Numbered from the stretch's first letter, positions 1 to 64,000 are shown. The stretch is 64,000 nt of DNA from an uncultured Gammaproteobacteria bacterium (GCA_964415025.1 CAYPXF010000001.1:78629-142628); one strand, 5' to 3'. A program made the numbers and translations. Notes: a model not told the origin generated them from the letters alone.

Positions 1-33
1 TTTTTTTAATACTTTGTCAGGAAGGAGGAGGTC

Positions 34-396
34 ATGCACACACGGAGTGGCATACCCCGGGACGCGCATCCAACATTTGTGGACGCATTTGATCAATGGT
101 CAAAAAAACATTCGGCAGTGCAGGACGCGGCCGAACTACGCGGCGCCGCCAAAGAACTCGGTTTCGACGATCTGATGCAGTTGGCGGCCGGACAACGCCA
201 GATGCCGCGGCTACATCCTGAAATCAGGGCCATAGCCCTGATCGAGCTGGCAAGTCGCGCGCTCACTGGTACGCAGATTACGGCAGTACGGGAAGCCTGG
301 GCTGGTATACAATTCTACGCCCTGGATTCACTAAAGCACTTTGCCACTATTAAGGAGCGTCAACTGCTCAAACAATTGCTCGGCCAATCACTATAG
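34..396 (+). CDS. hypothetical small protein (120 aa)
   Basis: ORF with upstream GGAGG (tcaggaaggaggaggtcATG); no recognisable motif; followed by a bidirectional terminator. Confidence 0.35.
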   Translation: MHTRSGIPRDAHPTFVDAFDQWSKKHSAVQDAAELRGAAKELGFDDLMQLAAGQRQMPRLHPEIRAIALIELASRALTGTQITAVREAWAGIQFYALDSLKHFATIKERQLLKQLLGQSL

Positions 397-407
397 TACT
401 TTTTACG

Positions 408-445
408 CCAAAAGCCCTGTATAATACCAGGGCTTTTATTTTTTA
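408..445. terminator. bidirectional rho-independent terminator
   Basis: hairpin aagccctg-gtataata-ccagggctt followed by a T-run; A-run on the other side; sits between convergent genes. Confidence 0.5.
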
Positions 446-527
446 TGCGCTAGAATACCTCCGCCGATCACAAAGAAATGTTATCAAAAAACTCACCACA
501 TATAATATGTGCTGCGGATACTGCGCG

Positions 528-3365
528 CTATTTCTTGCTCTCTACTCCGCCTTCCTTGGCCAACGGTATCTGCACGTGAAATGTCGAACCCTTGCCCTCG
601 CCGGCAGACTCGACCCAGATCTTACCGCCATGCGCCTCGGTTAGGCGCCGGGCCACGTACAGCCCCAGACCTGAACCGTCGGGATTAACCTGGGCAATGC
701 CGTAGCCGCGTACGAATTTGGTAAATAGTTTCTTCGCCTCTTCCGGCGGGATGCCGCGGCCGGTGTCGTGCACAGAAAAATGCATCATGCCACCGTCAAC
801 CTCTGTCTTCAGGGTGATACTGCCCTCGTCAGTGTATTTGATGGCATTGTCAGTCAGGTTCATGATCACGTCGCCGAGCTTGTCCGCATCAGCCATAACC
901 GGCGGCAATGGTTTATCCGGCTTGTCATACACGAGCTTCAGATCCTTATCTTCGGCCGCCTTACCTACTACGTGCGCTTCTTTTTCTACCAGCTCTTCGA
1001 ACTGGACCTGACGCTTGTTCAGCTCCAGCTTGCCGGATTCAATCTTGGACACGTTCAAGAACAAGTTGATAAGCCGGATCATACGCTGTGATTCCTCCAG
1101 CAAACCCTGCAGGACTTTATTCTGCTCATCCGGCACTTTGCCAAAGTCTCCCTGCAGGATCATGGACAAGTATCCCATAATACCGGTCATCGGCGTACGC
1201 AGTTGGTGCGAGGCAATGGACACAAACTCTGACTTAGCCTGATCCAGCTGCTGCAGATGTTTGTTCGCCTCGGCCAGGTCACGATTCGAATCCTCCAGCT
1301 GGCGATACAGCTCGATGTTCCGGTACACGATCCCAGTCTGGTTGCACAAGGCCTTCATCATGGACAGGTCGGTTTCCTTGAGCTCGCCTGGATCGCGCTC
1401 TAGCAAGAAATCAATAACACCGACAATGCCTTCTTCCGAATAAATCGGCACGGCGATAATCGTCTTAATACCCAGATGCTCCTGGATTTTCTTGGCTACC
1501 TCTGCCGGAATCGGCGGCGAGATAAAATCGGCAAAGTCTGTGCCGATCTGCACTTTGCCGAGCTTAATCGCTTTGATAGAGCGTGTTTTGTCATTACGGT
1601 AATCACCGTAATATGAATCAAAGGGCTTGGGCAGCAGTTTTAATACTTCCTGTGTTTTTTTGGTCTGGGTCACCGCGTCGGGAAACAACTTATGCTTGTT
1701 CTTGCCTAAAAATAACAAAATCCCTCCTAAATACCCGAGCTCGGTAGTAATGCTGTCAGTGATAGCCTGGGTTACCTTATGAAAGTCCAGGGTACGGGTG
1801 ATGAGGTTGGTGACCTTTTGCAGGGCCGAGAGGAATCTGTTTTGCTCCTGCAGCTGGAGGTTGGTATTGCGCAGGCCTTCGGTGGCTACGGCGACTTCCT
1901 TCTTCAGTCGTTCAGTAAACTGCCTGGCTTCCTCATACAGCCGGGATTTTTCCAGTGCTGAAGCCAGCTGCGGCCCGATCAGAGTCAGCAGATCAATGTC
2001 TTCAGAGCCGAACGGGTCGCCGGACAGCTTAGGTCCCATGACCAGCACGGCATTTAAATTGTTTCCTACCATTACTGGTGCAACCACGGCCGCGTCCAGC
2101 GCATCCAAGGCTTTTTTTGATTGTTCCAGTTTTTTACGCTCTGCTTCGTCCTGGGTATCTTCAATTTTCCGTTCCAATGCTTCGAGTACGATAATTTCCT
2201 TGCGCTCGTTCAGGAAATGTACCAGCGGATTGTCATGCGACAGCCGGTCATCTAACTCCCCATTATTATCCTCTTCCTTGCCTTTTATTTTTTTACCGTT
2301 CGCGTCCAGCCGGCCCTTGCGTTTGTAGTACGCTCCCCCGGCCCGGCCGGATAAATACACGCTGACATTTTTGATTTTGAGCCTGTTCTCCAGTTTGCGC
2401 GACAGCGAGTACAGCAGGACGTCCATATCGATTTCCCTGTTAATGATCCGGCTTAGCTCCTGCAACAGCTTCTGATAATCAATCCGCGCTTTGAAAAATA
2501 ATTGGTCAGTGGCCTTGGCAATACCGCGTTTGAGGGGGTCGAGGATAAGAACGATGAAGATGGATACGGCGATTGATATTACTGTTTTGGTTGTTAGACT
2601 TACAGCGAGTATTTCTGGAAGGAGAAGTGTTAATCCAACGACTGTTACTGAAATAAGAAGGACCACGAGTGAATAGGTGATCGTTCTTAATATTATCAAG
2701 CGAATGTCTAACAACCTATGTTTAACAATTGCATAAGCAGTGAAAGCGATAAAGATAATAGTTGATGGTGGACCAATAATGCTTAATCTAGAAATTCCAA
2801 AAAGAGGCAATACACCACTTACAAATATAGCTAAAAAGGCTGTTATAGTTATCCCGGTTAAGATATATCTTAGCTGCTGTTTCAGAATCCCTGAAGCTCC
2901 TCTAAACTTCTTAAAAAGATTTCTTATTGTTATACCAAGATATAAGACAAAGTATAAATTAAATATAAAATAAACAGGCCCAGGAGTTATCTCGCCCCCC
3001 CAATCATGATGAACAGTGTCAGATATGTTTAATGAGGTAAATGCTAAAGGAAAAAGTATGATTGTGGGCAGAAAAATAAGAAATATTTTTTTTCTACTTA
3101 ATTTCTTTTTTTTACCACTAAAATAATATGAAAATAATACCATAAATGGCAGCATCAGAATTGGACCAATAATTGTCATTCTTGCCCAGAATAAATCAGT
3201 TATAACCATGTCCGCCATTAATACACTAAATATCCAAAAACAAACACTAAATGTCATCAAAGAAAAAATACGATTTACTGTTCTACGAGAATTTCTAACA
3301 AGAACTAATAACGCAATTGTTAAAGTTGCCAAAAAAACTGGTATGTATGTGAAGTAATTAATCAT
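528..3365 (-). CDS. membrane sensor histidine kinase (N-terminal 7TM sensor module, GAF domains, HisKA, HATPase_c)
   Basis: multi-TM N-terminus; HisKA H-box SEFVSIASHQLRTPMTGIMGY; HATPase_c N/G boxes NLTDNAIKYT, DTGRGIP, GSGLGLYV; 945 aa. Confidence 0.85.
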   Translation of the reverse strand: MINYFTYIPVFLATLTIALLVLVRNSRRTVNRIFSLMTFSVCFWIFSVLMADMVITDLFWARMTIIGPILMLPFMVLFSYYFSGKKKKLSRKKIFLIFLPTIILFPLAFTSLNISDTVHHDWGGEITPGPVYFIFNLYFVLYLGITIRNLFKKFRGASGILKQQLRYILTGITITAFLAIFVSGVLPLFGISRLSIIGPPSTIIFIAFTAYAIVKHRLLDIRLIILRTITYSLVVLLISVTVVGLTLLLPEILAVSLTTKTVISIAVSIFIVLILDPLKRGIAKATDQLFFKARIDYQKLLQELSRIINREIDMDVLLYSLSRKLENRLKIKNVSVYLSGRAGGAYYKRKGRLDANGKKIKGKEEDNNGELDDRLSHDNPLVHFLNERKEIIVLEALERKIEDTQDEAERKKLEQSKKALDALDAAVVAPVMVGNNLNAVLVMGPKLSGDPFGSEDIDLLTLIGPQLASALEKSRLYEEARQFTERLKKEVAVATEGLRNTNLQLQEQNRFLSALQKVTNLITRTLDFHKVTQAITDSITTELGYLGGILLFLGKNKHKLFPDAVTQTKKTQEVLKLLPKPFDSYYGDYRNDKTRSIKAIKLGKVQIGTDFADFISPPIPAEVAKKIQEHLGIKTIIAVPIYSEEGIVGVIDFLLERDPGELKETDLSMMKALCNQTGIVYRNIELYRQLEDSNRDLAEANKHLQQLDQAKSEFVSIASHQLRTPMTGIMGYLSMILQGDFGKVPDEQNKVLQGLLEESQRMIRLINLFLNVSKIESGKLELNKRQVQFEELVEKEAHVVGKAAEDKDLKLVYDKPDKPLPPVMADADKLGDVIMNLTDNAIKYTDEGSITLKTEVDGGMMHFSVHDTGRGIPPEEAKKLFTKFVRGYGIAQVNPDGSGLGLYVARRLTEAHGGKIWVESAGEGKGSTFHVQIPLAKEGGVESKK

Positions 3366-4701
3366 TGGAGGTATAAGCTAAATAAACATCCGAATCGATC
3401 TTCGTGGCATCAAATTTAGCAAAGATTGATAATAAACGAGCAAAATATCTACCTTTTTTCTTAGTAAGACTTAGTCTAATAACGTTGGGTAGCAGTGGCG
3501 CTCTTTCAATATTTAAGTCTTTTCTGAACTTATATCCATTAATCTTTTCACTCCAATCTGCCAATATTCTTGCATTTCCTTTTGTTCCCTGGTTTTTTAG
3601 CAAATCCCTAGTTCCAGCAACAAATAGTATCAAATATGCAAATGCAGGCATTTTTTTTGAGGTTAGTATCAATTTAATATAGGCATCTGCGATTCTCCAT
3701 CCCTTAGAAACCCAATTTGCTTTATCAGAATTTTGTTTTCCAATTAACAAGTATAAACCTTTAATTTTATTATCCTCGTCAATTAATAAATACTTATCAT
3801 AACTTGGATTTGATAGATAACTAATAAATTCATCTCTAGTATACTCAAGCTTTTGAGGAGAACTCTTATTAATACCTTTTAGTCTATTATGATATAAATC
3901 ATAAATAATATTTTTGTAATCTTCCGGGATTATATTGGCTTTAGAAATAAAAAACCTATTTTTAAAAAAAATACTATTAAATTTATAAATTATTTGACTT
4001 TGATGATTTTTTTCTGAATCAATAAATTGGCCAAATATTTGAAGTAAGTACTCCGCTCTGGTTTTTTTATTTAATGTTTCTTGCCAATGTATATGCGCAA
4101 AAGTCTCCTCATCTAATAAATGCATCTTACCGTTATTATTACCATTTCTATTTAATATTTCATCAGCAAAATATAAATTAGATAATTTTAAAGATATTTC
4201 TGAGTAGTTCATAACTAAATAAACCTTCTGATTCATATACTTACTGACCTCCACATACAAAGATTCTAGTAATTTTATGTAATTAAGTATTTTATTTTTA
4301 AATAACTCATCTGTATATTTAGATAATATAAACCCACAATTATCCCCTATAAGGAAAAGGGGGGTCCTGTTTCCCATGATCACATTTTTGTTTTTTTTAT
4401 TTTTATTATCATAAAAGTATTCAAATGAATAATGTGATTCCGGATACAGAGCTAGATCGTCAGTCACGAACCAATAACCTAAGAAATTATTGTTTCGTAA
4501 TACACTAATTTTAAGTATTTTCTCATTTTCACAAATACTATCAAATAGTTCTCTAGATAAACTGGGCTTACTTTGCACGGAAGATTTATAGTTTTCTTTG
4601 TAACCACAATAAAAGCCCCACCACTTAAATCTATCTTCATAATCAAGTAATTTAGTTTTTATTTTAATTTCTACACCATTATTCATTTTTTCTCCAAACA
4701 C
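3358..4701 (-). CDS. hypothetical protein (447 aa), AT-rich, Lys/Asn-rich; possibly a FemAB/GNAT-like acyltransferase fold (speculative)
   Basis: long ORF overlapping the downstream methyltransferase by 23 nt (operon-like); composition clearly more AT-rich than neighbours. Confidence 0.4.
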   Translation of the reverse strand: MFGEKMNNGVEIKIKTKLLDYEDRFKWWGFYCGYKENYKSSVQSKPSLSRELFDSICENEKILKISVLRNNNFLGYWFVTDDLALYPESHYSFEYFYDNKNKKNKNVIMGNRTPLFLIGDNCGFILSKYTDELFKNKILNYIKLLESLYVEVSKYMNQKVYLVMNYSEISLKLSNLYFADEILNRNGNNNGKMHLLDEETFAHIHWQETLNKKTRAEYLLQIFGQFIDSEKNHQSQIIYKFNSIFFKNRFFISKANIIPEDYKNIIYDLYHNRLKGINKSSPQKLEYTRDEFISYLSNPSYDKYLLIDEDNKIKGLYLLIGKQNSDKANWVSKGWRIADAYIKLILTSKKMPAFAYLILFVAGTRDLLKNQGTKGNARILADWSEKINGYKFRKDLNIERAPLLPNVIRLSLTKKKGRYFARLLSIFAKFDATKIDSDVYLAYTSND

Positions 4702-5365
4702 TTACCCAAATAAAATAAAGTAGTAAAAATGATTTATCTAAATACATCCTGTTTTTGGTCATCATTTCTTTTAACTCACTCCGAGTGTAATATTTTGCAT
4801 ATGGTTCATCAAAGTACTTTGATTTGAGTAATTTTGTCCACTTTTTTCTAAGAAAACCATCTTGGACTGGATCTAGTAAAATAAATATTCCTTTTTCATT
4901 CAAATATCCACGAAATTTATTTAGTACCTTTGATTGATTATCATAATGGTGAAATGAATTCGAACAAATAACGACATCAAATTTTTTATTTACGTGATAT
5001 TCATGAACATCAGTATTTATAAATTTTATTTTAATATTTTTTGTATTAATAAATTTTAACCTAGCAATATTTAGCATCTCATCCGAAACATCCACCCCCG
5101 TAAAATCTAAAAATGGATATTCTGAGGATAATTTCTTTAATAATGTACCAGTCCCACACCCAACATCAAGAACTGAATTGATTACGTTATTTTTATAGTG
5201 ACTACTAACTAAATTTACAACTTTGCCAGCACTGTATTTAAAATATAAATCCCAAAAACCTTTTTTTTCGTAGCTTCTTGCTAGTGAATTAAACTGCTTT
5301 TGAGATTGTTGAGCATTATTAACCACCCAAATAAAAAAAATTCTTATGTTTATATCATACCACAT
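4679..5365 (-). CDS. class I SAM-dependent methyltransferase (small-molecule type)
   Basis: motif I VLDVGCGTGTLLKKL, post-I acidic residue, FDVVICSNSFHHY motif. Confidence 0.75.
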   Translation of the reverse strand: MWYDINIRIFFIWVVNNAQQSQKQFNSLARSYEKKGFWDLYFKYSAGKVVNLVSSHYKNNVINSVLDVGCGTGTLLKKLSSEYPFLDFTGVDVSDEMLNIARLKFINTKNIKIKFINTDVHEYHVNKKFDVVICSNSFHHYDNQSKVLNKFRGYLNEKGIFILLDPVQDGFLRKKWTKLLKSKYFDEPYAKYYTRSELKEMMTKNRMYLDKSFLLLYFIWVSVWRKNE

Positions 5366-5531
5366 TTTCCCGTTTTTTGCAACTTACCGAAAATAACAAA
5401 ACAGCCCTCATTGTACTGAAAATTTGGGCATTAGCAGTGTTATTGTGGGGAAGCATGGGGTGTGTTTTTATTTTTTCGTTGGTTTTATTTTAGCATAAAA
5501 GTACAAATTATTTAAATTAGCAGCTGAATTT

Positions 5532-6164
5532 TTATTCTGTATCAAATGCAAACGATTGTATTATGCCCTGATATATATTTGTGTATTCAGTTGTCTTTTC
5601 TTGATTGGCAATAATGCCGGATATAATATATCCAGTTCCATCACGAATAATATAGGTATTGATGTTGTACCCATATCCCTCATTGGTTACCTGATATGCT
5701 GGCAGGTCACTAACTGTCATCTCCTCTTCATCTACGATATAGTCCTGGAATCCTCCTTTTCGTGAAAAATCTGCCAAAGAATTACCGGGATAATTATCTA
5801 CGTAGACTTCCAATTTCATGCCCTGAATAAGATCCCCGTCAGTCTCTTGGGCCTGCGCTTCAGGATCAAATAACATCACCAGATCGGCTTTGGAAGTTTT
5901 CTTATCAAGCTGCCAATCTGAAGGAACAATAAAAGAATAATTATATATTGTGTTAGTAATATTGATTCCAGAGTCTACCTGCTGTGTCATAATCACTTCT
6001 TCAGCAGTACGCCTGCTATTTAGATTATTATTCTGATTTATAATATTAACCGGGGTATTATTATTTTGTATTGATGGTTGCTCCCCGTTTTGTCTATTTA
6101 AAAACAGTATTGCAGATACTACTACTAATATAAATATAATAGTTATAAATATTTTTTTACTCAT
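5532..6164 (-). CDS. N-terminally anchored secreted/membrane protein, hypothetical
   Basis: N-terminal TM/signal MSKKIFITIIFILVVVSAILF followed by a hydrophilic domain. Confidence 0.45.
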   Translation of the reverse strand: MSKKIFITIIFILVVVSAILFLNRQNGEQPSIQNNNTPVNIINQNNNLNSRRTAEEVIMTQQVDSGINITNTIYNYSFIVPSDWQLDKKTSKADLVMLFDPEAQAQETDGDLIQGMKLEVYVDNYPGNSLADFSRKGGFQDYIVDEEEMTVSDLPAYQVTNEGYGYNINTYIIRDGTGYIISGIIANQEKTTEYTNIYQGIIQSFAFDTE

Positions 6165-6270
6165 ATAAATGATTACAATACGCTATAGAGAAATGGATGG
6201 AGAATACCAGACATGGTATCAATTATTTTTTATGGTGCATAAAATGATAGCAGTAAAATCAATTAATATC

Positions 6271-6525
6271 TTAATCTGCTAGCAGCACAAGTGCATGACC
6301 AGGCCAGAACAATATTTGAAAAATTGAACGTACAATGATTACAAATACTGCGCTAACCCTAGAAAAATCTCCCTCATTTTGTAATTCTTTTGTGGACGCA
6401 GCATGCTGATCAGGAAACAACAAAATAAAAACAACACCTACAACGGTATATATTGCTAAAACAATAAAAAAAATAATGATGCTTTGACGATGTTTCATAA
6501 AAGTAAATGTATGCTGACCCCTCAT
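6271..6525 (-). CDS. small membrane protein, hypothetical
   Basis: 84-aa ORF with two hydrophobic segments; weak. Confidence 0.25.
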   Translation of the reverse strand: MRGQHTFTFMKHRQSIIIFFIVLAIYTVVGVVFILLFPDQHAASTKELQNEGDFSRVSAVFVIIVRSIFQILFWPGHALVLLAD

Positions 6526-6549
6526 AAAAATGAAAGGTCAGCATCACAG

Positions 6550-7146
6550 TCAATACGTTTTTACCCGTAAATAGTACCTTATGTACCCAGCACCAAATGC
6601 AGAGTAAAGACATGATCCGACAACGCCGGTCACACGCTGATAACCTCCTTCCATCCAGGACCAGCTAGTGATATGGCCACCGTAGCACGCACGAATCGCC
6701 CAGTAGAGCGCCCAGTTGGGAGTAGTAAAGTAATATCCTTGCTGTGAACCGGCCCACCATTTATATTCGAGTCGGAGGTCATAGTCATGACCAGAATAAT
6801 AGTAGTAAGCGGCATACGCGATAATGGTTTGGCTAGTAGCGACTTTCGCTTGATGTTGATTCTGATGAGCAATAAATGCCGCTACCATCTCCTGTTCTTC
6901 TGCCGCGCTTATTTCGGGTACCACTCCAGAATCCCGCAAGGCGTAATAGTTCTGCAGCATCTCTTCAAGAGTTTCCGTGCCACTATATCTGACCGCGGCG
7001 GTCTGCTGACGTGCTTCTGACGGTATATTACCTTGCTCACCGACTGTTGATTGTATTGGAGATTCTTTTTCTGAACAACCAATAACAACCAACAATAGTA
7101 TGGTAGCAATCACTACCATGTGCTTAGAATGCTTCAAAAATATCAT
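6550..7146 (-). CDS. lipoprotein, hypothetical (Tyr/Gly/Trp-rich C-terminus)
   Basis: signal peptide plus lipobox LLLVVIGC-S. Confidence 0.5.
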   Translation of the reverse strand: MIFLKHSKHMVVIATILLLVVIGCSEKESPIQSTVGEQGNIPSEARQQTAAVRYSGTETLEEMLQNYYALRDSGVVPEISAAEEQEMVAAFIAHQNQHQAKVATSQTIIAYAAYYYYSGHDYDLRLEYKWWAGSQQGYYFTTPNWALYWAIRACYGGHITSWSWMEGGYQRVTGVVGSCLYSAFGAGYIRYYLRVKTY

Positions 7147-7645
7147 TTCACTATCCTCACTTTCTTCGATTTCAGTGTTTGATTGTAAATAGCAGTTTTT
7201 CTTTCAGAAAGACCCACATGTGTTTTCTGAAAGCGCCCCCTTTTGGTGCCCCCTTAGTAAAGGTTAGGTGTCATAGGCATCGACCTCCTGTAGGCCTTAG
7301 GCAAATTCCGTTATGCAGAATTAGCCGACGGGCCTTACGTTTGAAAATGAACTGTTTTAGTTGGATGTTTTTTGATATTTAATGTTTTTCCACATGATTT
7401 GCCGACGGCTATTCTATGCGACGGCGCAAGATAAAAATACTGATTAAACTCTAATTAAATTAACTTTTTGATTTGTTATATTTTTTTTCTTTGTATACAG
7501 AGTCGTCTTTTTTTTCATGAGCAATCATCATTTCTACCTTTATTTTAGCATTTTTTAAACCATAAGAAAAGAAAGTATGTACTAATAAATACACACATTT
7601 GACATTATGTTGTAGTGAGGTGTAGGTAGTTTGCCGCAGCTCGGT

Positions 7646-7710
7646 GCCCGCTTCGCGGGAGATCCTTCACCCACACACCATATGATGGTGTGGGGTTCTG
7701 GATGACAAAT
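7646..7710 (+). repeat. two-hairpin GC-rich intergenic motif, copy A
   Basis: about 80% identical to 16119-16183; hairpin cccgcttcgcggg plus hairpin cccacacacca/tggtgtggg with a compensatory change in copy B. Confidence 0.55.
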
Positions 7711-7805
7711 AAGTTGTGGCCAATACTTTATGACAAATGTGTCGTGTTATGGAGGGACTCAACTAACGGTAGTCATTCAGGGTCCGTAATACACTTATCA
7801 TGCAT

Positions 7806-8336
7806 TTATTCCCTGGTGAAATCAATAATCGGGTATATACGAAAACATGAATTGAGCCATTCCTGCCCCCTCTTCTTCTCCAACCAAAAATTAAAACTAG
7901 AATAATCGTAATCTTGCATTTCGTTCACATAATCATGCTTGATGGGATTGTGATGGATGTAATTAAAGTGTTTCCAAAAGTCTGCTTCGTCCCTGATGCA
8001 GTGATCCCAGTAATTATGAAATAACTTAGTTCCTTGGGTGCGGTTCATTTTATTAATTCTATATGAGATTCCTCCGTGTATTTTTTGCATCAGTTGAGGC
8101 AACTTTTCCGCGTTTCTTACTTTGAGCAGTAAATGATAGTGATCTTTTAATATAACCCATGCGATTAAATCGTAGCTCGCTCTCCGGATTTCAGCCTTTA
8201 GGCTGTGGAGTAGTATCTTTTTCATTTCATCCGATTCAAACACGGCACGTTTTTTATGTGTACGAGAGGTTATAAAATAGTACATATTATCTAAAAACAG
8301 ATGTGGTGGGTGGTGAAACTTGTTCATATATGTCAC
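7806..8336 (-). CDS. IS200/IS605-family (Y1 HUH, RAYT-like) transposase
   Basis: HUH motif HYHLLL; size (about 170 aa) and sequence typical of Y1 transposases; the annotated GTG start may really be the internal ATG (MNKFHH). Confidence 0.7.
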   Translation of the reverse strand: MTYMNKFHHPPHLFLDNMYYFITSRTHKKRAVFESDEMKKILLHSLKAEIRRASYDLIAWVILKDHYHLLLKVRNAEKLPQLMQKIHGGISYRINKMNRTQGTKLFHNYWDHCIRDEADFWKHFNYIHHNPIKHDYVNEMQDYDYSSFNFWLEKKRGQEWLNSCFRIYPIIDFTRE

Positions 8337-8616
8337 GCTAAAGTCTGGAATCCTTGGAGCGGTGGTCGGGGACTACAACCTTTGGGCTACTTAACCGGGT
8401 GCTGTCTCACCCTAAAGGGTGAAATCCTGGAGACGACCTGGACTCCTCAACCTCCACACACTCGGTTTCGGAGGGCAAGCGAAAGCTTGGAACGGTTTAC
8501 GGTTTTGCAGGCTCTCGCCTGGACTCCGAACAGGTGCGGTTGTGTGAAAGTTTTGCTATATATCACGCTAAAGCGTGGAATCCTTGAGCGGCTACGGATT
8601 ACAGCCTTTAGGCTGG
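8326..8616 (+). repeat. two direct copies of a roughly 60-bp repeat (tatatRtcacgctaaagNNtggaatccttgagcgg...tacaRcctttRggct) separated by about 170 bp
   Basis: direct comparison of 8326-8390 and 8556-8616; contains the palindrome cagcctttaggctg, which also occurs inside the transposase gene at about 8190. Confidence 0.5.
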
Positions 8617-8628
8617 CAACTTTACTGC

Positions 8629-10053
8629 CTAAGTTCTCCCAATCCTCTCCACCGCCTGTTTATAGAGCAACGCATTCGCGATCGCTCCGGTCATCTGCGG
8701 CTGGAGGCGCTGGAGATAGAGTAGGTTGTCAGCCGTGTAGGCCTCCTTGTTTTCTTTCTTGCCGAAGAAAAACGCCCCAACTAACTCCCCTGGTTCGCCG
8801 ACCGGCACTACCAGCCAGACGCCCATGGCTTTCAGTTCCCGCTCGATACTCTCCAGCATTTGCTGTTCACCCTCGTCCTTCTCCTCCTTGAGGTAGGGAA
8901 TCTCTTCGGTAACGATAATACTTTCCTGCTCGCGCAGATAGCGAAATAGCGCCGTATCGGATCCCGCCTGCACCCGCCGCTCATCAGGATAATAATTTTC
9001 CAGGATATTCTTCTGTCGATTTAGCCAGATGAATTGGATATCAGAGGCACCGAGAAACTCGCTAAATTCAGCTCGTATCCGCTTAATCAGCTGATCAAAC
9101 TGCAGAGAGGACGACATAATACTGCGCAGTTTGCTTGATTCAGCCTTTGTATCCTTTTGCTGTGAATAAAATACACGGTCGATCGCTTTTACTAATAATC
9201 GCCGCAGCGGTTCGATTGTCAGGGCAATGATTAAAACAATTAGTATGGTAGTCGCTTGCTCGGACCAACTGTAATTGATTTCTAATAGCCTTTTCGAGAA
9301 AAGTAATAAGTAAATGTATATAGCTGATAGCAGTATTATCGACAAAGAATATACAATTCCTTTTCTTATCACTAATCTAATATCAAGCAACCTATAACGT
9401 AAAATAGAATATGCAAAAGCTAGTGAAATAAATATTGTTCCTAATGAACCCCAGTAACTTTTAATATTTTCGATAAAATAGGGCAAAATTAAATCAGCTA
9501 GGGATCCAATTAATGATGCTAAAGCAAAACCAAATATAACATATTTTAATTTTACTTTTTCTAGTGGTTTACAATTTTTGTATTTTTTATATATAACAAA
9601 AAAAGTGATAATTAAATAAATAATTATATAGAGTGAAAATACATAGTGATAATCACCATACACCGGGGTGCCGAGGCCATCTTCATTAATAAATTGATCC
9701 TTAAAAAATGCATTACCCAAAGACGTCCACCCGATAATGATTGGGGGTATTGTTAATAAAATTATATGAATGAGTTTTACTCTACTTTTGTAAGGAAAAA
9801 ATATTGAAAATAATAGAAATGAGGGGACGATTAATCCTCCCATTAAAAATGAAACTCTCCCAAAAACAGCGGTTACTTCAGCGCTTCCAGTAAAATAGGC
9901 AAAATAATTACCTGCTAGCCAACCATTTAGAATAATAATCAGTATAAAGTAGGTCCACTTAATTCCGCTTCTCTTGCTTCTCACGAGTACCAAAAACGCA
10001 ACTGCAAAGTTTATTAGAATTACTACTAGATATATAATTTTTATTAAAGACAT
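8629..10053 (-). CDS. 7TM sensor module plus GAF domain protein (histidine-kinase-like N-terminus without kinase domains)
   Basis: N-terminal 7TM region paralogous to that of the 528-3365 kinase; C-terminal GAF-like region; ORF ends exactly at the repeat block of the IS element. Confidence 0.6.
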   Translation of the reverse strand: MSLIKIIYLVVILINFAVAFLVLVRSKRSGIKWTYFILIIILNGWLAGNYFAYFTGSAEVTAVFGRVSFLMGGLIVPSFLLFSIFFPYKSRVKLIHIILLTIPPIIIGWTSLGNAFFKDQFINEDGLGTPVYGDYHYVFSLYIIIYLIITFFVIYKKYKNCKPLEKVKLKYVIFGFALASLIGSLADLILPYFIENIKSYWGSLGTIFISLAFAYSILRYRLLDIRLVIRKGIVYSLSIILLSAIYIYLLLFSKRLLEINYSWSEQATTILIVLIIALTIEPLRRLLVKAIDRVFYSQQKDTKAESSKLRSIMSSSLQFDQLIKRIRAEFSEFLGASDIQFIWLNRQKNILENYYPDERRVQAGSDTALFRYLREQESIIVTEEIPYLKEEKDEGEQQMLESIERELKAMGVWLVVPVGEPGELVGAFFFGKKENKEAYTADNLLYLQRLQPQMTGAIANALLYKQAVERIGRT

Positions 10054-10103
10054 ATAGTTTCCCTCGAATTACAATTTATTTCTAAATCACTCTTTTTTGG
10101 TTG

Positions 10104-11903
10104 TTAGCTTTTTGACTTTCTAGTTTTTCCGTACTTCGTAACTGCCCATAAATACATTAATGAATTTTTGATATATGTATTCATATGCATAACAATTTTT
10201 TTGATTGCCATGATATCCTGCACATTATAGGAGCTCTGTTTATTGATCGCCGCTATTACTCCTAATAATTCATTATTTGAAATAACGGGTATCAACAGGG
10301 AAATACTATGGTCAGCCATGGCTTTTTTAATTGCTTGAAAATAATCTTTCGGTATCCCATTTTGATAATATTGTGCATAGCTGGGAATCTCGCTAAATAC
10401 TAATATATTGCCGGTACGCACTAAATATTCTGTCAAATAACTATTATTATTCAGAATTAATGTATCAGCTTCATGAGATGGCATCTGAAAAGAGCTATAT
10501 ACAATTGCTCTTCGAGCTTCATGTTTGAGATACAGCGAGATATGTTCAGCTTTAAGCAAGTGCTGTACCTGGGAAGTAAAAGCATCTAAATCATCAATAA
10601 ATTTATTATAAACGTTACTATGTACTCCCGACGCAGATAACCGCTTGCTGTAGCTATTATCTGTGCTCTGTTCCTGATTCAGAATTATTTCAGCACTAAT
10701 TTTTTTCTGCTTATTTATTTGATGAATATTATTTCGCAGGGGTCTACTGTTTTGTTTTTTTACAATACTATACTGGTGTTTAATTTTTGAAATCATCCCC
10801 TGTCTCAAAGCTTTATTTTGTGCTGGTGTAAAGGTAAATTTTTCATCCAGTTGTTCTGCTGCTTGCGTAAGTAACTTGTTATCAAAATATTTTATTTCAT
10901 CAGCAATCTCATTATTATCTGTCCGTACCAGTGCGACTTCATACCCAGCGCCGACCATTGCCTTATAACTTTCTAGATATACGTTAGCTCCAAAAATATA
11001 TAATTGCGGCTGGGGCGAATCACCCGCCGTAAATGTGAAAGACTTATCAAGAGTGTCATTATCTAAGAATTTTATCAGCTCTTGGAAACGTAACTGCAGT
11101 TCCTTGGCGGAATACCCCATCTGAATTAATAAATTTGACCGAGGCGTCAACATGCATCGCACCGTTATGTTATTTTTAACCAGTTTGCTGATCAGTTTTT
11201 GCTCCCGCTTGCAATAACAAGTTTGCCTGCTATTTGTTGCGACATCTTTATCCGAATGTGAAAAACAGGATAAGCCGGTATGTAATCGAAGTATATTATT
11301 ATGCTGTGACGGTCGTAGTAGCATATCAGCCCCTTTCTGCAACCATGCATATCTTTCTTCTTTCGAATGTATATAAAGCGGATAACGGCCGGTGGGATTC
11401 TTCTCTAGAGCCGTAGTAATAATTGATTTAATACTCTTATCTTTTTCCGCAAAAACTATTTTCCCGTCAAATTCGTCAATTGTTTCTATGAGGGCAGCGG
11501 CAGTTTGTCTGACGATATTACCGCAATAATTAAATCTAGATATTGAATCAAAATTCTGATATTCAGATACTAAATTATTACAAATATAGCTCCCCTTTGT
11601 TGATAAGCGTTTGTCTATTTTCCTGCGAAAAGCAATAATAATTTCCATAAGTTTTGGGGATACGGACTCGTTATCTTCAGCCGGTCCAAATATATGCGCT
11701 AAGATCATTTCGGCTGCCGCGATCGCGCCGCAACAGCGACTGCCATCCAGCCCACCACGCCGCAAACTATGCAGACCAGGGGACATAGAATCAAATGCCT
11801 TGGCTATGGCAATGCTGCATCCATAGTGTTCGCCATCATGATTTCCAAAATAGTAATCCTGTGATTTTTGAATGTATTGTTTGGAAATATTATCGATTGC
11901 CAT
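10104..11903 (-). CDS. C_GCAxxG_C_C-family domain protein with C-terminal GAF-like domain
   Basis: N-terminal HYGCSIAIAKAF...RCCGAIAAAEMIL matches the C-GCAxxG-C-C motif; C-terminal LLIPVISNNELLGVIAAINK is GAF-like. Confidence 0.55.
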   Translation of the reverse strand: MAIDNISKQYIQKSQDYYFGNHDGEHYGCSIAIAKAFDSMSPGLHSLRRGGLDGSRCCGAIAAAEMILAHIFGPAEDNESVSPKLMEIIIAFRRKIDKRLSTKGSYICNNLVSEYQNFDSISRFNYCGNIVRQTAAALIETIDEFDGKIVFAEKDKSIKSIITTALEKNPTGRYPLYIHSKEERYAWLQKGADMLLRPSQHNNILRLHTGLSCFSHSDKDVATNSRQTCYCKREQKLISKLVKNNITVRCMLTPRSNLLIQMGYSAKELQLRFQELIKFLDNDTLDKSFTFTAGDSPQPQLYIFGANVYLESYKAMVGAGYEVALVRTDNNEIADEIKYFDNKLLTQAAEQLDEKFTFTPAQNKALRQGMISKIKHQYSIVKKQNSRPLRNNIHQINKQKKISAEIILNQEQSTDNSYSKRLSASGVHSNVYNKFIDDLDAFTSQVQHLLKAEHISLYLKHEARRAIVYSSFQMPSHEADTLILNNNSYLTEYLVRTGNILVFSEIPSYAQYYQNGIPKDYFQAIKKAMADHSISLLIPVISNNELLGVIAAINKQSSYNVQDIMAIKKIVMHMNTYIKNSLMYLWAVTKYGKTRKSKS

Positions 11904-11905
11904 AT

Positions 11906-12499
11906 TTACAATTTATTCCTAAAATTTTCGTCCTTATCCATTAATTCCTCCAGCAGCTGGCGGAGGAAATCAGCTTTTGTTTTCTTAATCTTCTTCGCTT
12001 TCCAGAGGAGGTAACGCTCCATGCGGGGGGTGATGCGCAGGGTGAATTTTATAGTCGGCTTTTGCTTCAGCCCTTTTCCCTCGCTGACCTCATGCAGGAA
12101 ATCCATGACCGTCTGCTCCAGGTCCTGCTTGGTATATTTGGCCAGGCGCATGTATTCGGGCGTGTTTTTCTTGGTCAGGTAGCCGTGGGCGATTTTTTCC
12201 GGGGTGCCTTTTTTATACAGGTAGAGCAACGGCTTTTTCTGGGAAATGGCGTAGGCCAGGAGATAGCCGATTTCCTGGTCCGGCTTGGATGCCTCCACGA
12301 TGATACAGTCCATCTTGTCCAGCAGTATCTCCCCTGACTCCTGCATGCGCTCGAGTTCCTCTTTCTTAAAATCAGTATTATTCTCGTCTGATGAGGCCAC
12401 TACAAATACACCGGCCTGCCGTAGTGTTTCGACGACAGTCTTATAATTCTGGTCGAGTTCGGTGGTAGATATTAATGGTGAGAAAAAGTAAACGCGCAT
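11906..12499 (-). CDS. nucleoside 2-deoxyribosyltransferase-like domain fused to C-terminal ribbon-helix-helix (CopG-like) domain
   Basis: N-terminus RVYFFSPL (compare KIYLAGP), EASKPDQEIGYLLAYAISQKKPL (catalytic Glu-type motif); C-terminus KFTLRITPRMERYLLWKAKKIKKTKADFLRQLLEEL is RHH-like. Confidence 0.45.
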   Translation of the reverse strand: MRVYFFSPLISTTELDQNYKTVVETLRQAGVFVVASSDENNTDFKKEELERMQESGEILLDKMDCIIVEASKPDQEIGYLLAYAISQKKPLLYLYKKGTPEKIAHGYLTKKNTPEYMRLAKYTKQDLEQTVMDFLHEVSEGKGLKQKPTIKFTLRITPRMERYLLWKAKKIKKTKADFLRQLLEELMDKDENFRNKL

Positions 12500-12507
12500 T
12501 GTATTCG

Positions 12508-12951
12508 TTATAGTTTAACGGTTTGGGTTTGGCGGCTCGTATCGTCTAACGTTTTCGTTTCACGTCTATTTATAAATTTATCCCAGGCCACAGCTAGTTT
12601 AAATAACTGACGGGCTGACTTATCATACATATCGATAAGTTGGGTACATAAAGTAACCTCAATATGATAAATATCTTTCACTTGCTCAATACTGACAATA
12701 CATTCATTGCTTTCTGCCATAGCATCATCAATATATTTCTGAAATCCTGCTCGTTGATGCTTTTTAGCATATCCTTCAGCGACCAATCGCGGTGCTGCTT
12801 TAGACGACCTGCTGAGCTGATCTTTCAAATCATATCTCTCACTCGTAGGCAATTTTGGGATAATTCTCGTCATCACTAAAATACATGCTTTATATAAATT
12901 TTGATAAACGTCTAAATCTCGAAAGCTTCTGATTTTATTCTTACTATCCAT
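12508..12951 (-). CDS. four-helix-bundle protein (23S rRNA intervening-sequence protein family, TIGR02436-like)
   Basis: FRDLDVYQNLYKA...ERYDLKDQLSRSSKAAPRLVAEGYAK family signature. Confidence 0.7.
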   Translation of the reverse strand: MDSKNKIRSFRDLDVYQNLYKACILVMTRIIPKLPTSERYDLKDQLSRSSKAAPRLVAEGYAKKHQRAGFQKYIDDAMAESNECIVSIEQVKDIYHIEVTLCTQLIDMYDKSARQLFKLAVAWDKFINRRETKTLDDTSRQTQTVKL

Positions 12952-13043
12952 AATTTTTTAGTGTAATTATTGCTTTTAACACAATACCTTTTAACTATGC
13001 CGATACGAGCTGCAATAACGTTAACCGGATAACGAAACCCTCC

Positions 13044-14054
13044 CTATTTAAAAGGTTCAACTGTATCGTCCTGCCACATAAACATTCTTATCTTACCAAT
13101 ATCGTTCGTCTGCCCGAGCGCCCACATAAACTTCACAAACGTGATTTCAAACGTCATATCATTTATCAAAATATACTCCCGCTTCTTTTTCTTGACGTCC
13201 AGGGCAAAAGGGTTGTGCGCCACGATGGGGATTTGCTGCTGGTAGGCTTTAGCTAATATTGGTTTAAATGAATCAGGAAATAAATTCGTGTTAAAACTTT
13301 TGACAATAACGCCTTGGCACTGATCGGTCAGCATGTTTTCCAGCAGTTCGGGTCTAGCGCCGGGGTAGAGCTGGAGTAAACAGACTTTATCGGCTATTGC
13401 ATGGTTCAGCTGTAATGCGCCTTTGCGCCGTTTACGGGCCCGGCTAAAAAGCTTGATGCCGAAATCGACCTTGCCCAGCATTCCCTCTTTATCAGCGTCG
13501 AAGAAATTAAACGACGGCGTGTCGCCTTTGGCCGTGGCCGTGGCCCGGATCAGCCGATTGCCAAACATAATGGCTACTTCGGACAGATCCATGGTCGCCA
13601 CCTGGATAGCATTGATTAGGTTTGCTTTCACGCCCAGTGATTTGTAGTCAGAGATCAGGCCGGACAAATCCTGCTTGTCAGATTCTGCTACCTCGGCCGA
13701 CAGCGGCGACCCGGTGAAGACTACCGGCTTACCCAAATTCCCCAGCATGAAGTGCATCATGGCCGCGGTATAGATCATGGTGTCCACGCCGTGGATTATC
13801 ACAAATCCGTCGTACTGCTCATACAGCTCCTTGATTTTCTTGCCGAGCGTGACCCACAGTTCGGGCTTGATTTCCGAAGCGTCCTCGCCAAACACAAACA
13901 CCGGCTCGATGTCCGCGATCAGGTTTATTTCAGGCACAGCACTAAGCCACGGCTTGATATCAGCTGGTTTTTGCACAGACAGAACCCGTTTGTCAGCGAT
14001 CAGCGCCGTCCCGCCGCAGAATAGTAATGCTATTTTTTCGTTCGACTTTGGCAT
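13044..14054 (-). CDS. L-asparaginase (type I) / asparaginase-glutaminase family
   Basis: LFCGGTA N-terminal threonine motif, HGVDTM, 336 aa. Confidence 0.7.
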   Translation of the reverse strand: MPKSNEKIALLFCGGTALIADKRVLSVQKPADIKPWLSAVPEINLIADIEPVFVFGEDASEIKPELWVTLGKKIKELYEQYDGFVIIHGVDTMIYTAAMMHFMLGNLGKPVVFTGSPLSAEVAESDKQDLSGLISDYKSLGVKANLINAIQVATMDLSEVAIMFGNRLIRATATAKGDTPSFNFFDADKEGMLGKVDFGIKLFSRARKRRKGALQLNHAIADKVCLLQLYPGARPELLENMLTDQCQGVIVKSFNTNLFPDSFKPILAKAYQQQIPIVAHNPFALDVKKKKREYILINDMTFEITFVKFMWALGQTNDIGKIRMFMWQDDTVEPFK

Positions 14055-14104
14055 TTGAAAATATCCAATTCCTTAATATCCAATATCCAATCAATGACTA
14101 ATGC

Positions 14105-14773
14105 TTAATGCTTTTTAGTTATTAAATATAAAATACTTGCCAAAACAAAGAAAGCTGAATATGGACCCATCCAAATTAATTGATAATTCCCTATTAAAGG
14201 TAAAATCAAATTGAAAGTAACACCTATGGAAAAACCAATGATAAACCCTATTGAAATATATTGTAATTGTATCTTATTGACTCCTTCACTTGTCCTGAGC
14301 TTCTTAAACAGTATAACAAAGGAATTAATAATATAAGCTAAAAATACCGCTACATACAAATAGTATGCCTCATTTAAAATAATTATGTTCCCACTATCTG
14401 TTTTTTCCGCGTGGTTGATTAGAACTGATGGCGCTACTATAAGTATAATTAATATTAATGCAGGTATATATAGCAGGAATATTTTTCTTTTATCGATTTT
14501 TAGAGACGGAAATGGATATACTAATGAAAAATAATAAAAAGTTGGCGCAATTAATATCGCTGCGATATAATAGAGCACCGCATAAACTACAGCATAATCC
14601 AAATTGTTGCTTATAATAAATAATCCTAAACCCACACTCCATAATCCCGCAAAAAAGAATAACAGCGCAAATGATAAATTAATATGTGATTTTCGATTTC
14701 TGCCGTAAATGTAGCCGGTAATTACAAAACTTATTGCGGTTATTACAAATAATATTATACTTTTTATTTCCAT
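14105..14773 (-). CDS. stand-alone 7TM sensor-module membrane protein (paralog of the kinase N-termini)
   Basis: 7 predicted TM helices; N-terminus similar to those of the 528-3365 and 8629-10053 products. Confidence 0.55.
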   Translation of the reverse strand: MEIKSIILFVITAISFVITGYIYGRNRKSHINLSFALLFFFAGLWSVGLGLFIISNNLDYAVVYAVLYYIAAILIAPTFYYFSLVYPFPSLKIDKRKIFLLYIPALILIILIVAPSVLINHAEKTDSGNIIILNEAYYLYVAVFLAYIINSFVILFKKLRTSEGVNKIQLQYISIGFIIGFSIGVTFNLILPLIGNYQLIWMGPYSAFFVLASILYLITKKH

Positions 14774-15266
14774 ATTGACTAATAACTAACAACTAACTAC
14801 CAAACAATTATCCAAAAACCAACACCTAAAAACCTATGCTCCATATTTCCCTTATATTATGCGCCGTCGCGGATTAGAGCGCCGTCGCACTTTTACCCTA
14901 CCCTACTGCTCATATTTTCGTCAATATTGCATTATCCACTACTATGTGGAAAACTAACAATAAATTTTAAAAAATTCCTTTATTTAAAGGGCTAATGCAG
15001 TAATATATAAAGCCGCTATTCTATATATACAAAGGAATTGCACATTACGAAAAAACCTCTTATCATAGGATAAAACCAATTGCTGGCTACATCGTGTGTC
15101 AAACAATTACCCCCCTAGTTTCCTGATATGATTCTGGCCGGCATTTTTTATTGCATTATTATACCGATATGATTAGGTGTGCTATAGTATAGGTGGTTCT
15201 TCATTCTGGAGTTTTTCATATAGATTCATGGTTTTGTACAAAACCATACCGTACTTTCATTCATAC

Positions 15267-15327
15267 CCCGGCCATAATTCACGATTTCTAGTACCCGACT
15301 TATTTACATTATGGCCGGGTTTTTTTA
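15267..15327 (+). terminator. long-loop hairpin followed by T7 (terminator-like or structured RNA)
   Basis: ccccggccataa ... ttatggccgggt with T-run 15321-15327; loop about 30 nt. Confidence 0.3.
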
Positions 15328-15458
15328 TATGCATATTTTTGGTATACTTATTCTGCTCCTTTCTTAAGACAAGTCCCACCTCTTCTTCTTTATTTAATAC
15401 CCTGGTTACTGCTAATACTAAGAGTAGAGGTGGGTATTTTTTTATGCACAAAAAGCCC

Positions 15459-15486
15459 TTGACGGCCTGAAAATATTGGGTATAAT
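15459..15486 (+). promoter_or_regulatory. sigma70-like promoter TTGACG-16-TATAAT
   Basis: 15459 ttgacg, 15481 tataat; followed 7 nt later by a 13-bp stem terminator (15493-15528). Confidence 0.45.
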
Positions 15487-15492
15487 GCAAAT

Positions 15493-15528
15493 AGAACGAC
15501 CACTGGCCCACGGTGGTTGTTCTTTTTT
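15493..15528 (+). terminator. rho-independent terminator/attenuator immediately downstream of the promoter
   Basis: agaacgaccactgg/cggtggttgttct stem (with G-U pairs) plus a T6 run. Confidence 0.45.
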
Positions 15529-15586
15529 AATTTTCCGCCTGAAAATTAAAAAACACTAGGTTATCGAGGTGTGCTATTACCCTATA

Positions 15587-15798
15587 TTGACATGCTTATT
15601 GCCTGGTATACAATAAAACTAGAACCTTCTAATACCCGCTACAATATCCCCCCAATGGGCAAAGCCACATCAAGTCGTAACCAATTTGCTTTTGATCTGA
15701 CAACATTATGAGGGGGAAACATGGACTGCCGTGTCCATGGTCTATTCTGTCAATCCCAGGAAGCATAGCCTACCATTTATGCTGCCTGGGATTTTTTT
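15587..15798 (+). ncRNA. candidate small transcription unit (promoter TTGACA-16-TACAAT at 15587-15614, terminator 15755-15798); roughly 180-nt RNA with a 15-codon micro-ORF
   Basis: consensus-like promoter; terminator cccaggaagcat/atgctgcctggg plus T7; GAGGGGGAAAC-ATG micro-ORF MDCRVHGLFCQSQEA at 15721-15768. Confidence 0.35.
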
Positions 15799-16118
15799 AT
15801 ACACGTGATAACGAAATGAATAAACTCAACTAGCCGGGGGTCTGATAAGTAGTGTTTGACATATTCGGCGACTTATTTATACTATTAGAGCAGTGTAATA
15901 TACTGCGATTATACTCCATATCTAACAGCCGGGTCATGCGTGGCCTGGCTGCGAACATCGATCTTTTAATATAAAAATCCTTGATCTGGTTCTGCCCGAT
16001 GTACATACAGGTCTTGTTTTCTCTCAACAACGCCACTCGGTAACGGGTGGCGTCTTTATTACAATAAAATATTTGTCATTCCCAAAAATAACCCGCTGCA
16101 TTCATAGTCAAATCAAGC

Positions 16119-16183
16119 CGCCCGCTGCGCGGGAGATTCTTCACCCACGCACCTTCAAAAGGTGCGCGGTTCAGGATGCCAAC
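16119..16183 (+). repeat. two-hairpin GC-rich intergenic motif, copy B
   Basis: about 80% identical to 7646-7710 with a compensatory a>g / t>c change in stem 2. Confidence 0.55.
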
Positions 16184-16220
16184 AAGGGTAAGGATAGAGT
16201 ACCCACTGACAAATATTTAT

Positions 16221-17510
16221 TTATTTCCAGGCCAACCCCTGGCGGACCAATAGTTCCCCTGCCCGGAGCGGCTCGGCCATGAGCTCCTTCACTATTTTTT
16301 CCATGCGTGCGCCTTGGGAACCCTTTACCAGAACAATATCGCCTTTTTTCATCCGCTGCTGGATAAACTTACCGGCAGATTCTGTATCAGCAAAACTGTA
16401 AACCTGTTCAGTGGCCATACCTGCTTGTCTGGCTCCCTCGGCAATTAGTTTGGCGCGTTCACCTACAGTAACCAGATAATCACACGTAGTAGCGGCTGTT
16501 TCGCCTACTTCACGGTGGCCCTGTTCAGTATACGAACCCAGCTCCAGCATGTCACCGAGCGCGGCAAACTTCTTGCCAGACACCGTCATATCAGCCAAAA
16601 CCTTGAGCGCGGCTCTGGCCGCCATTGGTGATGAATTATAGGAGTCGTCAATTAGTGACGTATGCTTGATGCCGGGTAAGAGCCGCATGCGTCCAGCCGG
16701 CGACTGGTACTGTTTAAGCGCGGCAGAAATATCGGCCAAATTCATATCCATGGCAATACCGACTGCCGCTGCGGCCAAGGCGCTGTATACCTGGTGGGTC
16801 CCCAGGACTGAAGGCAAAAACACCGGCACGGTTGAGCCCTGATACTGCAGCTTAAAACTAATACCTTTTATATCCTGGTCTATCCAGGGATCTGGTGAAT
16901 GGCCGGTAGAAATACTGACTTCCGTAGCTCTAACCTGCGTTTGCTCTGAAAAACCGAACGATACTATCTGCGCTCTGGTCTTTTCCCGGGTTTGAGTAAC
17001 CAGCGAGTCATCAGTATTCAGTACAGCGAAGTCGTCCTTTTTCAATCGGGCGATAATCTGCTGTTTTTCGCGCATGACTTTATCCACACTGCCGAACAGC
17101 TCAGTATGTACCGAGCCGATTGCCGTAATCACACTAATATGGGGTGGCGCGATAGCCGTCAAATAACTTATGTCACCAGGCTTATCAGCGCCCATTTCCA
17201 AAACTAGTACTTCTGGATACTCCTTCTTGGTGAATAAAACCATGCCCGTTGCCCGAAGAAAAATACCTACCCAAATAAATGGATTTTTCCGGCCTGACTC
17301 CATGCCCAGAATAGCCAGCGGCAGGCCGATTTCATTGTTATAGTTGCCGATATTTTTGCCCACTCGATATTTCCCGGATAACACAGTAACTATTGCTTCT
17401 TTAGTAGCTGTTTTGCCTACGCTGCCGGTAATACCAATGATGATGGGTTTATACTTCTGTAAAACCCAGCGGGCGAAGAGCTTTAGTTTCCACTCTATAA
17501 TACGTTTCAT
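16221..17510 (-). CDS. murF: Mur ligase family protein, probable UDP-MurNAc-tripeptide--D-Ala-D-Ala ligase, N-terminal domain absent
   Basis: P-loop IIGITGSVGKTATKEAI at residue about 25; Mur ligase central and C-terminal regions; position downstream of ftsI in the dcw cluster. Confidence 0.6.
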   Translation of the reverse strand: MKRIIEWKLKLFARWVLQKYKPIIIGITGSVGKTATKEAIVTVLSGKYRVGKNIGNYNNEIGLPLAILGMESGRKNPFIWVGIFLRATGMVLFTKKEYPEVLVLEMGADKPGDISYLTAIAPPHISVITAIGSVHTELFGSVDKVMREKQQIIARLKKDDFAVLNTDDSLVTQTREKTRAQIVSFGFSEQTQVRATEVSISTGHSPDPWIDQDIKGISFKLQYQGSTVPVFLPSVLGTHQVYSALAAAAVGIAMDMNLADISAALKQYQSPAGRMRLLPGIKHTSLIDDSYNSSPMAARAALKVLADMTVSGKKFAALGDMLELGSYTEQGHREVGETAATTCDYLVTVGERAKLIAEGARQAGMATEQVYSFADTESAGKFIQQRMKKGDIVLVKGSQGARMEKIVKELMAEPLRAGELLVRQGLAWK

Positions 17511-17651
17511 AAATAAATACGTTTCATAAATATCGTTGTCGTTTACGTTGTCGCGGCGCGTACCGTTAATCGGTTACGTTGTACGGCCGATGAAATGAAA
17601 CCGCTAGACTAAACCGATACGAGCCGCGAAACCTAAATCCTCAAACGAAAA

Positions 17652-19409
17652 CTATTCTTCAGGCGGTATGCCGTAATAATTCAGCATAAATTTCGTTAAA
17701 TTACCGAAGAGCGGCGCGGCAGAAGACTCGGCCCACTGCACATCACGCGGTCGATTAATCCGTACGCACATAACAAAAGCCGGATCATCTGCCGGGGCAA
17801 ACCCGCAAAACGATCCAATGGTATGGTTGGGATCATAGCCCGGGCCGTCCTCGCGCGGGACCTGGGCCGTACCCGTCTTGCCGGCCACAAAATACCCGTC
17901 CACGCCGGCCCGGCTGCCGTGGCCGCTCTGCACCACATTGACAAGCATGGCACCCAATGTGGTAGCGGTTCTCTGGGTAATCGGTTGGCCGAGCACGGCT
18001 GGTTCTGTTTTGACACGGAATCCGTCCGGCTTAACAATTTCATCAACAATATACGGCCGCATCAGCTGGCCGCCGTTGGCAATCGCGCCAAAGGCGTTGG
18101 TCATTTGCAGGAGGGTCACTGAAATACCCTGGCCAAACGAACCGGTCGCCATATACAGCTCCTTATGCGAGGCTAACGACGACACGTCGCCATTTGCTTC
18201 TGAATTCAGCTCCAGATCATAGCTCTCTCCGAAGTGGAACGCCCGAACATATTCATCGAATTTTTCCGGACCGATCTGCCGGGCGGCGAAAATAACGCCG
18301 GTGTTGAGCGACTGTTCCAGTACCTGGGTCATGGTATTAATGCCGTGGGCTTTGCCATCGAAGTTTTTGATGGTATATTTTCCGATTTCCTCACTGCCGG
18401 TGTCTTCGTACGTTGTATTCGGACTGACCGCGCCTTCATTCAGGGCCGCGGCCATGGTAATGGGTTTGAAAACCGAGCCTGGCTCATAAATATAGTAGGT
18501 TGCCGGATTAATGTACACATTAATATCTTCTACCTCGTTATATTCATTGGGATTAAAATCAGGCGATCCGCATAGTGATTTCACTGCGCCCGTCTGTGGA
18601 TCCATGATGATAACGCTGCCGCTGTCCGCGCCGTGCTGGGCCACCCACTCGTTTAGCTGTTTACACGCCTCATACTGTATCGTATGGTCGACGGTTAAAA
18701 TAAGATTGTCGCCGTCTTGTGCCTCTTCCAGCAGTTTAGTTCCAAACGTGATCCACCGGCCCTGGGCATCTTTTTCTGCCTGTAAATAACCTTCTTCACC
18801 GGCTAATTCATCATTCCAATACTCTTCGAGTCCGTACTGCCCGACCCGAACATCGTTCTGCATCCCGACAAAACCGAGCAGATGAGAGGCGATATTATTT
18901 TCCGGATAATACCGGTATAGCTGTTCTTGGAATTTTATACCGGTAAATTCCAGCTGCTTGATTTCGTTCACTACTGTTTCATCCACCTGGCGTTTAAGAG
19001 GCTCGTACAAGTCATTTTCCTTGGTCAGCCGCGGTACTAGTTCAGCTTCCTCCAGCTCCAGAAGCGGGGCCAGTGCTTTGGCTACCATTTCCGGATTTTC
19101 TACGCGTTTGGGCTCGGCATAAACTAGATAATATGATTTATTCGTGGCCAGAGGGTAGAGTGTGCCTGGTGTGGCATGGTCTCGGACCAGTATTTCACCC
19201 CGTTTGGGCAGCAGCTTTTCAGACAATCCATGCTGGTCTGCGGCGATTGCTTCATAAAACGAATGCTGGAAAATTTGGATATCGCCCAGCCGGATGGCGA
19301 TCAGCGCGGCAAATATAAAAATAACCGCACGTAATACATCAATGCGGTCGAGCCGATGCTTCGGCTGTTTGTCCTGCTGTACGCGTGATCGGACGCGCCG
19401 ACTCGTCAT
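17652..19409 (-). CDS. ftsI: penicillin-binding protein / peptidoglycan D,D-transpeptidase FtsI
   Basis: N-terminal TM; SVFK (SxxK), SLN (SxN), KTGT motifs; dcw context. Confidence 0.85.
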   Translation of the reverse strand: MTSRRVRSRVQQDKQPKHRLDRIDVLRAVIFIFAALIAIRLGDIQIFQHSFYEAIAADQHGLSEKLLPKRGEILVRDHATPGTLYPLATNKSYYLVYAEPKRVENPEMVAKALAPLLELEEAELVPRLTKENDLYEPLKRQVDETVVNEIKQLEFTGIKFQEQLYRYYPENNIASHLLGFVGMQNDVRVGQYGLEEYWNDELAGEEGYLQAEKDAQGRWITFGTKLLEEAQDGDNLILTVDHTIQYEACKQLNEWVAQHGADSGSVIIMDPQTGAVKSLCGSPDFNPNEYNEVEDINVYINPATYYIYEPGSVFKPITMAAALNEGAVSPNTTYEDTGSEEIGKYTIKNFDGKAHGINTMTQVLEQSLNTGVIFAARQIGPEKFDEYVRAFHFGESYDLELNSEANGDVSSLASHKELYMATGSFGQGISVTLLQMTNAFGAIANGGQLMRPYIVDEIVKPDGFRVKTEPAVLGQPITQRTATTLGAMLVNVVQSGHGSRAGVDGYFVAGKTGTAQVPREDGPGYDPNHTIGSFCGFAPADDPAFVMCVRINRPRDVQWAESSAAPLFGNLTKFMLNYYGIPPEE

Positions 19410-19468
19410 AATATCTCAAGTGTTATCTACTTATTTTGAAAGTATACCAAAATATTACTGTATGTAAA

Positions 19469-19828
19469 CTACCGTACGGCCATAGCGGTATCGGCCGGGA
19501 CAATGTATTCCACGTCATTTGCTGCCACCATGTCCATATCTGCGGTGGCCTGTTCGATTACTGACAATGACTTAAGCTGGGCCGCCTGGAGTTCGAGCTG
19601 TTTATTTGCTTTTTCTAATGCGGTAATTTTATTTTCATATCCCTTGATATCAAATCCGCCGGTCGCCGTCTGGTTCACGAAAAATAAATAAGAAAAGCCG
19701 GCGAACACAATCAGGCATAATAAGACAATACTGAGGCTGATGCGGCTGACAGTAATGCGTTCTTTGATTTTTGTGTTGAGCTTGCTTGATTTGGCAGTAG
19801 TATACTGCTGGGACATGAATTTGGTCAT
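19469..19828 (-). CDS. ftsL: cell division protein FtsL-like (TM plus coiled coil)
   Basis: single TM, coiled-coil KITALEKANKQLELQAAQLKS; located between rsmH and ftsI. Confidence 0.5.
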   Translation of the reverse strand: MTKFMSQQYTTAKSSKLNTKIKERITVSRISLSIVLLCLIVFAGFSYLFFVNQTATGGFDIKGYENKITALEKANKQLELQAAQLKSLSVIEQATADMDMVAANDVEYIVPADTAMAVR

Positions 19829-19853
19829 GATTGGTTTTAGGTTTTATGTTTGG

Positions 19854-20813
19854 TTATATTTTTTCCGCTACGCGCAGTTTGGCGCTGCGGCTGCGTGGAT
19901 TAGTTTTTATTTCCTGCTCACCGGGCGTGATCGGTTTTTTCGTGATGACCCGTACAGTAGCCTGATGCCGGCAGCGGCATACTGGTATGTCCGGCGGGCA
20001 GACGCACTCCTGCGCCTGTTCTCGGAAATACCGCTTCACGATCCTGTCCTCCAGCGAGTGGAAACTGATGACTGCGATACGTCTACCGGGTGAAAGAACA
20101 TCGATCATGTCTGGCAAAGACTGCTGCAGTATGTTCAGTTCATCATTGACGGCGATGCGCAGTGCCTGAAATGTTTTTGTCGCCGGGTGAATACCGCCGA
20201 TCCACGGAACTTCTTTCGTGCTGCCGAGTACTTCCCGGTAGGCCAGGAGTATGGCCTGGACGAGCCTTTTTGTTTTTGTTATAGGTGCCTGTCGGCGGGC
20301 CACAATTATCTGATTTGTTATGGCGCGCGCCAGACGAGACTTTTCTTGACCATACTCCTGGATTATTTGGGTTAGCTTTATGTCAGGCCAGGTATTGACA
20401 ATATCTGCTGCGGTCAGCTCCTGGTGGACATCAAACCGCATATCAAGCGGTGCATCAGCTATCTGGAAAGAAAATCCTCGATCCGTATCTTCGAGCTCAA
20501 ATGATGATAAACCAAGGTCAAGTAAAATACCGCTAATTTTATTGCTAGAAAACTGTTCATTGTATATTTTTTTTATAGTATGGAAACTGCCGTGGGCAAG
20601 GGTAGCTCGATCCTGGAATTGGGACAGTCGACGCTGACTTTTCTGAAGCGCGACCTGGTCCCGGTCAATACCCAGCAGTTTTCCGTCCGGTGCCGTGTGC
20701 TTGAGTATAGTCTCGGCGTGTCCCCCGCCGCCGAGCGTACCGTCTATAAAATGCTGGCCTGGTTGGGGCTGTAATAATTCGATAACTTCGTTTAAAAGTA
20801 CCGGTGCATGCAT
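19854..20813 (-). CDS. rsmH: 16S rRNA (cytosine1402-N4)-methyltransferase RsmH/MraW
   Basis: HAPVLLNEVIELL...FIDGTLGGGGHAE N-terminus, DLGLSS motif. Confidence 0.9.
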   Translation of the reverse strand: MHAPVLLNEVIELLQPQPGQHFIDGTLGGGGHAETILKHTAPDGKLLGIDRDQVALQKSQRRLSQFQDRATLAHGSFHTIKKIYNEQFSSNKISGILLDLGLSSFELEDTDRGFSFQIADAPLDMRFDVHQELTAADIVNTWPDIKLTQIIQEYGQEKSRLARAITNQIIVARRQAPITKTKRLVQAILLAYREVLGSTKEVPWIGGIHPATKTFQALRIAVNDELNILQQSLPDMIDVLSPGRRIAVISFHSLEDRIVKRYFREQAQECVCPPDIPVCRCRHQATVRVITKKPITPGEQEIKTNPRSRSAKLRVAEKI

Positions 20814-20946
20814 AGATTAAATCCAAAAATTCGAATTTCGAAGCACGAAACAAACTCTAAATTATAAATTCAAATTTCTAAATTCGTGCTTATGGTGACC
20901 ATTTTGTCGAAGAACACTGCCAATAATATAAGATCAAAAACAACAA

Positions 20947-21414
20947 CTAAACCCCTAGGTCATCTAACGCCTCGGCAATATCACTTCCCTTTTTCTCCGT
21001 ACTGGTCTTATATTTATTCCAGGCGGCTTCATCCCAGATTTCCAGACGGTTATATAATCCAGCGATAACTGTTTTCTTTTTAATAGTGGCGTACGTGCGT
21101 AAATACTCCGGCACAATAATGCGGCCCTGCTTGTCTATTTCGCAATCCATAGCGCCGGCTAGCATCAGACGGGCAAAGGCACGGGTGTTAGCCTTGGAAA
21201 TAGGCAGCTTGGATAACTTTTCAGCGAGCGCTTCCCAATCCTTTTGCGGATACAAGAACAAACAGTTGTCCAGTCCCCTGGTCACTACTGCTCCCTTTGC
21301 CAGTTCATTACGAAATTTAACCGGAACAGCCAGTCTGCCTTTGCTGTCTATAGAATGATGGTACTCGCCGATGAACATTTGTTTGAATAAAAAATAGTCG
21401 CTAAAGTAGAGCAA
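20947..21414 (-). CDS. mraZ: transcriptional regulator MraZ (true start probably the ATG at 21378, giving MFIGEYHHSIDSKGRLAVP)
   Basis: two MraZ repeats, DSKGRLAVP and DKQGRIIVP; the ORF-track start is a TTG 36 nt upstream. Confidence 0.85.
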   Translation of the reverse strand: MLYFSDYFLFKQMFIGEYHHSIDSKGRLAVPVKFRNELAKGAVVTRGLDNCLFLYPQKDWEALAEKLSKLPISKANTRAFARLMLAGAMDCEIDKQGRIIVPEYLRTYATIKKKTVIAGLYNRLEIWDEAAWNKYKTSTEKKGSDIAEALDDLGV

Positions 21415-21422
21415 AGGGGTGT

Positions 21423-21464
21423 TTATCCACAGTTAGCCTGACTTATCCCCACATTTATCCACTT
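21423..21464 (+). promoter_or_regulatory. cluster of three DnaA-box-like 9-mers upstream of mraZ
   Basis: TTATCCACA (21423-21431, perfect), TTATCCCCA (21443-21451), TTATCCACT (21456-21464). Confidence 0.45.
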
Positions 21465-21638
21465 TTATACCCTTCTACTCCATTTTACACCACTTTCTGG
21501 GAAAAGTCAATCATGCCAATCCAAAAAACGCGTCTCCCCAGTTAATTTACCTACTAGGTAATAAATATGTCTATTCGTCAAATAAAAAACCGGACTACAG
21601 TCATAGCAGTCCGGTCAAAGTACGTGAGGGGTTGTGGG

Positions 21639-21971
21639 TCAGGTGAGCTGAGCAACAGCACCCAGAATGGCGCTGGTATGGATAGGCACTTCCTGTTCGT
21701 TAGGATGATATAGTTCACCACGCAATGGCAATGGCATCATGCCGGATCCTGAATTCAGCTGGTCATCACGGTTTATAATTGCCCGCAGTAGGTTATTCCA
21801 TTGGTCCGGCTTTACCACCAGTTCAATAGCTTTTACCGCCTGATTTGGGTCAGGGAAATCTACGGGAAATACCGGGTCACGCTTATTACCGGCGTGCTTT
21901 CTGAGCAAAACGCCCAATACTTCAATCCTATCAGGGTCTATCCCCATATACCATCTCCTTTCATTGCACAA
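21639..21971 (-). CDS. hypothetical protein (110 aa)
   Basis: ORF only. Confidence 0.35.
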   Translation of the reverse strand: MCNERRWYMGIDPDRIEVLGVLLRKHAGNKRDPVFPVDFPDPNQAVKAIELVVKPDQWNNLLRAIINRDDQLNSGSGMMPLPLRGELYHPNEQEVPIHTSAILGAVAQLT

Positions 21972-22150
21972 AGAGCTTATGATCTATTTTTATTAAATAT
22001 TACCATACATGGCTAAGCAGACTGTGGATAAGTATTATTATAATACGTTTGACCTACAGCACCCATCATATATAATGATGGTTAAGAGGGATAAAGGTCG
22101 ACACATTAATCAACTAAGGGAATTACCTAAATCAACTAAGGGAATTACCT

Positions 22151-22387
22151 ATGATTAAGAAAACGATACTTTTCGCTGTTATTACCATCCTTGTACTGAC
22201 AGGGGCGTTATTTTTAGTATTTAATACATCTGATCAAGCCGCAGCCAAAGCCGGCTTCAGAGATGAGCCAATTGAATGCTATTGGGAGTGCGTCGAATAT
22301 GATTTCGATGGCAATTGTGTCACTGAAGTAGAACGCTGCTGGGGACTAACCGGTGAAGTACGCATGGGCGGGGTGAATGTACGATAA
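22151..22387 (+). CDS. small secreted/membrane-anchored Cys-containing peptide (78 aa)
   Basis: N-terminal signal/TM, mature part has 4 Cys (CYWEC...C...C); strong terminator follows at 22409-22440. Confidence 0.45.
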   Translation: MIKKTILFAVITILVLTGALFLVFNTSDQAAAKAGFRDEPIECYWECVEYDFDGNCVTEVERCWGLTGEVRMGGVNVR

Positions 22388-22408
22388 TAGTCTGAATATT
22401 GCAGTAAA

Positions 22409-22440
22409 AAACCTCCTCCTCCATGAGGAGGTTTTATGTT
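22409..22440 (+). terminator. rho-independent terminator
   Basis: aacctcctcc-tccatg-aggaggttt plus T. Confidence 0.55.
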
Positions 22441-22536
22441 GACAAACTGTCGGATATTAAGTACGATGCTATATTGGCTTATTGAGCCATATAGTAGACG
22501 AAAGATCATTCACAATTACATACACAGAGGTGAAAC

Positions 22537-24018
22537 ATGCAGAATCTTTTCATACTGATCGTTATTGTGGCTGTGCTGCTGCTTGTCTCATGTGCTGGTT
22601 TTGTGCAAACCGGCACTGGTAGAAACGAGGATTCGCGTAAAAATTTGTACAGCAGAAGTCTTAGTTCGCTTCCGGCTGAGCAGCGTACGGCCTGGAAAGA
22701 ACTAAAAGAGTTCATGCGTATTGTCGACGACAGTACGTACAAACAGCTCGAACGTTTATCCGTTACTGAGGAAGCGGGTGAAATCGACAGTTTGGTCAAT
22801 GCGTTTTACAAACGCAAGGATCTGCAGTACAATCCTGAAACACCGGACACAAACGAGTGGCTCGGCGAGATGAAAAAAAGGATTGCCTACTGCAATGAAC
22901 ATTACGCCGGACCGGGGGTTATCGGCCGTCACTGGGACCCGCGGGCCAGAGCCACGTTGCTGCTCGGCATTCCGTTTATGGAGACTGAATTTGAATCATT
23001 CTGCGTCGGCCTGACCACCACCAGCAAAACCAAGTATTGTATGATTTACAAGCAGGAATTTGTTGACGGAACAACTTTTTACTACCAGGGACGGATCAGT
23101 GATCTGCATCCGGATAAAATGATTCCATTCAAGGAGCACGGAGCAGTGACCATAGACGACTTTTTAAGACAGAAAAGTTATACTGAATGGAAAGTCGGCC
23201 GTTTACAGGAACCGGAATTCAGCAACTTTCCTGACGGAAAAGAGCTGGAAATGGGGATCAGATTGTTCAGCTGTCCAGACACAACCGGTAATTTCGGTTT
23301 CTGGACTATTAGCGGTGTGTCGCTGAAAAAACTGCATCCGGACAGCGCAAATCAGCTCCGTTTCCATAGTGAAGTGGCCGTTTATACGGCCGGAAGAGAT
23401 CCGCAACTGGTATGCCAGTATAAAAGTCCGGTGTACACGCTGCCCGGCCATTTAGCTGACAACGGTAATGCAGTCTTTCCCATCCATCTCGGACGTATGC
23501 TGCCACCCGGCTACTACACGGCGTCTGTGTCGCTTTTCGAAGAGGGTACGGACAACAAAGCCGTATACTCGCTTGATGTTCAGCTGCCCTCCCAGTATGC
23601 TACCAACGGTTTCAGTGATCTACTGCTACTCCGTGACATCACGGACAAGCCGAAGAAAAACAGGATACGCCGATATGGCAGATCGATCCTGGCTGATGTG
23701 AATCTGGTATTCCAGCGCGGCGATACGATTCATACGTATTTCGACGCTATACTCCCCCGTGAAAATCTTAATTTTTCAGTGGTGGCAGTATTACACCGAA
23801 TTCCGAAGATGATCAATACACGTATCAGGCGAGACGACATTGATGGTACTATCATTTTCAATGAAAGATTCCGATCGCCAAATCAGCTTTTCCAGTTCGG
23901 CCAAAGCCTGGAAATACCCCGGAAAATTAAAACCGGGGATTATTTCCTGGCCCTCTTCATCCGTGATGTAAACCAGCAGGAATACGGCTACTGCTATACG
24001 CAGATCAAAATCGAGTAA
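22537..24018 (+). CDS. lipoprotein, hypothetical (493 aa)
   Basis: signal plus lipobox LLLVSC-A; no recognised catalytic motif. Confidence 0.55.
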   Translation: MQNLFILIVIVAVLLLVSCAGFVQTGTGRNEDSRKNLYSRSLSSLPAEQRTAWKELKEFMRIVDDSTYKQLERLSVTEEAGEIDSLVNAFYKRKDLQYNPETPDTNEWLGEMKKRIAYCNEHYAGPGVIGRHWDPRARATLLLGIPFMETEFESFCVGLTTTSKTKYCMIYKQEFVDGTTFYYQGRISDLHPDKMIPFKEHGAVTIDDFLRQKSYTEWKVGRLQEPEFSNFPDGKELEMGIRLFSCPDTTGNFGFWTISGVSLKKLHPDSANQLRFHSEVAVYTAGRDPQLVCQYKSPVYTLPGHLADNGNAVFPIHLGRMLPPGYYTASVSLFEEGTDNKAVYSLDVQLPSQYATNGFSDLLLLRDITDKPKKNRIRRYGRSILADVNLVFQRGDTIHTYFDAILPRENLNFSVVAVLHRIPKMINTRIRRDDIDGTIIFNERFRSPNQLFQFGQSLEIPRKIKTGDYFLALFIRDVNQQEYGYCYTQIKIE

Positions 24019-24040
24019 TTGTCCATTCGCACCTTCTACA

Positions 24041-24071
24041 CCCGCATTTCGCCAGAAGTGCGGGGTTTTTT
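24041..24071. terminator. bidirectional terminator between convergent genes
   Basis: cccgcatttcgcc-agaa-gtgcgggg plus T6. Confidence 0.55.
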
Positions 24072-24131
24072 ATCTGTGGATAAGTAGGTATTGACCTTCG
24101 GTTTTTGTTCGGTTATCCTTACAGTACTGTA

Positions 24132-24920
24132 TTATCCCCTTTTTATAGGCCAGGCTACCAGACTGATAATGCTCATTATAATCAAGCTAAGCGCGGCAAA
24201 AATTACTCCATAAGTCAGGAATCCGGCTGCTAAATAAATCGGATGTGTCAGCCACTCAATAATGGTCCAGGTAATCGGTATCTGCAACCATTGATCAAGT
24301 ACATATATGAGGTAAAACAATGCCGCCACACCAAACAAGCCGTAATACGTATATTTTAAGTCAGCGCGTGACGGAGCGGCATGTGAGCTCAAGGACAGCA
24401 TCAGAAAAATAAAGACATAGGTCTGCCATAGACCAAAATCAAACCGGCTGAATAAATCAGCTATATATGACCAGTACTGATTAAAATATGATCCCGTAAA
24501 GGCGAAGAAATTTTCCCAGCTGCTGAAATCGGCTGCTGCAGACTGGACCGCTGATACTTGTACCGCATACAGATCAGGCCACAGCCATTTGGTCAGCAGC
24601 CAGATAACCGCAGTTACGCCAAACAACGGTGCAATAGAAATAATAATATTTTTTATGGGGTTATGTGTCCGGGCATGCTGGACATAACCCAGCGTGGTAC
24701 CGGACGGCGCGAATAAGCGCACCTTATGCACCCGAGTAAAGGTAATAACACAGCCGACCAGATGCGACAACTCATGGATAATAACACCGGGCCACATGGT
24801 CGCCAAATACCAGCCCCTGCCCAGCCGCTTCAATACTAATCTATCCACCATCTGGGATAAAGCGTACAGAATCAGTATCTGTATGAGTAGCGGTAAAAAT
24901 AAATTAAGAATTGCTACCAT
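24132..24920 (-). CDS. integral membrane protein with HExxH motif (putative membrane metalloprotease)
   Basis: HELSHLVGC within a TM-rich protein. Confidence 0.45.
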   Translation of the reverse strand: MVAILNLFLPLLIQILILYALSQMVDRLVLKRLGRGWYLATMWPGVIIHELSHLVGCVITFTRVHKVRLFAPSGTTLGYVQHARTHNPIKNIIISIAPLFGVTAVIWLLTKWLWPDLYAVQVSAVQSAAADFSSWENFFAFTGSYFNQYWSYIADLFSRFDFGLWQTYVFIFLMLSLSSHAAPSRADLKYTYYGLFGVAALFYLIYVLDQWLQIPITWTIIEWLTHPIYLAAGFLTYGVIFAALSLIIMSIISLVAWPIKRG

Positions 24921-24958
24921 ATATATAACAGTATAGCGTAATAATTAAAAACAAAACA

Positions 24959-25576
24959 ATGACCACTATTCTGCCAAAAAAGAAACAGCAAATTCTCCAA
25001 TATTTGAAGGACTATATATCTGACCACGGCTATGCGCCCACGCTGACCGAAATTGCCCAGGAGTTTAATGTCTCCTCCCTAGCAACGGTACATGAACATT
25101 TACAGTTTTTGGAAAAACATAATTTTATCCAGCGAGATAAAGATCAAGCCCGCGGCATTACTATTCCCGAACTAGAACAGGAACAAACCGATGCCAATGC
25201 CGTGTCAGTGCCTGTGGTCGGCCTTATTACAGCCGGTGAACCCATCGAAGCTATCGAAAACCGAGATATGGAACTACCAGTACCAAAAGAGTTAGTCAAT
25301 GATAAGAATGCATACGTACTGAAAGTCAGCGGCGATTCCATGATAGAGTCCCTGATTGCGGACGGCGACTACGTCATCTGTGAAAAAACCGACTACGCCA
25401 AAAACGGCGATACGGTCGTAGCCCTGCTCGAGGACGGATCGGCCACACTGAAAAAATTCTTCAAGACTAAAAGCTACATCAGACTGCAGCCGGCCAATAA
25501 GAAATATAAACCACGGTACGAGAAAAACGTGATAGTCCAGGGTCGCGTGCTGGGTATTATCCGTAAGTTTGGGTAA
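24959..25576 (+). CDS. lexA: SOS repressor LexA
   Basis: N-terminal wHTH (LTEIAQEFNVSSLATVHEHLQFLEK), S24 peptidase Ser (GDSM) and Lys (TLKKF), cleavage-site region VGLITAGEP. Confidence 0.85.
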   Translation: MTTILPKKKQQILQYLKDYISDHGYAPTLTEIAQEFNVSSLATVHEHLQFLEKHNFIQRDKDQARGITIPELEQEQTDANAVSVPVVGLITAGEPIEAIENRDMELPVPKELVNDKNAYVLKVSGDSMIESLIADGDYVICEKTDYAKNGDTVVALLEDGSATLKKFFKTKSYIRLQPANKKYKPRYEKNVIVQGRVLGIIRKFG

Positions 25577-25950
25577 GAGTGGCCTTTTTTTCTAGTTCGC
25601 TGTAATCATTTCATCCCTGCTGGCATAGTAATGTTTATCTTGCCTTTTCTCAAGGTATATTACATTATCATAAGCAAATAAATAGTGCTGGTCAAAAAAT
25701 TTTACATTCTATATTCGGTTTTTGTTCGGCTTTAGATTAAAAAAACGAACCCTGTATTGATCAGCCCTTTTATCCCTTGCCCTATCGCTCCTATAACACA
25801 TATAAACCTGTAGCTCATATAGCACTTCTCAACCTATAAAAACTATAGCCCCTAATTAACTTTTTATCCTCACTCTTATCATTTTTAAGACCTAATCCCC
25901 TTTATCCCTTGTGTGGCCCTCTAACACTTTTAATTCCTCTTAATAACCAT

Positions 25951-27174
25951 ATGCCAAAAAAATCTTCTCCTACTAAAACAATCATGCACGTCGATCTGGA
26001 CGCGTTCTTTGCATCGGTCGAAGAAGCACTTGATCCGGCCCTGCGCAATAAGCCAGTGATAATCGGCGGCAATCCTAAAACACGCGGCGTAGTCGCCTGT
26101 CCCAATTACACGGCCCGAAACCGTGGCGTCAAAACGGCCATGCCCCTGTACCAGGCATATCGTCTGGCTCCGGATGCTGTCTTTCTCCAGGGATCATACC
26201 AGCGATACCAGGAATTTTCAGAACAGTTTTTCCGCATACTAAACCGGTATACTGATACCATCGAGCCTTTATCTTTAGATGAAGCGTTTATTGATCTGAC
26301 CGGATTTGATGACCACTATATTTCACCGGAACAGGCGGCTCATAGTATTCGTCAGGATATCCAGCGTGAACTCGAAATCACGGCGTCTGTCGGCATTGCC
26401 AGTAACAAGGTCACGGCTAAAGTTGCTAGCGAAACAAAAAAACCAAACGCAGTTGTCTACGTACCGCGCGGTAAGGAAGCGGTATTTCTGGCTCCCCTGC
26501 CTATCCGCCAGCTGCCGGGTATTGGCCCGCGGACTGCTGCATACCTGGGCCGAGAACACATCACCACAATCGGAGAGCTGGCATCACTATCTGCAAACAA
26601 AATTATCCATCTGTTTGGCCAGCAGGGATATAGGCTATGGCAGCTCGCCAACGGTCAGGATGACAGTGAAGTTACCGCGCCGGGTAAAGCAAAATCAATC
26701 TCCCGTTCTACGACCTTTCCCTTTGATACTGCTGATACGGCACTTATCAAATCCACGATGTTCTTCCTCCTCGAACAGATATGCAAAACATTACGTGACC
26801 GTGATGCATATGGTCACACACTAGTAGTTAAAATCCGCACACATGATTTCACTACCCGGACTAAACAATGCCGTTTAGCGCAGGGAACTAATCAATCTTA
26901 CGATTGTTATCGTCCTGCTGTCGCGCTGCTTCAGGATATACTCACCCATTCTAGCGATATCCGGCTAGTAGGGGTGGCCATGCATGATTTAGAATCTCAT
27001 ACGCACCAGACCACGCTGTTTGATAACTCCTTTACCAAACTGAAGCAGATCCAGCAGGCAGTGGATACTATCAGGAACCGTTTCGGTTTTACTGCTATGC
27101 ACTCCGGCCGGACTATCAAATATGCCGACGTATATCGGACTAAGCATTTCGCCCGGGATACCGCCTACGCATAA
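25951..27174 (+). CDS. dinB: DNA polymerase IV (Y-family) DinB
   Basis: MHVDLDAFFASVE, Y-family palm/fingers motifs; ATG at 25951 preferred over the ORF-track TTG at 25909. Confidence 0.9.
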   Translation: MPKKSSPTKTIMHVDLDAFFASVEEALDPALRNKPVIIGGNPKTRGVVACPNYTARNRGVKTAMPLYQAYRLAPDAVFLQGSYQRYQEFSEQFFRILNRYTDTIEPLSLDEAFIDLTGFDDHYISPEQAAHSIRQDIQRELEITASVGIASNKVTAKVASETKKPNAVVYVPRGKEAVFLAPLPIRQLPGIGPRTAAYLGREHITTIGELASLSANKIIHLFGQQGYRLWQLANGQDDSEVTAPGKAKSISRSTTFPFDTADTALIKSTMFFLLEQICKTLRDRDAYGHTLVVKIRTHDFTTRTKQCRLAQGTNQSYDCYRPAVALLQDILTHSSDIRLVGVAMHDLESHTHQTTLFDNSFTKLKQIQQAVDTIRNRFGFTAMHSGRTIKYADVYRTKHFARDTAYA

Positions 27175-27178
27175 AGCG

Positions 27179-27604
27179 CTATGCGATTTTCCGTCTTTTC
27201 GGCCTGGTAATATGCGGCTCGCGTCCGTACACTGGCTCGAGCAACTGGTAACCGCTTTTTTTCTTCAGTGCGCGGGCACCGTTCTGGGCGATAATTTTAG
27301 TCGTTATGTCATCACGCTTGCTAAAACCAATTGACGGGATTGTCAGCGCGTATGACAACGTATTTGCGGTAAGGATACCAATACGCAATGACGTGAAATT
27401 GCCCGGTCCCAGCACACATATGATGCCCTTAATATTACTAATGTCCCTCCCCTTTTCCTGGAGCAGGTCATCAATGGCTGGCAATAACTTCTCTTCATGT
27501 TTTTTACGGCTGGCAATTGTTTTGTCGTCAGTTATCTTGCCCGCGCCGGAAACAATACCAATATAAAACTCCTCCTTACGGCTGGTATCTATGAGTAAAT
27601 ACAT
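27179..27604 (-). CDS. tsaB: tRNA t6A biosynthesis protein TsaB (YeaZ-like), short form
   Basis: LLIDTS...GPGNFTSLRIGILTANTLSYALTIP. Confidence 0.7.
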   Translation of the reverse strand: MYLLIDTSRKEEFYIGIVSGAGKITDDKTIASRKKHEEKLLPAIDDLLQEKGRDISNIKGIICVLGPGNFTSLRIGILTANTLSYALTIPSIGFSKRDDITTKIIAQNGARALKKKSGYQLLEPVYGREPHITRPKRRKIA

Positions 27605-27610
27605 ACGAGG

Positions 27611-28177
27611 TTATTTAGAAATAAATATTTTATCTGTCACGACAATTTTTGGCTGCTCCAGGATTGAGTACAAGAATTTATCAGTCAAGGAATTGCGATA
27701 TTCAAATTCCTTCTTAGTCATGACCGTGTAGCGGATTTCCTTATCAAAATCCTTATGAAATTTATTGACTAGGCGTTTGAGTTTTACCCGGTTGACCTTA
27801 CCGACGACTAGAATATCAGTCTGGACGTCCTGAACATTTGTAAAAATACCGGTCAGTGCCAAATATGATATTTGGCCTATGTTTTTGATATTACTGGCTA
27901 GGCTATGTTCCATGGTCAGCTGTGATTTGACGATCAATGATTTCAGCTCATGGTACAGTGTAAAATTTGTATTGACGCGGTAATATTTTTTCTGTCCTTC
28001 CTGATGTGAAATTATCAGGCCCATATCCTCCAGATTGTCCAGCTCGCGCCTGACAGAGTTAATCCGCTCTTTTATCTTGCGCGTCAGCTCCCGAACAAAA
28101 TAATTATTATCTGTATTTGTCAGAAATATCCGGAGTAATTTGACTCTGGTCCGTGAACCAAAAAGTTGTTCAAGCAT
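27611..28177 (-). CDS. winged-helix transcriptional regulator with C-terminal uncharacterised domain
   Basis: N-terminal wHTH-like region (RVKLLRIFLTN...YFVRELTRKI...). Confidence 0.4.
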   Translation of the reverse strand: MLEQLFGSRTRVKLLRIFLTNTDNNYFVRELTRKIKERINSVRRELDNLEDMGLIISHQEGQKKYYRVNTNFTLYHELKSLIVKSQLTMEHSLASNIKNIGQISYLALTGIFTNVQDVQTDILVVGKVNRVKLKRLVNKFHKDFDKEIRYTVMTKKEFEYRNSLTDKFLYSILEQPKIVVTDKIFISK

Positions 28178-28254
28178 GAATACGCTTCTTTACTATTTAC
28201 TATATATATATTATAATATATTTATCAAAATAGAGCAAGAAATCGTGTTTTGCA

Positions 28255-30546
28255 ATGGCACAGCTACCGTATACATACGACAAATTACTCATCTGTAATC
28301 CTGATGTCAGCCGCTCAACCTGCCAGGTATTTGTGGCGCATCAGTCACCTACCGAGGAAAAGAGCCTGGGCAAGGTTTTTTTCGTGGCTGAAATCGCTTC
28401 ACGTGACCGGATTAATCTGGATATTATTAAGAAAATCCAGGAACAGCTGCTATCGAGCTATTACCGGACTGACGATCTGAATATTGAGACAGCCTTTGAA
28501 AAAGCACTGGAAAGCACCAATCAGATCATCGCTGATATGGTCGGTGATTATGATGTCAATTGGCTGGATAAGCTTAATGCCATCGCCTTCGTGCTGAAGG
28601 ATGATGCAATATATTTCAGCACGGTCGGACATACTCATGCATTTTTAGTCCGGCAGAATAAAATCATAGACATCCTGCGGACAACTGAAAATGGCGCGGC
28701 CGCCCATGAAAAAATCAATCCGCTTAAGGCGTTTTCGAATATAATCAGCGGCCCCCTGCAGACAGAGGATACGCTTGTATTAACCACGCCCAACTTACTC
28801 GACTACTTATCCCAGGAAAAACTGCGCCGGATTGTCCAGGAGCACAGCGCTGGCCAGTCAGTGCGCATGATAGATAACCTGCTCTCCGAAAATACTACCA
28901 ATACTGCTTTTAGCGCGGTTATTATTAAGATGGAGCCAGTAAATCAGGAGCAGCGGTCTCCGGCCAATATTAGCGTGGCTACGCAACCTGCCCGGACACA
29001 GCCAACTATTCCTGCTGCACGGGATACTGAATCATCCATGTCAGATCTGCTACAAAAAAAAGAACAAACAGGTGACGTGCTGGCGCCCTCATTGAGCAAG
29101 CATCTCGGTGCCCTGATCAAAAAAACGTTTGAACGTTGCGGAACATTTATTCGACTCAAACTGCTGCGCCAATCAGCCCGTCGTGTCCGTTTTCAGCAGC
29201 AGATGCGAGCCGCGGCCGATCGTGAACAGCCCGCCGTTGCAACACGCACCAAGCCGCTGTTAAAAAACATGAAGGCAACCATGAAAAAAGCCGCGGCAAC
29301 TTCTGGCAAAGGCGCGCGGCTACTGTCCCAAGCCGCCAAAAAAACAGGAAAAGTATCGCGGCAAACCTCACCACGCTCTCTATCAGCAAAAGCTGATCAG
29401 TACATTAACTCCCTAAAAAGACTGCCAAAAATAAGCAAGCTGCTGTTGCTATTGGTACTGATCGTTGCTTTTGTGTTAGCACAAGGTATTTTTAGTTCTG
29501 CGCAATCAAAGCAGTCAGCACAAGAACTCATCGTGCACACCCAGACAATTTCTGATATTTCAGAAAAAATACTAAAGGCCGAAGCGGCGCTGTCGTACGG
29601 TAATGAAGATGGGGCCAAGGAACTGCTGACTGAAGCGCAGGAGCTGCTCGCGTCATTTCCAGACGATGACGAAAGTACCGCCGAAAAACGTGCCGAGCTG
29701 TCCCAGGATATAGACGCGCAGTTTGCGCGTACGCGGCATATTGTGGTATCTGCCCCACGGGACATAGCCGATTTATCAGAATTTGAAACCGATATTACAG
29801 CGCGATCGCTGGTCTATCTGCCAAATAACACCCTGGTTACAGTGAACCCCTCAACAAACACCATCTATACCACTGACAGCGACAGCGGCGAAACAACCTC
29901 ATCTGACCAGTCAGACCACCCGCGGGCATTGCAATACGTCACCGCAAAAGGAACAAGCAGTACGGTGCTGATGGATACCGGCCTCAAGCTGTCTGAATTT
30001 AACACAACCGATGACAATTTTTCTTCGCTCACCTTTAATCTAGAACAAAGCGATCCGAACATAGCCAGCATCGCGCTTTACGATACCAGACTATACTTGC
30101 TGGATATAAAGAATAATCAAATTTACCGCTCATTTGGCGCCGGCAGTGGCTATGGCACGCCAGTAGAATGGAAAACAGATGACACTGACCTGACCAGCGC
30201 CGTCAGTATGGCGATTGACGGTAATATTTATGTACTGCGTAGTGATGGAGGGGTTATCAAGTTGTTCCAGGGACAGCGACTGGATTGGTCAATAGCACCC
30301 ATCGATCCGGCCTTAACCAATGGCGATGCCATCTGGACTAATTCCGAGACTGACAAGCTGTACATCCTCGATGCTAAAGGCAGACGGGTGCTCGAATTCT
30401 CGAAAGAGTCTGGCTCCCTCGTCAACCAATATACCGCCGATGTATTCAGTGTCATGCATGACATCGCCGCATCGCCAGAGGACGGTGAACTGTATGTCCT
30501 GAACAATACGGTATTATACGGCGTGGAACTGCTGCCGCAATCATAA
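28255..30546 (+). CDS. membrane protein: degenerate PP2C-like N-terminal domain, Ala/Lys-rich linker, TM helix, C-terminal beta-propeller-like repeats
   Basis: PP2C-like blocks FFVAEIASRD / FSTVGHTHAFLVRQNKII / DTLVLTTPNLLDYLS with metal-binding Asp residues replaced; TM KISKLLLLLVLIVAFVLA; repeated YVLxxDGxI motifs. Confidence 0.45.
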   Translation: MAQLPYTYDKLLICNPDVSRSTCQVFVAHQSPTEEKSLGKVFFVAEIASRDRINLDIIKKIQEQLLSSYYRTDDLNIETAFEKALESTNQIIADMVGDYDVNWLDKLNAIAFVLKDDAIYFSTVGHTHAFLVRQNKIIDILRTTENGAAAHEKINPLKAFSNIISGPLQTEDTLVLTTPNLLDYLSQEKLRRIVQEHSAGQSVRMIDNLLSENTTNTAFSAVIIKMEPVNQEQRSPANISVATQPARTQPTIPAARDTESSMSDLLQKKEQTGDVLAPSLSKHLGALIKKTFERCGTFIRLKLLRQSARRVRFQQQMRAAADREQPAVATRTKPLLKNMKATMKKAAATSGKGARLLSQAAKKTGKVSRQTSPRSLSAKADQYINSLKRLPKISKLLLLLVLIVAFVLAQGIFSSAQSKQSAQELIVHTQTISDISEKILKAEAALSYGNEDGAKELLTEAQELLASFPDDDESTAEKRAELSQDIDAQFARTRHIVVSAPRDIADLSEFETDITARSLVYLPNNTLVTVNPSTNTIYTTDSDSGETTSSDQSDHPRALQYVTAKGTSSTVLMDTGLKLSEFNTTDDNFSSLTFNLEQSDPNIASIALYDTRLYLLDIKNNQIYRSFGAGSGYGTPVEWKTDDTDLTSAVSMAIDGNIYVLRSDGGVIKLFQGQRLDWSIAPIDPALTNGDAIWTNSETDKLYILDAKGRRVLEFSKESGSLVNQYTADVFSVMHDIAASPEDGELYVLNNTVLYGVELLPQS

Positions 30547-30552
30547 CAAACA

Positions 30553-30590
30553 AAAAACCATCCGGACGTATTACTGGATGGTTTTTTGTT
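30553..30590. terminator. bidirectional terminator
   Basis: aaaaaccatccgg-acgtattac-tggatggtttttt. Confidence 0.45.
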
Positions 30591-30597
30591 TGGAAAT

Positions 30598-31068
30598 CTA
30601 TTTGAGGTTTACTTTGGCACCTGCTTCTTCGAGTTTTTTCTTCAGCTCTTCTGCTTCCTCTTTAGTCGCGCCTTCCTTGATAACCTTAGGAGCGCCATCG
30701 ACCATGTCTTTTGCTTCTTTCAGGCCTTTTTCCGTAATTTCGCGCACAACCTTAATCACGGCAATCTTGTTCGAGCCTGCTTCTGCCAGCTCGATGTCAA
30801 ACGAAGACTTCTCTTCGCCGCCTTCTTCACCGCCGCCAGCCGGAGCCGCGCCGGCAACCGCCACTGGCGCCTGGGCAGACACACCGAATTTATCTTCGAG
30901 TACTTTTACCAGTTCAGCCAGCTCCATCACGGTCAGCTTTTCGATCTGGTCTACCAAGTCCTTGAACTTGGCCGGGACTTCGGCAGCTTCCTTTTTTTCT
31001 TCTGCTGCGTCGTCTTTTTTATCCTCGGCTGCTTCTGGAGCAGCTTCCTTTTTTTCTTCGTCAGCCAT
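30598..31068 (-). CDS. rplL: 50S ribosomal protein L7/L12 with about 30-aa Lys/Glu/Ala-rich N-terminal extension
   Basis: core [24 protein letters not shown]...[26 protein letters not shown]...EEAGAKV. Confidence 0.9.
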
Positions 31069-31100
31069 AGTATTGATATGTTTACTTATTTATTAGTATA

Positions 31101-31625
31101 TTAGTCTTTTGATTCTTTGATAGCGTTCAGCGCGTATACGAGATTGCGCATCGATCCTGCCAGCACGTTCACCAATCCACTCACCGGATAGTTGATAAGC
31201 CATACTAGTTTTGCTTGGAGCTCTTCCTTGCCAGGTAATTGCGCCAGCGCGGTCACTTCTTCTGCATCGATAAATTTTCCCTGATAAATTCCACCGATTA
31301 ATTTGACTGCCTCATGTTTTTTGGCGAATGTATATAGGATTTTCGCCGGCAATACTTCATCCCCATACCCAAAAGCAGTGCCAAGTCCTCCCTCAAGCCG
31401 GGATATATCAATCGCTCCCATGTCTGCTTGTTTCAGTGCCAGTGCCAGAAGCGTCCGTTTAGCCACGGTATAATCAATGCCCTGCTCACGCAGCTGGGCG
31501 CGCAGTTCATTAGCTTTATCTACACTTAATCCCTCAAAATTAGTGAAAATAACAGACTTTGTTTTTCCTAATTTATCAGTCAGTGTTTTAACTATTTCTT
31601 CTTTTTGTTGCTTGGTTTTAGCCAT
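31101..31625 (-). CDS. rplJ: 50S ribosomal protein L10
   Basis: KQQKEEIVKTLTDKL...VIFTNFEGLSV; immediately upstream of rplL. Confidence 0.9.
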   Translation of the reverse strand: MAKTKQQKEEIVKTLTDKLGKTKSVIFTNFEGLSVDKANELRAQLREQGIDYTVAKRTLLALALKQADMGAIDISRLEGGLGTAFGYGDEVLPAKILYTFAKKHEAVKLIGGIYQGKFIDAEEVTALAQLPGKEELQAKLVWLINYPVSGLVNVLAGSMRNLVYALNAIKESKD

Positions 31626-31828
31626 AGGTTTAAAAAAATCTGCGGATTAATACCACAGACTTGTATGTGTCTACTCTAGCTTGCTACCTTACTAACTCGA
31701 CAGCTCGCTAGTTTTTACCTCGGCAGGATTTATGAAGCCTTTGCTACACCTGCTGTCTGTGGTGATAAGATTGTATTATCCCCAGTATAGCAGACAAAAA
31801 AACACTGTCAAGCCGTGCCCGCTATGTA

Positions 31829-32149
31829 TTACGCTGCCGATGAATCCGGCGTCGACGAATATGAATCTGCCAGGCGGGCAGCCAGCTGCGTTACATCCAC
31901 CTGGTTTCTGGCAAGTGTCCCGACCTGATCACGGATAATTACCAGCTGTGGCTCCTGTATTGTTTGGTCTGATTCATGTTCGAGGCGTGTGGCAATCAAC
32001 ATATGCAAATGCTGCGGGGTCAGCCCAGTCTCTATTTCAGAAAAAAGTTTCTCAATAATGGCTTGGAAATGTTCCGCTATTGCTTGTCTTTCCGCGGATT
32101 GTTCTGCCTGAACAAACGGCAGTTCAAATTGTGGTGGCGTTTCCCGCAT
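31829..32149 (-). CDS. hypothetical protein (106 aa)
   Basis: ORF only. Confidence 0.3.
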   Translation of the reverse strand: MRETPPQFELPFVQAEQSAERQAIAEHFQAIIEKLFSEIETGLTPQHLHMLIATRLEHESDQTIQEPQLVIIRDQVGTLARNQVDVTQLAARLADSYSSTPDSSAA

Positions 32150-32152
32150 AGG

Positions 32153-32836
32153 CTAACTAATGCGTGTGCCTTTATACGAATTATTTAGAACAATATTTTC
32201 AATATTTTTTAAATACGTGCCATTGCAGATAATTGCTTCGAGATTAATAGTTTTGGCAACCTTGGACGCTTCGGGGTCAAACGGCACGTGCGCGCCCGGC
32301 CGCCAGGTAGGGCCGGTCAGCTGCAATAATTCATGCCATGACATGTGTTTTATAGATTTGGCATTTTCGTCCTTATTTGGATCTGCTGTATACACGTAAT
32401 CAATATTACTCATGTTAATAATACGCTTAGCAGAAAATGTTTTAGCCAGCAGCACTGCGTCCTTGTCAGACGAACATCCCGGTTTCCAGCCGCTGCCGAT
32501 CAGTACTTTTTTCGCCGTCCTGATTTTTTTCGTCGGATTATGCAGTACTGATGCGTAGGCCATACGTCCGAACATTGAGCGTACTAATTCAGCATTGAGT
32601 TTAGTCGCCGCAATACCGATCCAGTCGAGATCAGGTGCTGATGTCTGTGAAGCGACCTTTTTGGCTGCCTGCTGATACGTCCGGGCAGTATCCCCGCCGC
32701 CGGTAACAATGATAAAACGATAACCGCGCCGAGACAACCGAACGATTAATGACTTAAATCGTTTTAAATAATTTATGTTAACCTTGTCAGGGACAATTAT
32801 TGACCCGCCCAGAGAGAGAACAATGGTTTTAATCAT
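32153..32836 (-). CDS. pyrH: UMP kinase, archaeal type (amino-acid kinase family)
   Basis: IVLSLGGSIIVP, IIVTGGGDTARTY, GSGWKPGCSSDKDAVLLA, IDYVYTADPNKDENAKSIKHMSWHELL closely parallel archaeal UMPK blocks. Confidence 0.75.
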   Translation of the reverse strand: MIKTIVLSLGGSIIVPDKVNINYLKRFKSLIVRLSRRGYRFIIVTGGGDTARTYQQAAKKVASQTSAPDLDWIGIAATKLNAELVRSMFGRMAYASVLHNPTKKIRTAKKVLIGSGWKPGCSSDKDAVLLAKTFSAKRIINMSNIDYVYTADPNKDENAKSIKHMSWHELLQLTGPTWRPGAHVPFDPEASKVAKTINLEAIICNGTYLKNIENIVLNNSYKGTRIS

Positions 32837-32932
32837 AGATTAATATTGACAATATCAGTACCATGCTATAGTATAGCATAACAAAAGTATTACTGTCGCG
32901 TACATAATAATTGAACGTATTGGGGAGGAATT

Positions 32933-33352
32933 ATGTCGCAGCGCACTTTACCATTTATTGTTACTCCTGAAACATTCCACCTGCTCCAGATCGGGGATAT
33001 TGTTACTGTTGAGTTCGAAGATCCAGATGATAAAGGCAATTGCCACTATCATTGTGGTGAAGTACACCGGTGTTTTATCATCCGTACTGGCACAGGGCCT
33101 CGGCGGGTAAAGCCAGGACAACCAGGCAGTATTTTCTTCGATCTCGATGTTAATGCTATCGGCCGGGACAAAAGAAACAATAACCATACCACCTTTACCT
33201 GGCAGAATAGTACACAAAAATGGTTCAGCTGTATAGGCTATAACACGCTTAGCACCATCACAGTCATCGGTCATATGAACAACCTACCGATCGATCTGAT
33301 AACAAAAATACCCGTCAGATTGGCAGATATGGGCGATCCGTACGAACTGTAA
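32933..33352 (+). CDS. hypothetical protein (139 aa)
   Basis: GGAGG RBS 7 nt upstream of the ATG; preferred over the overlapping antisense ORF. Confidence 0.4.
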   Translation: MSQRTLPFIVTPETFHLLQIGDIVTVEFEDPDDKGNCHYHCGEVHRCFIIRTGTGPRRVKPGQPGSIFFDLDVNAIGRDKRNNNHTTFTWQNSTQKWFSCIGYNTLSTITVIGHMNNLPIDLITKIPVRLADMGDPYEL

Positions 33353-33391
33353 TCAAACGCACACTACAGACCCCGCGGTTTCCGTGGGGTT

Positions 33392-34447
33392 TTATTGTAA
33401 GTATTTTTGCTTGTTTGCCACGTGTTCCTGAAACGTCCTGCTGAACACGATCGAACCATCATCATTAATCCGGTGCAGGAAATACATGTAATCCGTATCA
33501 GCCGGATAAACCGCTGCCTTGATGGCTTCGAGCGATGGATTACCGATTGGTCCGGGCGGCAATCCTCGATTTCGGTATGTATTATACGGGCTCTCTGCTG
33601 CCAAATCTGCCGCAGTCGGCTGCGGACGGTCACCTTTTGTCACATAATTGACGGTGGCGTCCGACTCCAGGGCAATACCGTTGTTCAGCCGGTTATAAAA
33701 TATGCCGGCGACAATATAATGGTCATTATTAATAGGTTCCCCGTCTTTGCGTTCTATATTAACTTCGTTCTCGATGATAGACGCCAGTGTGACAATCTGA
33801 TGTATGTCCATATTGCTGGCGGCGGCATCGAGTGCCATCTGCTCGGTGAATTTATTGCCGAAGTTATTGAGCATGCGCTCAATAATATCCGCGGTTTCAG
33901 CCGTCTCAAAAATACGATAGGTGTCAGGGAATAAATACCCCTCCAGCCCCTGGCCATCCGGTTTGTCGGCCAAAAAATCATATGTCTTACCCGGGATAAT
34001 ATCGCGCGAATCATTGAGTGACGCCCCTTCGACGAACGAATCCTTGGACACGACTCCTTCCTGCTCCAGATACTCGCCTATCTCTTCGGTAGTCCATCCC
34101 TCGAGAATAGTAATGCTGCGTTCGGCCGCGGTATTACCCGACTTAAGCGCGCTGACCACCTCGCGCATGTTCATATCCGGCCGCAAGCTGTACGTACCGG
34201 CGATAAAATCAGATTCTGACCCCTCCAGATACACGTACCATTCAAACCAATACGCGCTGCGGATCAGGCCCTGCTTTTCCAGATTGTCAGCGATCTCTTT
34301 TACCCCTTGACCAGATGTAATTTGGTACAAAACCGTCTCATCAGATGAACCCGCCGGCAGACTTACCTGATTCCAAAAATAGAGCCCGGCAAGTAGCGCG
34401 GCTCCGATAAGCATAAAAACGATAATGAGGATGATTTTTTTGGACAT
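33392..34447 (-). CDS. mltG: endolytic murein transglycosylase MltG (YceG family)
   Basis: N-terminal TM, YceG-like domain, C-terminal YMYFLHRINDDGSIVFSRTFQEH. Confidence 0.65.
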   Translation of the reverse strand: MSKKIILIIVFMLIGAALLAGLYFWNQVSLPAGSSDETVLYQITSGQGVKEIADNLEKQGLIRSAYWFEWYVYLEGSESDFIAGTYSLRPDMNMREVVSALKSGNTAAERSITILEGWTTEEIGEYLEQEGVVSKDSFVEGASLNDSRDIIPGKTYDFLADKPDGQGLEGYLFPDTYRIFETAETADIIERMLNNFGNKFTEQMALDAAASNMDIHQIVTLASIIENEVNIERKDGEPINNDHYIVAGIFYNRLNNGIALESDATVNYVTKGDRPQPTAADLAAESPYNTYRNRGLPPGPIGNPSLEAIKAAVYPADTDYMYFLHRINDDGSIVFSRTFQEHVANKQKYLQ

Positions 34448-34457
34448 TCGGGTTGGG

Positions 34458-35534
34458 TTAGAGGTATTTATTCTTTTTCTTCTTATCTAATGTTTCGACA
34501 ATTTTTTTCACGTCCTGGGCGCGGTCTTTCGGACAAACCAGCAGGGCATCATCTGTTTCAATCACGATCATATTTTCCAGTCCGGCTGTGGCGATCAGTT
34601 TGCCCGAATAGCTATACAGAAGATTATCACGCGAATCAATACTCACGATTGTACCACGTTCCACATTATCTGTCTCGCGCCGGGCCAGAATATCCTTGAC
34701 CGTCCGCCAATTCCCGACGTCGGCCCAGTCAAAGCTCGCCGGTATCACGGCAATGTGCTTCGTCTTTTCCATAATCCCGTAATCTATGGAAATTGATTTG
34801 AATTTCTTATACTCGCGCTGTACCGCCTGCTTCTCGCGGCTGGTACCCAGGATCGGCTGGAGTCTTTTCATAATCGCGTAGTGTTGTGGCAGGTGCTGCC
34901 GGAACAAGGCATGCAGCTGTTCTACGTGCCAGCAAAAAATACCCGAGTTCCATAAATAATCCCAGGAACGTACATATTTTTTAGCCGTGGTCAGATCCGG
35001 CTTTTCGACAAACCGCTGTCCGTAAAATATTTCATCATTACCGATCTGCTCGAAGACTTTGTTTATCTTGATATAGCCGTATCCCGTTTCCGGATACGTG
35101 GGTCTGATGCCGATCACAAACGTATAGCTCGGATGCTGCTGAACCATGCGATCCGCCAGCTTTAACAATCGACTGTACTCTCTCACGTCTTTTATATAGT
35201 GGTCGGCATTGGCCATGATCATGGTCTCCTGCGGATCGATCTTGGCTAATCGTGCCGCCGCCAGACCAATAGCCGCGGCCGTATCGCGCTTTTCAGTTTC
35301 CAGGATAAAATTACCGCGTTTGAGCTCCGGTACCTGGCGCTTCAGAGCCGGATAGAGCTTGTAATTAGTAGAAATAAAAATATCCTTGTCAGGCACCGCT
35401 TTTCTGATGCGTCGATAGGTTGCCTCCAGTAACGTTCTGTCGCCGATCAGCGGCTGGCTCTGCTTTGGTTTAGTTTTTCGCGAAACGGGCCACAGCCGCG
35501 TCCCTCCTCCGCCCGCGAGTATAACTATCTTCAT
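34458..35534 (-). CDS. mannose-1-phosphate guanylyltransferase (sugar nucleotidyltransferase)
   Basis: ILAGGGGTRLWPVSR N-terminal NTP-transferase motif; 358 aa. Confidence 0.75.
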   Translation of the reverse strand: MKIVILAGGGGTRLWPVSRKTKPKQSQPLIGDRTLLEATYRRIRKAVPDKDIFISTNYKLYPALKRQVPELKRGNFILETEKRDTAAAIGLAAARLAKIDPQETMIMANADHYIKDVREYSRLLKLADRMVQQHPSYTFVIGIRPTYPETGYGYIKINKVFEQIGNDEIFYGQRFVEKPDLTTAKKYVRSWDYLWNSGIFCWHVEQLHALFRQHLPQHYAIMKRLQPILGTSREKQAVQREYKKFKSISIDYGIMEKTKHIAVIPASFDWADVGNWRTVKDILARRETDNVERGTIVSIDSRDNLLYSYSGKLIATAGLENMIVIETDDALLVCPKDRAQDVKKIVETLDKKKKNKYL

Positions 35535-35603
35535 AATTAGTAATTGATTATTGGTACATTATGAATTGATTCGGAATAGTAATTGGTAATTAGAAATTTA
35601 TAT

Positions 35604-36284
35604 TTATTCTCCCCATTCTTTCGGTACCAACGGTACGAACTGAAATCCTGGAAATTTTTTCTCCTGATAATCCGTCTCCGACTTTTTATCTACCTGCACC
35701 ATTTCCTGCTCGTATTTACCGACCGGAATGACCAAGCGTCCGCCGATAGCCAGCTGCTGCAACAGTACGTCTGGTATGCCTATCTCAGCAGCCGCGGCTA
35801 CAATTATTTTATCATAGGGCGCATTTTTTTTATATCCCTTTGTGCCGTCTCCGGTAATAAACTCTACATTTGTGTAGCCGTATGTTTTGACATTTGCTTC
35901 GCCAAACCGTTTCAGATCCGGGACGCGTTCGATGGCAATTACTTTACCTTCTGGCCCTACCAGCTCTGCCAGCAGTGCTGTCTGCCATCCTGACCCAGAA
36001 CCCACGTCTAAAATTTTATCTCCTGTTTTCGGCTGCAGCAGCTCGAGCATAAAGGCGACTGTCAGGGGCTGTGAAATCGTCTGGCCATACTCGAGGGGCA
36101 GGGGCGCGTTCACATGTGACTGGTCTTTCATCTGTTCAGTGACAAAATCAGATCGCTTCACTTTGCGAAAAGCCTTGATAATACGCTCGGACTTGAGATA
36201 GCCCTCGTCGATTAATTGTTGCACTAATTCCTCCATATTGATTTTTTTATTACTATGTGATATACTTATAGGGTAAGGGCGCAA
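35604..36284 (-). CDS. pcm: protein-L-isoaspartate O-methyltransferase
   Basis: LDVGSGSGWQTALLAELVG, ...RVIAIERVPDL. Confidence 0.85.
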   Translation of the reverse strand: MRPYPISISHSNKKINMEELVQQLIDEGYLKSERIIKAFRKVKRSDFVTEQMKDQSHVNAPLPLEYGQTISQPLTVAFMLELLQPKTGDKILDVGSGSGWQTALLAELVGPEGKVIAIERVPDLKRFGEANVKTYGYTNVEFITGDGTKGYKKNAPYDKIIVAAAAEIGIPDVLLQQLAIGGRLVIPVGKYEQEMVQVDKKSETDYQEKKFPGFQFVPLVPKEWGE

Positions 36285-36301
36285 TCGGCCCTTATTTTAT
36301 T

Positions 36302-37036
36302 GTGCTGAAAATTGCACCAAAAACAAAAAGTAAAAACAAAATGAAAATCAAATTGTGGCGACGTTTTTTCGGTGTGGCGGCAGCCTGTTCCGGCATGCTG
36401 CTCCTGGCCTCCCCTGGAGTCGCCCAGACACAACCCATCACTCCGGACGATATCTATACCCGCATTAATAACGTGCGAGCTGTCAACCATCTCAATGCAT
36501 TATCCCGTAATGCCGCTCTGGCGCGCGCGGCCCACCTGCGTGCCGCTGATATGACTGCGCGTGGCTATTTTTCGCATACCAGTCCCGACGGTGACATGCC
36601 CTGGGACGTGGCGCTGCGGGCTGGCTATGACTATGAACTCATCGGCGAAAACCTGGCCATTGACTGGCTGCGTCCAGATGATGTCATCACTGCCTGGCTC
36701 GACAGTAGCACCCACCGTGAAAATATCATGAAGCCAGCGTATACTGAAACCGGCATTGCCGTCACCTGCCAGTCCGCTGGCTGCTTAATCGTCCAGCTGT
36801 TCGGTAACCGTGCTGCTATCGCACCGCCAACACCCCAACAAAATATTACGGTAGTAAAAGAGCCTTTCCCGGCTACTCCCAGTATACCAAATTCATCACC
36901 CGGAGAAAAATCTGCGGTTCTAGGCAGTACTATTATAAAACAGAACTCCCCTGTTTTGTCCGTGCGCGATCGCTACCCGAACTGCATTGCTTTTAGTTAT
37001 TACCCAGTCGCACTTGGAGTTTACATGTTGCAATAA
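36302..37036 (+). CDS. secreted CAP/SCP/PR-1-like domain protein
   Basis: signal peptide; YFSHTSPDG...GENLA...HRENIMKPAYTETGIAV. Confidence 0.7.
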   Translation: MLKIAPKTKSKNKMKIKLWRRFFGVAAACSGMLLLASPGVAQTQPITPDDIYTRINNVRAVNHLNALSRNAALARAAHLRAADMTARGYFSHTSPDGDMPWDVALRAGYDYELIGENLAIDWLRPDDVITAWLDSSTHRENIMKPAYTETGIAVTCQSAGCLIVQLFGNRAAIAPPTPQQNITVVKEPFPATPSIPNSSPGEKSAVLGSTIIKQNSPVLSVRDRYPNCIAFSYYPVALGVYMLQ

Positions 37037-37108
37037 TCTCAAATATGAATATGGATTGCTAACCGCTGTTATCGGCGGTTTTTTAGTAAATGCACGCATT
37101 AGAATAAT

Positions 37109-37136
37109 TTGACACTTTTAACAATGCTGATAAAAT
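37109..37136 (+). promoter_or_regulatory. sigma70-like promoter TTGACA-16-TAAAAT upstream of the TasA-like gene
   Basis: 37109 ttgaca, 37131 taaaat. Confidence 0.4.
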
Positions 37137-37369
37137 TAACTAATCGCAAAAATTAAGTAAAAACAAACATCGAGAATATGGAGGATGGTTGTTTTCTAAT
37201 ATGCCTACATACTATTCCAACGCCAATAATCTAATCAAATATTTAGCCATGCCTGGCAAGGATATGGATTGTGGCCCTCATCGCAATCCCGTGTTTACCA
37301 GACATGGTCGATAATCAGCCGCGCACTGTTGTCGGTTGATTTTTTTATTATCTTTCATCTTGAAAGGGG

Positions 37370-37927
37370 GTGACAAACATGAAAAAAATTCTCGTATCCA
37401 TGCTTACCATTGCTTTTGTCGGCGCACTGTCTGTCGGTGCTACTAGCGCTGTATTTACCAGCCAGGCGACGGTAGAGGACAACACGTTCGCGACTGGTAC
37501 ACTCGAAGTACGGGTTAACGGTCAATCCAGCATCGACGGATTTGATTTTGACAATGCCGCACCAGGCGACTGCTATGACGGCCAGTTCACCGTCAATAAC
37601 TACGGTGCGCCATGGTTTGCCGGTCCGTCAACACTTGACGCCAACACCCTGACTGTCAGCGCCGTACAGGACGGCGGCAGTACCTATCTCTTCGATAAGC
37701 TGGAGATTGATGTCAACGCTAACCGCGGCTGGCCTACGGCCATGGACGTCTACGACGGCTCACTGTCTGGTCTGACCAGCGCTGATCTGCTAGCTCCGCG
37801 CTGGAGCAGTCTGGTTCCTGGTAATTCCGAGGATGTCTACTACGAAGTATGCCTCCCGGCTGACGCTGACGACTCATATCAGGGTCTGAGCACAACCTTT
37901 GATTTTATGGTTGATGCGACTACCTAG
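37370..37927 (+). CDS. TasA/camelysin-like secreted protein (SipW-cognate family)
   Basis: signal peptide then ATSAVFTSQATVEDNTFATGTLEV matching the TasA/CalY N-terminal signature (AxFxDxxxxxxxxFxxGTLxL); likely ATG start at 37379 with RBS AGGGGGTGA. Confidence 0.6.
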   Translation: MTNMKKILVSMLTIAFVGALSVGATSAVFTSQATVEDNTFATGTLEVRVNGQSSIDGFDFDNAAPGDCYDGQFTVNNYGAPWFAGPSTLDANTLTVSAVQDGGSTYLFDKLEIDVNANRGWPTAMDVYDGSLSGLTSADLLAPRWSSLVPGNSEDVYYEVCLPADADDSYQGLSTTFDFMVDATT

Positions 37928-37933
37928 TATGGG

Positions 37934-39304
37934 ATGAAGTCTTTTAGGCTGTTTATCCTGAAGATAAACAGCCACCTAAGGTTTTATAATATGAATCGTA
38001 ATCCACTGACTAACAAACGTGCCAGAAAAAAAATCATACAAAACACAGTCAATGTGGTGGTGCTGTTTGTGTTTGTCATCGCTCTCCTTATCGTCATGTC
38101 GCACGCGGGATTTGCCGGCATGAAGGTGCTGTCCGTGCAGTCGGGGTCAATGTCCCCCACCATTCCCACCGGCAACCTCGTTTTTGTTACTCCCAGTGAT
38201 TCGTACGAGGTAAATGATATCATTACCTTCCGATCGTCGGGCGAGCGCGAACTCATCACGCACCGCATCGTATCTGCCGATCCGCAGTCAGCCGAACCGC
38301 AGTTCCAGACACAGGGTGATGCAAATGATGTGGCTGATTCATATACCGTACCCCAGCGCGGTATAGTCGGTAAAGTCAGACTGTCCCTGCCGCTGCTGGG
38401 ATATGTCATCAGTTTCGCCAAACAACCGCTAGGATTAACCCTGCTGATAATTATTCCCGGAACAATCATCATTTACGAAGAGTTGAAAAAAATCAGGCGC
38501 CAGTGGAATAAAATAAAACGTGCGAAAGGATCGGGGTATTCTGTCAGAACTGCTGCTGGTGAAGCATGGCAATCAAGCATACGTACAATTAAAAAGGCAC
38601 TGCGCAACGGCCGGGATAAATTTAATATGATTTTCTTCATACTATTTATCGGGACTCTGAGCTTAATTGCCGCACCTGCCGCTGCCATCACACAAACCGC
38701 AGGAGATTTACAGATAACATACCCGCATTCTCCCCTGTTCCAGGTATCCGATGCCGTACCGGACACCGCCATGACCCGTTCGATAAATGTTTTTAATACT
38801 GGAGACGAACCACATACAGTCGGACTCGTTATGGACAGTAATCCGTCCCTACCATTAAACCAGATACTACAAATCAATATCAGACATGATGCTGAATATA
38901 TTTACGGCTATGAGCTGGGTGGGCCTACTATTACCGATGCCATACACCAAGGAGAAATCCCCCTCTGGACACTAAACCCTCAGGAAACAGCTATTTTTCA
39001 TATATCCCTCTATCTGCCACACACTGCGAATAACCAGTTACAAGGCCAGGAAACGGTTTTTAACCTGGGTATTGGCTTTACCCAGACTGAAACAGCCCCA
39101 CTTAACCCTGTGGATAACCCATCAGATGGCCTGGTTTTAGGCGACCAAACGGAAAAACCCAAGCAAACCCCTACAAACGGTACAATACTGGGGATTGATA
39201 TAGAATTACCCCGCACTGGAGGAATATTATCCTTATCCACAGCCGCAGTCATTACCAGTATAAGTATATTATTTATCAGAAAAAACAATACTAAAAATTA
39301 CTAA
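37934..39304 (+). CDS. SipW-type signal peptidase I fused in frame to a second secreted domain ending in LPRTG sorting signal
   Basis: SVQSGSMSPTIPTGNLVFV (S26/SipW catalytic Ser), two TM helices; after residue about 225 a new hydrophobic segment MIFFILFIGTLSLIAAPAAA; C-terminus LPRTGG plus TM plus RKNNTKNY. Confidence 0.6.
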   Translation: MKSFRLFILKINSHLRFYNMNRNPLTNKRARKKIIQNTVNVVVLFVFVIALLIVMSHAGFAGMKVLSVQSGSMSPTIPTGNLVFVTPSDSYEVNDIITFRSSGERELITHRIVSADPQSAEPQFQTQGDANDVADSYTVPQRGIVGKVRLSLPLLGYVISFAKQPLGLTLLIIIPGTIIIYEELKKIRRQWNKIKRAKGSGYSVRTAAGEAWQSSIRTIKKALRNGRDKFNMIFFILFIGTLSLIAAPAAAITQTAGDLQITYPHSPLFQVSDAVPDTAMTRSINVFNTGDEPHTVGLVMDSNPSLPLNQILQINIRHDAEYIYGYELGGPTITDAIHQGEIPLWTLNPQETAIFHISLYLPHTANNQLQGQETVFNLGIGFTQTETAPLNPVDNPSDGLVLGDQTEKPKQTPTNGTILGIDIELPRTGGILSLSTAAVITSISILFIRKNNTKNY

Positions 39305-39321
39305 TTGCTCGTTTTAACCCC

Positions 39322-39349
39322 TTGACAAAAATACTATTTTTGCTAAGAT
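39322..39349 (+). promoter_or_regulatory. sigma70-like promoter TTGACA-16-TAAGAT
   Basis: 39322 ttgaca, 39344 taagat. Confidence 0.35.
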
Positions 39350-39697
39350 AGGTAGAACACAAAACAAAAAGTAGATATTGACAAAAACAAGCCAAAAATA
39401 CCAAAATACTATCGCACCTTAGGAGAATAACGCACTTTTGTACAAATAACATTTGGAGGAATGTTAAAAGCCAACATTGAGTTATAAAAAGGAGGAAACT
39501 CAAGGAAAAATAAAAAAAATCAGCACAACCCAGTCGCAATTCTCAATTTTTTGAAGCTATAAAACAGCTGATTTATGCCTTATTTAAAATTTTGTAACTT
39601 AGTGTTGGCTTTTTTTGTTTGCTTAGCAAAATTTACAAGCCGAAAAATACTACCCAATAATACAAATTCGGCGATGAAAATTATACTAAGCAAACAA

Positions 39698-39796
39698 TCC
39701 CGCTGCAGCCGAGCAATGCGAGGCGGATAGCGGGATAGCAAGCTTATTCACAACCCGAGCAAAAGCGAGGGGTCGTACAGAACCGAGCAAAAGCGA
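39698..39796 (+). promoter_or_regulatory. three direct repeats CCGAGCAA(A/T)RGCGA plus GC hairpin upstream of the adhesin gene
   Basis: repeats at 39709, 39754, 39782; hairpin atcccgct...agcgggat 39698-39736. Confidence 0.4.
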
Positions 39797-39860
39797 AAAA
39801 ATCGCGCTCAAATAACAAATATTTATATATATTTTAGAAAATAACTAATCAAACAAGTAT

Positions 39861-42800
39861 ATGAGTCTAAACAACCTTATTTCCGTGAAAACACGCCAGG
39901 CCCTGTCAAAAGGCCTGCATGTTGTCGCACTCACTGTCCTGGTCCTGAATATGTCCATGGTCGGTGTGTTTGCTGTACCGCAGGCTGCTGCAGCCAGCAC
40001 TCCCGGTGAAAGCGCTGGATTAACAGTCAGCTCTGGAGTTTGCCCAGAAGGTGACGTCAAATTAGAGGCTGACGCAGTAACGTATGAGGACACAGAAGGT
40101 AGTGCTACTATCAGCTATCATCAGGGTGATGAGCATAACTATGTTACTTGGGAAGCAACAACCGGCTATACTATCACCGGCGTCTGCCTCAAGTACGGCA
40201 CTACGCTCGACAATCCTGATCCAGCAGACGGTCAGGCCGGTCCATATGACCATGATATCAGCCACGTCGTGTTGCACACAGCTGAAGATGGACCAGTATT
40301 GCCTGATCCAGTGCGTAATGAACTTCCCCAGGCATGCGGTATGCCGATTGAAGTCATGATGGTGATTGACAGATCCGGCAGTATGGATGATGCCGGCGGC
40401 GGTGAGCCGCTCGCCTCGGTCAAGGCCGCGGCCAATGAATTCGTCAATCTGATGAATTTTGATCCGTCTGACCCTATTGCCACAGACCGCGCCGGCGTAA
40501 CTTCATATGATGGATATGCCACGCTGCGCCAAACATTGACCGATAACAGCACGGACGTTATCGATGCTATCAACGCTTTGCAGGCAGCAGGCAGTACTAA
40601 TATCGGAGAAGGCGTATTAACTGGCCAGAACGACCTCATGACTAACAAACGGATTGACCCCCTCGAAGCACAGCCAATCATGATAGTATTGTCAGATGGC
40701 GTAGCGAATCGATCAAGTAATGATACTTCTTGCGAATTATGGCCGAGCGAACATACTAACTGCACTATTGATGCTGTTGAACAGGCTAATGCTGCTAAAA
40801 CCGACGATACTGTAATTTTTACCATCGGCTATTTTACACAGGCTGTTGAAAACGCATATCCTGCATCAATCGCTTTAGCGCGCCAGACAATGAATTATAT
40901 GGCATCGCAGGAAGACTACTACTTCGAAACAGACTCAACCGCTAACCTCCAGGAAATTTATAATCAAATCCAGTTTGAGCTGTGCGATCCAAATCTTGAT
41001 TTCAGCAAATCAGTAGAAAACCTGACCCGCCCGGGCTATACGACAGAAGCCATGCCGGCACACGCTGGTGATGTGATAAAATATTCGCTGACGGCACAGA
41101 CGACTGATGTATGGCCGGCAGAGGATGTCGTAGTGGAAGATGATATTTCTGATATCCTGGAATACGCTACCGTAACAAATGCGTATGACGGTACTGTCAC
41201 CGGTGGCACAATCTCCTACCCGGCTGTTGATCTCGAGGGTAATGATTCAGTGACGAAATATTTCGAAGTTACTATCAACACTGCCGATACCTGGCCGACA
41301 GACGGTGATTTTGTCATGACAAACGTATACGGCAACAGCACCGAGGTATATATCGAGGAATTCGGCACGATCCACGGCTATAAATTCCATGACTATGACC
41401 GTGACGGCGAATGGGACGATAGCGAACCAGCTCTGAACGGTATCACTATCAAGCTCTACCAGGGCGATGCACTCATCGATGAAATGGTGACTGGCGACGG
41501 TGTAGCAGTTGGGTATTACCAATTTACCGACCTGCCAGCCGGTGATTACACAGTTATGGAAGTCAAGCCAAACGGCTATGTAAATACAACCCCCATTTCC
41601 GTGCCAGTAACAGTGTCAGCCAACAGCACCGAGCGTGTTGACTTTGGTAACGACGCTGCCGAATGTAAATTCGAACTGACGAAAGAAGCTACCGAATACG
41701 TTGATGTAAACGGTGCCATAACCTATACCCTGTTTTATGAAAACGGTAACTGCACCGGCGGCGGTGTTAAGGTAAAAGACTATATCCCCGACTATACGAC
41801 CTACGTGCCCGATTCCGCTAATCCGTCAGCTACGTTTGATGGGGAAAAAGTACTGTGGAATATCGGCACAGTCGAACCGGGTGAATTCGGCACGCTGACA
41901 TTTCAGGTAACTGCTGATGACCGCGACCAGTGCGGCGACTGGGAAATCCCCAATACCGCCTACTTCTGGGCAAATGAAATGCCGAACTGGGACGATAACT
42001 ATAGCAATACTGTCTATACCACCGTACACAAAAATTGTGAAGGCGACCTGACTGTTATTAAGAACGTCATCGGCGGTGAGATGGAAGGACACAACCCAGA
42101 TGATTGGACTATGGTAGCCAACGGCCCGGAATATAGAGAATTTGCAGGTAGTGCAACTGGCGTCACCCACACCTATGATGCTGGTTCATATGTGATCAAT
42201 GAAAAAGACGGTCCAGCTAACTACACGCTATCGTTTTCTGAAAACTGTGATGAATATGGAAATGTCACTATTGAACATAGTGATAACAAAACCTGCACCC
42301 TGACGAATGAGCGCGATACCGCTACCGTCAGAATAAATAAATTTGTCGAATATGCTGACGGCTCTACCAAGAAAAATCCGGATAACTGGTCATGGCAGTG
42401 GTCAAACCAGTATGCTGACGAGTCTGGTATTGCTGGCGGTATGCAACGAACCGTATTATCCAATGTCGAATACACCATTACCGAAGATACAACCCACTAC
42501 CCAGCTGATAACTACAATACGTCATGGGTGTGTTATCCTGCCGGTGGCGTAGGTATAGCTACTGATGCGAACAAGATGCAGCCGATGTTCCACACAGGCA
42601 CGTCATTTGACGTAACACTCGAAAAAGACCAGCATATTGTCTGCACCTTTACTAATATCCGCGAAACGACTGATATCACTTTTGATAAGGTTGTTGTTGG
42701 CAGCGACATGGCTGATGACAACTGGACGTTTGCTGTTGATGGTCAAGGTGATTACAAGGATGGTGATACTGTCACCCTCCCGACTAATGAAACATTTACC

Positions 42801-44144
42801 GTGACCGAGTCATCAGAGTATGACAATCTCTTCACCCTGACTAATGCGTCCGGTGCCTGCGAGCTCGATAACGGAGTAATCACACTGTATACAGACGGCC
42901 GCAGTGACACTTGCGTTGTCGAGAATACCCGTAATACCGGCGACCTGACCCTGGTAAAAGAAATCACCGCTTCAGAACTCAAACCAGGCGGCTTCATCAC
43001 GTACCAGCTGACCTATGCCAACAACGGCAATATTGATCTCACTGGGGTACAAATAACTGACGACTATCCGCAGCAATACGTGACGGTAACAAACAGCGGC
43101 ACCGGCGCTGACAACGGTGATACCATTGTCTGGAATATCGGCGATCTGCCGATTGATACCACAGGCACTGTTACCTATACCGTCAGTATCGATGAATCAA
43201 CACCGGCGGACACTGATATTATCAACATCGCCGTCATCACCTCTGACCAGACCGGTCCATATCAGGCCAGCGCTACTACAGAAATACCTGAAACGCCTGC
43301 CGGGCCCGTTCTGACCATCGATAAAACCGTCGGCGCTGACTTCGTCAATCCTGGCGATACAGCTACCTATACGGTTGTTATAGAAAATATTGGTGACACC
43401 ACCGCGACTAATGTCGAATTAACCGACCTCCTGCCTGTTGGCTTCACTTTTGTAGAATTCAGCACCGGCCTGTATACCTGGGAGCTCGGTGACCTGGCTC
43501 CAGAAGCGTCATTCACGCTGACATACGATGTCCTCATCGGTGAAGATGTTACTGTTGGTACGTATGAAAACTTTGCAGTTGCTTCTGCTGACAATCATCC
43601 TAACGTGCATGACCAGGCTTTGCTGGAAGTACGCGTCCCGACCGTCCTGGCCGAGGAAGCTGATCCAGTCCTGCAGATCGTCAAAACTGCTGATAAAGAA
43701 TTTATCAACAAAGGCGACAGCGTTACCTACACCGTAATTGTCACCAATGTCGGTGACGAGGATGCTGAGGCAGTCGCGCTCAACATCATGGTTCAGGACA
43801 TCATGCCGGCCGGCTTCACCTTTGAGGACGGTACGGTTACCAAAGTCTGGGCCCTGGGCGACCTGCGCGTCGGCGAATCACGGGAAATTTCCTACACCGG
43901 TATTTCCGATGACACGGTCCTGCCGGGTATGTACGAAAACCTGGCCGTAGCCTGGGCCGATAACCATGACAAGGTGGACGATTCAGTATCTGTCGAGGTA
44001 CGCGAACCCCAGGTGCTGGGCGAAGAACTGCCGACCACTGGCGGCTCCCTGCTCCACTACATCTACTTCATCGCTGCCGGACTGATTATCGCTTTCGCCG
44101 CCTTTGTTCTGAAACTCACCGCCTCTCCCCGCAGCCGGTCATAA
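39861..44144 (+). CDS. giant LPXTG-anchored surface protein: VWA domain, Cna-B/SdrD-B-like domain, multiple DUF11 (TIGR01451) repeats
   Basis: signal peptide; VWA MIDAS VIDRSGSMDD...GSTNIGEG...VLSDGVAN; DUF11 units such as ATYTVVIENIGDTTATNVELTDLLPVGFTFV; C-terminus LPTTGG plus TM plus RSRS. Confidence 0.8.
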   Translation: MSLNNLISVKTRQALSKGLHVVALTVLVLNMSMVGVFAVPQAAAASTPGESAGLTVSSGVCPEGDVKLEADAVTYEDTEGSATISYHQGDEHNYVTWEATTGYTITGVCLKYGTTLDNPDPADGQAGPYDHDISHVVLHTAEDGPVLPDPVRNELPQACGMPIEVMMVIDRSGSMDDAGGGEPLASVKAAANEFVNLMNFDPSDPIATDRAGVTSYDGYATLRQTLTDNSTDVIDAINALQAAGSTNIGEGVLTGQNDLMTNKRIDPLEAQPIMIVLSDGVANRSSNDTSCELWPSEHTNCTIDAVEQANAAKTDDTVIFTIGYFTQAVENAYPASIALARQTMNYMASQEDYYFETDSTANLQEIYNQIQFELCDPNLDFSKSVENLTRPGYTTEAMPAHAGDVIKYSLTAQTTDVWPAEDVVVEDDISDILEYATVTNAYDGTVTGGTISYPAVDLEGNDSVTKYFEVTINTADTWPTDGDFVMTNVYGNSTEVYIEEFGTIHGYKFHDYDRDGEWDDSEPALNGITIKLYQGDALIDEMVTGDGVAVGYYQFTDLPAGDYTVMEVKPNGYVNTTPISVPVTVSANSTERVDFGNDAAECKFELTKEATEYVDVNGAITYTLFYENGNCTGGGVKVKDYIPDYTTYVPDSANPSATFDGEKVLWNIGTVEPGEFGTLTFQVTADDRDQCGDWEIPNTAYFWANEMPNWDDNYSNTVYTTVHKNCEGDLTVIKNVIGGEMEGHNPDDWTMVANGPEYREFAGSATGVTHTYDAGSYVINEKDGPANYTLSFSENCDEYGNVTIEHSDNKTCTLTNERDTATVRINKFVEYADGSTKKNPDNWSWQWSNQYADESGIAGGMQRTVLSNVEYTITEDTTHYPADNYNTSWVCYPAGGVGIATDANKMQPMFHTGTSFDVTLEKDQHIVCTFTNIRETTDITFDKVVVGSDMADDNWTFAVDGQGDYKDGDTVTLPTNETFTVTESSEYDNLFTLTNASGACELDNGVITLYTDGRSDTCVVENTRNTGDLTLVKEITASELKPGGFITYQLTYANNGNIDLTGVQITDDYPQQYVTVTNSGTGADNGDTIVWNIGDLPIDTTGTVTYTVSIDESTPADTDIINIAVITSDQTGPYQASATTEIPETPAGPVLTIDKTVGADFVNPGDTATYTVVIENIGDTTATNVELTDLLPVGFTFVEFSTGLYTWELGDLAPEASFTLTYDVLIGEDVTVGTYENFAVASADNHPNVHDQALLEVRVPTVLAEEADPVLQIVKTADKEFINKGDSVTYTVIVTNVGDEDAEAVALNIMVQDIMPAGFTFEDGTVTKVWALGDLRVGESREISYTGISDDTVLPGMYENLAVAWADNHDKVDDSVSVEVREPQVLGEELPTTGGSLLHYIYFIAAGLIIAFAAFVLKLTASPRSRS

Positions 44145-44171
44145 GACCGCATCGCGGTTACTATAAACCAA

Positions 44172-44204
44172 AAAGACCCCGAGCATGTGCAAAGGGTCTT
44201 TTTG
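44172..44204 (+). terminator. rho-independent terminator
   Basis: aaaagacccc-gagcatgtgcaaa-gggtctttttgg. Confidence 0.5.
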
Positions 44205-44304
44205 GTTGGCGAGAGACTCTTTTGTCGACGGGATCCTGAATCAGGTTCAGGATGACATGTTGTTATATTACCTTGTCATTCCGGGCTAGGCCCAATTATT
44301 ATAT

Positions 44305-44655
44305 TCACAAAAACTCCCGGCAAATCCTCTCGATAACACCTCGCATGTTTTCATACACGTCTTCATTCCTGAACCGCAAAAATCGTATGCCAAACTGTTC
44401 TATGTACTTCTGTCGCTGGTAATCATATTCTTCCCGGCCAATGTGCGACGGGCCGTCAACTTCTATAGCCAATTTCAGTTTAGGACAATAAAAATCAACT
44501 ATATAATTCCCCACGCTGTACTGCCGGCGGAATTTGTAGCCGTATAACCGCTTATTCCGCAGCTGCGCCCACAGTAGAGCCTCGGCCTGCGGGGACTCCT
44601 TCCGCAGTTTCTTACGTCGTTTTTTCATTGACTGCTTGTTGAATGCGAATGTCAT
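44305..44655 (-). CDS. DUF559 / Vsr-like endonuclease domain protein
   Basis: YIVDFYCPKLKLAIEVDGPSH...FGIRFLRFRNEDV (E-x-D-G-x2-H Vsr-like core). Confidence 0.7.
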   Translation of the reverse strand: MTFAFNKQSMKKRRKKLRKESPQAEALLWAQLRNKRLYGYKFRRQYSVGNYIVDFYCPKLKLAIEVDGPSHIGREEYDYQRQKYIEQFGIRFLRFRNEDVYENMRGVIERICREFL

Positions 44656-44666
44656 AGTTTGTTTGT

Positions 44667-44908
44667 GGAACTACCTCCCCGCTATCACCTCCCCTCCGGC
44701 AGCCCCTTAACTTCATTGAACCCGCCCAGGCTCTTCCCCTCCTTGGAAAGGAGGGGTAACCATCCTCGTTACTTTTAGTAACTGACGTGGGACGGGGAGG
44801 TAGTTCCAGAGCACCCAGTCCACTCTATTCACCGGCCTCGGCTAGGAGGGACGGTTGTCTTACTTCCCAAGGAGGGGTGAATATTCTCGTTACTTTTAGT
44901 ATGGTGGG
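44667..44908. repeat. structured intergenic repeat block: 15-bp perfect inverted repeat plus two copies of a roughly 36-bp unit
   Basis: ggaactacctccccg (44667-44681) and cggggaggtagttcc (44793-44807); units 44745-44780 and 44866-44901 (CCAAGGAGGGGTRA...CTCGTTACTTTTAGTA); inner hairpin cccctcc-ttggaaa-ggagggg. Confidence 0.5.
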
Positions 44909-45171
44909 TGGTGTGGGGAGGATGAAAAACAGAAGGGGAGGATTACATAAAACAAAACCTTCCTGACCAGGGAAGGCTCTGCTGTTATTATACCATATCC
45001 CCCCACAGACATTTATGCTTTGACAATAATGCCATCACGTGATATTGTATGTTAATAGCAACGTTGACAAAAAATACCTTATTTTACTATAATTTGAGAG
45101 TACTAATACAAAATAAAAACTACTAATAAACCACAAAAAATAAAGAAATTATTAGTATTATCAACAATTAA

Positions 45172-48100
45172 ATGAACAAATCTATGCACAAGCACACATT
45201 ACGCTTGAGCAAGCTAGCAACCCCCCTCCTGGTCGTGACGGTGGCGGTTTTTGGTTTTGCTCTCACCGCCCACGCGGATGATGCGGGTAGCGGCGCAATT
45301 TGGACTACTACCGGTAGCTGTGGTGATCCGCAAAATGTAAACCAATACCATACAGGAGAAACCGTGTTCATTAATGGTGCAGGCTTTTCTACTAACCATG
45401 AGTATGATTGGGTTATTAGAAAACCTGGGGTAAACGGTGATATTCTTATCAATGGACAACACACTACTGATGCAGATGGCAAATTTTGTTTTCCTGCAGT
45501 AAGCCTCGACGCCGGTGCAAATGGTGTGTACCAGGTTAAATTTGGTGAAGTCAAGGGAGATAATTTTAAGGTTGTCTCTATCCCCCGCTATACTTCTGGG
45601 GATACCTGCCCACGCGGCTATACACCAGAATTATTGGACTCATACGACATCAACAGTACAGACAAAAACGGAGTAAATTTTGGCGTTACTGCAGGTAATA
45701 CATATCTATTCCATGCCTCCGGCTGGTATAATGCTAGCAATAATATTATGGCAGATGCGGGATACTCTTGGAACCAAAGTGGCCCTTTACCCGACTATGG
45801 TATTAATGGAACGGGTAGCAACTATGGTGCACACGCCTTACTTGGAGACTTGGGTGATGGAGTTGGGGTTGTTATGTGGGGCGTATTCAATGCACAAAAC
45901 ATATATGACTTTTACTATCAACCCACTACGAACAATATACAATTCCTTATAGGTGATCGATACAGCGATTGGTTCAATACCCCTTGGGACAATCAAAAAG
46001 GAATGAAAGATGATAATTCAGGCTTATTAACTCTTGATGTTTACGAATGTCAGCCTGAACCAATGAAAATAGTTGCTCACAAGATTACCTGTGAAGACTA
46101 CGCTGATTTACCTGAATGGGGAGTCGGAGCAGCAGATATTGATAAAGATACTGCTCAAAATTGGGTTACTTCCCATAAGAGCTGTGATTTCGCTAAAGAC
46201 TGGAAATTTGAGTGGGGTGACCACAATGCTAAGAACCCCGGCGATACACATTACGGTACAGCAGCAGAGGCAGGAAAGAAAGGATGGCACACCTTCGGTC
46301 CTACCGACAGCAATGGCATGGCCACGACAACCATAGATGACATACAGAAGAATTTCTGGTTCCGTGAAGTTTTACAGCTTGGCTATATCCCCTTCACTTA
46401 TGGCCCTGAAGGGAACCGGAATACCAATTCACTTTCAGCACAGGTTTATTGTAAATCAGATGTACTAAACTACGATAACTACGATCGCATTGATGATCCT
46501 CACTACGGAGAAACAATATATTGTGTTGCATTCAATGCTGAAGTCCCGGATCCATCTGTCATCCAGGGTCGCAAATACGATGACGTGAATGGCAACGGCT
46601 ACCATGATTCAAATGACACCGAAACACGTATGGATGGCTGGACTACCCGCCTCTACGACGAAAACTGGAACAGTGTCGAAGATATGAACAGCAATAACAG
46701 TATGGTCACCGGCGACACCGGCAATCCCGGTCAGTTTGCATTCGACGTCATGCCTGGCACTTATAATGTTTGCGAGGTTATGCAGAATGAGTGGCAGCAG
46801 ACCGGTCCCCTAGTTGGTACTCATCCGGTGAATTTCGATCTCCAGGACCAGAATGATGCCACCGCGGTCGCTAACCAATCCGGCATGCATGATGAGGGTT
46901 CGACCTGCTGGCAAGTGGAAATTGATGCTCAAGGCGGCGAATCGTACGGCTGGCTGAAATTTGGTAACTACTATGCAGAATGTGGAAACAAAATAAAAGA
47001 TAGCGACGAAACGTGTGATGATGGCGCAATGAATGGCCAACCAGGATATTGTAACAATGAATGTACCGGAGTAACCGCGACAGATGAAAAGAAAATTCAG
47101 ATAAATAAAACCGTCGATCCGGCCATAGCAACTCACGGTGATACGATTACCTATACCATCACTGCTACTAACGCCGACGACACTGACACCTGTGATAATG
47201 CTACTTTAACCATTACTGATGATATAACTGATGTGCTCGCCGATGCCGTACTAGTAAGTACAGACCCGTCCGTTGTCCCGGATAACAATGTACTTACCTG
47301 GACGTTTGATAACGTATCTTGCGGTGACCCCAAAACAGCCACGGTAACTGTAGAAGTAACTAATGAGGCCTTTGACGGTGCTGTTGTTGAAAATATCGCC
47401 TGGGTCATGGATCAGAATGAAAATCAGGCCACTTCTAAACAGGTAGAAACAGCTATTTCAGTCGACAGTCCCGTGCTCGAGTTAACCAAAACAGCTGCCG
47501 AGGGCCCCTTTAACCCCGGTCAGACTGTCGAGTACACCGTGACAGTGACGAACAATGGCACGGCTGACGCGACAAACGTCGTGCTGACTGATGCATTACC
47601 GGACAATATGATGTTCCAGGACGGCACGACGACCAAAACCTGGACCTGGGATATAATAGCGGTAGGCACCAGCCAAGAGGCTGCCTATACCGCCATCATC
47701 GATGATGAAGCAACTGCCAATACATATACAAATAATGCAACTGTGACGGCAGATAGTCTCGATCCAGTCAGTGCCAGCGCTGATACAGAGGTGATTGTAC
47801 CGATCGTGCTTGGCGATGCCGCGCCGTTCTTCAACATCACAAAAACGGCTGACAAAGATTTCGCCGCACCAGGAGAAACTGTTGCCTATACAGTAGTTGT
47901 CACTAATGACAGCGATGTTGACGCACTCAACACTGTCATGACAGATACATTACCGATCGGCTTTGTATTCAAAGGCAGTACTGACACGGTCAAAAACTGG
48001 GACCTGGGCACCATGGCCGCTGGCCAGAGCCGCACTATTACCTATGACGTCACCATTGACCAGGCAGCTGGCGAAGATATGTATACCAACACGGTAACGG

Positions 48101-48300
48101 TGACAGCTAATGACGCTGGACTGGTATCAGACACGGCCACTGTCGAGGTACGCAAACCGGCCGTGCTCGGCGCTGAAACAGAGGAAACTGTATTACCGGT
48201 CACCGGCGGTTCCCTGCTCCACGTGCTCTATGTGCTGGGTGCCGGACTGATCGTCGTGTTTTCCGGATTTATCCTAAGGCTCACCTCGTCCCGAGGTTAA
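45172..48300 (+). CDS. giant LPXTG-anchored surface protein: Cna-B/SdrD-B-like domain, Cys-rich repeat, DUF11 repeats
   Basis: signal peptide; CGNKIKDSDETCDDGAMNGQPGYCNNEC Cys-rich repeat; DUF11 units (ATYTVVVTNDSDVDALNTVMTDTLPIGFVF); C-terminus LPVTGG plus TM plus SSRG. Confidence 0.8.
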   Translation: MNKSMHKHTLRLSKLATPLLVVTVAVFGFALTAHADDAGSGAIWTTTGSCGDPQNVNQYHTGETVFINGAGFSTNHEYDWVIRKPGVNGDILINGQHTTDADGKFCFPAVSLDAGANGVYQVKFGEVKGDNFKVVSIPRYTSGDTCPRGYTPELLDSYDINSTDKNGVNFGVTAGNTYLFHASGWYNASNNIMADAGYSWNQSGPLPDYGINGTGSNYGAHALLGDLGDGVGVVMWGVFNAQNIYDFYYQPTTNNIQFLIGDRYSDWFNTPWDNQKGMKDDNSGLLTLDVYECQPEPMKIVAHKITCEDYADLPEWGVGAADIDKDTAQNWVTSHKSCDFAKDWKFEWGDHNAKNPGDTHYGTAAEAGKKGWHTFGPTDSNGMATTTIDDIQKNFWFREVLQLGYIPFTYGPEGNRNTNSLSAQVYCKSDVLNYDNYDRIDDPHYGETIYCVAFNAEVPDPSVIQGRKYDDVNGNGYHDSNDTETRMDGWTTRLYDENWNSVEDMNSNNSMVTGDTGNPGQFAFDVMPGTYNVCEVMQNEWQQTGPLVGTHPVNFDLQDQNDATAVANQSGMHDEGSTCWQVEIDAQGGESYGWLKFGNYYAECGNKIKDSDETCDDGAMNGQPGYCNNECTGVTATDEKKIQINKTVDPAIATHGDTITYTITATNADDTDTCDNATLTITDDITDVLADAVLVSTDPSVVPDNNVLTWTFDNVSCGDPKTATVTVEVTNEAFDGAVVENIAWVMDQNENQATSKQVETAISVDSPVLELTKTAAEGPFNPGQTVEYTVTVTNNGTADATNVVLTDALPDNMMFQDGTTTKTWTWDIIAVGTSQEAAYTAIIDDEATANTYTNNATVTADSLDPVSASADTEVIVPIVLGDAAPFFNITKTADKDFAAPGETVAYTVVVTNDSDVDALNTVMTDTLPIGFVFKGSTDTVKNWDLGTMAAGQSRTITYDVTIDQAAGEDMYTNTVTVTANDAGLVSDTATVEVRKPAVLGAETEETVLPVTGGSLLHVLYVLGAGLIVVFSGFILRLTSSRG

Positions 48301-48324
48301 TATACGCAGTACAAACTGCACCAA

Positions 48325-48352
48325 ACCGTCCCGCTCCAGCGGGGCGGTTTTT
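48325..48352 (+). terminator. rho-independent terminator
   Basis: accgtcccgc-tcca-gcggggcgg plus T5. Confidence 0.5.
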
Positions 48353-48412
48353 GGTTGATTTTCATCATTAAAAATGATATACTATAGTAAACTGTCATCA
48401 AGGGGGTGACAA

Positions 48413-48655
48413 ATGGCAACTGATCTGATTCTAATTGATCTTTCAAAATGTGAGATCAGTAAACACGCGCTAGAGCGCTTTATGCAGCGCACCGGTAAAA
48501 CCGATGAGGCCAGAGCCTTAATCGAGCTTCGGGCAATGCTCGGCCAATGTAATTATAAACATCCGTGCGGAAATTTTTGCTATACATTTTCATCGTTTGA
48601 TTGGAGTATTGTGGCAAATATTAGAGATAGTATTATCATCACTATTTACCACTAG
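48413..48655 (+). CDS. small hypothetical protein (80 aa) with the same translation-initiation region as the TasA-like gene
   Basis: RBS/ATG context agggggtgacaaATG identical to 37366-37381. Confidence 0.4.
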   Translation: MATDLILIDLSKCEISKHALERFMQRTGKTDEARALIELRAMLGQCNYKHPCGNFCYTFSSFDWSIVANIRDSIIITIYH

Positions 48656-48782
48656 CGCGTATATTAAGCCTTTCTATTATATGAAGGGCTTTCTTTTTGC
48701 GCACTTACCCTTGACAAATTAAGTATGCTATGGTAGATTATATTGTTATAAATATGAATTGTACGATATAATATAAAAAGGT

Positions 48783-50378
48783 ATGACTGCTAAACAAGCA
48801 CAAAAAAATATCAGCCATCATTGTAAACGTGCGGGCGAGCATACAAAACATTTTTTCATACCGCACCACGGCAACAACCACCATCCCCACGCTTTGCGAC
48901 CACCGGCACTACGTTTGTACGCCGTGTCAATTATTGGTATCAAATTGTTTGTTAGTGCTTTTCTCTTTGCCGCGTACCCGTCGACAGGTGAATTCGCGAC
49001 CATTGCCCGGGCTGAAATACTAAACCTAACCAATAGCTCCCGAGCTGCTGCCGGCGTGGCTGCGTTATCTATGAGTACGACCCTGAACCAGGCTGCCCAG
49101 CTCAAGGCCGAGCATATGCTGGCACACGGCTATTTTGCCCATACAGCGCCAGACGGCACCAAGCCATGGTCTTTTCTCAAACAGGCCGGCTACGACTATA
49201 CTGCCGCGGGTGAAAATTTGGCTATGGACTTTACCGAGGCCAGCACAGTGCACGCCGCCTTTATGAACAGCCCGTCGCATAAGAAAAATATCATGAACGC
49301 CAAGTACACTGAAATGGGTGTGGCCGTACTCGAGGGTGAGCTAAACGGTACGCAGACGATTATTTTAGTCGAGTTTTTCGGTACACCGTACCAATCTCCT
49401 GCTACTCCGGTAGCCGAACCCGAGCCAACGCCAGCTCCCGAACCTGAACCAGTCCCTACTCCTGCGCCCGAGCCTGCCCCAACACCAGAACCTACTCCTG
49501 CGCCTGAACCTACTCCTGCGCCTGAACCTACTCCGGCGCCCGAGCCAGAACCCGAGCCAGCACCTACTCCTGCTCCCCGGCCAACAGCGGCTGAAATCGC
49601 GGCTAATCCAATTAACTACCAGGCCGAGCTCTCTGACCAGAGCGCTGAACAGCTGGGTATCAAAACACTGGAGGAATTTGACTACTGGGTAGAGTTTAAA
49701 AACACCGGCACGGCCACTTGGACTAAAAGCGGCGAGTATTATGTCGCCCTGAACGTAACCAACCCGGCTGGCCGACACAGCGAGTTTGAGCATGAAACCT
49801 GGGTCGAATACTATCGTCCGGCCGTATTACTACAGTCTTCAGCTGCCCCGGGAGAGGTTGGCCGGTTCGAATTCACGCTCCAGGCACCAGAAGAGGCCGG
49901 TACGTACGAAGAATCGTTTGGTCTGGTAGCAGAAGACCTGGCCTGGATTGACGGCGGTTCGATCGAATTGCCTATCGTAGTCGTGGCTCCGCCCGAAAAA
50001 AGCACTGAAACCGAAGTAGAGGTGGTTAATACCCCGCTCTCTACCTCGCCTGACCAACCTGACACCCCGTCTGAACCAACACCCACAATAGAACCACTGG
50101 CCACTGAAGAAGCCGAGGGGCCTATCGTGGAATCACAGTCATTTGACAGCGACGAACAAAGTTTTGTGGCGAAAATTATCGAATACTCGCATCAATACTA
50201 CGCAATTATACTGGCTTTTCTGATAATCGCGCTCGGCATCAATATATTTGTTGATGTCCGCGTGCAGCACGCTCATGTTATTGCGCAGACACTGATCGTC
50301 ATCATTATAGCGTCTGCCGCTATTTTCCTGCACCCGCACTTCCTGGAACAGCTGCCAAAAGCCTTTAAAATCATATAA
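48783..50378 (+). CDS. surface protein: CAP/SCP domain, Pro-rich (PAPEPTP) linker, Ig-like beta-sandwich domain, C-terminal TM anchor
   Basis: HGYFAHTAPDG...GENLA...HKKNIMNAKYTEMGVAV; linker PAPEPEPVPTPAPEPAPTPEPTPAPEP...; C-terminal hydrophobic helices. Confidence 0.65.
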   Translation: MTAKQAQKNISHHCKRAGEHTKHFFIPHHGNNHHPHALRPPALRLYAVSIIGIKLFVSAFLFAAYPSTGEFATIARAEILNLTNSSRAAAGVAALSMSTTLNQAAQLKAEHMLAHGYFAHTAPDGTKPWSFLKQAGYDYTAAGENLAMDFTEASTVHAAFMNSPSHKKNIMNAKYTEMGVAVLEGELNGTQTIILVEFFGTPYQSPATPVAEPEPTPAPEPEPVPTPAPEPAPTPEPTPAPEPTPAPEPTPAPEPEPEPAPTPAPRPTAAEIAANPINYQAELSDQSAEQLGIKTLEEFDYWVEFKNTGTATWTKSGEYYVALNVTNPAGRHSEFEHETWVEYYRPAVLLQSSAAPGEVGRFEFTLQAPEEAGTYEESFGLVAEDLAWIDGGSIELPIVVVAPPEKSTETEVEVVNTPLSTSPDQPDTPSEPTPTIEPLATEEAEGPIVESQSFDSDEQSFVAKIIEYSHQYYAIILAFLIIALGINIFVDVRVQHAHVIAQTLIVIIIASAAIFLHPHFLEQLPKAFKII

Positions 50379-50499
50379 AACAAGCATAACAGGGGCTCGA
50401 TCCCTGTTTTTGGCGATACCGGGGCCTGGCTTGACTGGTTTGGCTGTTTTTATTACAATACAATAATTATCTCTTAAACAAGTAACCAAAAGAAACCGT

Positions 50500-51633
50500 A
50501 TGATAAGCAGGATTTACAGGGGGGCTGTTAATTCACGATGGCTGATTATTGCCGCCGTGGGATTTTTTGTTTTATGCTGGGGCATGGTAGCCCAGGCGCA
50601 GACTGATACTAATCATCCGCCGATGATTACCTCTGAACCAGAGATTGAACTCACGACTGATGAGCTGTTCCGCTATGAAATTACGGCGACTGACCGTAAC
50701 GATGACACGCTTGTCTACAGTCTGACGACCGCGCCAGATGAGGCTATTATTGCAAATAATATAGTTTCCTGGCAGCCAACCGAGCCCGGAACGTATAATT
50801 TTGTGATTGAGGTAACCGACGATCAGGCGGGTTTTGATACCCAGGCCTGGCAAGTTACCGTCGCTACCGGCCAAACTGCGTCCATCGTTATTACCCCTAA
50901 TGACCGACCGACACTCGTACCCATCGGCTCGAGCCAGCAGTTTTCCGCTCGGCTATATGATGCGTACAATAACCCAATCACTGATATTAATCCGGTATGG
51001 ACCACTGATCCGATTACCGGCACCATTACTGACAATGGATTGTTCTTTGCCAAAACCGGAGGAATCGGCTATGTAGCAGCTACTGCGGAAAACATAACCA
51101 CTTCTATCGGCGTCATCGTGAAGGATATCCGCTCCGAGCTCGTGACTGAAACGCAGGCCGATGAACCAACAGCGGACGAAGCAGCAGAACAAACAGACGC
51201 GCCAACCGAACAAACAGCGCCAGTGGAGAATACTGCCCCTGAACAAGAACAGGACGAGGGCGATGTGATGGGCGAAGAAACAATTGCTGAAACCGGTACT
51301 GAAGAAGCGGCTACCGAAGAGAACGATGAAGCAGCTGCCTGCACTAACTGGGCGCACTGGGCTATTATTACTATCCTGGCGGTCTACGGTTTGGCATTGA
51401 TCGTGTTCTTCCGCTATGAAAAGAAAAACCGGGCCGGTAGCTGGTGGATATTTCCGACTCTGCTGACAGTAATCGGTCTGATACTGTATTACAAATACTT
51501 CTGCCCCGAGACGTATTTGTGGTGGCCGTGGGTATTAGTCGGCATTGGCGTAGTCGTTACTATCTTTTTCAAAGGCAGGCCAAATAACCCAACGGATGAA
51601 ATTGATGACTCGCAGAATGAGCTGCCACTCTAG
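50500..51633 (+). CDS. surface protein with putative Ig (He_PIG-like) and Big_2-like domains, acidic linker and C-terminal TM helices
   Basis: signal peptide; PMITSEPEIELTTDELFRYEITATDRNDDTLVYSL (He_PIG-like); acidic linker; 3 C-terminal TM helices. Confidence 0.5.
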   Translation: MISRIYRGAVNSRWLIIAAVGFFVLCWGMVAQAQTDTNHPPMITSEPEIELTTDELFRYEITATDRNDDTLVYSLTTAPDEAIIANNIVSWQPTEPGTYNFVIEVTDDQAGFDTQAWQVTVATGQTASIVITPNDRPTLVPIGSSQQFSARLYDAYNNPITDINPVWTTDPITGTITDNGLFFAKTGGIGYVAATAENITTSIGVIVKDIRSELVTETQADEPTADEAAEQTDAPTEQTAPVENTAPEQEQDEGDVMGEETIAETGTEEAATEENDEAAACTNWAHWAIITILAVYGLALIVFFRYEKKNRAGSWWIFPTLLTVIGLILYYKYFCPETYLWWPWVLVGIGVVVTIFFKGRPNNPTDEIDDSQNELPL

Positions 51634-51657
51634 ATTCTGACTACGGCTATCATAATA

Positions 51658-51688
51658 AAGACCCGTTCATCAATAGCGGGTCTTTTTC
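51658..51688. terminator. bidirectional terminator between convergent genes
   Basis: aaagacccg-ttcatcaata-gcgggtcttttt. Confidence 0.5.
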
Positions 51689-51700
51689 TTTCCGCTGCTG

Positions 51701-52513
51701 CTACAGTACGATAAAAGCGATAATAATAATGCCAAGTGCAATCCGGTACCAGCCAAACGCATTCAGCGGTCTATGCTCCAGAAAGCGCAGTAAAAACTTG
51801 ATAGCAAAGTAGCCGACGACCGCGGCAGTTGCCAGGCCTACTGCCATGACGACCCATTCAGCGCCACTAATACCAACTGCCGTGAGGTCGTACATTTTTT
51901 TCATGCCCGCACCGAAAACCACGGGTATGGACAAGAGGAAGGAAAACCGAGCCGCGTGCACCCGTCGTAAGCCAAGTCCCATGCCAGTAATGATGGTGAT
52001 GCCAGAACGGGAAACGCCAGGTAAGAGCGCGGCTGCCTGGGCTAGGCCGATCAATAAGGCTGATTTCCAGGACAGCCTTTCTAATCCATGCGCCTGCCGG
52101 GCCACGCGTTCGATGACGAAAAACAACAAGCCAACACCGATCAGCAGTCCGGCCACCAGCCACAAATTACGGAATACAGTCTCGGCATAGTCCATCACCA
52201 GATAGCCAACGATAAAAGCAGGCACCGAACCAAGCGCAATATACCAGGCCAGCCGCTGCTGCATGTCGTGAGCCAGATTCCAGTTGGCAAAACTACTAAA
52301 CAATGCTACGATATATGCACTTATTTCTCGGCGAAAAAAAACGACCAAGGCAAATAGCGTTCCTAGATGCAGCGCCACGTCAAAACCTAGATTGTTCACA
52401 AAATCAAAATCCAGCATTTCATGAGCGACGACTAGATGACCGGAGCTGGAAATTGGCCAAAATTCTGTCAGTCCCTGGACAATACCGAGTATAATTGAGT
52501 AAATATATTCCAT
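51701..52513 (-). CDS. uppP: undecaprenyl-diphosphatase
   Basis: GLTEFWPISSSGHL N-terminal motif; 8 TM; 270 aa. Confidence 0.85.
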   Translation of the reverse strand: MEYIYSIILGIVQGLTEFWPISSSGHLVVAHEMLDFDFVNNLGFDVALHLGTLFALVVFFRREISAYIVALFSSFANWNLAHDMQQRLAWYIALGSVPAFIVGYLVMDYAETVFRNLWLVAGLLIGVGLLFFVIERVARQAHGLERLSWKSALLIGLAQAAALLPGVSRSGITIITGMGLGLRRVHAARFSFLLSIPVVFGAGMKKMYDLTAVGISGAEWVVMAVGLATAAVVGYFAIKFLLRFLEHRPLNAFGWYRIALGIIIIAFIVL

Positions 52514-52959
52514 ATATGCTGCTCTCGATAGAAATAATTTTAACTGCGGTAATAACGTTTATTGTAGTACAATCAATAAAATTAGCAACTGACGGGATCA
52601 AGGGGAATTATAACATTCGCAGTATCCTGTCCACGTACGGCGGCATGCCCTCAAGCCACGCCGCATTTGTTATTTCCCTGACTACGCTGGTTGGCTATCG
52701 TGAGGGTACTGATTCTACCGCCTTTGGCATTGCCCTTATTTTTTCATTGATTGTTATCGTGGATGCCATTTTTTTGCGCAAATACATTAATCTGCAGGGA
52801 TTGGCGCTGCAGCGACTTATTCAGGTATTACCGCCAGATCAGCAGAAAAGCTTTCCCGCCATCACCACCGGACTACAGCACACCTTTTCACAGGTTGTCG
52901 TCGGCAGTATTATCGGTTTTCTCATCGCCACTGCCGTGCATTGGCTGGTAGTAGCGTAA
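52495..52959 (+). CDS. divergent PAP2 family membrane protein (DUF212)
   Basis: YGGMPSSHAAFVISL matches the GGMPSSHSA signature. Confidence 0.7.
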   Translation: MSKYIPYMLLSIEIILTAVITFIVVQSIKLATDGIKGNYNIRSILSTYGGMPSSHAAFVISLTTLVGYREGTDSTAFGIALIFSLIVIVDAIFLRKYINLQGLALQRLIQVLPPDQQKSFPAITTGLQHTFSQVVVGSIIGFLIATAVHWLVVA

Positions 52960-53826
52960 TCATTGCTGGCAAGTCGGGCAAAACGTCGTGCCGCGGCCGC
53001 CCAGCACTATATAGCCTATCGCCATACTACAGCGCGGACAGGGCTCTCCTTTGCGTCCGTATATTTTGAGGTACGGCACGTACTCCCCCGGCCGCCCATA
53101 GGCATCGACATAATTCTGGGAAGAGGTCCCCTGTTTTTTAACAGCCTGCCGCAGGATCGTACGAAGCGCGGTGAACAACCGCCGCTGTTCTGCGCTCGTC
53201 AGTGTCTGTGCCCGACGTGTCGGCCGGATACCCGCCCGCCAGCACGCTTCAGTAGCATAAATATTTCCAACCCCGGCGATAAACGTCTGATCCATTAGTA
53301 ATTGTTTGATTTTGCTCTGGGGCCTGCGTTCCAGGTTGTCTGAAAACTTTTTTAGTGTAAATAACCGCGCCAGCGGTTCTGGACCGAGCGCCATGGTTCG
53401 CCATAAGTCTGCCAGCTTGGCTTGCTTGAGATAACGGACATAGCCGAATTGCCTGGTATCATTAAAAAATAATGTGCCGCCGCCTGCCAAGCTGAAAATA
53501 ATATGTGAATATTTGTTCGGCAGATCCTGAATATCGTGCTGTATCGGATGTCCGCCTACAGCTATTTTTTTCCGTGAAATATAGACGAGCTGGCCCGTCA
53601 TTTTCAGATGAAATAACAATACAGTACCGTTATCCAGTTCCCAGTACAGTAATTTCGCGCGTCGTTTGACTGATTTGACGCGCGTACCCAAAACCGTCCG
53701 GCGAAACGACGGAACCGTATTGCGTACCATTTTTTTCAGACGTATATCAATACCGGTTATTTTCTTACCCGGCAGTTCACGCGCCAGCTGGCGGCGGATA
53801 GTCTCGACTTCTGGTAATTCAGGCAT
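52960..53826 (-). CDS. mutM: formamidopyrimidine-DNA glycosylase
   Basis: MPELPEVETIRR N-terminus (Pro2/Glu3), C-terminal zinc finger CPRC...CPTCQ. Confidence 0.85.
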   Translation of the reverse strand: MPELPEVETIRRQLARELPGKKITGIDIRLKKMVRNTVPSFRRTVLGTRVKSVKRRAKLLYWELDNGTVLLFHLKMTGQLVYISRKKIAVGGHPIQHDIQDLPNKYSHIIFSLAGGGTLFFNDTRQFGYVRYLKQAKLADLWRTMALGPEPLARLFTLKKFSDNLERRPQSKIKQLLMDQTFIAGVGNIYATEACWRAGIRPTRRAQTLTSAEQRRLFTALRTILRQAVKKQGTSSQNYVDAYGRPGEYVPYLKIYGRKGEPCPRCSMAIGYIVLGGRGTTFCPTCQQ

Positions 53827-53832
53827 GTGGCG

Positions 53833-54285
53833 CTATATATTGAGCCTCTTTTTCAGGATGTTATTGTAAATATCACGCCTGGCCACCACGCCGATAACTT
53901 CATTTGACTGGCCGACGACCATGACCCGGTGGATGCCGCGTACCAGCATAATCGAGCCGACCTGCATCAGCGACGCATCCGGATTTACTGTGACTACTTC
54001 CCTAGTCATAATATCGACGACCGGCTTGTCAGCTGATTCCATGGTCTTTTCCTCCAGCTTGTCCAGATCTATCCATATGCCCGGACTGTCATAAAACTCT
54101 GCGTGAGAAGGATATAGTGACTTGAATATATCTTTTTCTGACACTATTCCAATCATTGTGCCCTCTTGGTCCAATACCGGCGCGCCAGAAACCCCCGCCG
54201 TTGACAGTATTTCGGCCGCATCCCGCAGTGTAGCGGTGTGCGGAACAGTAACCACTGATTTGTTCATGATCTCCGATACGTTCAT
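53833..54285 (-). CDS. CBS-domain pair protein
   Basis: two CBS repeats (VVTVPHTATLRDAAEIL..., VVTVNPDASLMQVGSIM...). Confidence 0.75.
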   Translation of the reverse strand: MNVSEIMNKSVVTVPHTATLRDAAEILSTAGVSGAPVLDQEGTMIGIVSEKDIFKSLYPSHAEFYDSPGIWIDLDKLEEKTMESADKPVVDIMTREVVTVNPDASLMQVGSIMLVRGIHRVMVVGQSNEVIGVVARRDIYNNILKKRLNI

Positions 54286-54342
54286 AGTATTGCTTTATTA
54301 TGTATAGCTTTAGTATAGCGTACTATCGCGGTTTAGTAAAAG

Positions 54343-55572
54343 CTAATCTCGGAATAGCACTGATTCTTTTCGGTAGATGTATGCGGCAAAATATATTGCT
54401 ATCAGAGCATATAGTATAGATGAAATCACCGTGATGCTTATATGAGTCACGTCATACGTGCCGATCAATACCTCCTTAAACAGCAGGATAGCATTGACTA
54501 CGGGCAGCGCGAAAAACCACGCAGCTGGCTGGAAATTCGGCAAAGTATTGACGATGACCGTCGGTAAAATAATAACCAAATATGATGGTCCGATGTAGCT
54601 CTGGGCTTCTTTATAGCTTTTGGCGAAAATCGATATGGAAAGCTGCACTGCGGAAAACATTAACACTAGCAAAACACTAACGCCGAACAGTATCAGAATC
54701 GCCATTGGTTCGATCGAAAAATCGAGTCCGCTGGCTTGCATCGCCTGCGCAGAGGAACTATCACCTGTTTGACCGTAATCGCCAAACCCAAACACGGCGA
54801 TTGCCGCATACAGACTGCCCAGGGCGACCACTACTGAAACCAGCGCCGCGGTCGATACGGCTAAAAACTTGCCAAATACTATATCCAGGCGCCGTACCGG
54901 AGTCAGTAATAACGACTCGAGTGTTTTGCGCTCTTTTTCTCCGGCCGAGGTGTCCATAGCCACGTACTGGCCGCCAACCACCGACCACATGATGATAAAT
55001 AAGGGCAACAGAAATCCCAGGCCAAATCCGCCGACCTCTTCTTTGGTTGCCACATCTTGTCCCTGGATCGTAATGCCGGTGAGAATGCTCTGGTCTATAC
55101 CCGTAGTACTGAATCGCTGGGCAATAATGTTTTTGGTATAGGCAGCGGCTACCTCGTTAATACGCTGGACAGCGGCGGTTGAATCGGTGTTAATAGAATT
55201 ACGCACTACGGTGACAGGTACTGGTTGCTGTTGGTCAACCAGTGTTTGGAAGTTTTCCGGCAACTCCAGCCCGGCATCGAAGGCATCATCTCTCACCAGG
55301 GCGCGTATATCCCCGTCGTAATCAGCCACAACATCAACACGCTCATGTGCGGCCAGCTGATCGATAAAAGCAGGCGCTGCCTCGTCATTGTCCACTGCTA
55401 TTCGCACTATTGTTTCTTCTGCCTGCCTGATTTGGTATTCGGTGAACTTGCCAATGCCGACAATCAGCACCGGCATCAGAAATATGGGCATGATAATCAT
55501 GGCCATGAGCGTGCGGCGGTCGCGGATCGTATCGCGAAGTTCTTTTTTCCAGATGGTAGTTATCTTTTTCAT
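54343..55572 (-). CDS. ABC-2 family transporter permease
   Basis: N-terminal TM, large extracytoplasmic loop, 5 C-terminal TMs; adjacent to the ABC ATPase. Confidence 0.7.
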   Translation of the reverse strand: MKKITTIWKKELRDTIRDRRTLMAMIIMPIFLMPVLIVGIGKFTEYQIRQAEETIVRIAVDNDEAAPAFIDQLAAHERVDVVADYDGDIRALVRDDAFDAGLELPENFQTLVDQQQPVPVTVVRNSINTDSTAAVQRINEVAAAYTKNIIAQRFSTTGIDQSILTGITIQGQDVATKEEVGGFGLGFLLPLFIIMWSVVGGQYVAMDTSAGEKERKTLESLLLTPVRRLDIVFGKFLAVSTAALVSVVVALGSLYAAIAVFGFGDYGQTGDSSSAQAMQASGLDFSIEPMAILILFGVSVLLVLMFSAVQLSISIFAKSYKEAQSYIGPSYLVIILPTVIVNTLPNFQPAAWFFALPVVNAILLFKEVLIGTYDVTHISITVISSILYALIAIYFAAYIYRKESVLFRD

Positions 55573-56231
55573 ATTTCCTGCAAAATATCTCGTAAATCAC
55601 TTATTTCATAATCAGGCCGTATCTGCAATACGTGCTCTTTGTTAAACTGATTGCGCACGTAATAGGTAGTAGCGCCGACCGCCTGGCCGGCCTGAATGTC
55701 GCTTTCCCGGTCGCCGATTTTTATTATTGTTCCGTGGTGATTAGATTTGATATATGATTGCAAAGCCTGCGCCTTGAGCTGCTGTATTTCTGTTTTTTGG
55801 CGCGGTTCACTATGCATGTCAAGGCCGATATAGTCGTCAATGTATTGATCGAGCGCCACAAGTTTCACGAACCACCGTAGGGCATCAGGCGCGGTATTGC
55901 TCATAATGACGTTGGTAGATCCGGCGGATTTAATTTTCGATAGTACTGCCTGGGCGTGGGGCGCGGATTTAATATGCCGCGGCACGATTTCCCGGGCCGG
56001 CCGGCTGACAAACGTTTTCATCTGTAGCCATGCCTGCTGATTGCCGCTCGGGTGGACAAAGCGGAAATAGTCTATCCAGCTCAACCCATACAGCTCCACA
56101 GCCTCCTCCAATGACATGCGCCGTGACTCCCCTACATATTCGGCTGCCATATTCACCAATTCCTGGACGGCCCGGACATTTCCCGTTTCCAGCGTACCGT
56201 GAAAATCCCAGACAAAAAGCATTGGCTTCAT
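55569..56231 (-). CDS. HAD-superfamily hydrolase (motif I variant DxHGTL)
   Basis: VWDFHGTLE, ...MSNT..., K, GDRESD motifs. Confidence 0.6.
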   Translation of the reverse strand: MKPMLFVWDFHGTLETGNVRAVQELVNMAAEYVGESRRMSLEEAVELYGLSWIDYFRFVHPSGNQQAWLQMKTFVSRPAREIVPRHIKSAPHAQAVLSKIKSAGSTNVIMSNTAPDALRWFVKLVALDQYIDDYIGLDMHSEPRQKTEIQQLKAQALQSYIKSNHHGTIIKIGDRESDIQAGQAVGATTYYVRNQFNKEHVLQIRPDYEISDLRDILQEI

Positions 56232-57265
56232 GAGGAATGTTTTTTAAGATATGTTCTGGTCACCATAATCCCCAGCGCGCCGATCAGGACCAGAGCAGTA
56301 CCCATTGTTTGCGCCCATTCGGCAATATCAGATAAAAACAGCGGTACCAGGCCAATAACAATAACAAAATACGCAGCCACACGGAGCTGCTGAACGACGA
56401 CTTTCATATCGCGCTTTTTCTCCGGTGCTGCGGTTCTGTCATCTGATACCCTGGCGGTCTCTGATTTGGCTCGCTGTTCCGGCCTGCCCTGGACTAATCG
56501 CAAAAATGCATTCTCGAGATTGTCAGTTCGTGTTTTTTGCTTAATATCATCGAGTGTATCAATTGCAATTATGCTCCCGCGGTGGATGATAGCGACACGA
56601 TCACACAGACGCTCGGCGTCAGACATTTGGTGCGTCGATAAAATAACAAGCCGTCCCAGGTCGCGCGAACGGCGCATGAACCGCATCACTGTCTGGGCGG
56701 CCAATACGTCAAGTCCTGACGTCGGCTCATCAAAAATAATAATTTTCGGATCATGGATCACCGAGCGTGCGATTGCCAGCTTTTGCTTCATGCCAGTGGA
56801 GTACTTGCCTGCCCGCTTGTCAATAAAATCAGCCATAGCCAATAAATCAATCAGCTCGCTGATGCGCCTATCCAAATCACCCGCCGACATGCTGTACAGA
56901 CGGCCATAGTAGCGCAAATTTTCCCTCCCGGTAAAACGATCGTACACGCCGATATCAGTCGTCAGCACGCCGATACGCTGGCGCACATTTTCTGGGTCCT
57001 GGCGGATATCAAAACCATCTACCAGGGCTGTCCCGTCAGTTGCTTGCAAAGTCGTCGCAATCAATCGAATAGTGGTTGTTTTACCGGCACCATTTGGTCC
57101 GAGCAGGCCAAAAATTTCACCCGAACGGGCGGCAAAGCTCGCCTTATCAACAGCGGTTATGTCTCCGGTTTTGGCCTTGAATTTTTTTGTTAATCCTTTG
57201 ACGACGAGCAGATCCATAGTGTCGTAATTATACCGCCGCGCTATAGAAATATCAATGCAAAACAA
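56228..57265 (-). CDS. ABC transporter ATP-binding protein with C-terminal membrane extension
   Basis: Walker A GPNGAGKTT, signature STGMKQKLAIA, Walker B IIIFDEPTSGLD, H-loop. Confidence 0.85.
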   Translation of the reverse strand: MFCIDISIARRYNYDTMDLLVVKGLTKKFKAKTGDITAVDKASFAARSGEIFGLLGPNGAGKTTTIRLIATTLQATDGTALVDGFDIRQDPENVRQRIGVLTTDIGVYDRFTGRENLRYYGRLYSMSAGDLDRRISELIDLLAMADFIDKRAGKYSTGMKQKLAIARSVIHDPKIIIFDEPTSGLDVLAAQTVMRFMRRSRDLGRLVILSTHQMSDAERLCDRVAIIHRGSIIAIDTLDDIKQKTRTDNLENAFLRLVQGRPEQRAKSETARVSDDRTAAPEKKRDMKVVVQQLRVAAYFVIVIGLVPLFLSDIAEWAQTMGTALVLIGALGIMVTRTYLKKHSS

Positions 57266-57300
57266 GCTCTGTTATAACAGAAAACAGGCCAAATTGTTTA

Positions 57301-57792
57301 CTAAAATATTATGCGCCACACAAAAATACCGATCATCACCGCGCCGACGGCAAACTTGATTACCCCGCCGCCGATTAGCCCGATAAAACTTCCGGTACTG
57401 GAACGGAGAGCCTCACTGCTTCGCTTGCCGCCGATTAGCTCAAATCCGTAGGCGCCGACAAACGAACCGATTATCAGTCCGGGTAATCCGCTGGTGAGAA
57501 GACCGATAAACATCCCGGCCAGAGCGCCGACCATGCCCAGTTTGGTACCTCCCATGCGCCTGACACCGTACATGGTAGCCAGATAATCAATCAGCAGGCT
57601 AGCCGCAGTCAGAATAGCGAACAGGGCAATCGTATTCCAGGTAATAAGCTCAAACCCTTCGATAATAGCAAAGACAAATGCCGCGCCAAATATCAGCGGT
57701 ATACCGGGCAGTACTGGCAGTAGCACGCCCCACAGCCCGACAAACATAACCAGGAGGATAATGACGAAAAGGATAACCAAGCCGATAGACAT
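57301..57792 (-). CDS. DUF456-like integral membrane protein
   Basis: 4 TM, Gly-rich helices; family assignment tentative. Confidence 0.45.
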   Translation of the reverse strand: MSIGLVILFVIILLVMFVGLWGVLLPVLPGIPLIFGAAFVFAIIEGFELITWNTIALFAILTAASLLIDYLATMYGVRRMGGTKLGMVGALAGMFIGLLTSGLPGLIIGSFVGAYGFELIGGKRSSEALRSSTGSFIGLIGGGVIKFAVGAVMIGIFVWRIIF

Positions 57793-57795
57793 GAC

Positions 57796-57993
57796 TTAAA
57801 ACGGTTTAAACGGATAATTGCGCACATCCTGCTCTGCTTTATCATGTGTCACTTTCTTGTCGCTTCGCTGCCACCCTTCACTCGTTTTTTTCATGAGGTA
57901 CAGTATGACACCGAGCCCAATGGCGATCAGCATGGGGAATCCCAGACTGTGCGCATCCGTGAAAAAATAGACAATATACTCAAGCCATTCCAT
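57796..57993 (-). CDS. small membrane protein (65 aa)
   Basis: one TM; overlaps the start of the downstream gene. Confidence 0.3.
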   Translation of the reverse strand: MEWLEYIVYFFTDAHSLGFPMLIAIGLGVILYLMKKTSEGWQRSDKKVTHDKAEQDVRNYPFKPF

Positions 57994-58429
57994 CGTCTTT
58001 GTGCGTTAATTCAACAGTGGTTTTCCGCCTGATACCAAGCGTGGCGATAATAAGAATCGCGGTATAAATTAGAAATCCGTACACACATGCCGGCAGATCA
58101 CTAATTGGGGTTCGCAGTGTAACCAATTCATAAAATGAAAGTGACCCGGAAAATAACACGCCGACCACGGCGAGCCATAATATGCCCGCCATCCAGCCGC
58201 GTGTTTTGTTTCTCAAACCAAACAGCGCGAGTACGCCTACTGTTACATACATGCCAAAGCCGTATACGCAGGTAGGTAAGCCAAACAGCTCTATCGGTTT
58301 CGAACCGCAGCTGACTACCGCCTCTTGGCAGCCCGGTCCCCACAGTGTGTAGTAGGACAAATAACCGGAAAAAATAGTGCCGCCAATACCCAGTAGTAGC
58401 AGCACCCAATAGTATCGTATATAAATCAT
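57980..58429 (-). CDS. integral membrane protein with internal repeat (LPxCVYGF x2) and Cys pair, possible thiol-oxidoreductase-like
   Basis: 4-5 TM; GPGCQEAVVSC loop cysteines; repeated PTCVYGFGMYV / PACVYGFLIYT. Confidence 0.35.
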   Translation of the reverse strand: MIYIRYYWVLLLLGIGGTIFSGYLSYYTLWGPGCQEAVVSCGSKPIELFGLPTCVYGFGMYVTVGVLALFGLRNKTRGWMAGILWLAVVGVLFSGSLSFYELVTLRTPISDLPACVYGFLIYTAILIIATLGIRRKTTVELTHKDDGMA

Positions 58430-58431
58430 AA

Positions 58432-58692
58432 TTATTTTTTACCTAGTTTCTTTAATTCGTTTTCAATATCATGGGCCAAGCGGTTGCCGATTCCTTCAAT
58501 TTTTTGTAAGCCGGCCAGCCAGCTGTGCGCGTATATCTCATCCACGCCGCGGTCAAGCTTGCGCAGAGCACTCGCGGCCCGGCGGTAAGCCACGGCTCTG
58601 AATTTATAGCGCTCTCCCTTTTGCTCCAGAACGCCAGCTTTGGCTAAGAACACATTGGCAATACGCTGGTTAGTTTCAGATGTCATATGCAT
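58432..58692 (-). CDS. helix-hairpin-helix DNA-binding protein (pol X N-terminal-like)
   Basis: LQKIEGIGNRLAHDI HhH GIG motif. Confidence 0.4.
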   Translation of the reverse strand: MHMTSETNQRIANVFLAKAGVLEQKGERYKFRAVAYRRAASALRKLDRGVDEIYAHSWLAGLQKIEGIGNRLAHDIENELKKLGKK

Positions 58693-59458
58693 CTGGCTCT
58701 AGCTGTTCGCGTATTTCCAGCATGGCGTTCAGCTCTTTTGTGCACCAGGTATTTGGCACATATAAAAACGATCCCCGGGTAGCGTCCGGAACCTCGACAG
58801 TTTCAGACATAATGCACCTGCTGTCATCAATATGGCTCATGCCCACCTGGTGCCCTATCTCGTGCAGTATCGTAGAAGCGATAAACTGATCGCGCTGCCG
58901 GCTAGACCCAAATTCTAGATCGAGGATAGTATCATAAAAAAGCACTATACCGTCTTCTTCGACAGTCATGCCCACGTGCGATGGATTATCCGCATTGGCA
59001 TTGAGGCAAAGCACATAAAAAACCGCTTTCCTGCCGCCAGTGGATATATTTTGATGCCGTCTGGCTAATTTCCGTATGTGCTCATTGGTGTAGCTGCCTT
59101 GTAACAGCGCTAATTCTTCATTATAAACGACTTCATAGCCGTCTGGCTTTTGCAGAATTTTTTCAGCTTCCTCCTGTACATCAGCAAAGATTGATTCATC
59201 GAGCTCACATTCATCATACGAATCAACTTCAAAAACCAATTTCGTATAGTTCTCATCGAGCAAATAATCAGTTTTTCCATCACCGTCCCAGTGCAGACTA
59301 AAAAAATCCCGCACAACCGGATACCGGGCAAATGACTCACGCCAGCTTTCATTAAACCAGTTATCCTCATCCGCTACCGTCGCGAAATACCGGATCGTAA
59401 AATATGAACCAATCAATAGGATAAAAATAACCAGTCCGACGGTTAATATTTGCTTCAT
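58676..59458 (-). CDS. membrane-anchored zinc metalloprotease, metzincin-type (HExxHxxGxxH)
   Basis: HEIGHQVGMSH; N-terminal TM. Confidence 0.65.
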   Translation of the reverse strand: MKQILTVGLVIFILLIGSYFTIRYFATVADEDNWFNESWRESFARYPVVRDFFSLHWDGDGKTDYLLDENYTKLVFEVDSYDECELDESIFADVQEEAEKILQKPDGYEVVYNEELALLQGSYTNEHIRKLARRHQNISTGGRKAVFYVLCLNANADNPSHVGMTVEEDGIVLFYDTILDLEFGSSRQRDQFIASTILHEIGHQVGMSHIDDSRCIMSETVEVPDATRGSFLYVPNTWCTKELNAMLEIREQLEPDAYDI

Positions 59459-59784
59459 AGTGAAAAGTTATCACCAGCCTCGAGTTTGACCCATGTTTCC
59501 CCTTCCCGGCGGTAGACCTTAAACGTGTGGACTTTTTCGGTGTCTGAATATAGCTTTTCCACGTGTGTTTCACTGCCAATGCGGCGTGAGCCGATTGTTT
59601 TTTCATCGACAACGAGCGGTGTACTAGTACGCTCGAGCTTCATCGTGCCCAGCGGGCCTTGGAAAACAATATACTCAACCAGGCCGGGTCCATCATCATC
59701 TGACAGCTCGCGTGTCTCATGTTCTATTACTTCAAATTCGTCCTGCACTCGGGCGATGATATCCCGCCATTTTTTATCATGCAT
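59455..59784 (-). CDS. hypothetical protein (109 aa)
   Basis: ORF overlapping the next gene by 4 nt (operon-like). Confidence 0.35.
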   Translation of the reverse strand: MHDKKWRDIIARVQDEFEVIEHETRELSDDDGPGLVEYIVFQGPLGTMKLERTSTPLVVDEKTIGSRRIGSETHVEKLYSDTEKVHTFKVYRREGETWVKLEAGDNFSL

Positions 59785-59848
59785 ATGGTAGCTAATTACT
59801 GTTCTATGGTATTATTGTACGTGGTTTGGCTGGTTCAGTCAAAATGTG

Positions 59849-60262
59849 CTATGCGGCGATATGCTGGTGTGCCTTATCCAGAATTAGTCGCACATTTGGA
59901 AAAGTCAGCCGCTGCCTGGCTTGTTCGTATTCCAGCCAGCAATAATCGCGGTGTTCGTCTGACAAGCTTATGGAATCGGATTTCGCGCGTGCGATAAAAT
60001 ACACTGCCTGCTTATGAGACAGCTTTCCCAAGCGGCGATATTTCCATGAATACGGCACCCGAAACGTGTCATCAAAATCAAGCTCTGCTAATCCGGTTTC
60101 CTCCCTGATCTCGCGTTTAGCCGCAGCAACCTCCCCTTCTCCCTGCTCAATATGGCCGCGCGGAAAATCCCAGTGTCCCTGTGGATACTGGAGTATTAAA
60201 TATCGCGGCCACCGTTCCCGTATATAATAAATAACTGCTCCGGCAGATTGTTCATCAAACAT
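59849..60262 (-). CDS. NUDIX hydrolase
   Basis: Nudix box GHWDFPRGHIEQGEGEVAAAKREIREETGL. Confidence 0.8.
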   Translation of the reverse strand: MFDEQSAGAVIYYIRERWPRYLILQYPQGHWDFPRGHIEQGEGEVAAAKREIREETGLAELDFDDTFRVPYSWKYRRLGKLSHKQAVYFIARAKSDSISLSDEHRDYCWLEYEQARQRLTFPNVRLILDKAHQHIAA

Positions 60263-60344
60263 ACATAGGTAATAATCACTGAAAAATCAGGACCGCTGCC
60301 TGCTGGCTAGCGGAGCCTGACTTTTCAAAATTATGAAACTGACG

Positions 60345-60509
60345 CTAGATCAGCCAGATCACTACAGCAGCGAGGATAATAACCAGGATTACGACCAGCC
60401 AAATACCAGCTTTGCTTCCGCCGCCACCCTGCTCCGGGGTTTCCGAGCCTTGAGGCGCGGGCTGCTGGCCGGCCGGCTGCTGCGGTTGGCCTTGTGGTTG
60501 ATTCTCCGG
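60345..60509 (-). CDS. unlisted 55-aa Gln/Pro-rich tail-anchored membrane peptide (MPENQPQGQPQQPAGQQPAPQ...IWLVVILVIILAAVVIWLI)
   Basis: own translation of the minus strand; AAGGA RBS about 9 nt upstream; below the ORF-track length cutoff. Confidence 0.35.
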   Translation of the reverse strand, partial: PENQPQGQPQQPAGQQPAPQGSETPEQGGGGSKAGIWLVVILVIILAAVVIWLI

Positions 60510-60584
60510 CATAGTATAGGTTCCTTTTGTTAATAATCAACCTTATATATAAGTATACCTTATATGGTTAAAAATGTCCAATTG

Positions 60585-61130
60585 TTACGGTTTTTTAAGT
60601 GTATACAGGAGATATGCGGCCATAAAATACGGTTCCTTTATTTGACCCTGTTTGAGCATTGATTGCAGCTTTTTTTCCGTGACAAATTCATGCTCGATAA
60701 ATTCAGCTTCCTCGGGTTCTGGCCGGCCGCGGCGCAGGCCGCGTGCGAGGAAAGCGTAAAATACTGTACCGCTGCGGGCCGGATTGGCGTAAAAGCGTCC
60801 CAGCAGGCGCATACTGCGGGCCGTATACCCCCCTTCCTCGCGCAGCTCGCGCCTGGCTGCCTGCACTGGTGTCTCGCCTTTTTCCACGCCGCCACCAATT
60901 GATTGGAATATTATTTCATTAACAGGATAACGGTACTCTTTGCACAGTAAAAAATTCCCTCTTTGATCCACGGCAATTACCGCAACCGCGCGGGCGCCCT
61001 TGTCATTGATATAATAATCATATGTTTTACCGTTTGGCAGGAGAACGACGTCTTTTGATACTTTAACAAACTTGTTCTGATACAATATTTCTGAATCTAG
61101 TTTTTTCCATTTTTTCAGCTTTGTTTTCAT
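60585..61130 (-). CDS. NUDIX hydrolase (ADP-ribose pyrophosphatase-like)
   Basis: Nudix box GGGVEKGETPVQAARRELREEGG. Confidence 0.8.
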   Translation of the reverse strand: MKTKLKKWKKLDSEILYQNKFVKVSKDVVLLPNGKTYDYYINDKGARAVAVIAVDQRGNFLLCKEYRYPVNEIIFQSIGGGVEKGETPVQAARRELREEGGYTARSMRLLGRFYANPARSGTVFYAFLARGLRRGRPEPEEAEFIEHEFVTEKKLQSMLKQGQIKEPYFMAAYLLYTLKKP

Positions 61131-61240
61131 GTTTTTAGTATACCACGATTAAACACAAAATTCCCCCTTGACATAACAGTGTTTTTATAGTACGGTACTC
61201 TATTCTGCTCATTTCATCAAAACATTCCAAGGAGGAACAC

Positions 61241-62056
61241 ATGCAAGGACACAAGGAACTTGAAGCAATCCCTGGCATTATCGCTAAAGTAAACATGGGC
61301 CATGAACCGGGCGATCTGGTAATTGATACCCACGGAAAATGCTATGCCCGGAAATGCTATGCCCGGCCCGCACAAAAAATCGAATTCAGCTTGGATTTTA
61401 CCGAACATCTGGATAATGTGGCCGCCCTTAAAATAACAGGCAGTACTGTGCAGGCTCTGCGGTCACACCGATCGGAAATTGGTTGCCGCTACCGCATCAC
61501 TATTCGGGTCATCAGAAACAATGATGTCGTATTCACTCCGTACGCGCATAATAACATCCGGCTGTTGACCGTGACTCCGGATGGCCATGGAGAATTGTGG
61601 GCTGTCGGGCTGGTTATCCAGCGCGGGCAGCTATACCTGGTCGAACACCGGATGTACGAATTCCAGTGCTACCGAGCGAATAACGGTCATCTTATTTGCC
61701 CGGTATTCCAGCAAAAGTATTCTTGCCGGTCCAGCTGGTCAGAAATGCTTACGCTCATCCGGGACATGGTGCCGGCACCGCGGACAGAACTGCCGCCGAT
61801 CGAGGAGTATGATACTCCCGAATCGGCAGAAAATATCCTCGACAGTAATGAGGGTATGATTCAGTGGTTTGATCCCTTCATGGGCATGGGCGCGGTACAA
61901 ACCCGACACGGTATCGCCCGGGTTACGGCAGACCAAATCCAAGGCAACGGCAATCTGGTTAATCCGGCTCCGGATACCAAGTGCTCATTCAGTAAAATTG
62001 TACGACCTGAAAAAGGCTCGTTCAAACTTGAGGTCAAGGATGTTTACCTCGTGTAA
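61241..62056 (+). CDS. hypothetical protein (271 aa) with in-frame tandem duplication KCYARKCYAR
   Basis: GGAGG RBS; strong terminator downstream. Confidence 0.45.
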   Translation: MQGHKELEAIPGIIAKVNMGHEPGDLVIDTHGKCYARKCYARPAQKIEFSLDFTEHLDNVAALKITGSTVQALRSHRSEIGCRYRITIRVIRNNDVVFTPYAHNNIRLLTVTPDGHGELWAVGLVIQRGQLYLVEHRMYEFQCYRANNGHLICPVFQQKYSCRSSWSEMLTLIRDMVPAPRTELPPIEEYDTPESAENILDSNEGMIQWFDPFMGMGAVQTRHGIARVTADQIQGNGNLVNPAPDTKCSFSKIVRPEKGSFKLEVKDVYLV

Positions 62057-62064
62057 TATTCTCT

Positions 62065-62098
62065 CCCCTGGTTATGGCCATAACCAGGGGATTTTTTT
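62065..62098 (+). terminator. rho-independent terminator
   Basis: cccctggttatgg/ccataaccagggg 13-bp stem plus T7. Confidence 0.6.
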
Positions 62099-62323
62099 AT
62101 GTAATTAAATACAAACCGAACCTCGACAAAGAAACTGACAACAGCACCTACCAAAAAAAATGACCACGCCAAAAATTAAGGACATAACCGGCACGCTGTT
62201 AATCAGCCGGCTGGCCATGACTTTATGGATGACATTGGAGCCGGCCCAGACCAAGGCTGCCGCCAGCGCTAAATTAAAACCAATACCCATAGCGGACTAT
62301 ATAATAATTTGCATCATATCGGC

Positions 62324-62695
62324 TTATTTTTTTCTCAAATGGTTTTTGATCTCTTGGAGTGTTTCTTTGATTTCGTCAATTTTTTCTCCGGATGCCACGT
62401 CTACTTCATAATCCAGCACGTCACGGATTTCATTTTCGCGCGATTCCCTGTTTTGGGCCATCAATACGAATGTAGAAAGAAATATCGCCTCCAACGACAC
62501 CACCAGCACCAGGAAAATAAAGGGGTATGGATCCCACGCTTTATCTCCCAGGATAATATTAATAACAATCCACGCAGTGAATATCGCAGCATGTACCCAG
62601 ACAAACCAGATATTCCCGACAAAATCAGAAATTTTATCGGCCAGCTTATCCGACCAGCTTAATTTCTCCTCGATAATTTTCTTTCGTCTGGCCAT
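62324..62695 (-). CDS. DUF1003-family membrane protein
   Basis: WDPYPFIFLVLVVSLEAIFLSTFVLMAQNRESREN matches the DUF1003 core. Confidence 0.65.
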   Translation of the reverse strand: MARRKKIIEEKLSWSDKLADKISDFVGNIWFVWVHAAIFTAWIVINIILGDKAWDPYPFIFLVLVVSLEAIFLSTFVLMAQNRESRENEIRDVLDYEVDVASGEKIDEIKETLQEIKNHLRKK

Positions 62696-62964
62696 ATGAT
62701 TATAATTACTAATTTATAATGTATAATTTAGAATTAAATTCTAAGCAGGAATATCCCCGCCACAAATATCTATTTTTTCAATTAAGAAGGGGGGTCCCGC
62801 CTTAGTGCCGAGCTAGCCGAGGCACGGATGGCGGTGATAATTTCTAACCAACTCCTAATTCCCAATTATCCAATTATTAGATAAATTTTGCAAAATTATT
62901 AGTACATTAGACATTGGTGTTTTGAATAGAAATTAGATATTAGGAATTGGAAATTAGGAGACTG

Positions 62965-64000
62965 TCAGTCTTGAGAATCTGATTTTGAATGGTAATAATT
63001 TCTCCCTACCAACTTCTTCGGCAAATACTCTTGTTTCCCTTCTTCCTCACTATAGTCATGCGAATATTTATAGTCCTGGCCGTAGTTGAGATCTTTCATC
63101 AGGTCGGTTACGGCGTTGCGTAAATGCAATGGTACTGGTTCATTCATCGTATCTTTGACATCCCGCTTGGCCTCCAGCAGACCGACATAAGCGCTATTAT
63201 CTTTTGGCGCTTTACTTAAGTATATCACGCCATGCGCTAAATTAATTTGGCACTCGGGATAACCGATTTTTTGCACTGCTTCGAATACATCCAGAGCGAT
63301 TCGTAAGGCGCCCGGATCTGCCATGCCCACGTCTTCCGAGGCAAAAATAACCATCCGGCGGGCAATAAACTCCGGATCCTCCCCAGCCTCGACCATTCGA
63401 TTGAGCCAGTAGAGCGCGCCGTTCGGATCAGAGCCGCGCATAGATTTGATAAAAGCGGAGATTACATTGTAGTGTTCTTCGCCTTTTTTGTCGTATTGCA
63501 GAACCTTATGCTGGAGGGCGTCTGCTACGGTTTTTTGGCCAATATGCTTAATGCCCTGGCTATCAGCAGAAGTGGCCTTGACAGCGATTTCTAAGGCATT
63601 GAGGGCGGTTCTGGCGTCTCCATTTGCCCCGGAAATAAGCAAATCCAGTGCTTTTGGAGCTAGTTTAACTTGCTGGCCACCTAGGCCTTTTTCCCTGTCT
63701 GTGAGGGCTCGTTTGATGATGCGGGACAATTGGGCCACCCCATGCCGCTCCATCACAAACACGCGCGAGCGGGACAGTAGCGGCGCGATAACTTCGAATG
63801 ACGGATTTTCCGTAGTCGCGCCAATCAGCGTAACAATACCCTTTTCTACATAGGGTAATAACGCATCCTGCTGGGCTTTATTCCATCGGTGTATTTCATC
63901 GACGAATAATATGGTCCGGTTATTATGCAGTTTGCGACGGTCAATAGCCTCTTTCACTATCTTCCGTAAATCAGCCAGCCCAGCCGTGACCGCGCTCACC
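62965..64000 (-). CDS. rarA: replication-associated recombination protein A (AAA+ ATPase), 5' end beyond the window
   Basis: Walker B/sensor ILFVDEIHRWNKAQQDALLPYVEKGIVTLIGATTENPSFEV; MgsA C-terminal domains. Confidence 0.85.
   Translation of the reverse strand, partial: VSAVTAGLADLRKIVKEAIDRRKLHNNRTILFVDEIHRWNKAQQDALLPYVEKGIVTLIGATTENPSFEVIAPLLSRSRVFVMERHGVAQLSRIIKRALTDREKGLGGQQVKLAPKALDLLISGANGDARTALNALEIAVKATSADSQGIKHIGQKTVADALQHKVLQYDKKGEEHYNVISAFIKSMRGSDPNGALYWLNRMVEAGEDPEFIARRMVIFASEDVGMADPGALRIALDVFEAVQKIGYPECQINLAHGVIYLSKAPKDNSAYVGLLEAKRDVKDTMNEPVPLHLRNAVTDLMKDLNYGQDYKYSHDYSEEEGKQEYLPKKLVGRNYYHSKSDSQD

Follow-up and report, generated by a model that had tools for sequence, protein, structure and literature searches.

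The two genes described here, p1 and p2, probably encode independently transcribed fibrillar adhesins of a Patescibacteria (CPR) bacterium, with sortase-type anchors and exchangeable tips. Their stalks and anchors are paralogous, their N-terminal regions are different, and in a syntenic relative (locus L008) the same gene pair is kept with changed heads. Both lie in a stretch of 64,000 nucleotides ("the window"). As to affiliation, the best non-self matches of RsmH (67-68% identity) are from Patescibacteria, and on this sequence evidence the source organism is an ultra-small Patescibacterium. Compared with contigs of runs SRR7048227 (over 23.1 kb) and SRR7048225 (over a span of 14.2 kb), the window was identical, and no population variation was seen in the two runs.

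The gene pair

The two ORFs picked out in the first-pass annotation are both real genes. The gene call for p1 in public assemblies is identical, and that for p2 begins at Met5 and is 1038 aa long; at 1.0-1.4 kaa, calling the products "giant" was an overstatement. Judged by pattern matches, p1 and p2 each have a promoter-like site of their own, with a terminator-like site after p2.

39861..44144, + strand: p1, LPxTG surface protein, 1427 aa (ORF; Pfam/NCBIfam; public gene call)
44305..44655, - strand: DUF559 gene (Vsr-like endonuclease fold), between p1 and p2 (PF04480, E 8.6e-36; L008 homologue)
45064..45093, + strand: perfect sigma-70-type consensus, TTGACA-18-TATAAT, ~80 nt upstream of p2 (consensus match only)
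45172..48300, + strand: p2, LPxTG surface protein, 1042 aa (ORF; Pfam; public gene call)
48331..48347, + strand: terminator-like GC hairpin and T-run, immediately 3' of p2 (pattern match only)

The order of parts in p1 is signal peptide, N-terminal domain, VWA, CLIPPER-like R0, SdrD_B, CLIPPER R1, three SpaA-type domains, CLIPPER R2-R4 and sorting signal; in p2 it is signal peptide, N1, N2, M, SdrD_B-like domain, Cys-rich unit, CLIPPER R1-R3 and sorting signal.

A shared stalk with conserved triads

DUF11 units had been proposed for both proteins, and profile searches agree: PF01345 (DUF11, the family now named CLIPPER, with 9IFR as a solved member; PMC12617251) scores 177.9 bits over four stretches of p1 and 131.3 bits over three of p2 (cutoff 24.6), and TIGR01451 scores 107.8 and 99.1 bits (cutoff 24). 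The common C-terminal stalk and anchor is likewise borne out by BLASTP of p1 against p2 (37% identity over 393 aa, E 3e-52), in an alignment that takes in LPTTGGSLLH / LPVTGGSLLH and, beyond them, the hydrophobic helix and basic tail, as is the shared linker, which takes the form EV-R/K-x-P-x-VLG/A-E/D after the last two CLIPPER repeats of each protein. Between head and anchor, p1 has nine stalk domains and p2 has five, module M (described with the p2 head) among them:

40986..41360, + strand: p1 CLIPPER-like R0 (K383, D428, N473; DUF11 sub-threshold, 19.6 bits; repeat alignment)
41367..41654, + strand: p1 SdrD_B/CnaB-type domain (K508, E567, N597; PF17210, E 4.4e-11; PF17802, E 5.6e-8)
41661..42041, + strand: p1 CLIPPER R1 (K608, D640, N698; PF01345, 35.9 bits, isolated segment; repeat alignment)
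42042..42938, + strand: three SpaA_2/SpaA_3-type prealbumin-fold domains of p1 (PF19403, E 4.2e-9; PF20674)
42939..44018, + strand: p1 stalk CLIPPER/DUF7927 R2, CLIPPER R3 and R4, with VLAEE / VLGEE linkers (PF01345, PF24346, PF25549)
46561..46971, + strand: p2 SdrD_B-like CnaB-type domain, with insertion (K468, E535, N599; BLASTP 29% to p1 SdrD_B; weak PF17802)
47086..48165, + strand: p2 stalk CLIPPER/DUF7927 R1, CLIPPER R2 and R3, with VLGDA / VLGAE linkers (Pfam, BLASTP, repeat alignment)

The L008 segment orthologous to the p2 SdrD_B-like domain matches PF17210 at E 2.5e-8.

Nearly every rod domain has a Lys-Asp/Glu-Asn triad. Lys, Asp and Asn fall in the same alignment columns in 8/8 CLIPPER-like repeats, among them p1 R2-R4 (K1033/D1067/N1122, K1155/D1189/N1237, K1275/D1313/N1360) and p2 R1-R3 (K646/D683/N741, K773/D807/N854, K891/D925/N973). 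Each SpaA-type domain of p1 has a first-strand Lys, a Glu and a last-strand C-x-x-x-N (K734/E781/N816, K827/E875/N932, K943/E983/N1022). When p1 R3 is aligned by phmmer to PDB 9IFR, its Lys and Asn line up with those that form the isopeptide; its Asp falls on the LNDTL Asp of 9IFR, by our own count one residue off the published number. Because the triad residues are conserved, spontaneous intramolecular isopeptide bonds would be expected along the stalk, which should then resist both force and proteases: 9IFR unfolds at ~80 degrees C with the bond as against ~45 without it, and the bond also confers protection from proteinase K (PMC12617251).

Whether the stalks had recently undergone gene conversion was considered, and the idea rejected: the sole DNA that they have in common is 38 nt (79% identity) encoding the linker, suggesting that their paralogy is old.

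Anchor and sortase

Both proteins end in a sortase-type signal, the only kind of anchor model that their tails match, in each case just under the TIGR01167 cutoff. LPTTG is at residue 1390 of 1427 in p1 and LPVTG at residue 1008 of 1042 in p2, each followed by a helix and an R/K tail.

44025..44144, + strand: p1 sorting signal LPTTGG, hydrophobic helix, basic tail KLTASPRSRS, stop (TIGR01167, 14.1 bits, cutoff 15.9)
48190..48300, + strand: p2 sorting signal LPVTGG, hydrophobic helix, tail RLTSSRG, stop (TIGR01167, 14.5 bits, cutoff 15.9)

One possibility is that p1 and p2 are held only by the C-terminal transmembrane helix, with LPxTG a relic or left unprocessed and the sortase absent or the wall atypical. 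The sub-threshold tail scores would fit this, as would the lack of a sortase in ~68 kb of contig (none in the 64-kb window, tblastn E>0.39, nor in the 3.8 kb past its right end), the many homologues of the same family that end in a plain transmembrane helix without LPxTG, and the patchy presence of sortase outside Microgenomates (PMC6744442). Against it, the whole arrangement of LPxTG, GG, helix and basic tail is common to both paralogues, LPRTGG also ends a third neighbouring protein, and the L008 orthologue keeps LPKTG, so that the motif has persisted since the lineages diverged. In relatives, moreover, sortase genes adjoin genes of this kind: at locus L005 a Pfam-verified sortase immediately follows an LPxTG protein carrying module M, and a sortase is found within 10 kb at 7/79 loci of relatives. 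Anchoring by the helix alone is thus unlikely. Under the preferred reading, sortase-type anchoring, the signal would be cleaved and the protein linked to the wall most likely by a sortase of housekeeping type whose gene lies elsewhere in the genome; over half of CPR genomes carry a sortase family (PMC6744442).

Different heads

The N-terminal regions differ, as the first-pass annotation had it, with a VWA domain in p1 and modules N1, N2 and M in p2. The p1 head consists of:

39861..39995, + strand: p1 Sec-type signal peptide, ~aa 1-45 (sequence reading; L008 orthologue 45% identical)
39996..40340, + strand: p1 N-terminal domain, aa 46-160, no family (no Pfam match at E<=1)
40353..40967, + strand: p1 VWA domain with MIDAS (D170, S172, S174, T246, D279; PF00092, E 2.7e-15; PF13519, E 2.3e-14)

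The signal peptide has a basic n-region, a hydrophobic core and an AAAA/S cleavage region. The N-terminal domain recurs in one other collected protein, P0320 (42% identity), alongside M and VWA. The VWA call stands for p1 only, being absent from p2 (PF00092, 57.4 bits, cutoff 23.8, aa 165-369), and the MIDAS is intact, D170-R-S172-G-S174, T246 and D279 being in register with the DxSxS/T/D of 9no5 and Mfa5 (6tnj). Mfa5 is among the solved sequences closest to this domain (E 2.5e-4), at the low identity found with solved VWA proteins generally.

In p2, aa 36-462 have no match in Pfam, NCBIfam or PDB sequences, and the parts of this region were delimited by comparison with homologues and by structure models:

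45283..45576, + strand: p2 N1 tip domain, aa 38-135, begins GAIWTTTGSCGDPQN (homologue comparison; AF2; Foldseek)
45577..46059, + strand: p2 N2 domain, aa 136-296 (5 homologues, 44-52% identity)
46060..46557, + strand: p2 module M, aa 297-462, pilin-like (alignment A1; AF2; Foldseek)
46978..47070, + strand: p2 Cys-rich acidic unit (CGNKIKDSDETCDDGAMNGQPGYCNNEC), single copy (TIGR02232, PF13948 below cutoff)

N1 immediately follows the signal peptide in p2 and in 10 other proteins. By its model (AF2 pLDDT 85-97), it appears to be an Ig/macroglobulin-like tip with generic structural matches: Foldseek returned MG/Ig-like sandwiches only, such as alpha-2-macroglobulin 2p9r, at TM 0.59-0.67 (target-normalised). 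N2 is a candidate all-beta ligand-binding module with a low-confidence model (AF2 pLDDT 50-85), and its profile found nothing at E<=10 in PDB and Pfam. A PA-IL/LecA-like lectin was rejected for N2 (hhalign probability 0.05% for the N2 profile against the LecA sequence), and a Foldseek comparison of N1 plus N2 with viral structures gave low-TM generic beta-sandwiches only. Altogether, no ligand-binding family was assignable to the p2 head from Pfam/PDB profiles or from Foldseek, for which the N2 model is weak.

Module M is matched by no Pfam model. Its family counts 1083 cluster representatives (50%-identity clusters) and is found in Patescibacteria and DPANN archaea; N1, N2, M and VWA all recur in many other protein architectures. 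K304, E399 and N455 of p2, together with Cys307, 338, 427 and 451, are invariant in alignment A1; in the numbering of the module, K15, E110, N166 and the four Cys are invariant across 26 sequences, and the confident model (AF2 pLDDT 86.5, pTM 0.85) places K, E and N in the first, central and last strand. The top Foldseek matches are the SpaA, Cpa, RrgB and BaTIE pilins, with probability 0.92-1.0 and low TM (0.28-0.43).

These pilin matches bear on another possibility, that p1 and p2 are subunits of sortase-assembled pili, with p1 as the VWA tip pilin, added to a shaft by a polymerising sortase specific for pilins. The combination of VWA, CnaB/SpaA-type domains and LPxTG in p1 is that of a tip pilin, and p1 also has an E-box-like YTVMEVKPNGY. 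The YPK pilin motif, however, is in neither protein; the window holds no candidate major pilin and no sortase, and the L008 locus also lacks a pilus-type cluster. With 1.0-1.4 kaa and nine and five stalk domains, p1 and p2 are also longer than the familiar tip pilins. Assembly into pili is accordingly quite improbable.

The Cys-rich unit had been read as a Myxococcus-type repeat and as part of a distinct p2 head. TIGR02232 (15.7 bits, cutoff 20.8) and PF13948/DUF4215 (18.5, cutoff 27) are the sole families matched, both below threshold, and the unit is not the head: it occupies ~30 residues (aa 603-633), following the SdrD_B-like domain and preceding the first stalk repeat, and is a connector in front of the stalk. 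Its Cys are C604, C615, C627 and C631, in the pattern C-x10-C-D-D-G-x9-C-x3-C. There is no tandem array, with one unit in p2 and three dispersed units in the L008 orthologue; that protein has CGNSIRDEGEQCDG... at the same position and likewise scores under the cutoff (19.8 bits). More canonical CGDGxxxxxExCD units occur in the L008 orthologue and, in several homologues, directly after module M.

Conserved scaffolds in a relative

At L008 the same gene pair is kept, with the DUF559 gene in between at the same place. The positional orthologue of p1 shares with it 45% identity in the signal peptide and 58% in the last 276 aa (p1 and p2 share 42%), and lacks a VWA; nothing detectably similar to residues 46-500 of p1 is present in it. 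In the p2 orthologue M, the SdrD_B domain, Cys-rich unit and CLIPPER repeats are all retained, and the N-terminal domain is a different one. The earlier description, modular surface proteins with a common stalk and anchor and different N-terminal modules, is strengthened by this synteny. By these sequence comparisons, stalk and anchor appear to be an old conserved scaffold, and the p1/p2 duplication to be older than the split from L008.

Proposed function

If p1 and p2 are fibrillar adhesins, both would be exported through their Sec signal peptides and retained at the surface by LPxTG, hydrophobic helix and basic tail, the N-terminal binding region being held out on a rod of Ig-like CLIPPER/DUF11, SdrD_B and SpaA-type domains (plus M in p2). 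The p1 MIDAS should bind a ligand carboxylate via a divalent cation; p2 would offer N1 and N2, which lack described relatives, suggesting a ligand different from that of p1. Exchange of heads by domain shuffling could let the lineage attach with different specificities, plausibly to host or partner cells. The distinct ligand specificities and host-cell binding proposed in the first-pass annotation may be surmised from the MIDAS of the VWA, from the dissimilar heads and from the affiliation with Patescibacteria, and p1 and p2 probably serve attachment to other cells: cultivated Patescibacteria are epibionts dependent on surface adhesins (PMC10633639, PMC11665869).

That they are instead structural envelope or matrix parts (an S-layer- or sheath-like coat), or substrate- or metal-binding proteins, is very improbable: DUF11 is also known from sheath/porin proteins of archaea and envelope proteins of chlamydiae (PMC12617251), there is a weak Chlam_OMP6 match, and TasA-like matrix fibre and CAP-domain secreted proteins are encoded nearby, but a rod that is anchored at its C-terminus and bears a single non-repeat head at its N-terminus is how fibrillar adhesins are built, head swaps with stalks kept between relatives suit changing targets better than a lattice-forming coat, and an intact MIDAS marks the VWA as a ligand-binding module.

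A bolder version of the adhesin reading, conceivable and somewhat doubtful, is that the locus is the host-range cassette of an episymbiont, with two ancient scaffolds taking lineage-specific tips. N1, N2 and M would then be undescribed families, M a new isopeptide- and disulfide-locked pilin-like class, and the occurrence of M in both Patescibacteria and DPANN archaea would point to inter-domain exchange of attachment parts.

Comparison with known systems

The overall architecture is the standard fibrillar-adhesin design, with p2 tip domains that match no described family, and it changes nothing in how fibrillar adhesins are thought to work. The CLIPPER-stalk fibrillar adhesin of Acinetobacter silvestris, B9T28_05395 (9IFR; PMC12617251), likewise has an N-terminal binding region, tandem CLIPPER domains, the triad and a C-terminal anchor. 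Its anchor, however, is OmpA-like rather than LPxTG (monoderm type) and its head CshA-like rather than VWA or N1/N2; the p1/p2 stalk is, unlike its own, a mosaic of CLIPPER, SdrD_B and SpaA_2/3 (plus M in p2), and the host here is a Patescibacterium. The fimbrial tip protein Mfa5 of P. gingivalis (6tnj/6to1) has, like p1, a MIDAS VWA on Ig-like (CnaB-type) domains, and Gram-positive RrgA, SpaC and GBS104 are VWA tip adhesins of pili with an LPxTG end like that of p1. From these tip adhesins p1 differs in its much longer stalk, in its lack of a pilin motif and in a neighbourhood with neither a shaft gene nor a pilin sortase. Staphylococcal Sdr/MSCRAMM-type LPXTG proteins have in common with p1 and p2 the sortase-type signal, SdrD_B/CnaB spacer and N-terminal ligand-binding region, but p1 and p2 have no Pfam match to the MSCRAMM A-region or Ser-Asp repeats, and CLIPPER prevails in their stalks. 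The four-Cys acidic unit of Myxococcus Cys-rich repeat proteins (TIGR02232 / PF13948) is also in p2, as a single sub-threshold connector rather than a repeat array or head. The CPR Pam pilus was considered as a further relative and set aside: the preprint (10.64898/2026.03.03.709456) presents a donor-strand system, a term search of it gave none of LPXTG, isopeptide, TasA or adhesin, and it has no evident link to p1 and p2.

How ultra-small Patescibacteria recognize and attach to their hosts is largely unknown; the one species amenable to genetics cannot do without several of its surface adhesins (PMC10633639). The locus offers concrete material for tests of attachment, in a scaffold that carries two different tips and a relative in which the tips have been replaced, and N1, N2 and M are three recurrent surface-protein modules without a family model.

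Other features of the window

Rfam gave no match at E<=1 over 39250-48900, and thus no known RNA family between the genes; a structured RNA in 44660-44935 was rejected (fold z = -1.59). A VKOR gene lies at 57980-58429, consistent with oxidative folding of the Cys-containing secreted p1 and p2. The single further LPxTG protein of the window is a SipW fusion.

The gene pair and its shared stalk

The genes for p1 (1427 aa) and p2 (1042 aa) lie within a series of plus-strand genes for secreted proteins, in the order listed here, with one further gene (last line) about 10 kb away:

36302-37036, plus strand: secreted CAP-domain protein (PF00188)
37370-37927, plus strand: TasA/camelysin-like protein with SipW-type signal peptide
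37934-39304, plus strand: SipW-type signal peptidase fusion, one ORF (TIGR02228, E 4.8e-31)
39861-44144, plus strand: p1
between p1 and p2, minus strand: DUF559 gene
45172-48300, plus strand: p2
48783-50378, plus strand: secreted CAP-domain protein (PF00188), on the other side of the adhesin cluster
next in order: He_PIG Ig-domain membrane protein
57980-58429, minus strand: VKOR (vitamin K epoxide reductase)

Both long ORFs are called identically in public assemblies (two sequencing runs) and in a 148,622-bp NCBI contig, with p2 starting at Met5 in the public gene call. The best-supported reading of the pair is as two sortase-type fibrillar adhesins with predicted isopeptide-stabilised stalks and exchangeable tips. 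This layout is the well-known fibrillar-adhesin plan; what goes beyond routine is the presence of three recurrent, undescribed modules of head and stalk, a conserved gene pair with swapped heads, and the occurrence of one of the modules, M, on DPANN archaeal contigs, verified in one case (L058) through a ribosomal protein L18e neighbor.

The first-pass annotation had described DUF11 stalks in both proteins and a VWA domain in p1 only, and Pfam and NCBIfam searches bear it out: DUF11 scores 177.9 bits in p1 and 131.3 bits in p2 (cutoff 24.6), and VWA (57.4 bits, aa 165-369) is confined to p1. The MIDAS pieces quoted for p1 are indeed there (D170, S172, S174, T246, D279), with the same motifs aligned in the solved 9no5 and Mfa5; further p1 domains are SdrD_B, SpaA_2, SpaA_3 and DUF7927. 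The common stalk likewise holds: BLASTP aligns 393 C-terminal residues of p1 and p2 at 37% identity (E 3e-52), spanning the linkers, LPTTGGSLLH/LPVTGGSLLH, the hydrophobic helix and the basic tail.

Since 2025, DUF11 has been called CLIPPER. The crystal structure 9IFR shows it to be a CnaA-like domain in which an Asp catalyses isopeptide bonding between Lys and Asn; with the bond, the domain unfolds at about 80 instead of about 45 degrees C and gains protease resistance (PMC12617251). In an alignment of the p1 stalk repeat R3 with 9IFR, the isopeptide Lys and Asn are matched by K1155 and N1237, and the LNDTL Asp, one residue away from the published number, by D1189. Across both proteins, each of the eight CLIPPER-like repeats has Lys, Asp and Asn in these columns, and a CnaB-style Lys/Glu/Asn arrangement is found in the SdrD_B and three SpaA-type domains of p1 and in the SdrD_B-like domain and module M of p2. 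On the strength of these conserved residues, nine domains of p1 and five of p2 are candidate isopeptide domains.

N-terminal modules and Cys-rich unit of p2

Residues 36-462 of p2 have no sequence match in Pfam, NCBIfam or PDB; mapping of homologues divides them into three mobile modules, N1 (38-135), N2 (136-296) and M (297-462). In 10 other proteins too, N1, which begins GAIWTTTGSCGDPQN, comes immediately after the signal peptide, and its confident AF2 model (pLDDT 85-97) has only macroglobulin/Ig-like sandwiches as Foldseek matches. N2 is present in five homologues and gave a low-confidence model with no specific structural match in Foldseek; a LecA-like identity was rejected on comparison of N2 with LecA.

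Module M is much more widespread, occurring in 59 of the 69 homologues and in many architectures; a search of its profile against 1.84 billion cluster representatives returned 1083 proteins (928 with E<=1e-30), some carrying as many as four copies. It matches no Pfam family. Among 26 diverse sequences, K304, E399, N455 and four Cys never vary; the predicted disulfides are C307-C451 and C338-C427. The confident model (pLDDT 86.5, pTM 0.85) has the Lys on the first strand, the Glu on a central strand and the Asn on the last. The closest structures are the Gram-positive pilins SpaA, Cpa, RrgB and BaTIE, at probabilities of 0.92-1.0 and TM scores of only 0.28-0.43. That p1 and p2 are themselves tip pilins of a sortase-assembled pilus is less supported than the fibrillar-adhesin reading.

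The Cys-rich unit of p2 (aa 603-633, four Cys) had been taken for its head. It occurs once, after the SdrD_B-like domain and ahead of the first stalk repeat, and is thus a connector; this mislabelling is the one element in which the otherwise real observation of modular architecture failed. The unit matches Myxococcus-type models only, below cutoff (TIGR02232, 15.7 vs 20.8; PF13948, 18.5 vs 27). Several relatives have more canonical CGDGxxxxxExCD units directly after module M, and the orthologue at the syntenic locus L008 has three units of this type, one at exactly the position of the p2 unit, making the Myxococcus-type assignment more plausible.

Replacement of heads in a syntenic relative

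The window's RsmH shares 67-68% identity with Patescibacteria proteins and 63% with one from Candidatus Kerfeldbacteria. L008 (CAZQBL010000011.1) is also indicated to be a Patescibacterium by its gene content and by its synteny with the window, so that its public title “uncultured Gammaproteobacteria” is probably wrong; two other records with module-M matches (L063, L072) are likewise so titled.

L008 has the same gene order as the window (PCMT, CAP, large LPxTG protein, DUF559 on the minus strand, second large protein), including the position of the CAP gene. Its first large protein (2032 aa) has a signal peptide 45% identical to that of p1, and its last 276 residues are 58% identical to p1, vs 42% between p1 and p2; it has no VWA and no detected similarity to p1 residues 46-500. 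The second, truncated by the contig end, shares with p2 module M (52% identity), the SdrD_B domain, the Cys-rich unit and the first CLIPPER repeat, and has a different N-terminal domain, without N1 or N2. By this comparison, the gene pair predates the split of the two lineages, with stalk and anchor kept and heads replaced. Domain shuffling is general among the homologues: P0320 and other proteins combine VWA, M and the p1 N-terminal domain in a single protein.

Anchoring and possible targets

Both p1 and p2 end in a complete tripartite LPxTG signal. TIGR01167 scores are slightly below the 15.9 cutoff (14.1 and 14.5, respectively), and the C-termini match sortase-type anchor models and no other anchor model. 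No sortase was found in the window (tblastn E>0.39) or in the 3.8 kb past its right end. Relatives tie such proteins to sortase directly: in the Patescibacteria relative L005 (8999-13457), the gene for a 1275-aa module-M protein with an LPxTG-type tail is overlapped at its 3' end by one for a sortase (12813-13457; PF04203, E 3e-28), likely a substrate-enzyme operon. Of 79 loci, 7 have a sortase within 10 kb, and a sortase family is present in over half of CPR genomes (PMC6744442). Anchoring of p1 and p2 by the membrane only, with no sortase, is less supported than sortase-type attachment. At the C-termini of four homologues (P0028, P0057, P0064, P0065), LPxTG is replaced by G-A-P-x-T-G-x-G-G followed by a helix, possibly a variant form of the sorting signal used by Patescibacteria.

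As fibrillar adhesins, p1 would bind through its metal-dependent VWA site and p2 through the N1/N2 tip. Cultivated Patescibacteria are epibionts needing surface adhesins (PMC10633639, PMC11665869), which makes host or partner cells plausible targets. The original proposal of modular adhesins is in this sense reasonable rather than proven; a role as structural coat proteins is less supported.

Module M on contigs labelled as archaeal

Some contigs that carry module M have a DPANN archaeal label (Iainarchaeum, Micrarchaeota, Burarchaeum, “uncultured archaeon”; L016, L017, L022, L035, L052, L055 and L058). On L058, the gene for a 3302-aa M-bearing protein (8969-18877) is 8.4 kb from that for ribosomal protein L18e (214-579; PF17135, E 8.7e-11), which supports an archaeal origin of the contig. 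This distribution suggests that CPR bacteria and DPANN archaea share surface-protein modules.

Genomic surroundings

A perfect sigma-70 consensus precedes p2 and a terminator-like hairpin follows it; the promoter-like sites of p1 are weaker. Between DUF559 and p2, the region 44668-44921 contains a direct repeat of 53 nt (44748-44800 and 44869-44921, 75% identity) with internal CCCCTCC/GGAGGGG hairpins and a flanking inverted repeat, GGAACTACCTCCCCG / CGGGGAGGTAGTTCC; its 33-nt core occurs just twice in the window. The region has no Rfam match and a fold z-score of only -1.59.

In CPR, VKOR/DsbA-like pairs have been tied to the formation of disulfides in surface and pilus proteins (PMC6744442), a function that would suit the Cys-containing modules of p1 and p2. 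The CAP protein at 48783-50378 also contains a long spacer rich in Pro, Thr and Glu and matches an NBR1-like Ig domain below threshold (PF16158, 23.6 bits vs 28). The second half of the SipW-type fusion contains a further hydrophobic segment, an LPRTGG sorting signal and a beta-rich domain with weak similarity to the TasA-like neighbor (23% identity, 173 aa, E 8e-4); it may be a wall-anchored base of a TasA-like fibre. The TasA-like gene and the fusion are both absent from L008. Farther upstream, the G+C content of 2001-16000 is 0.30-0.41 (0.46 in one 2-kb bin), vs mostly 0.45-0.51 elsewhere in the window, and this stretch may be an acquired island.
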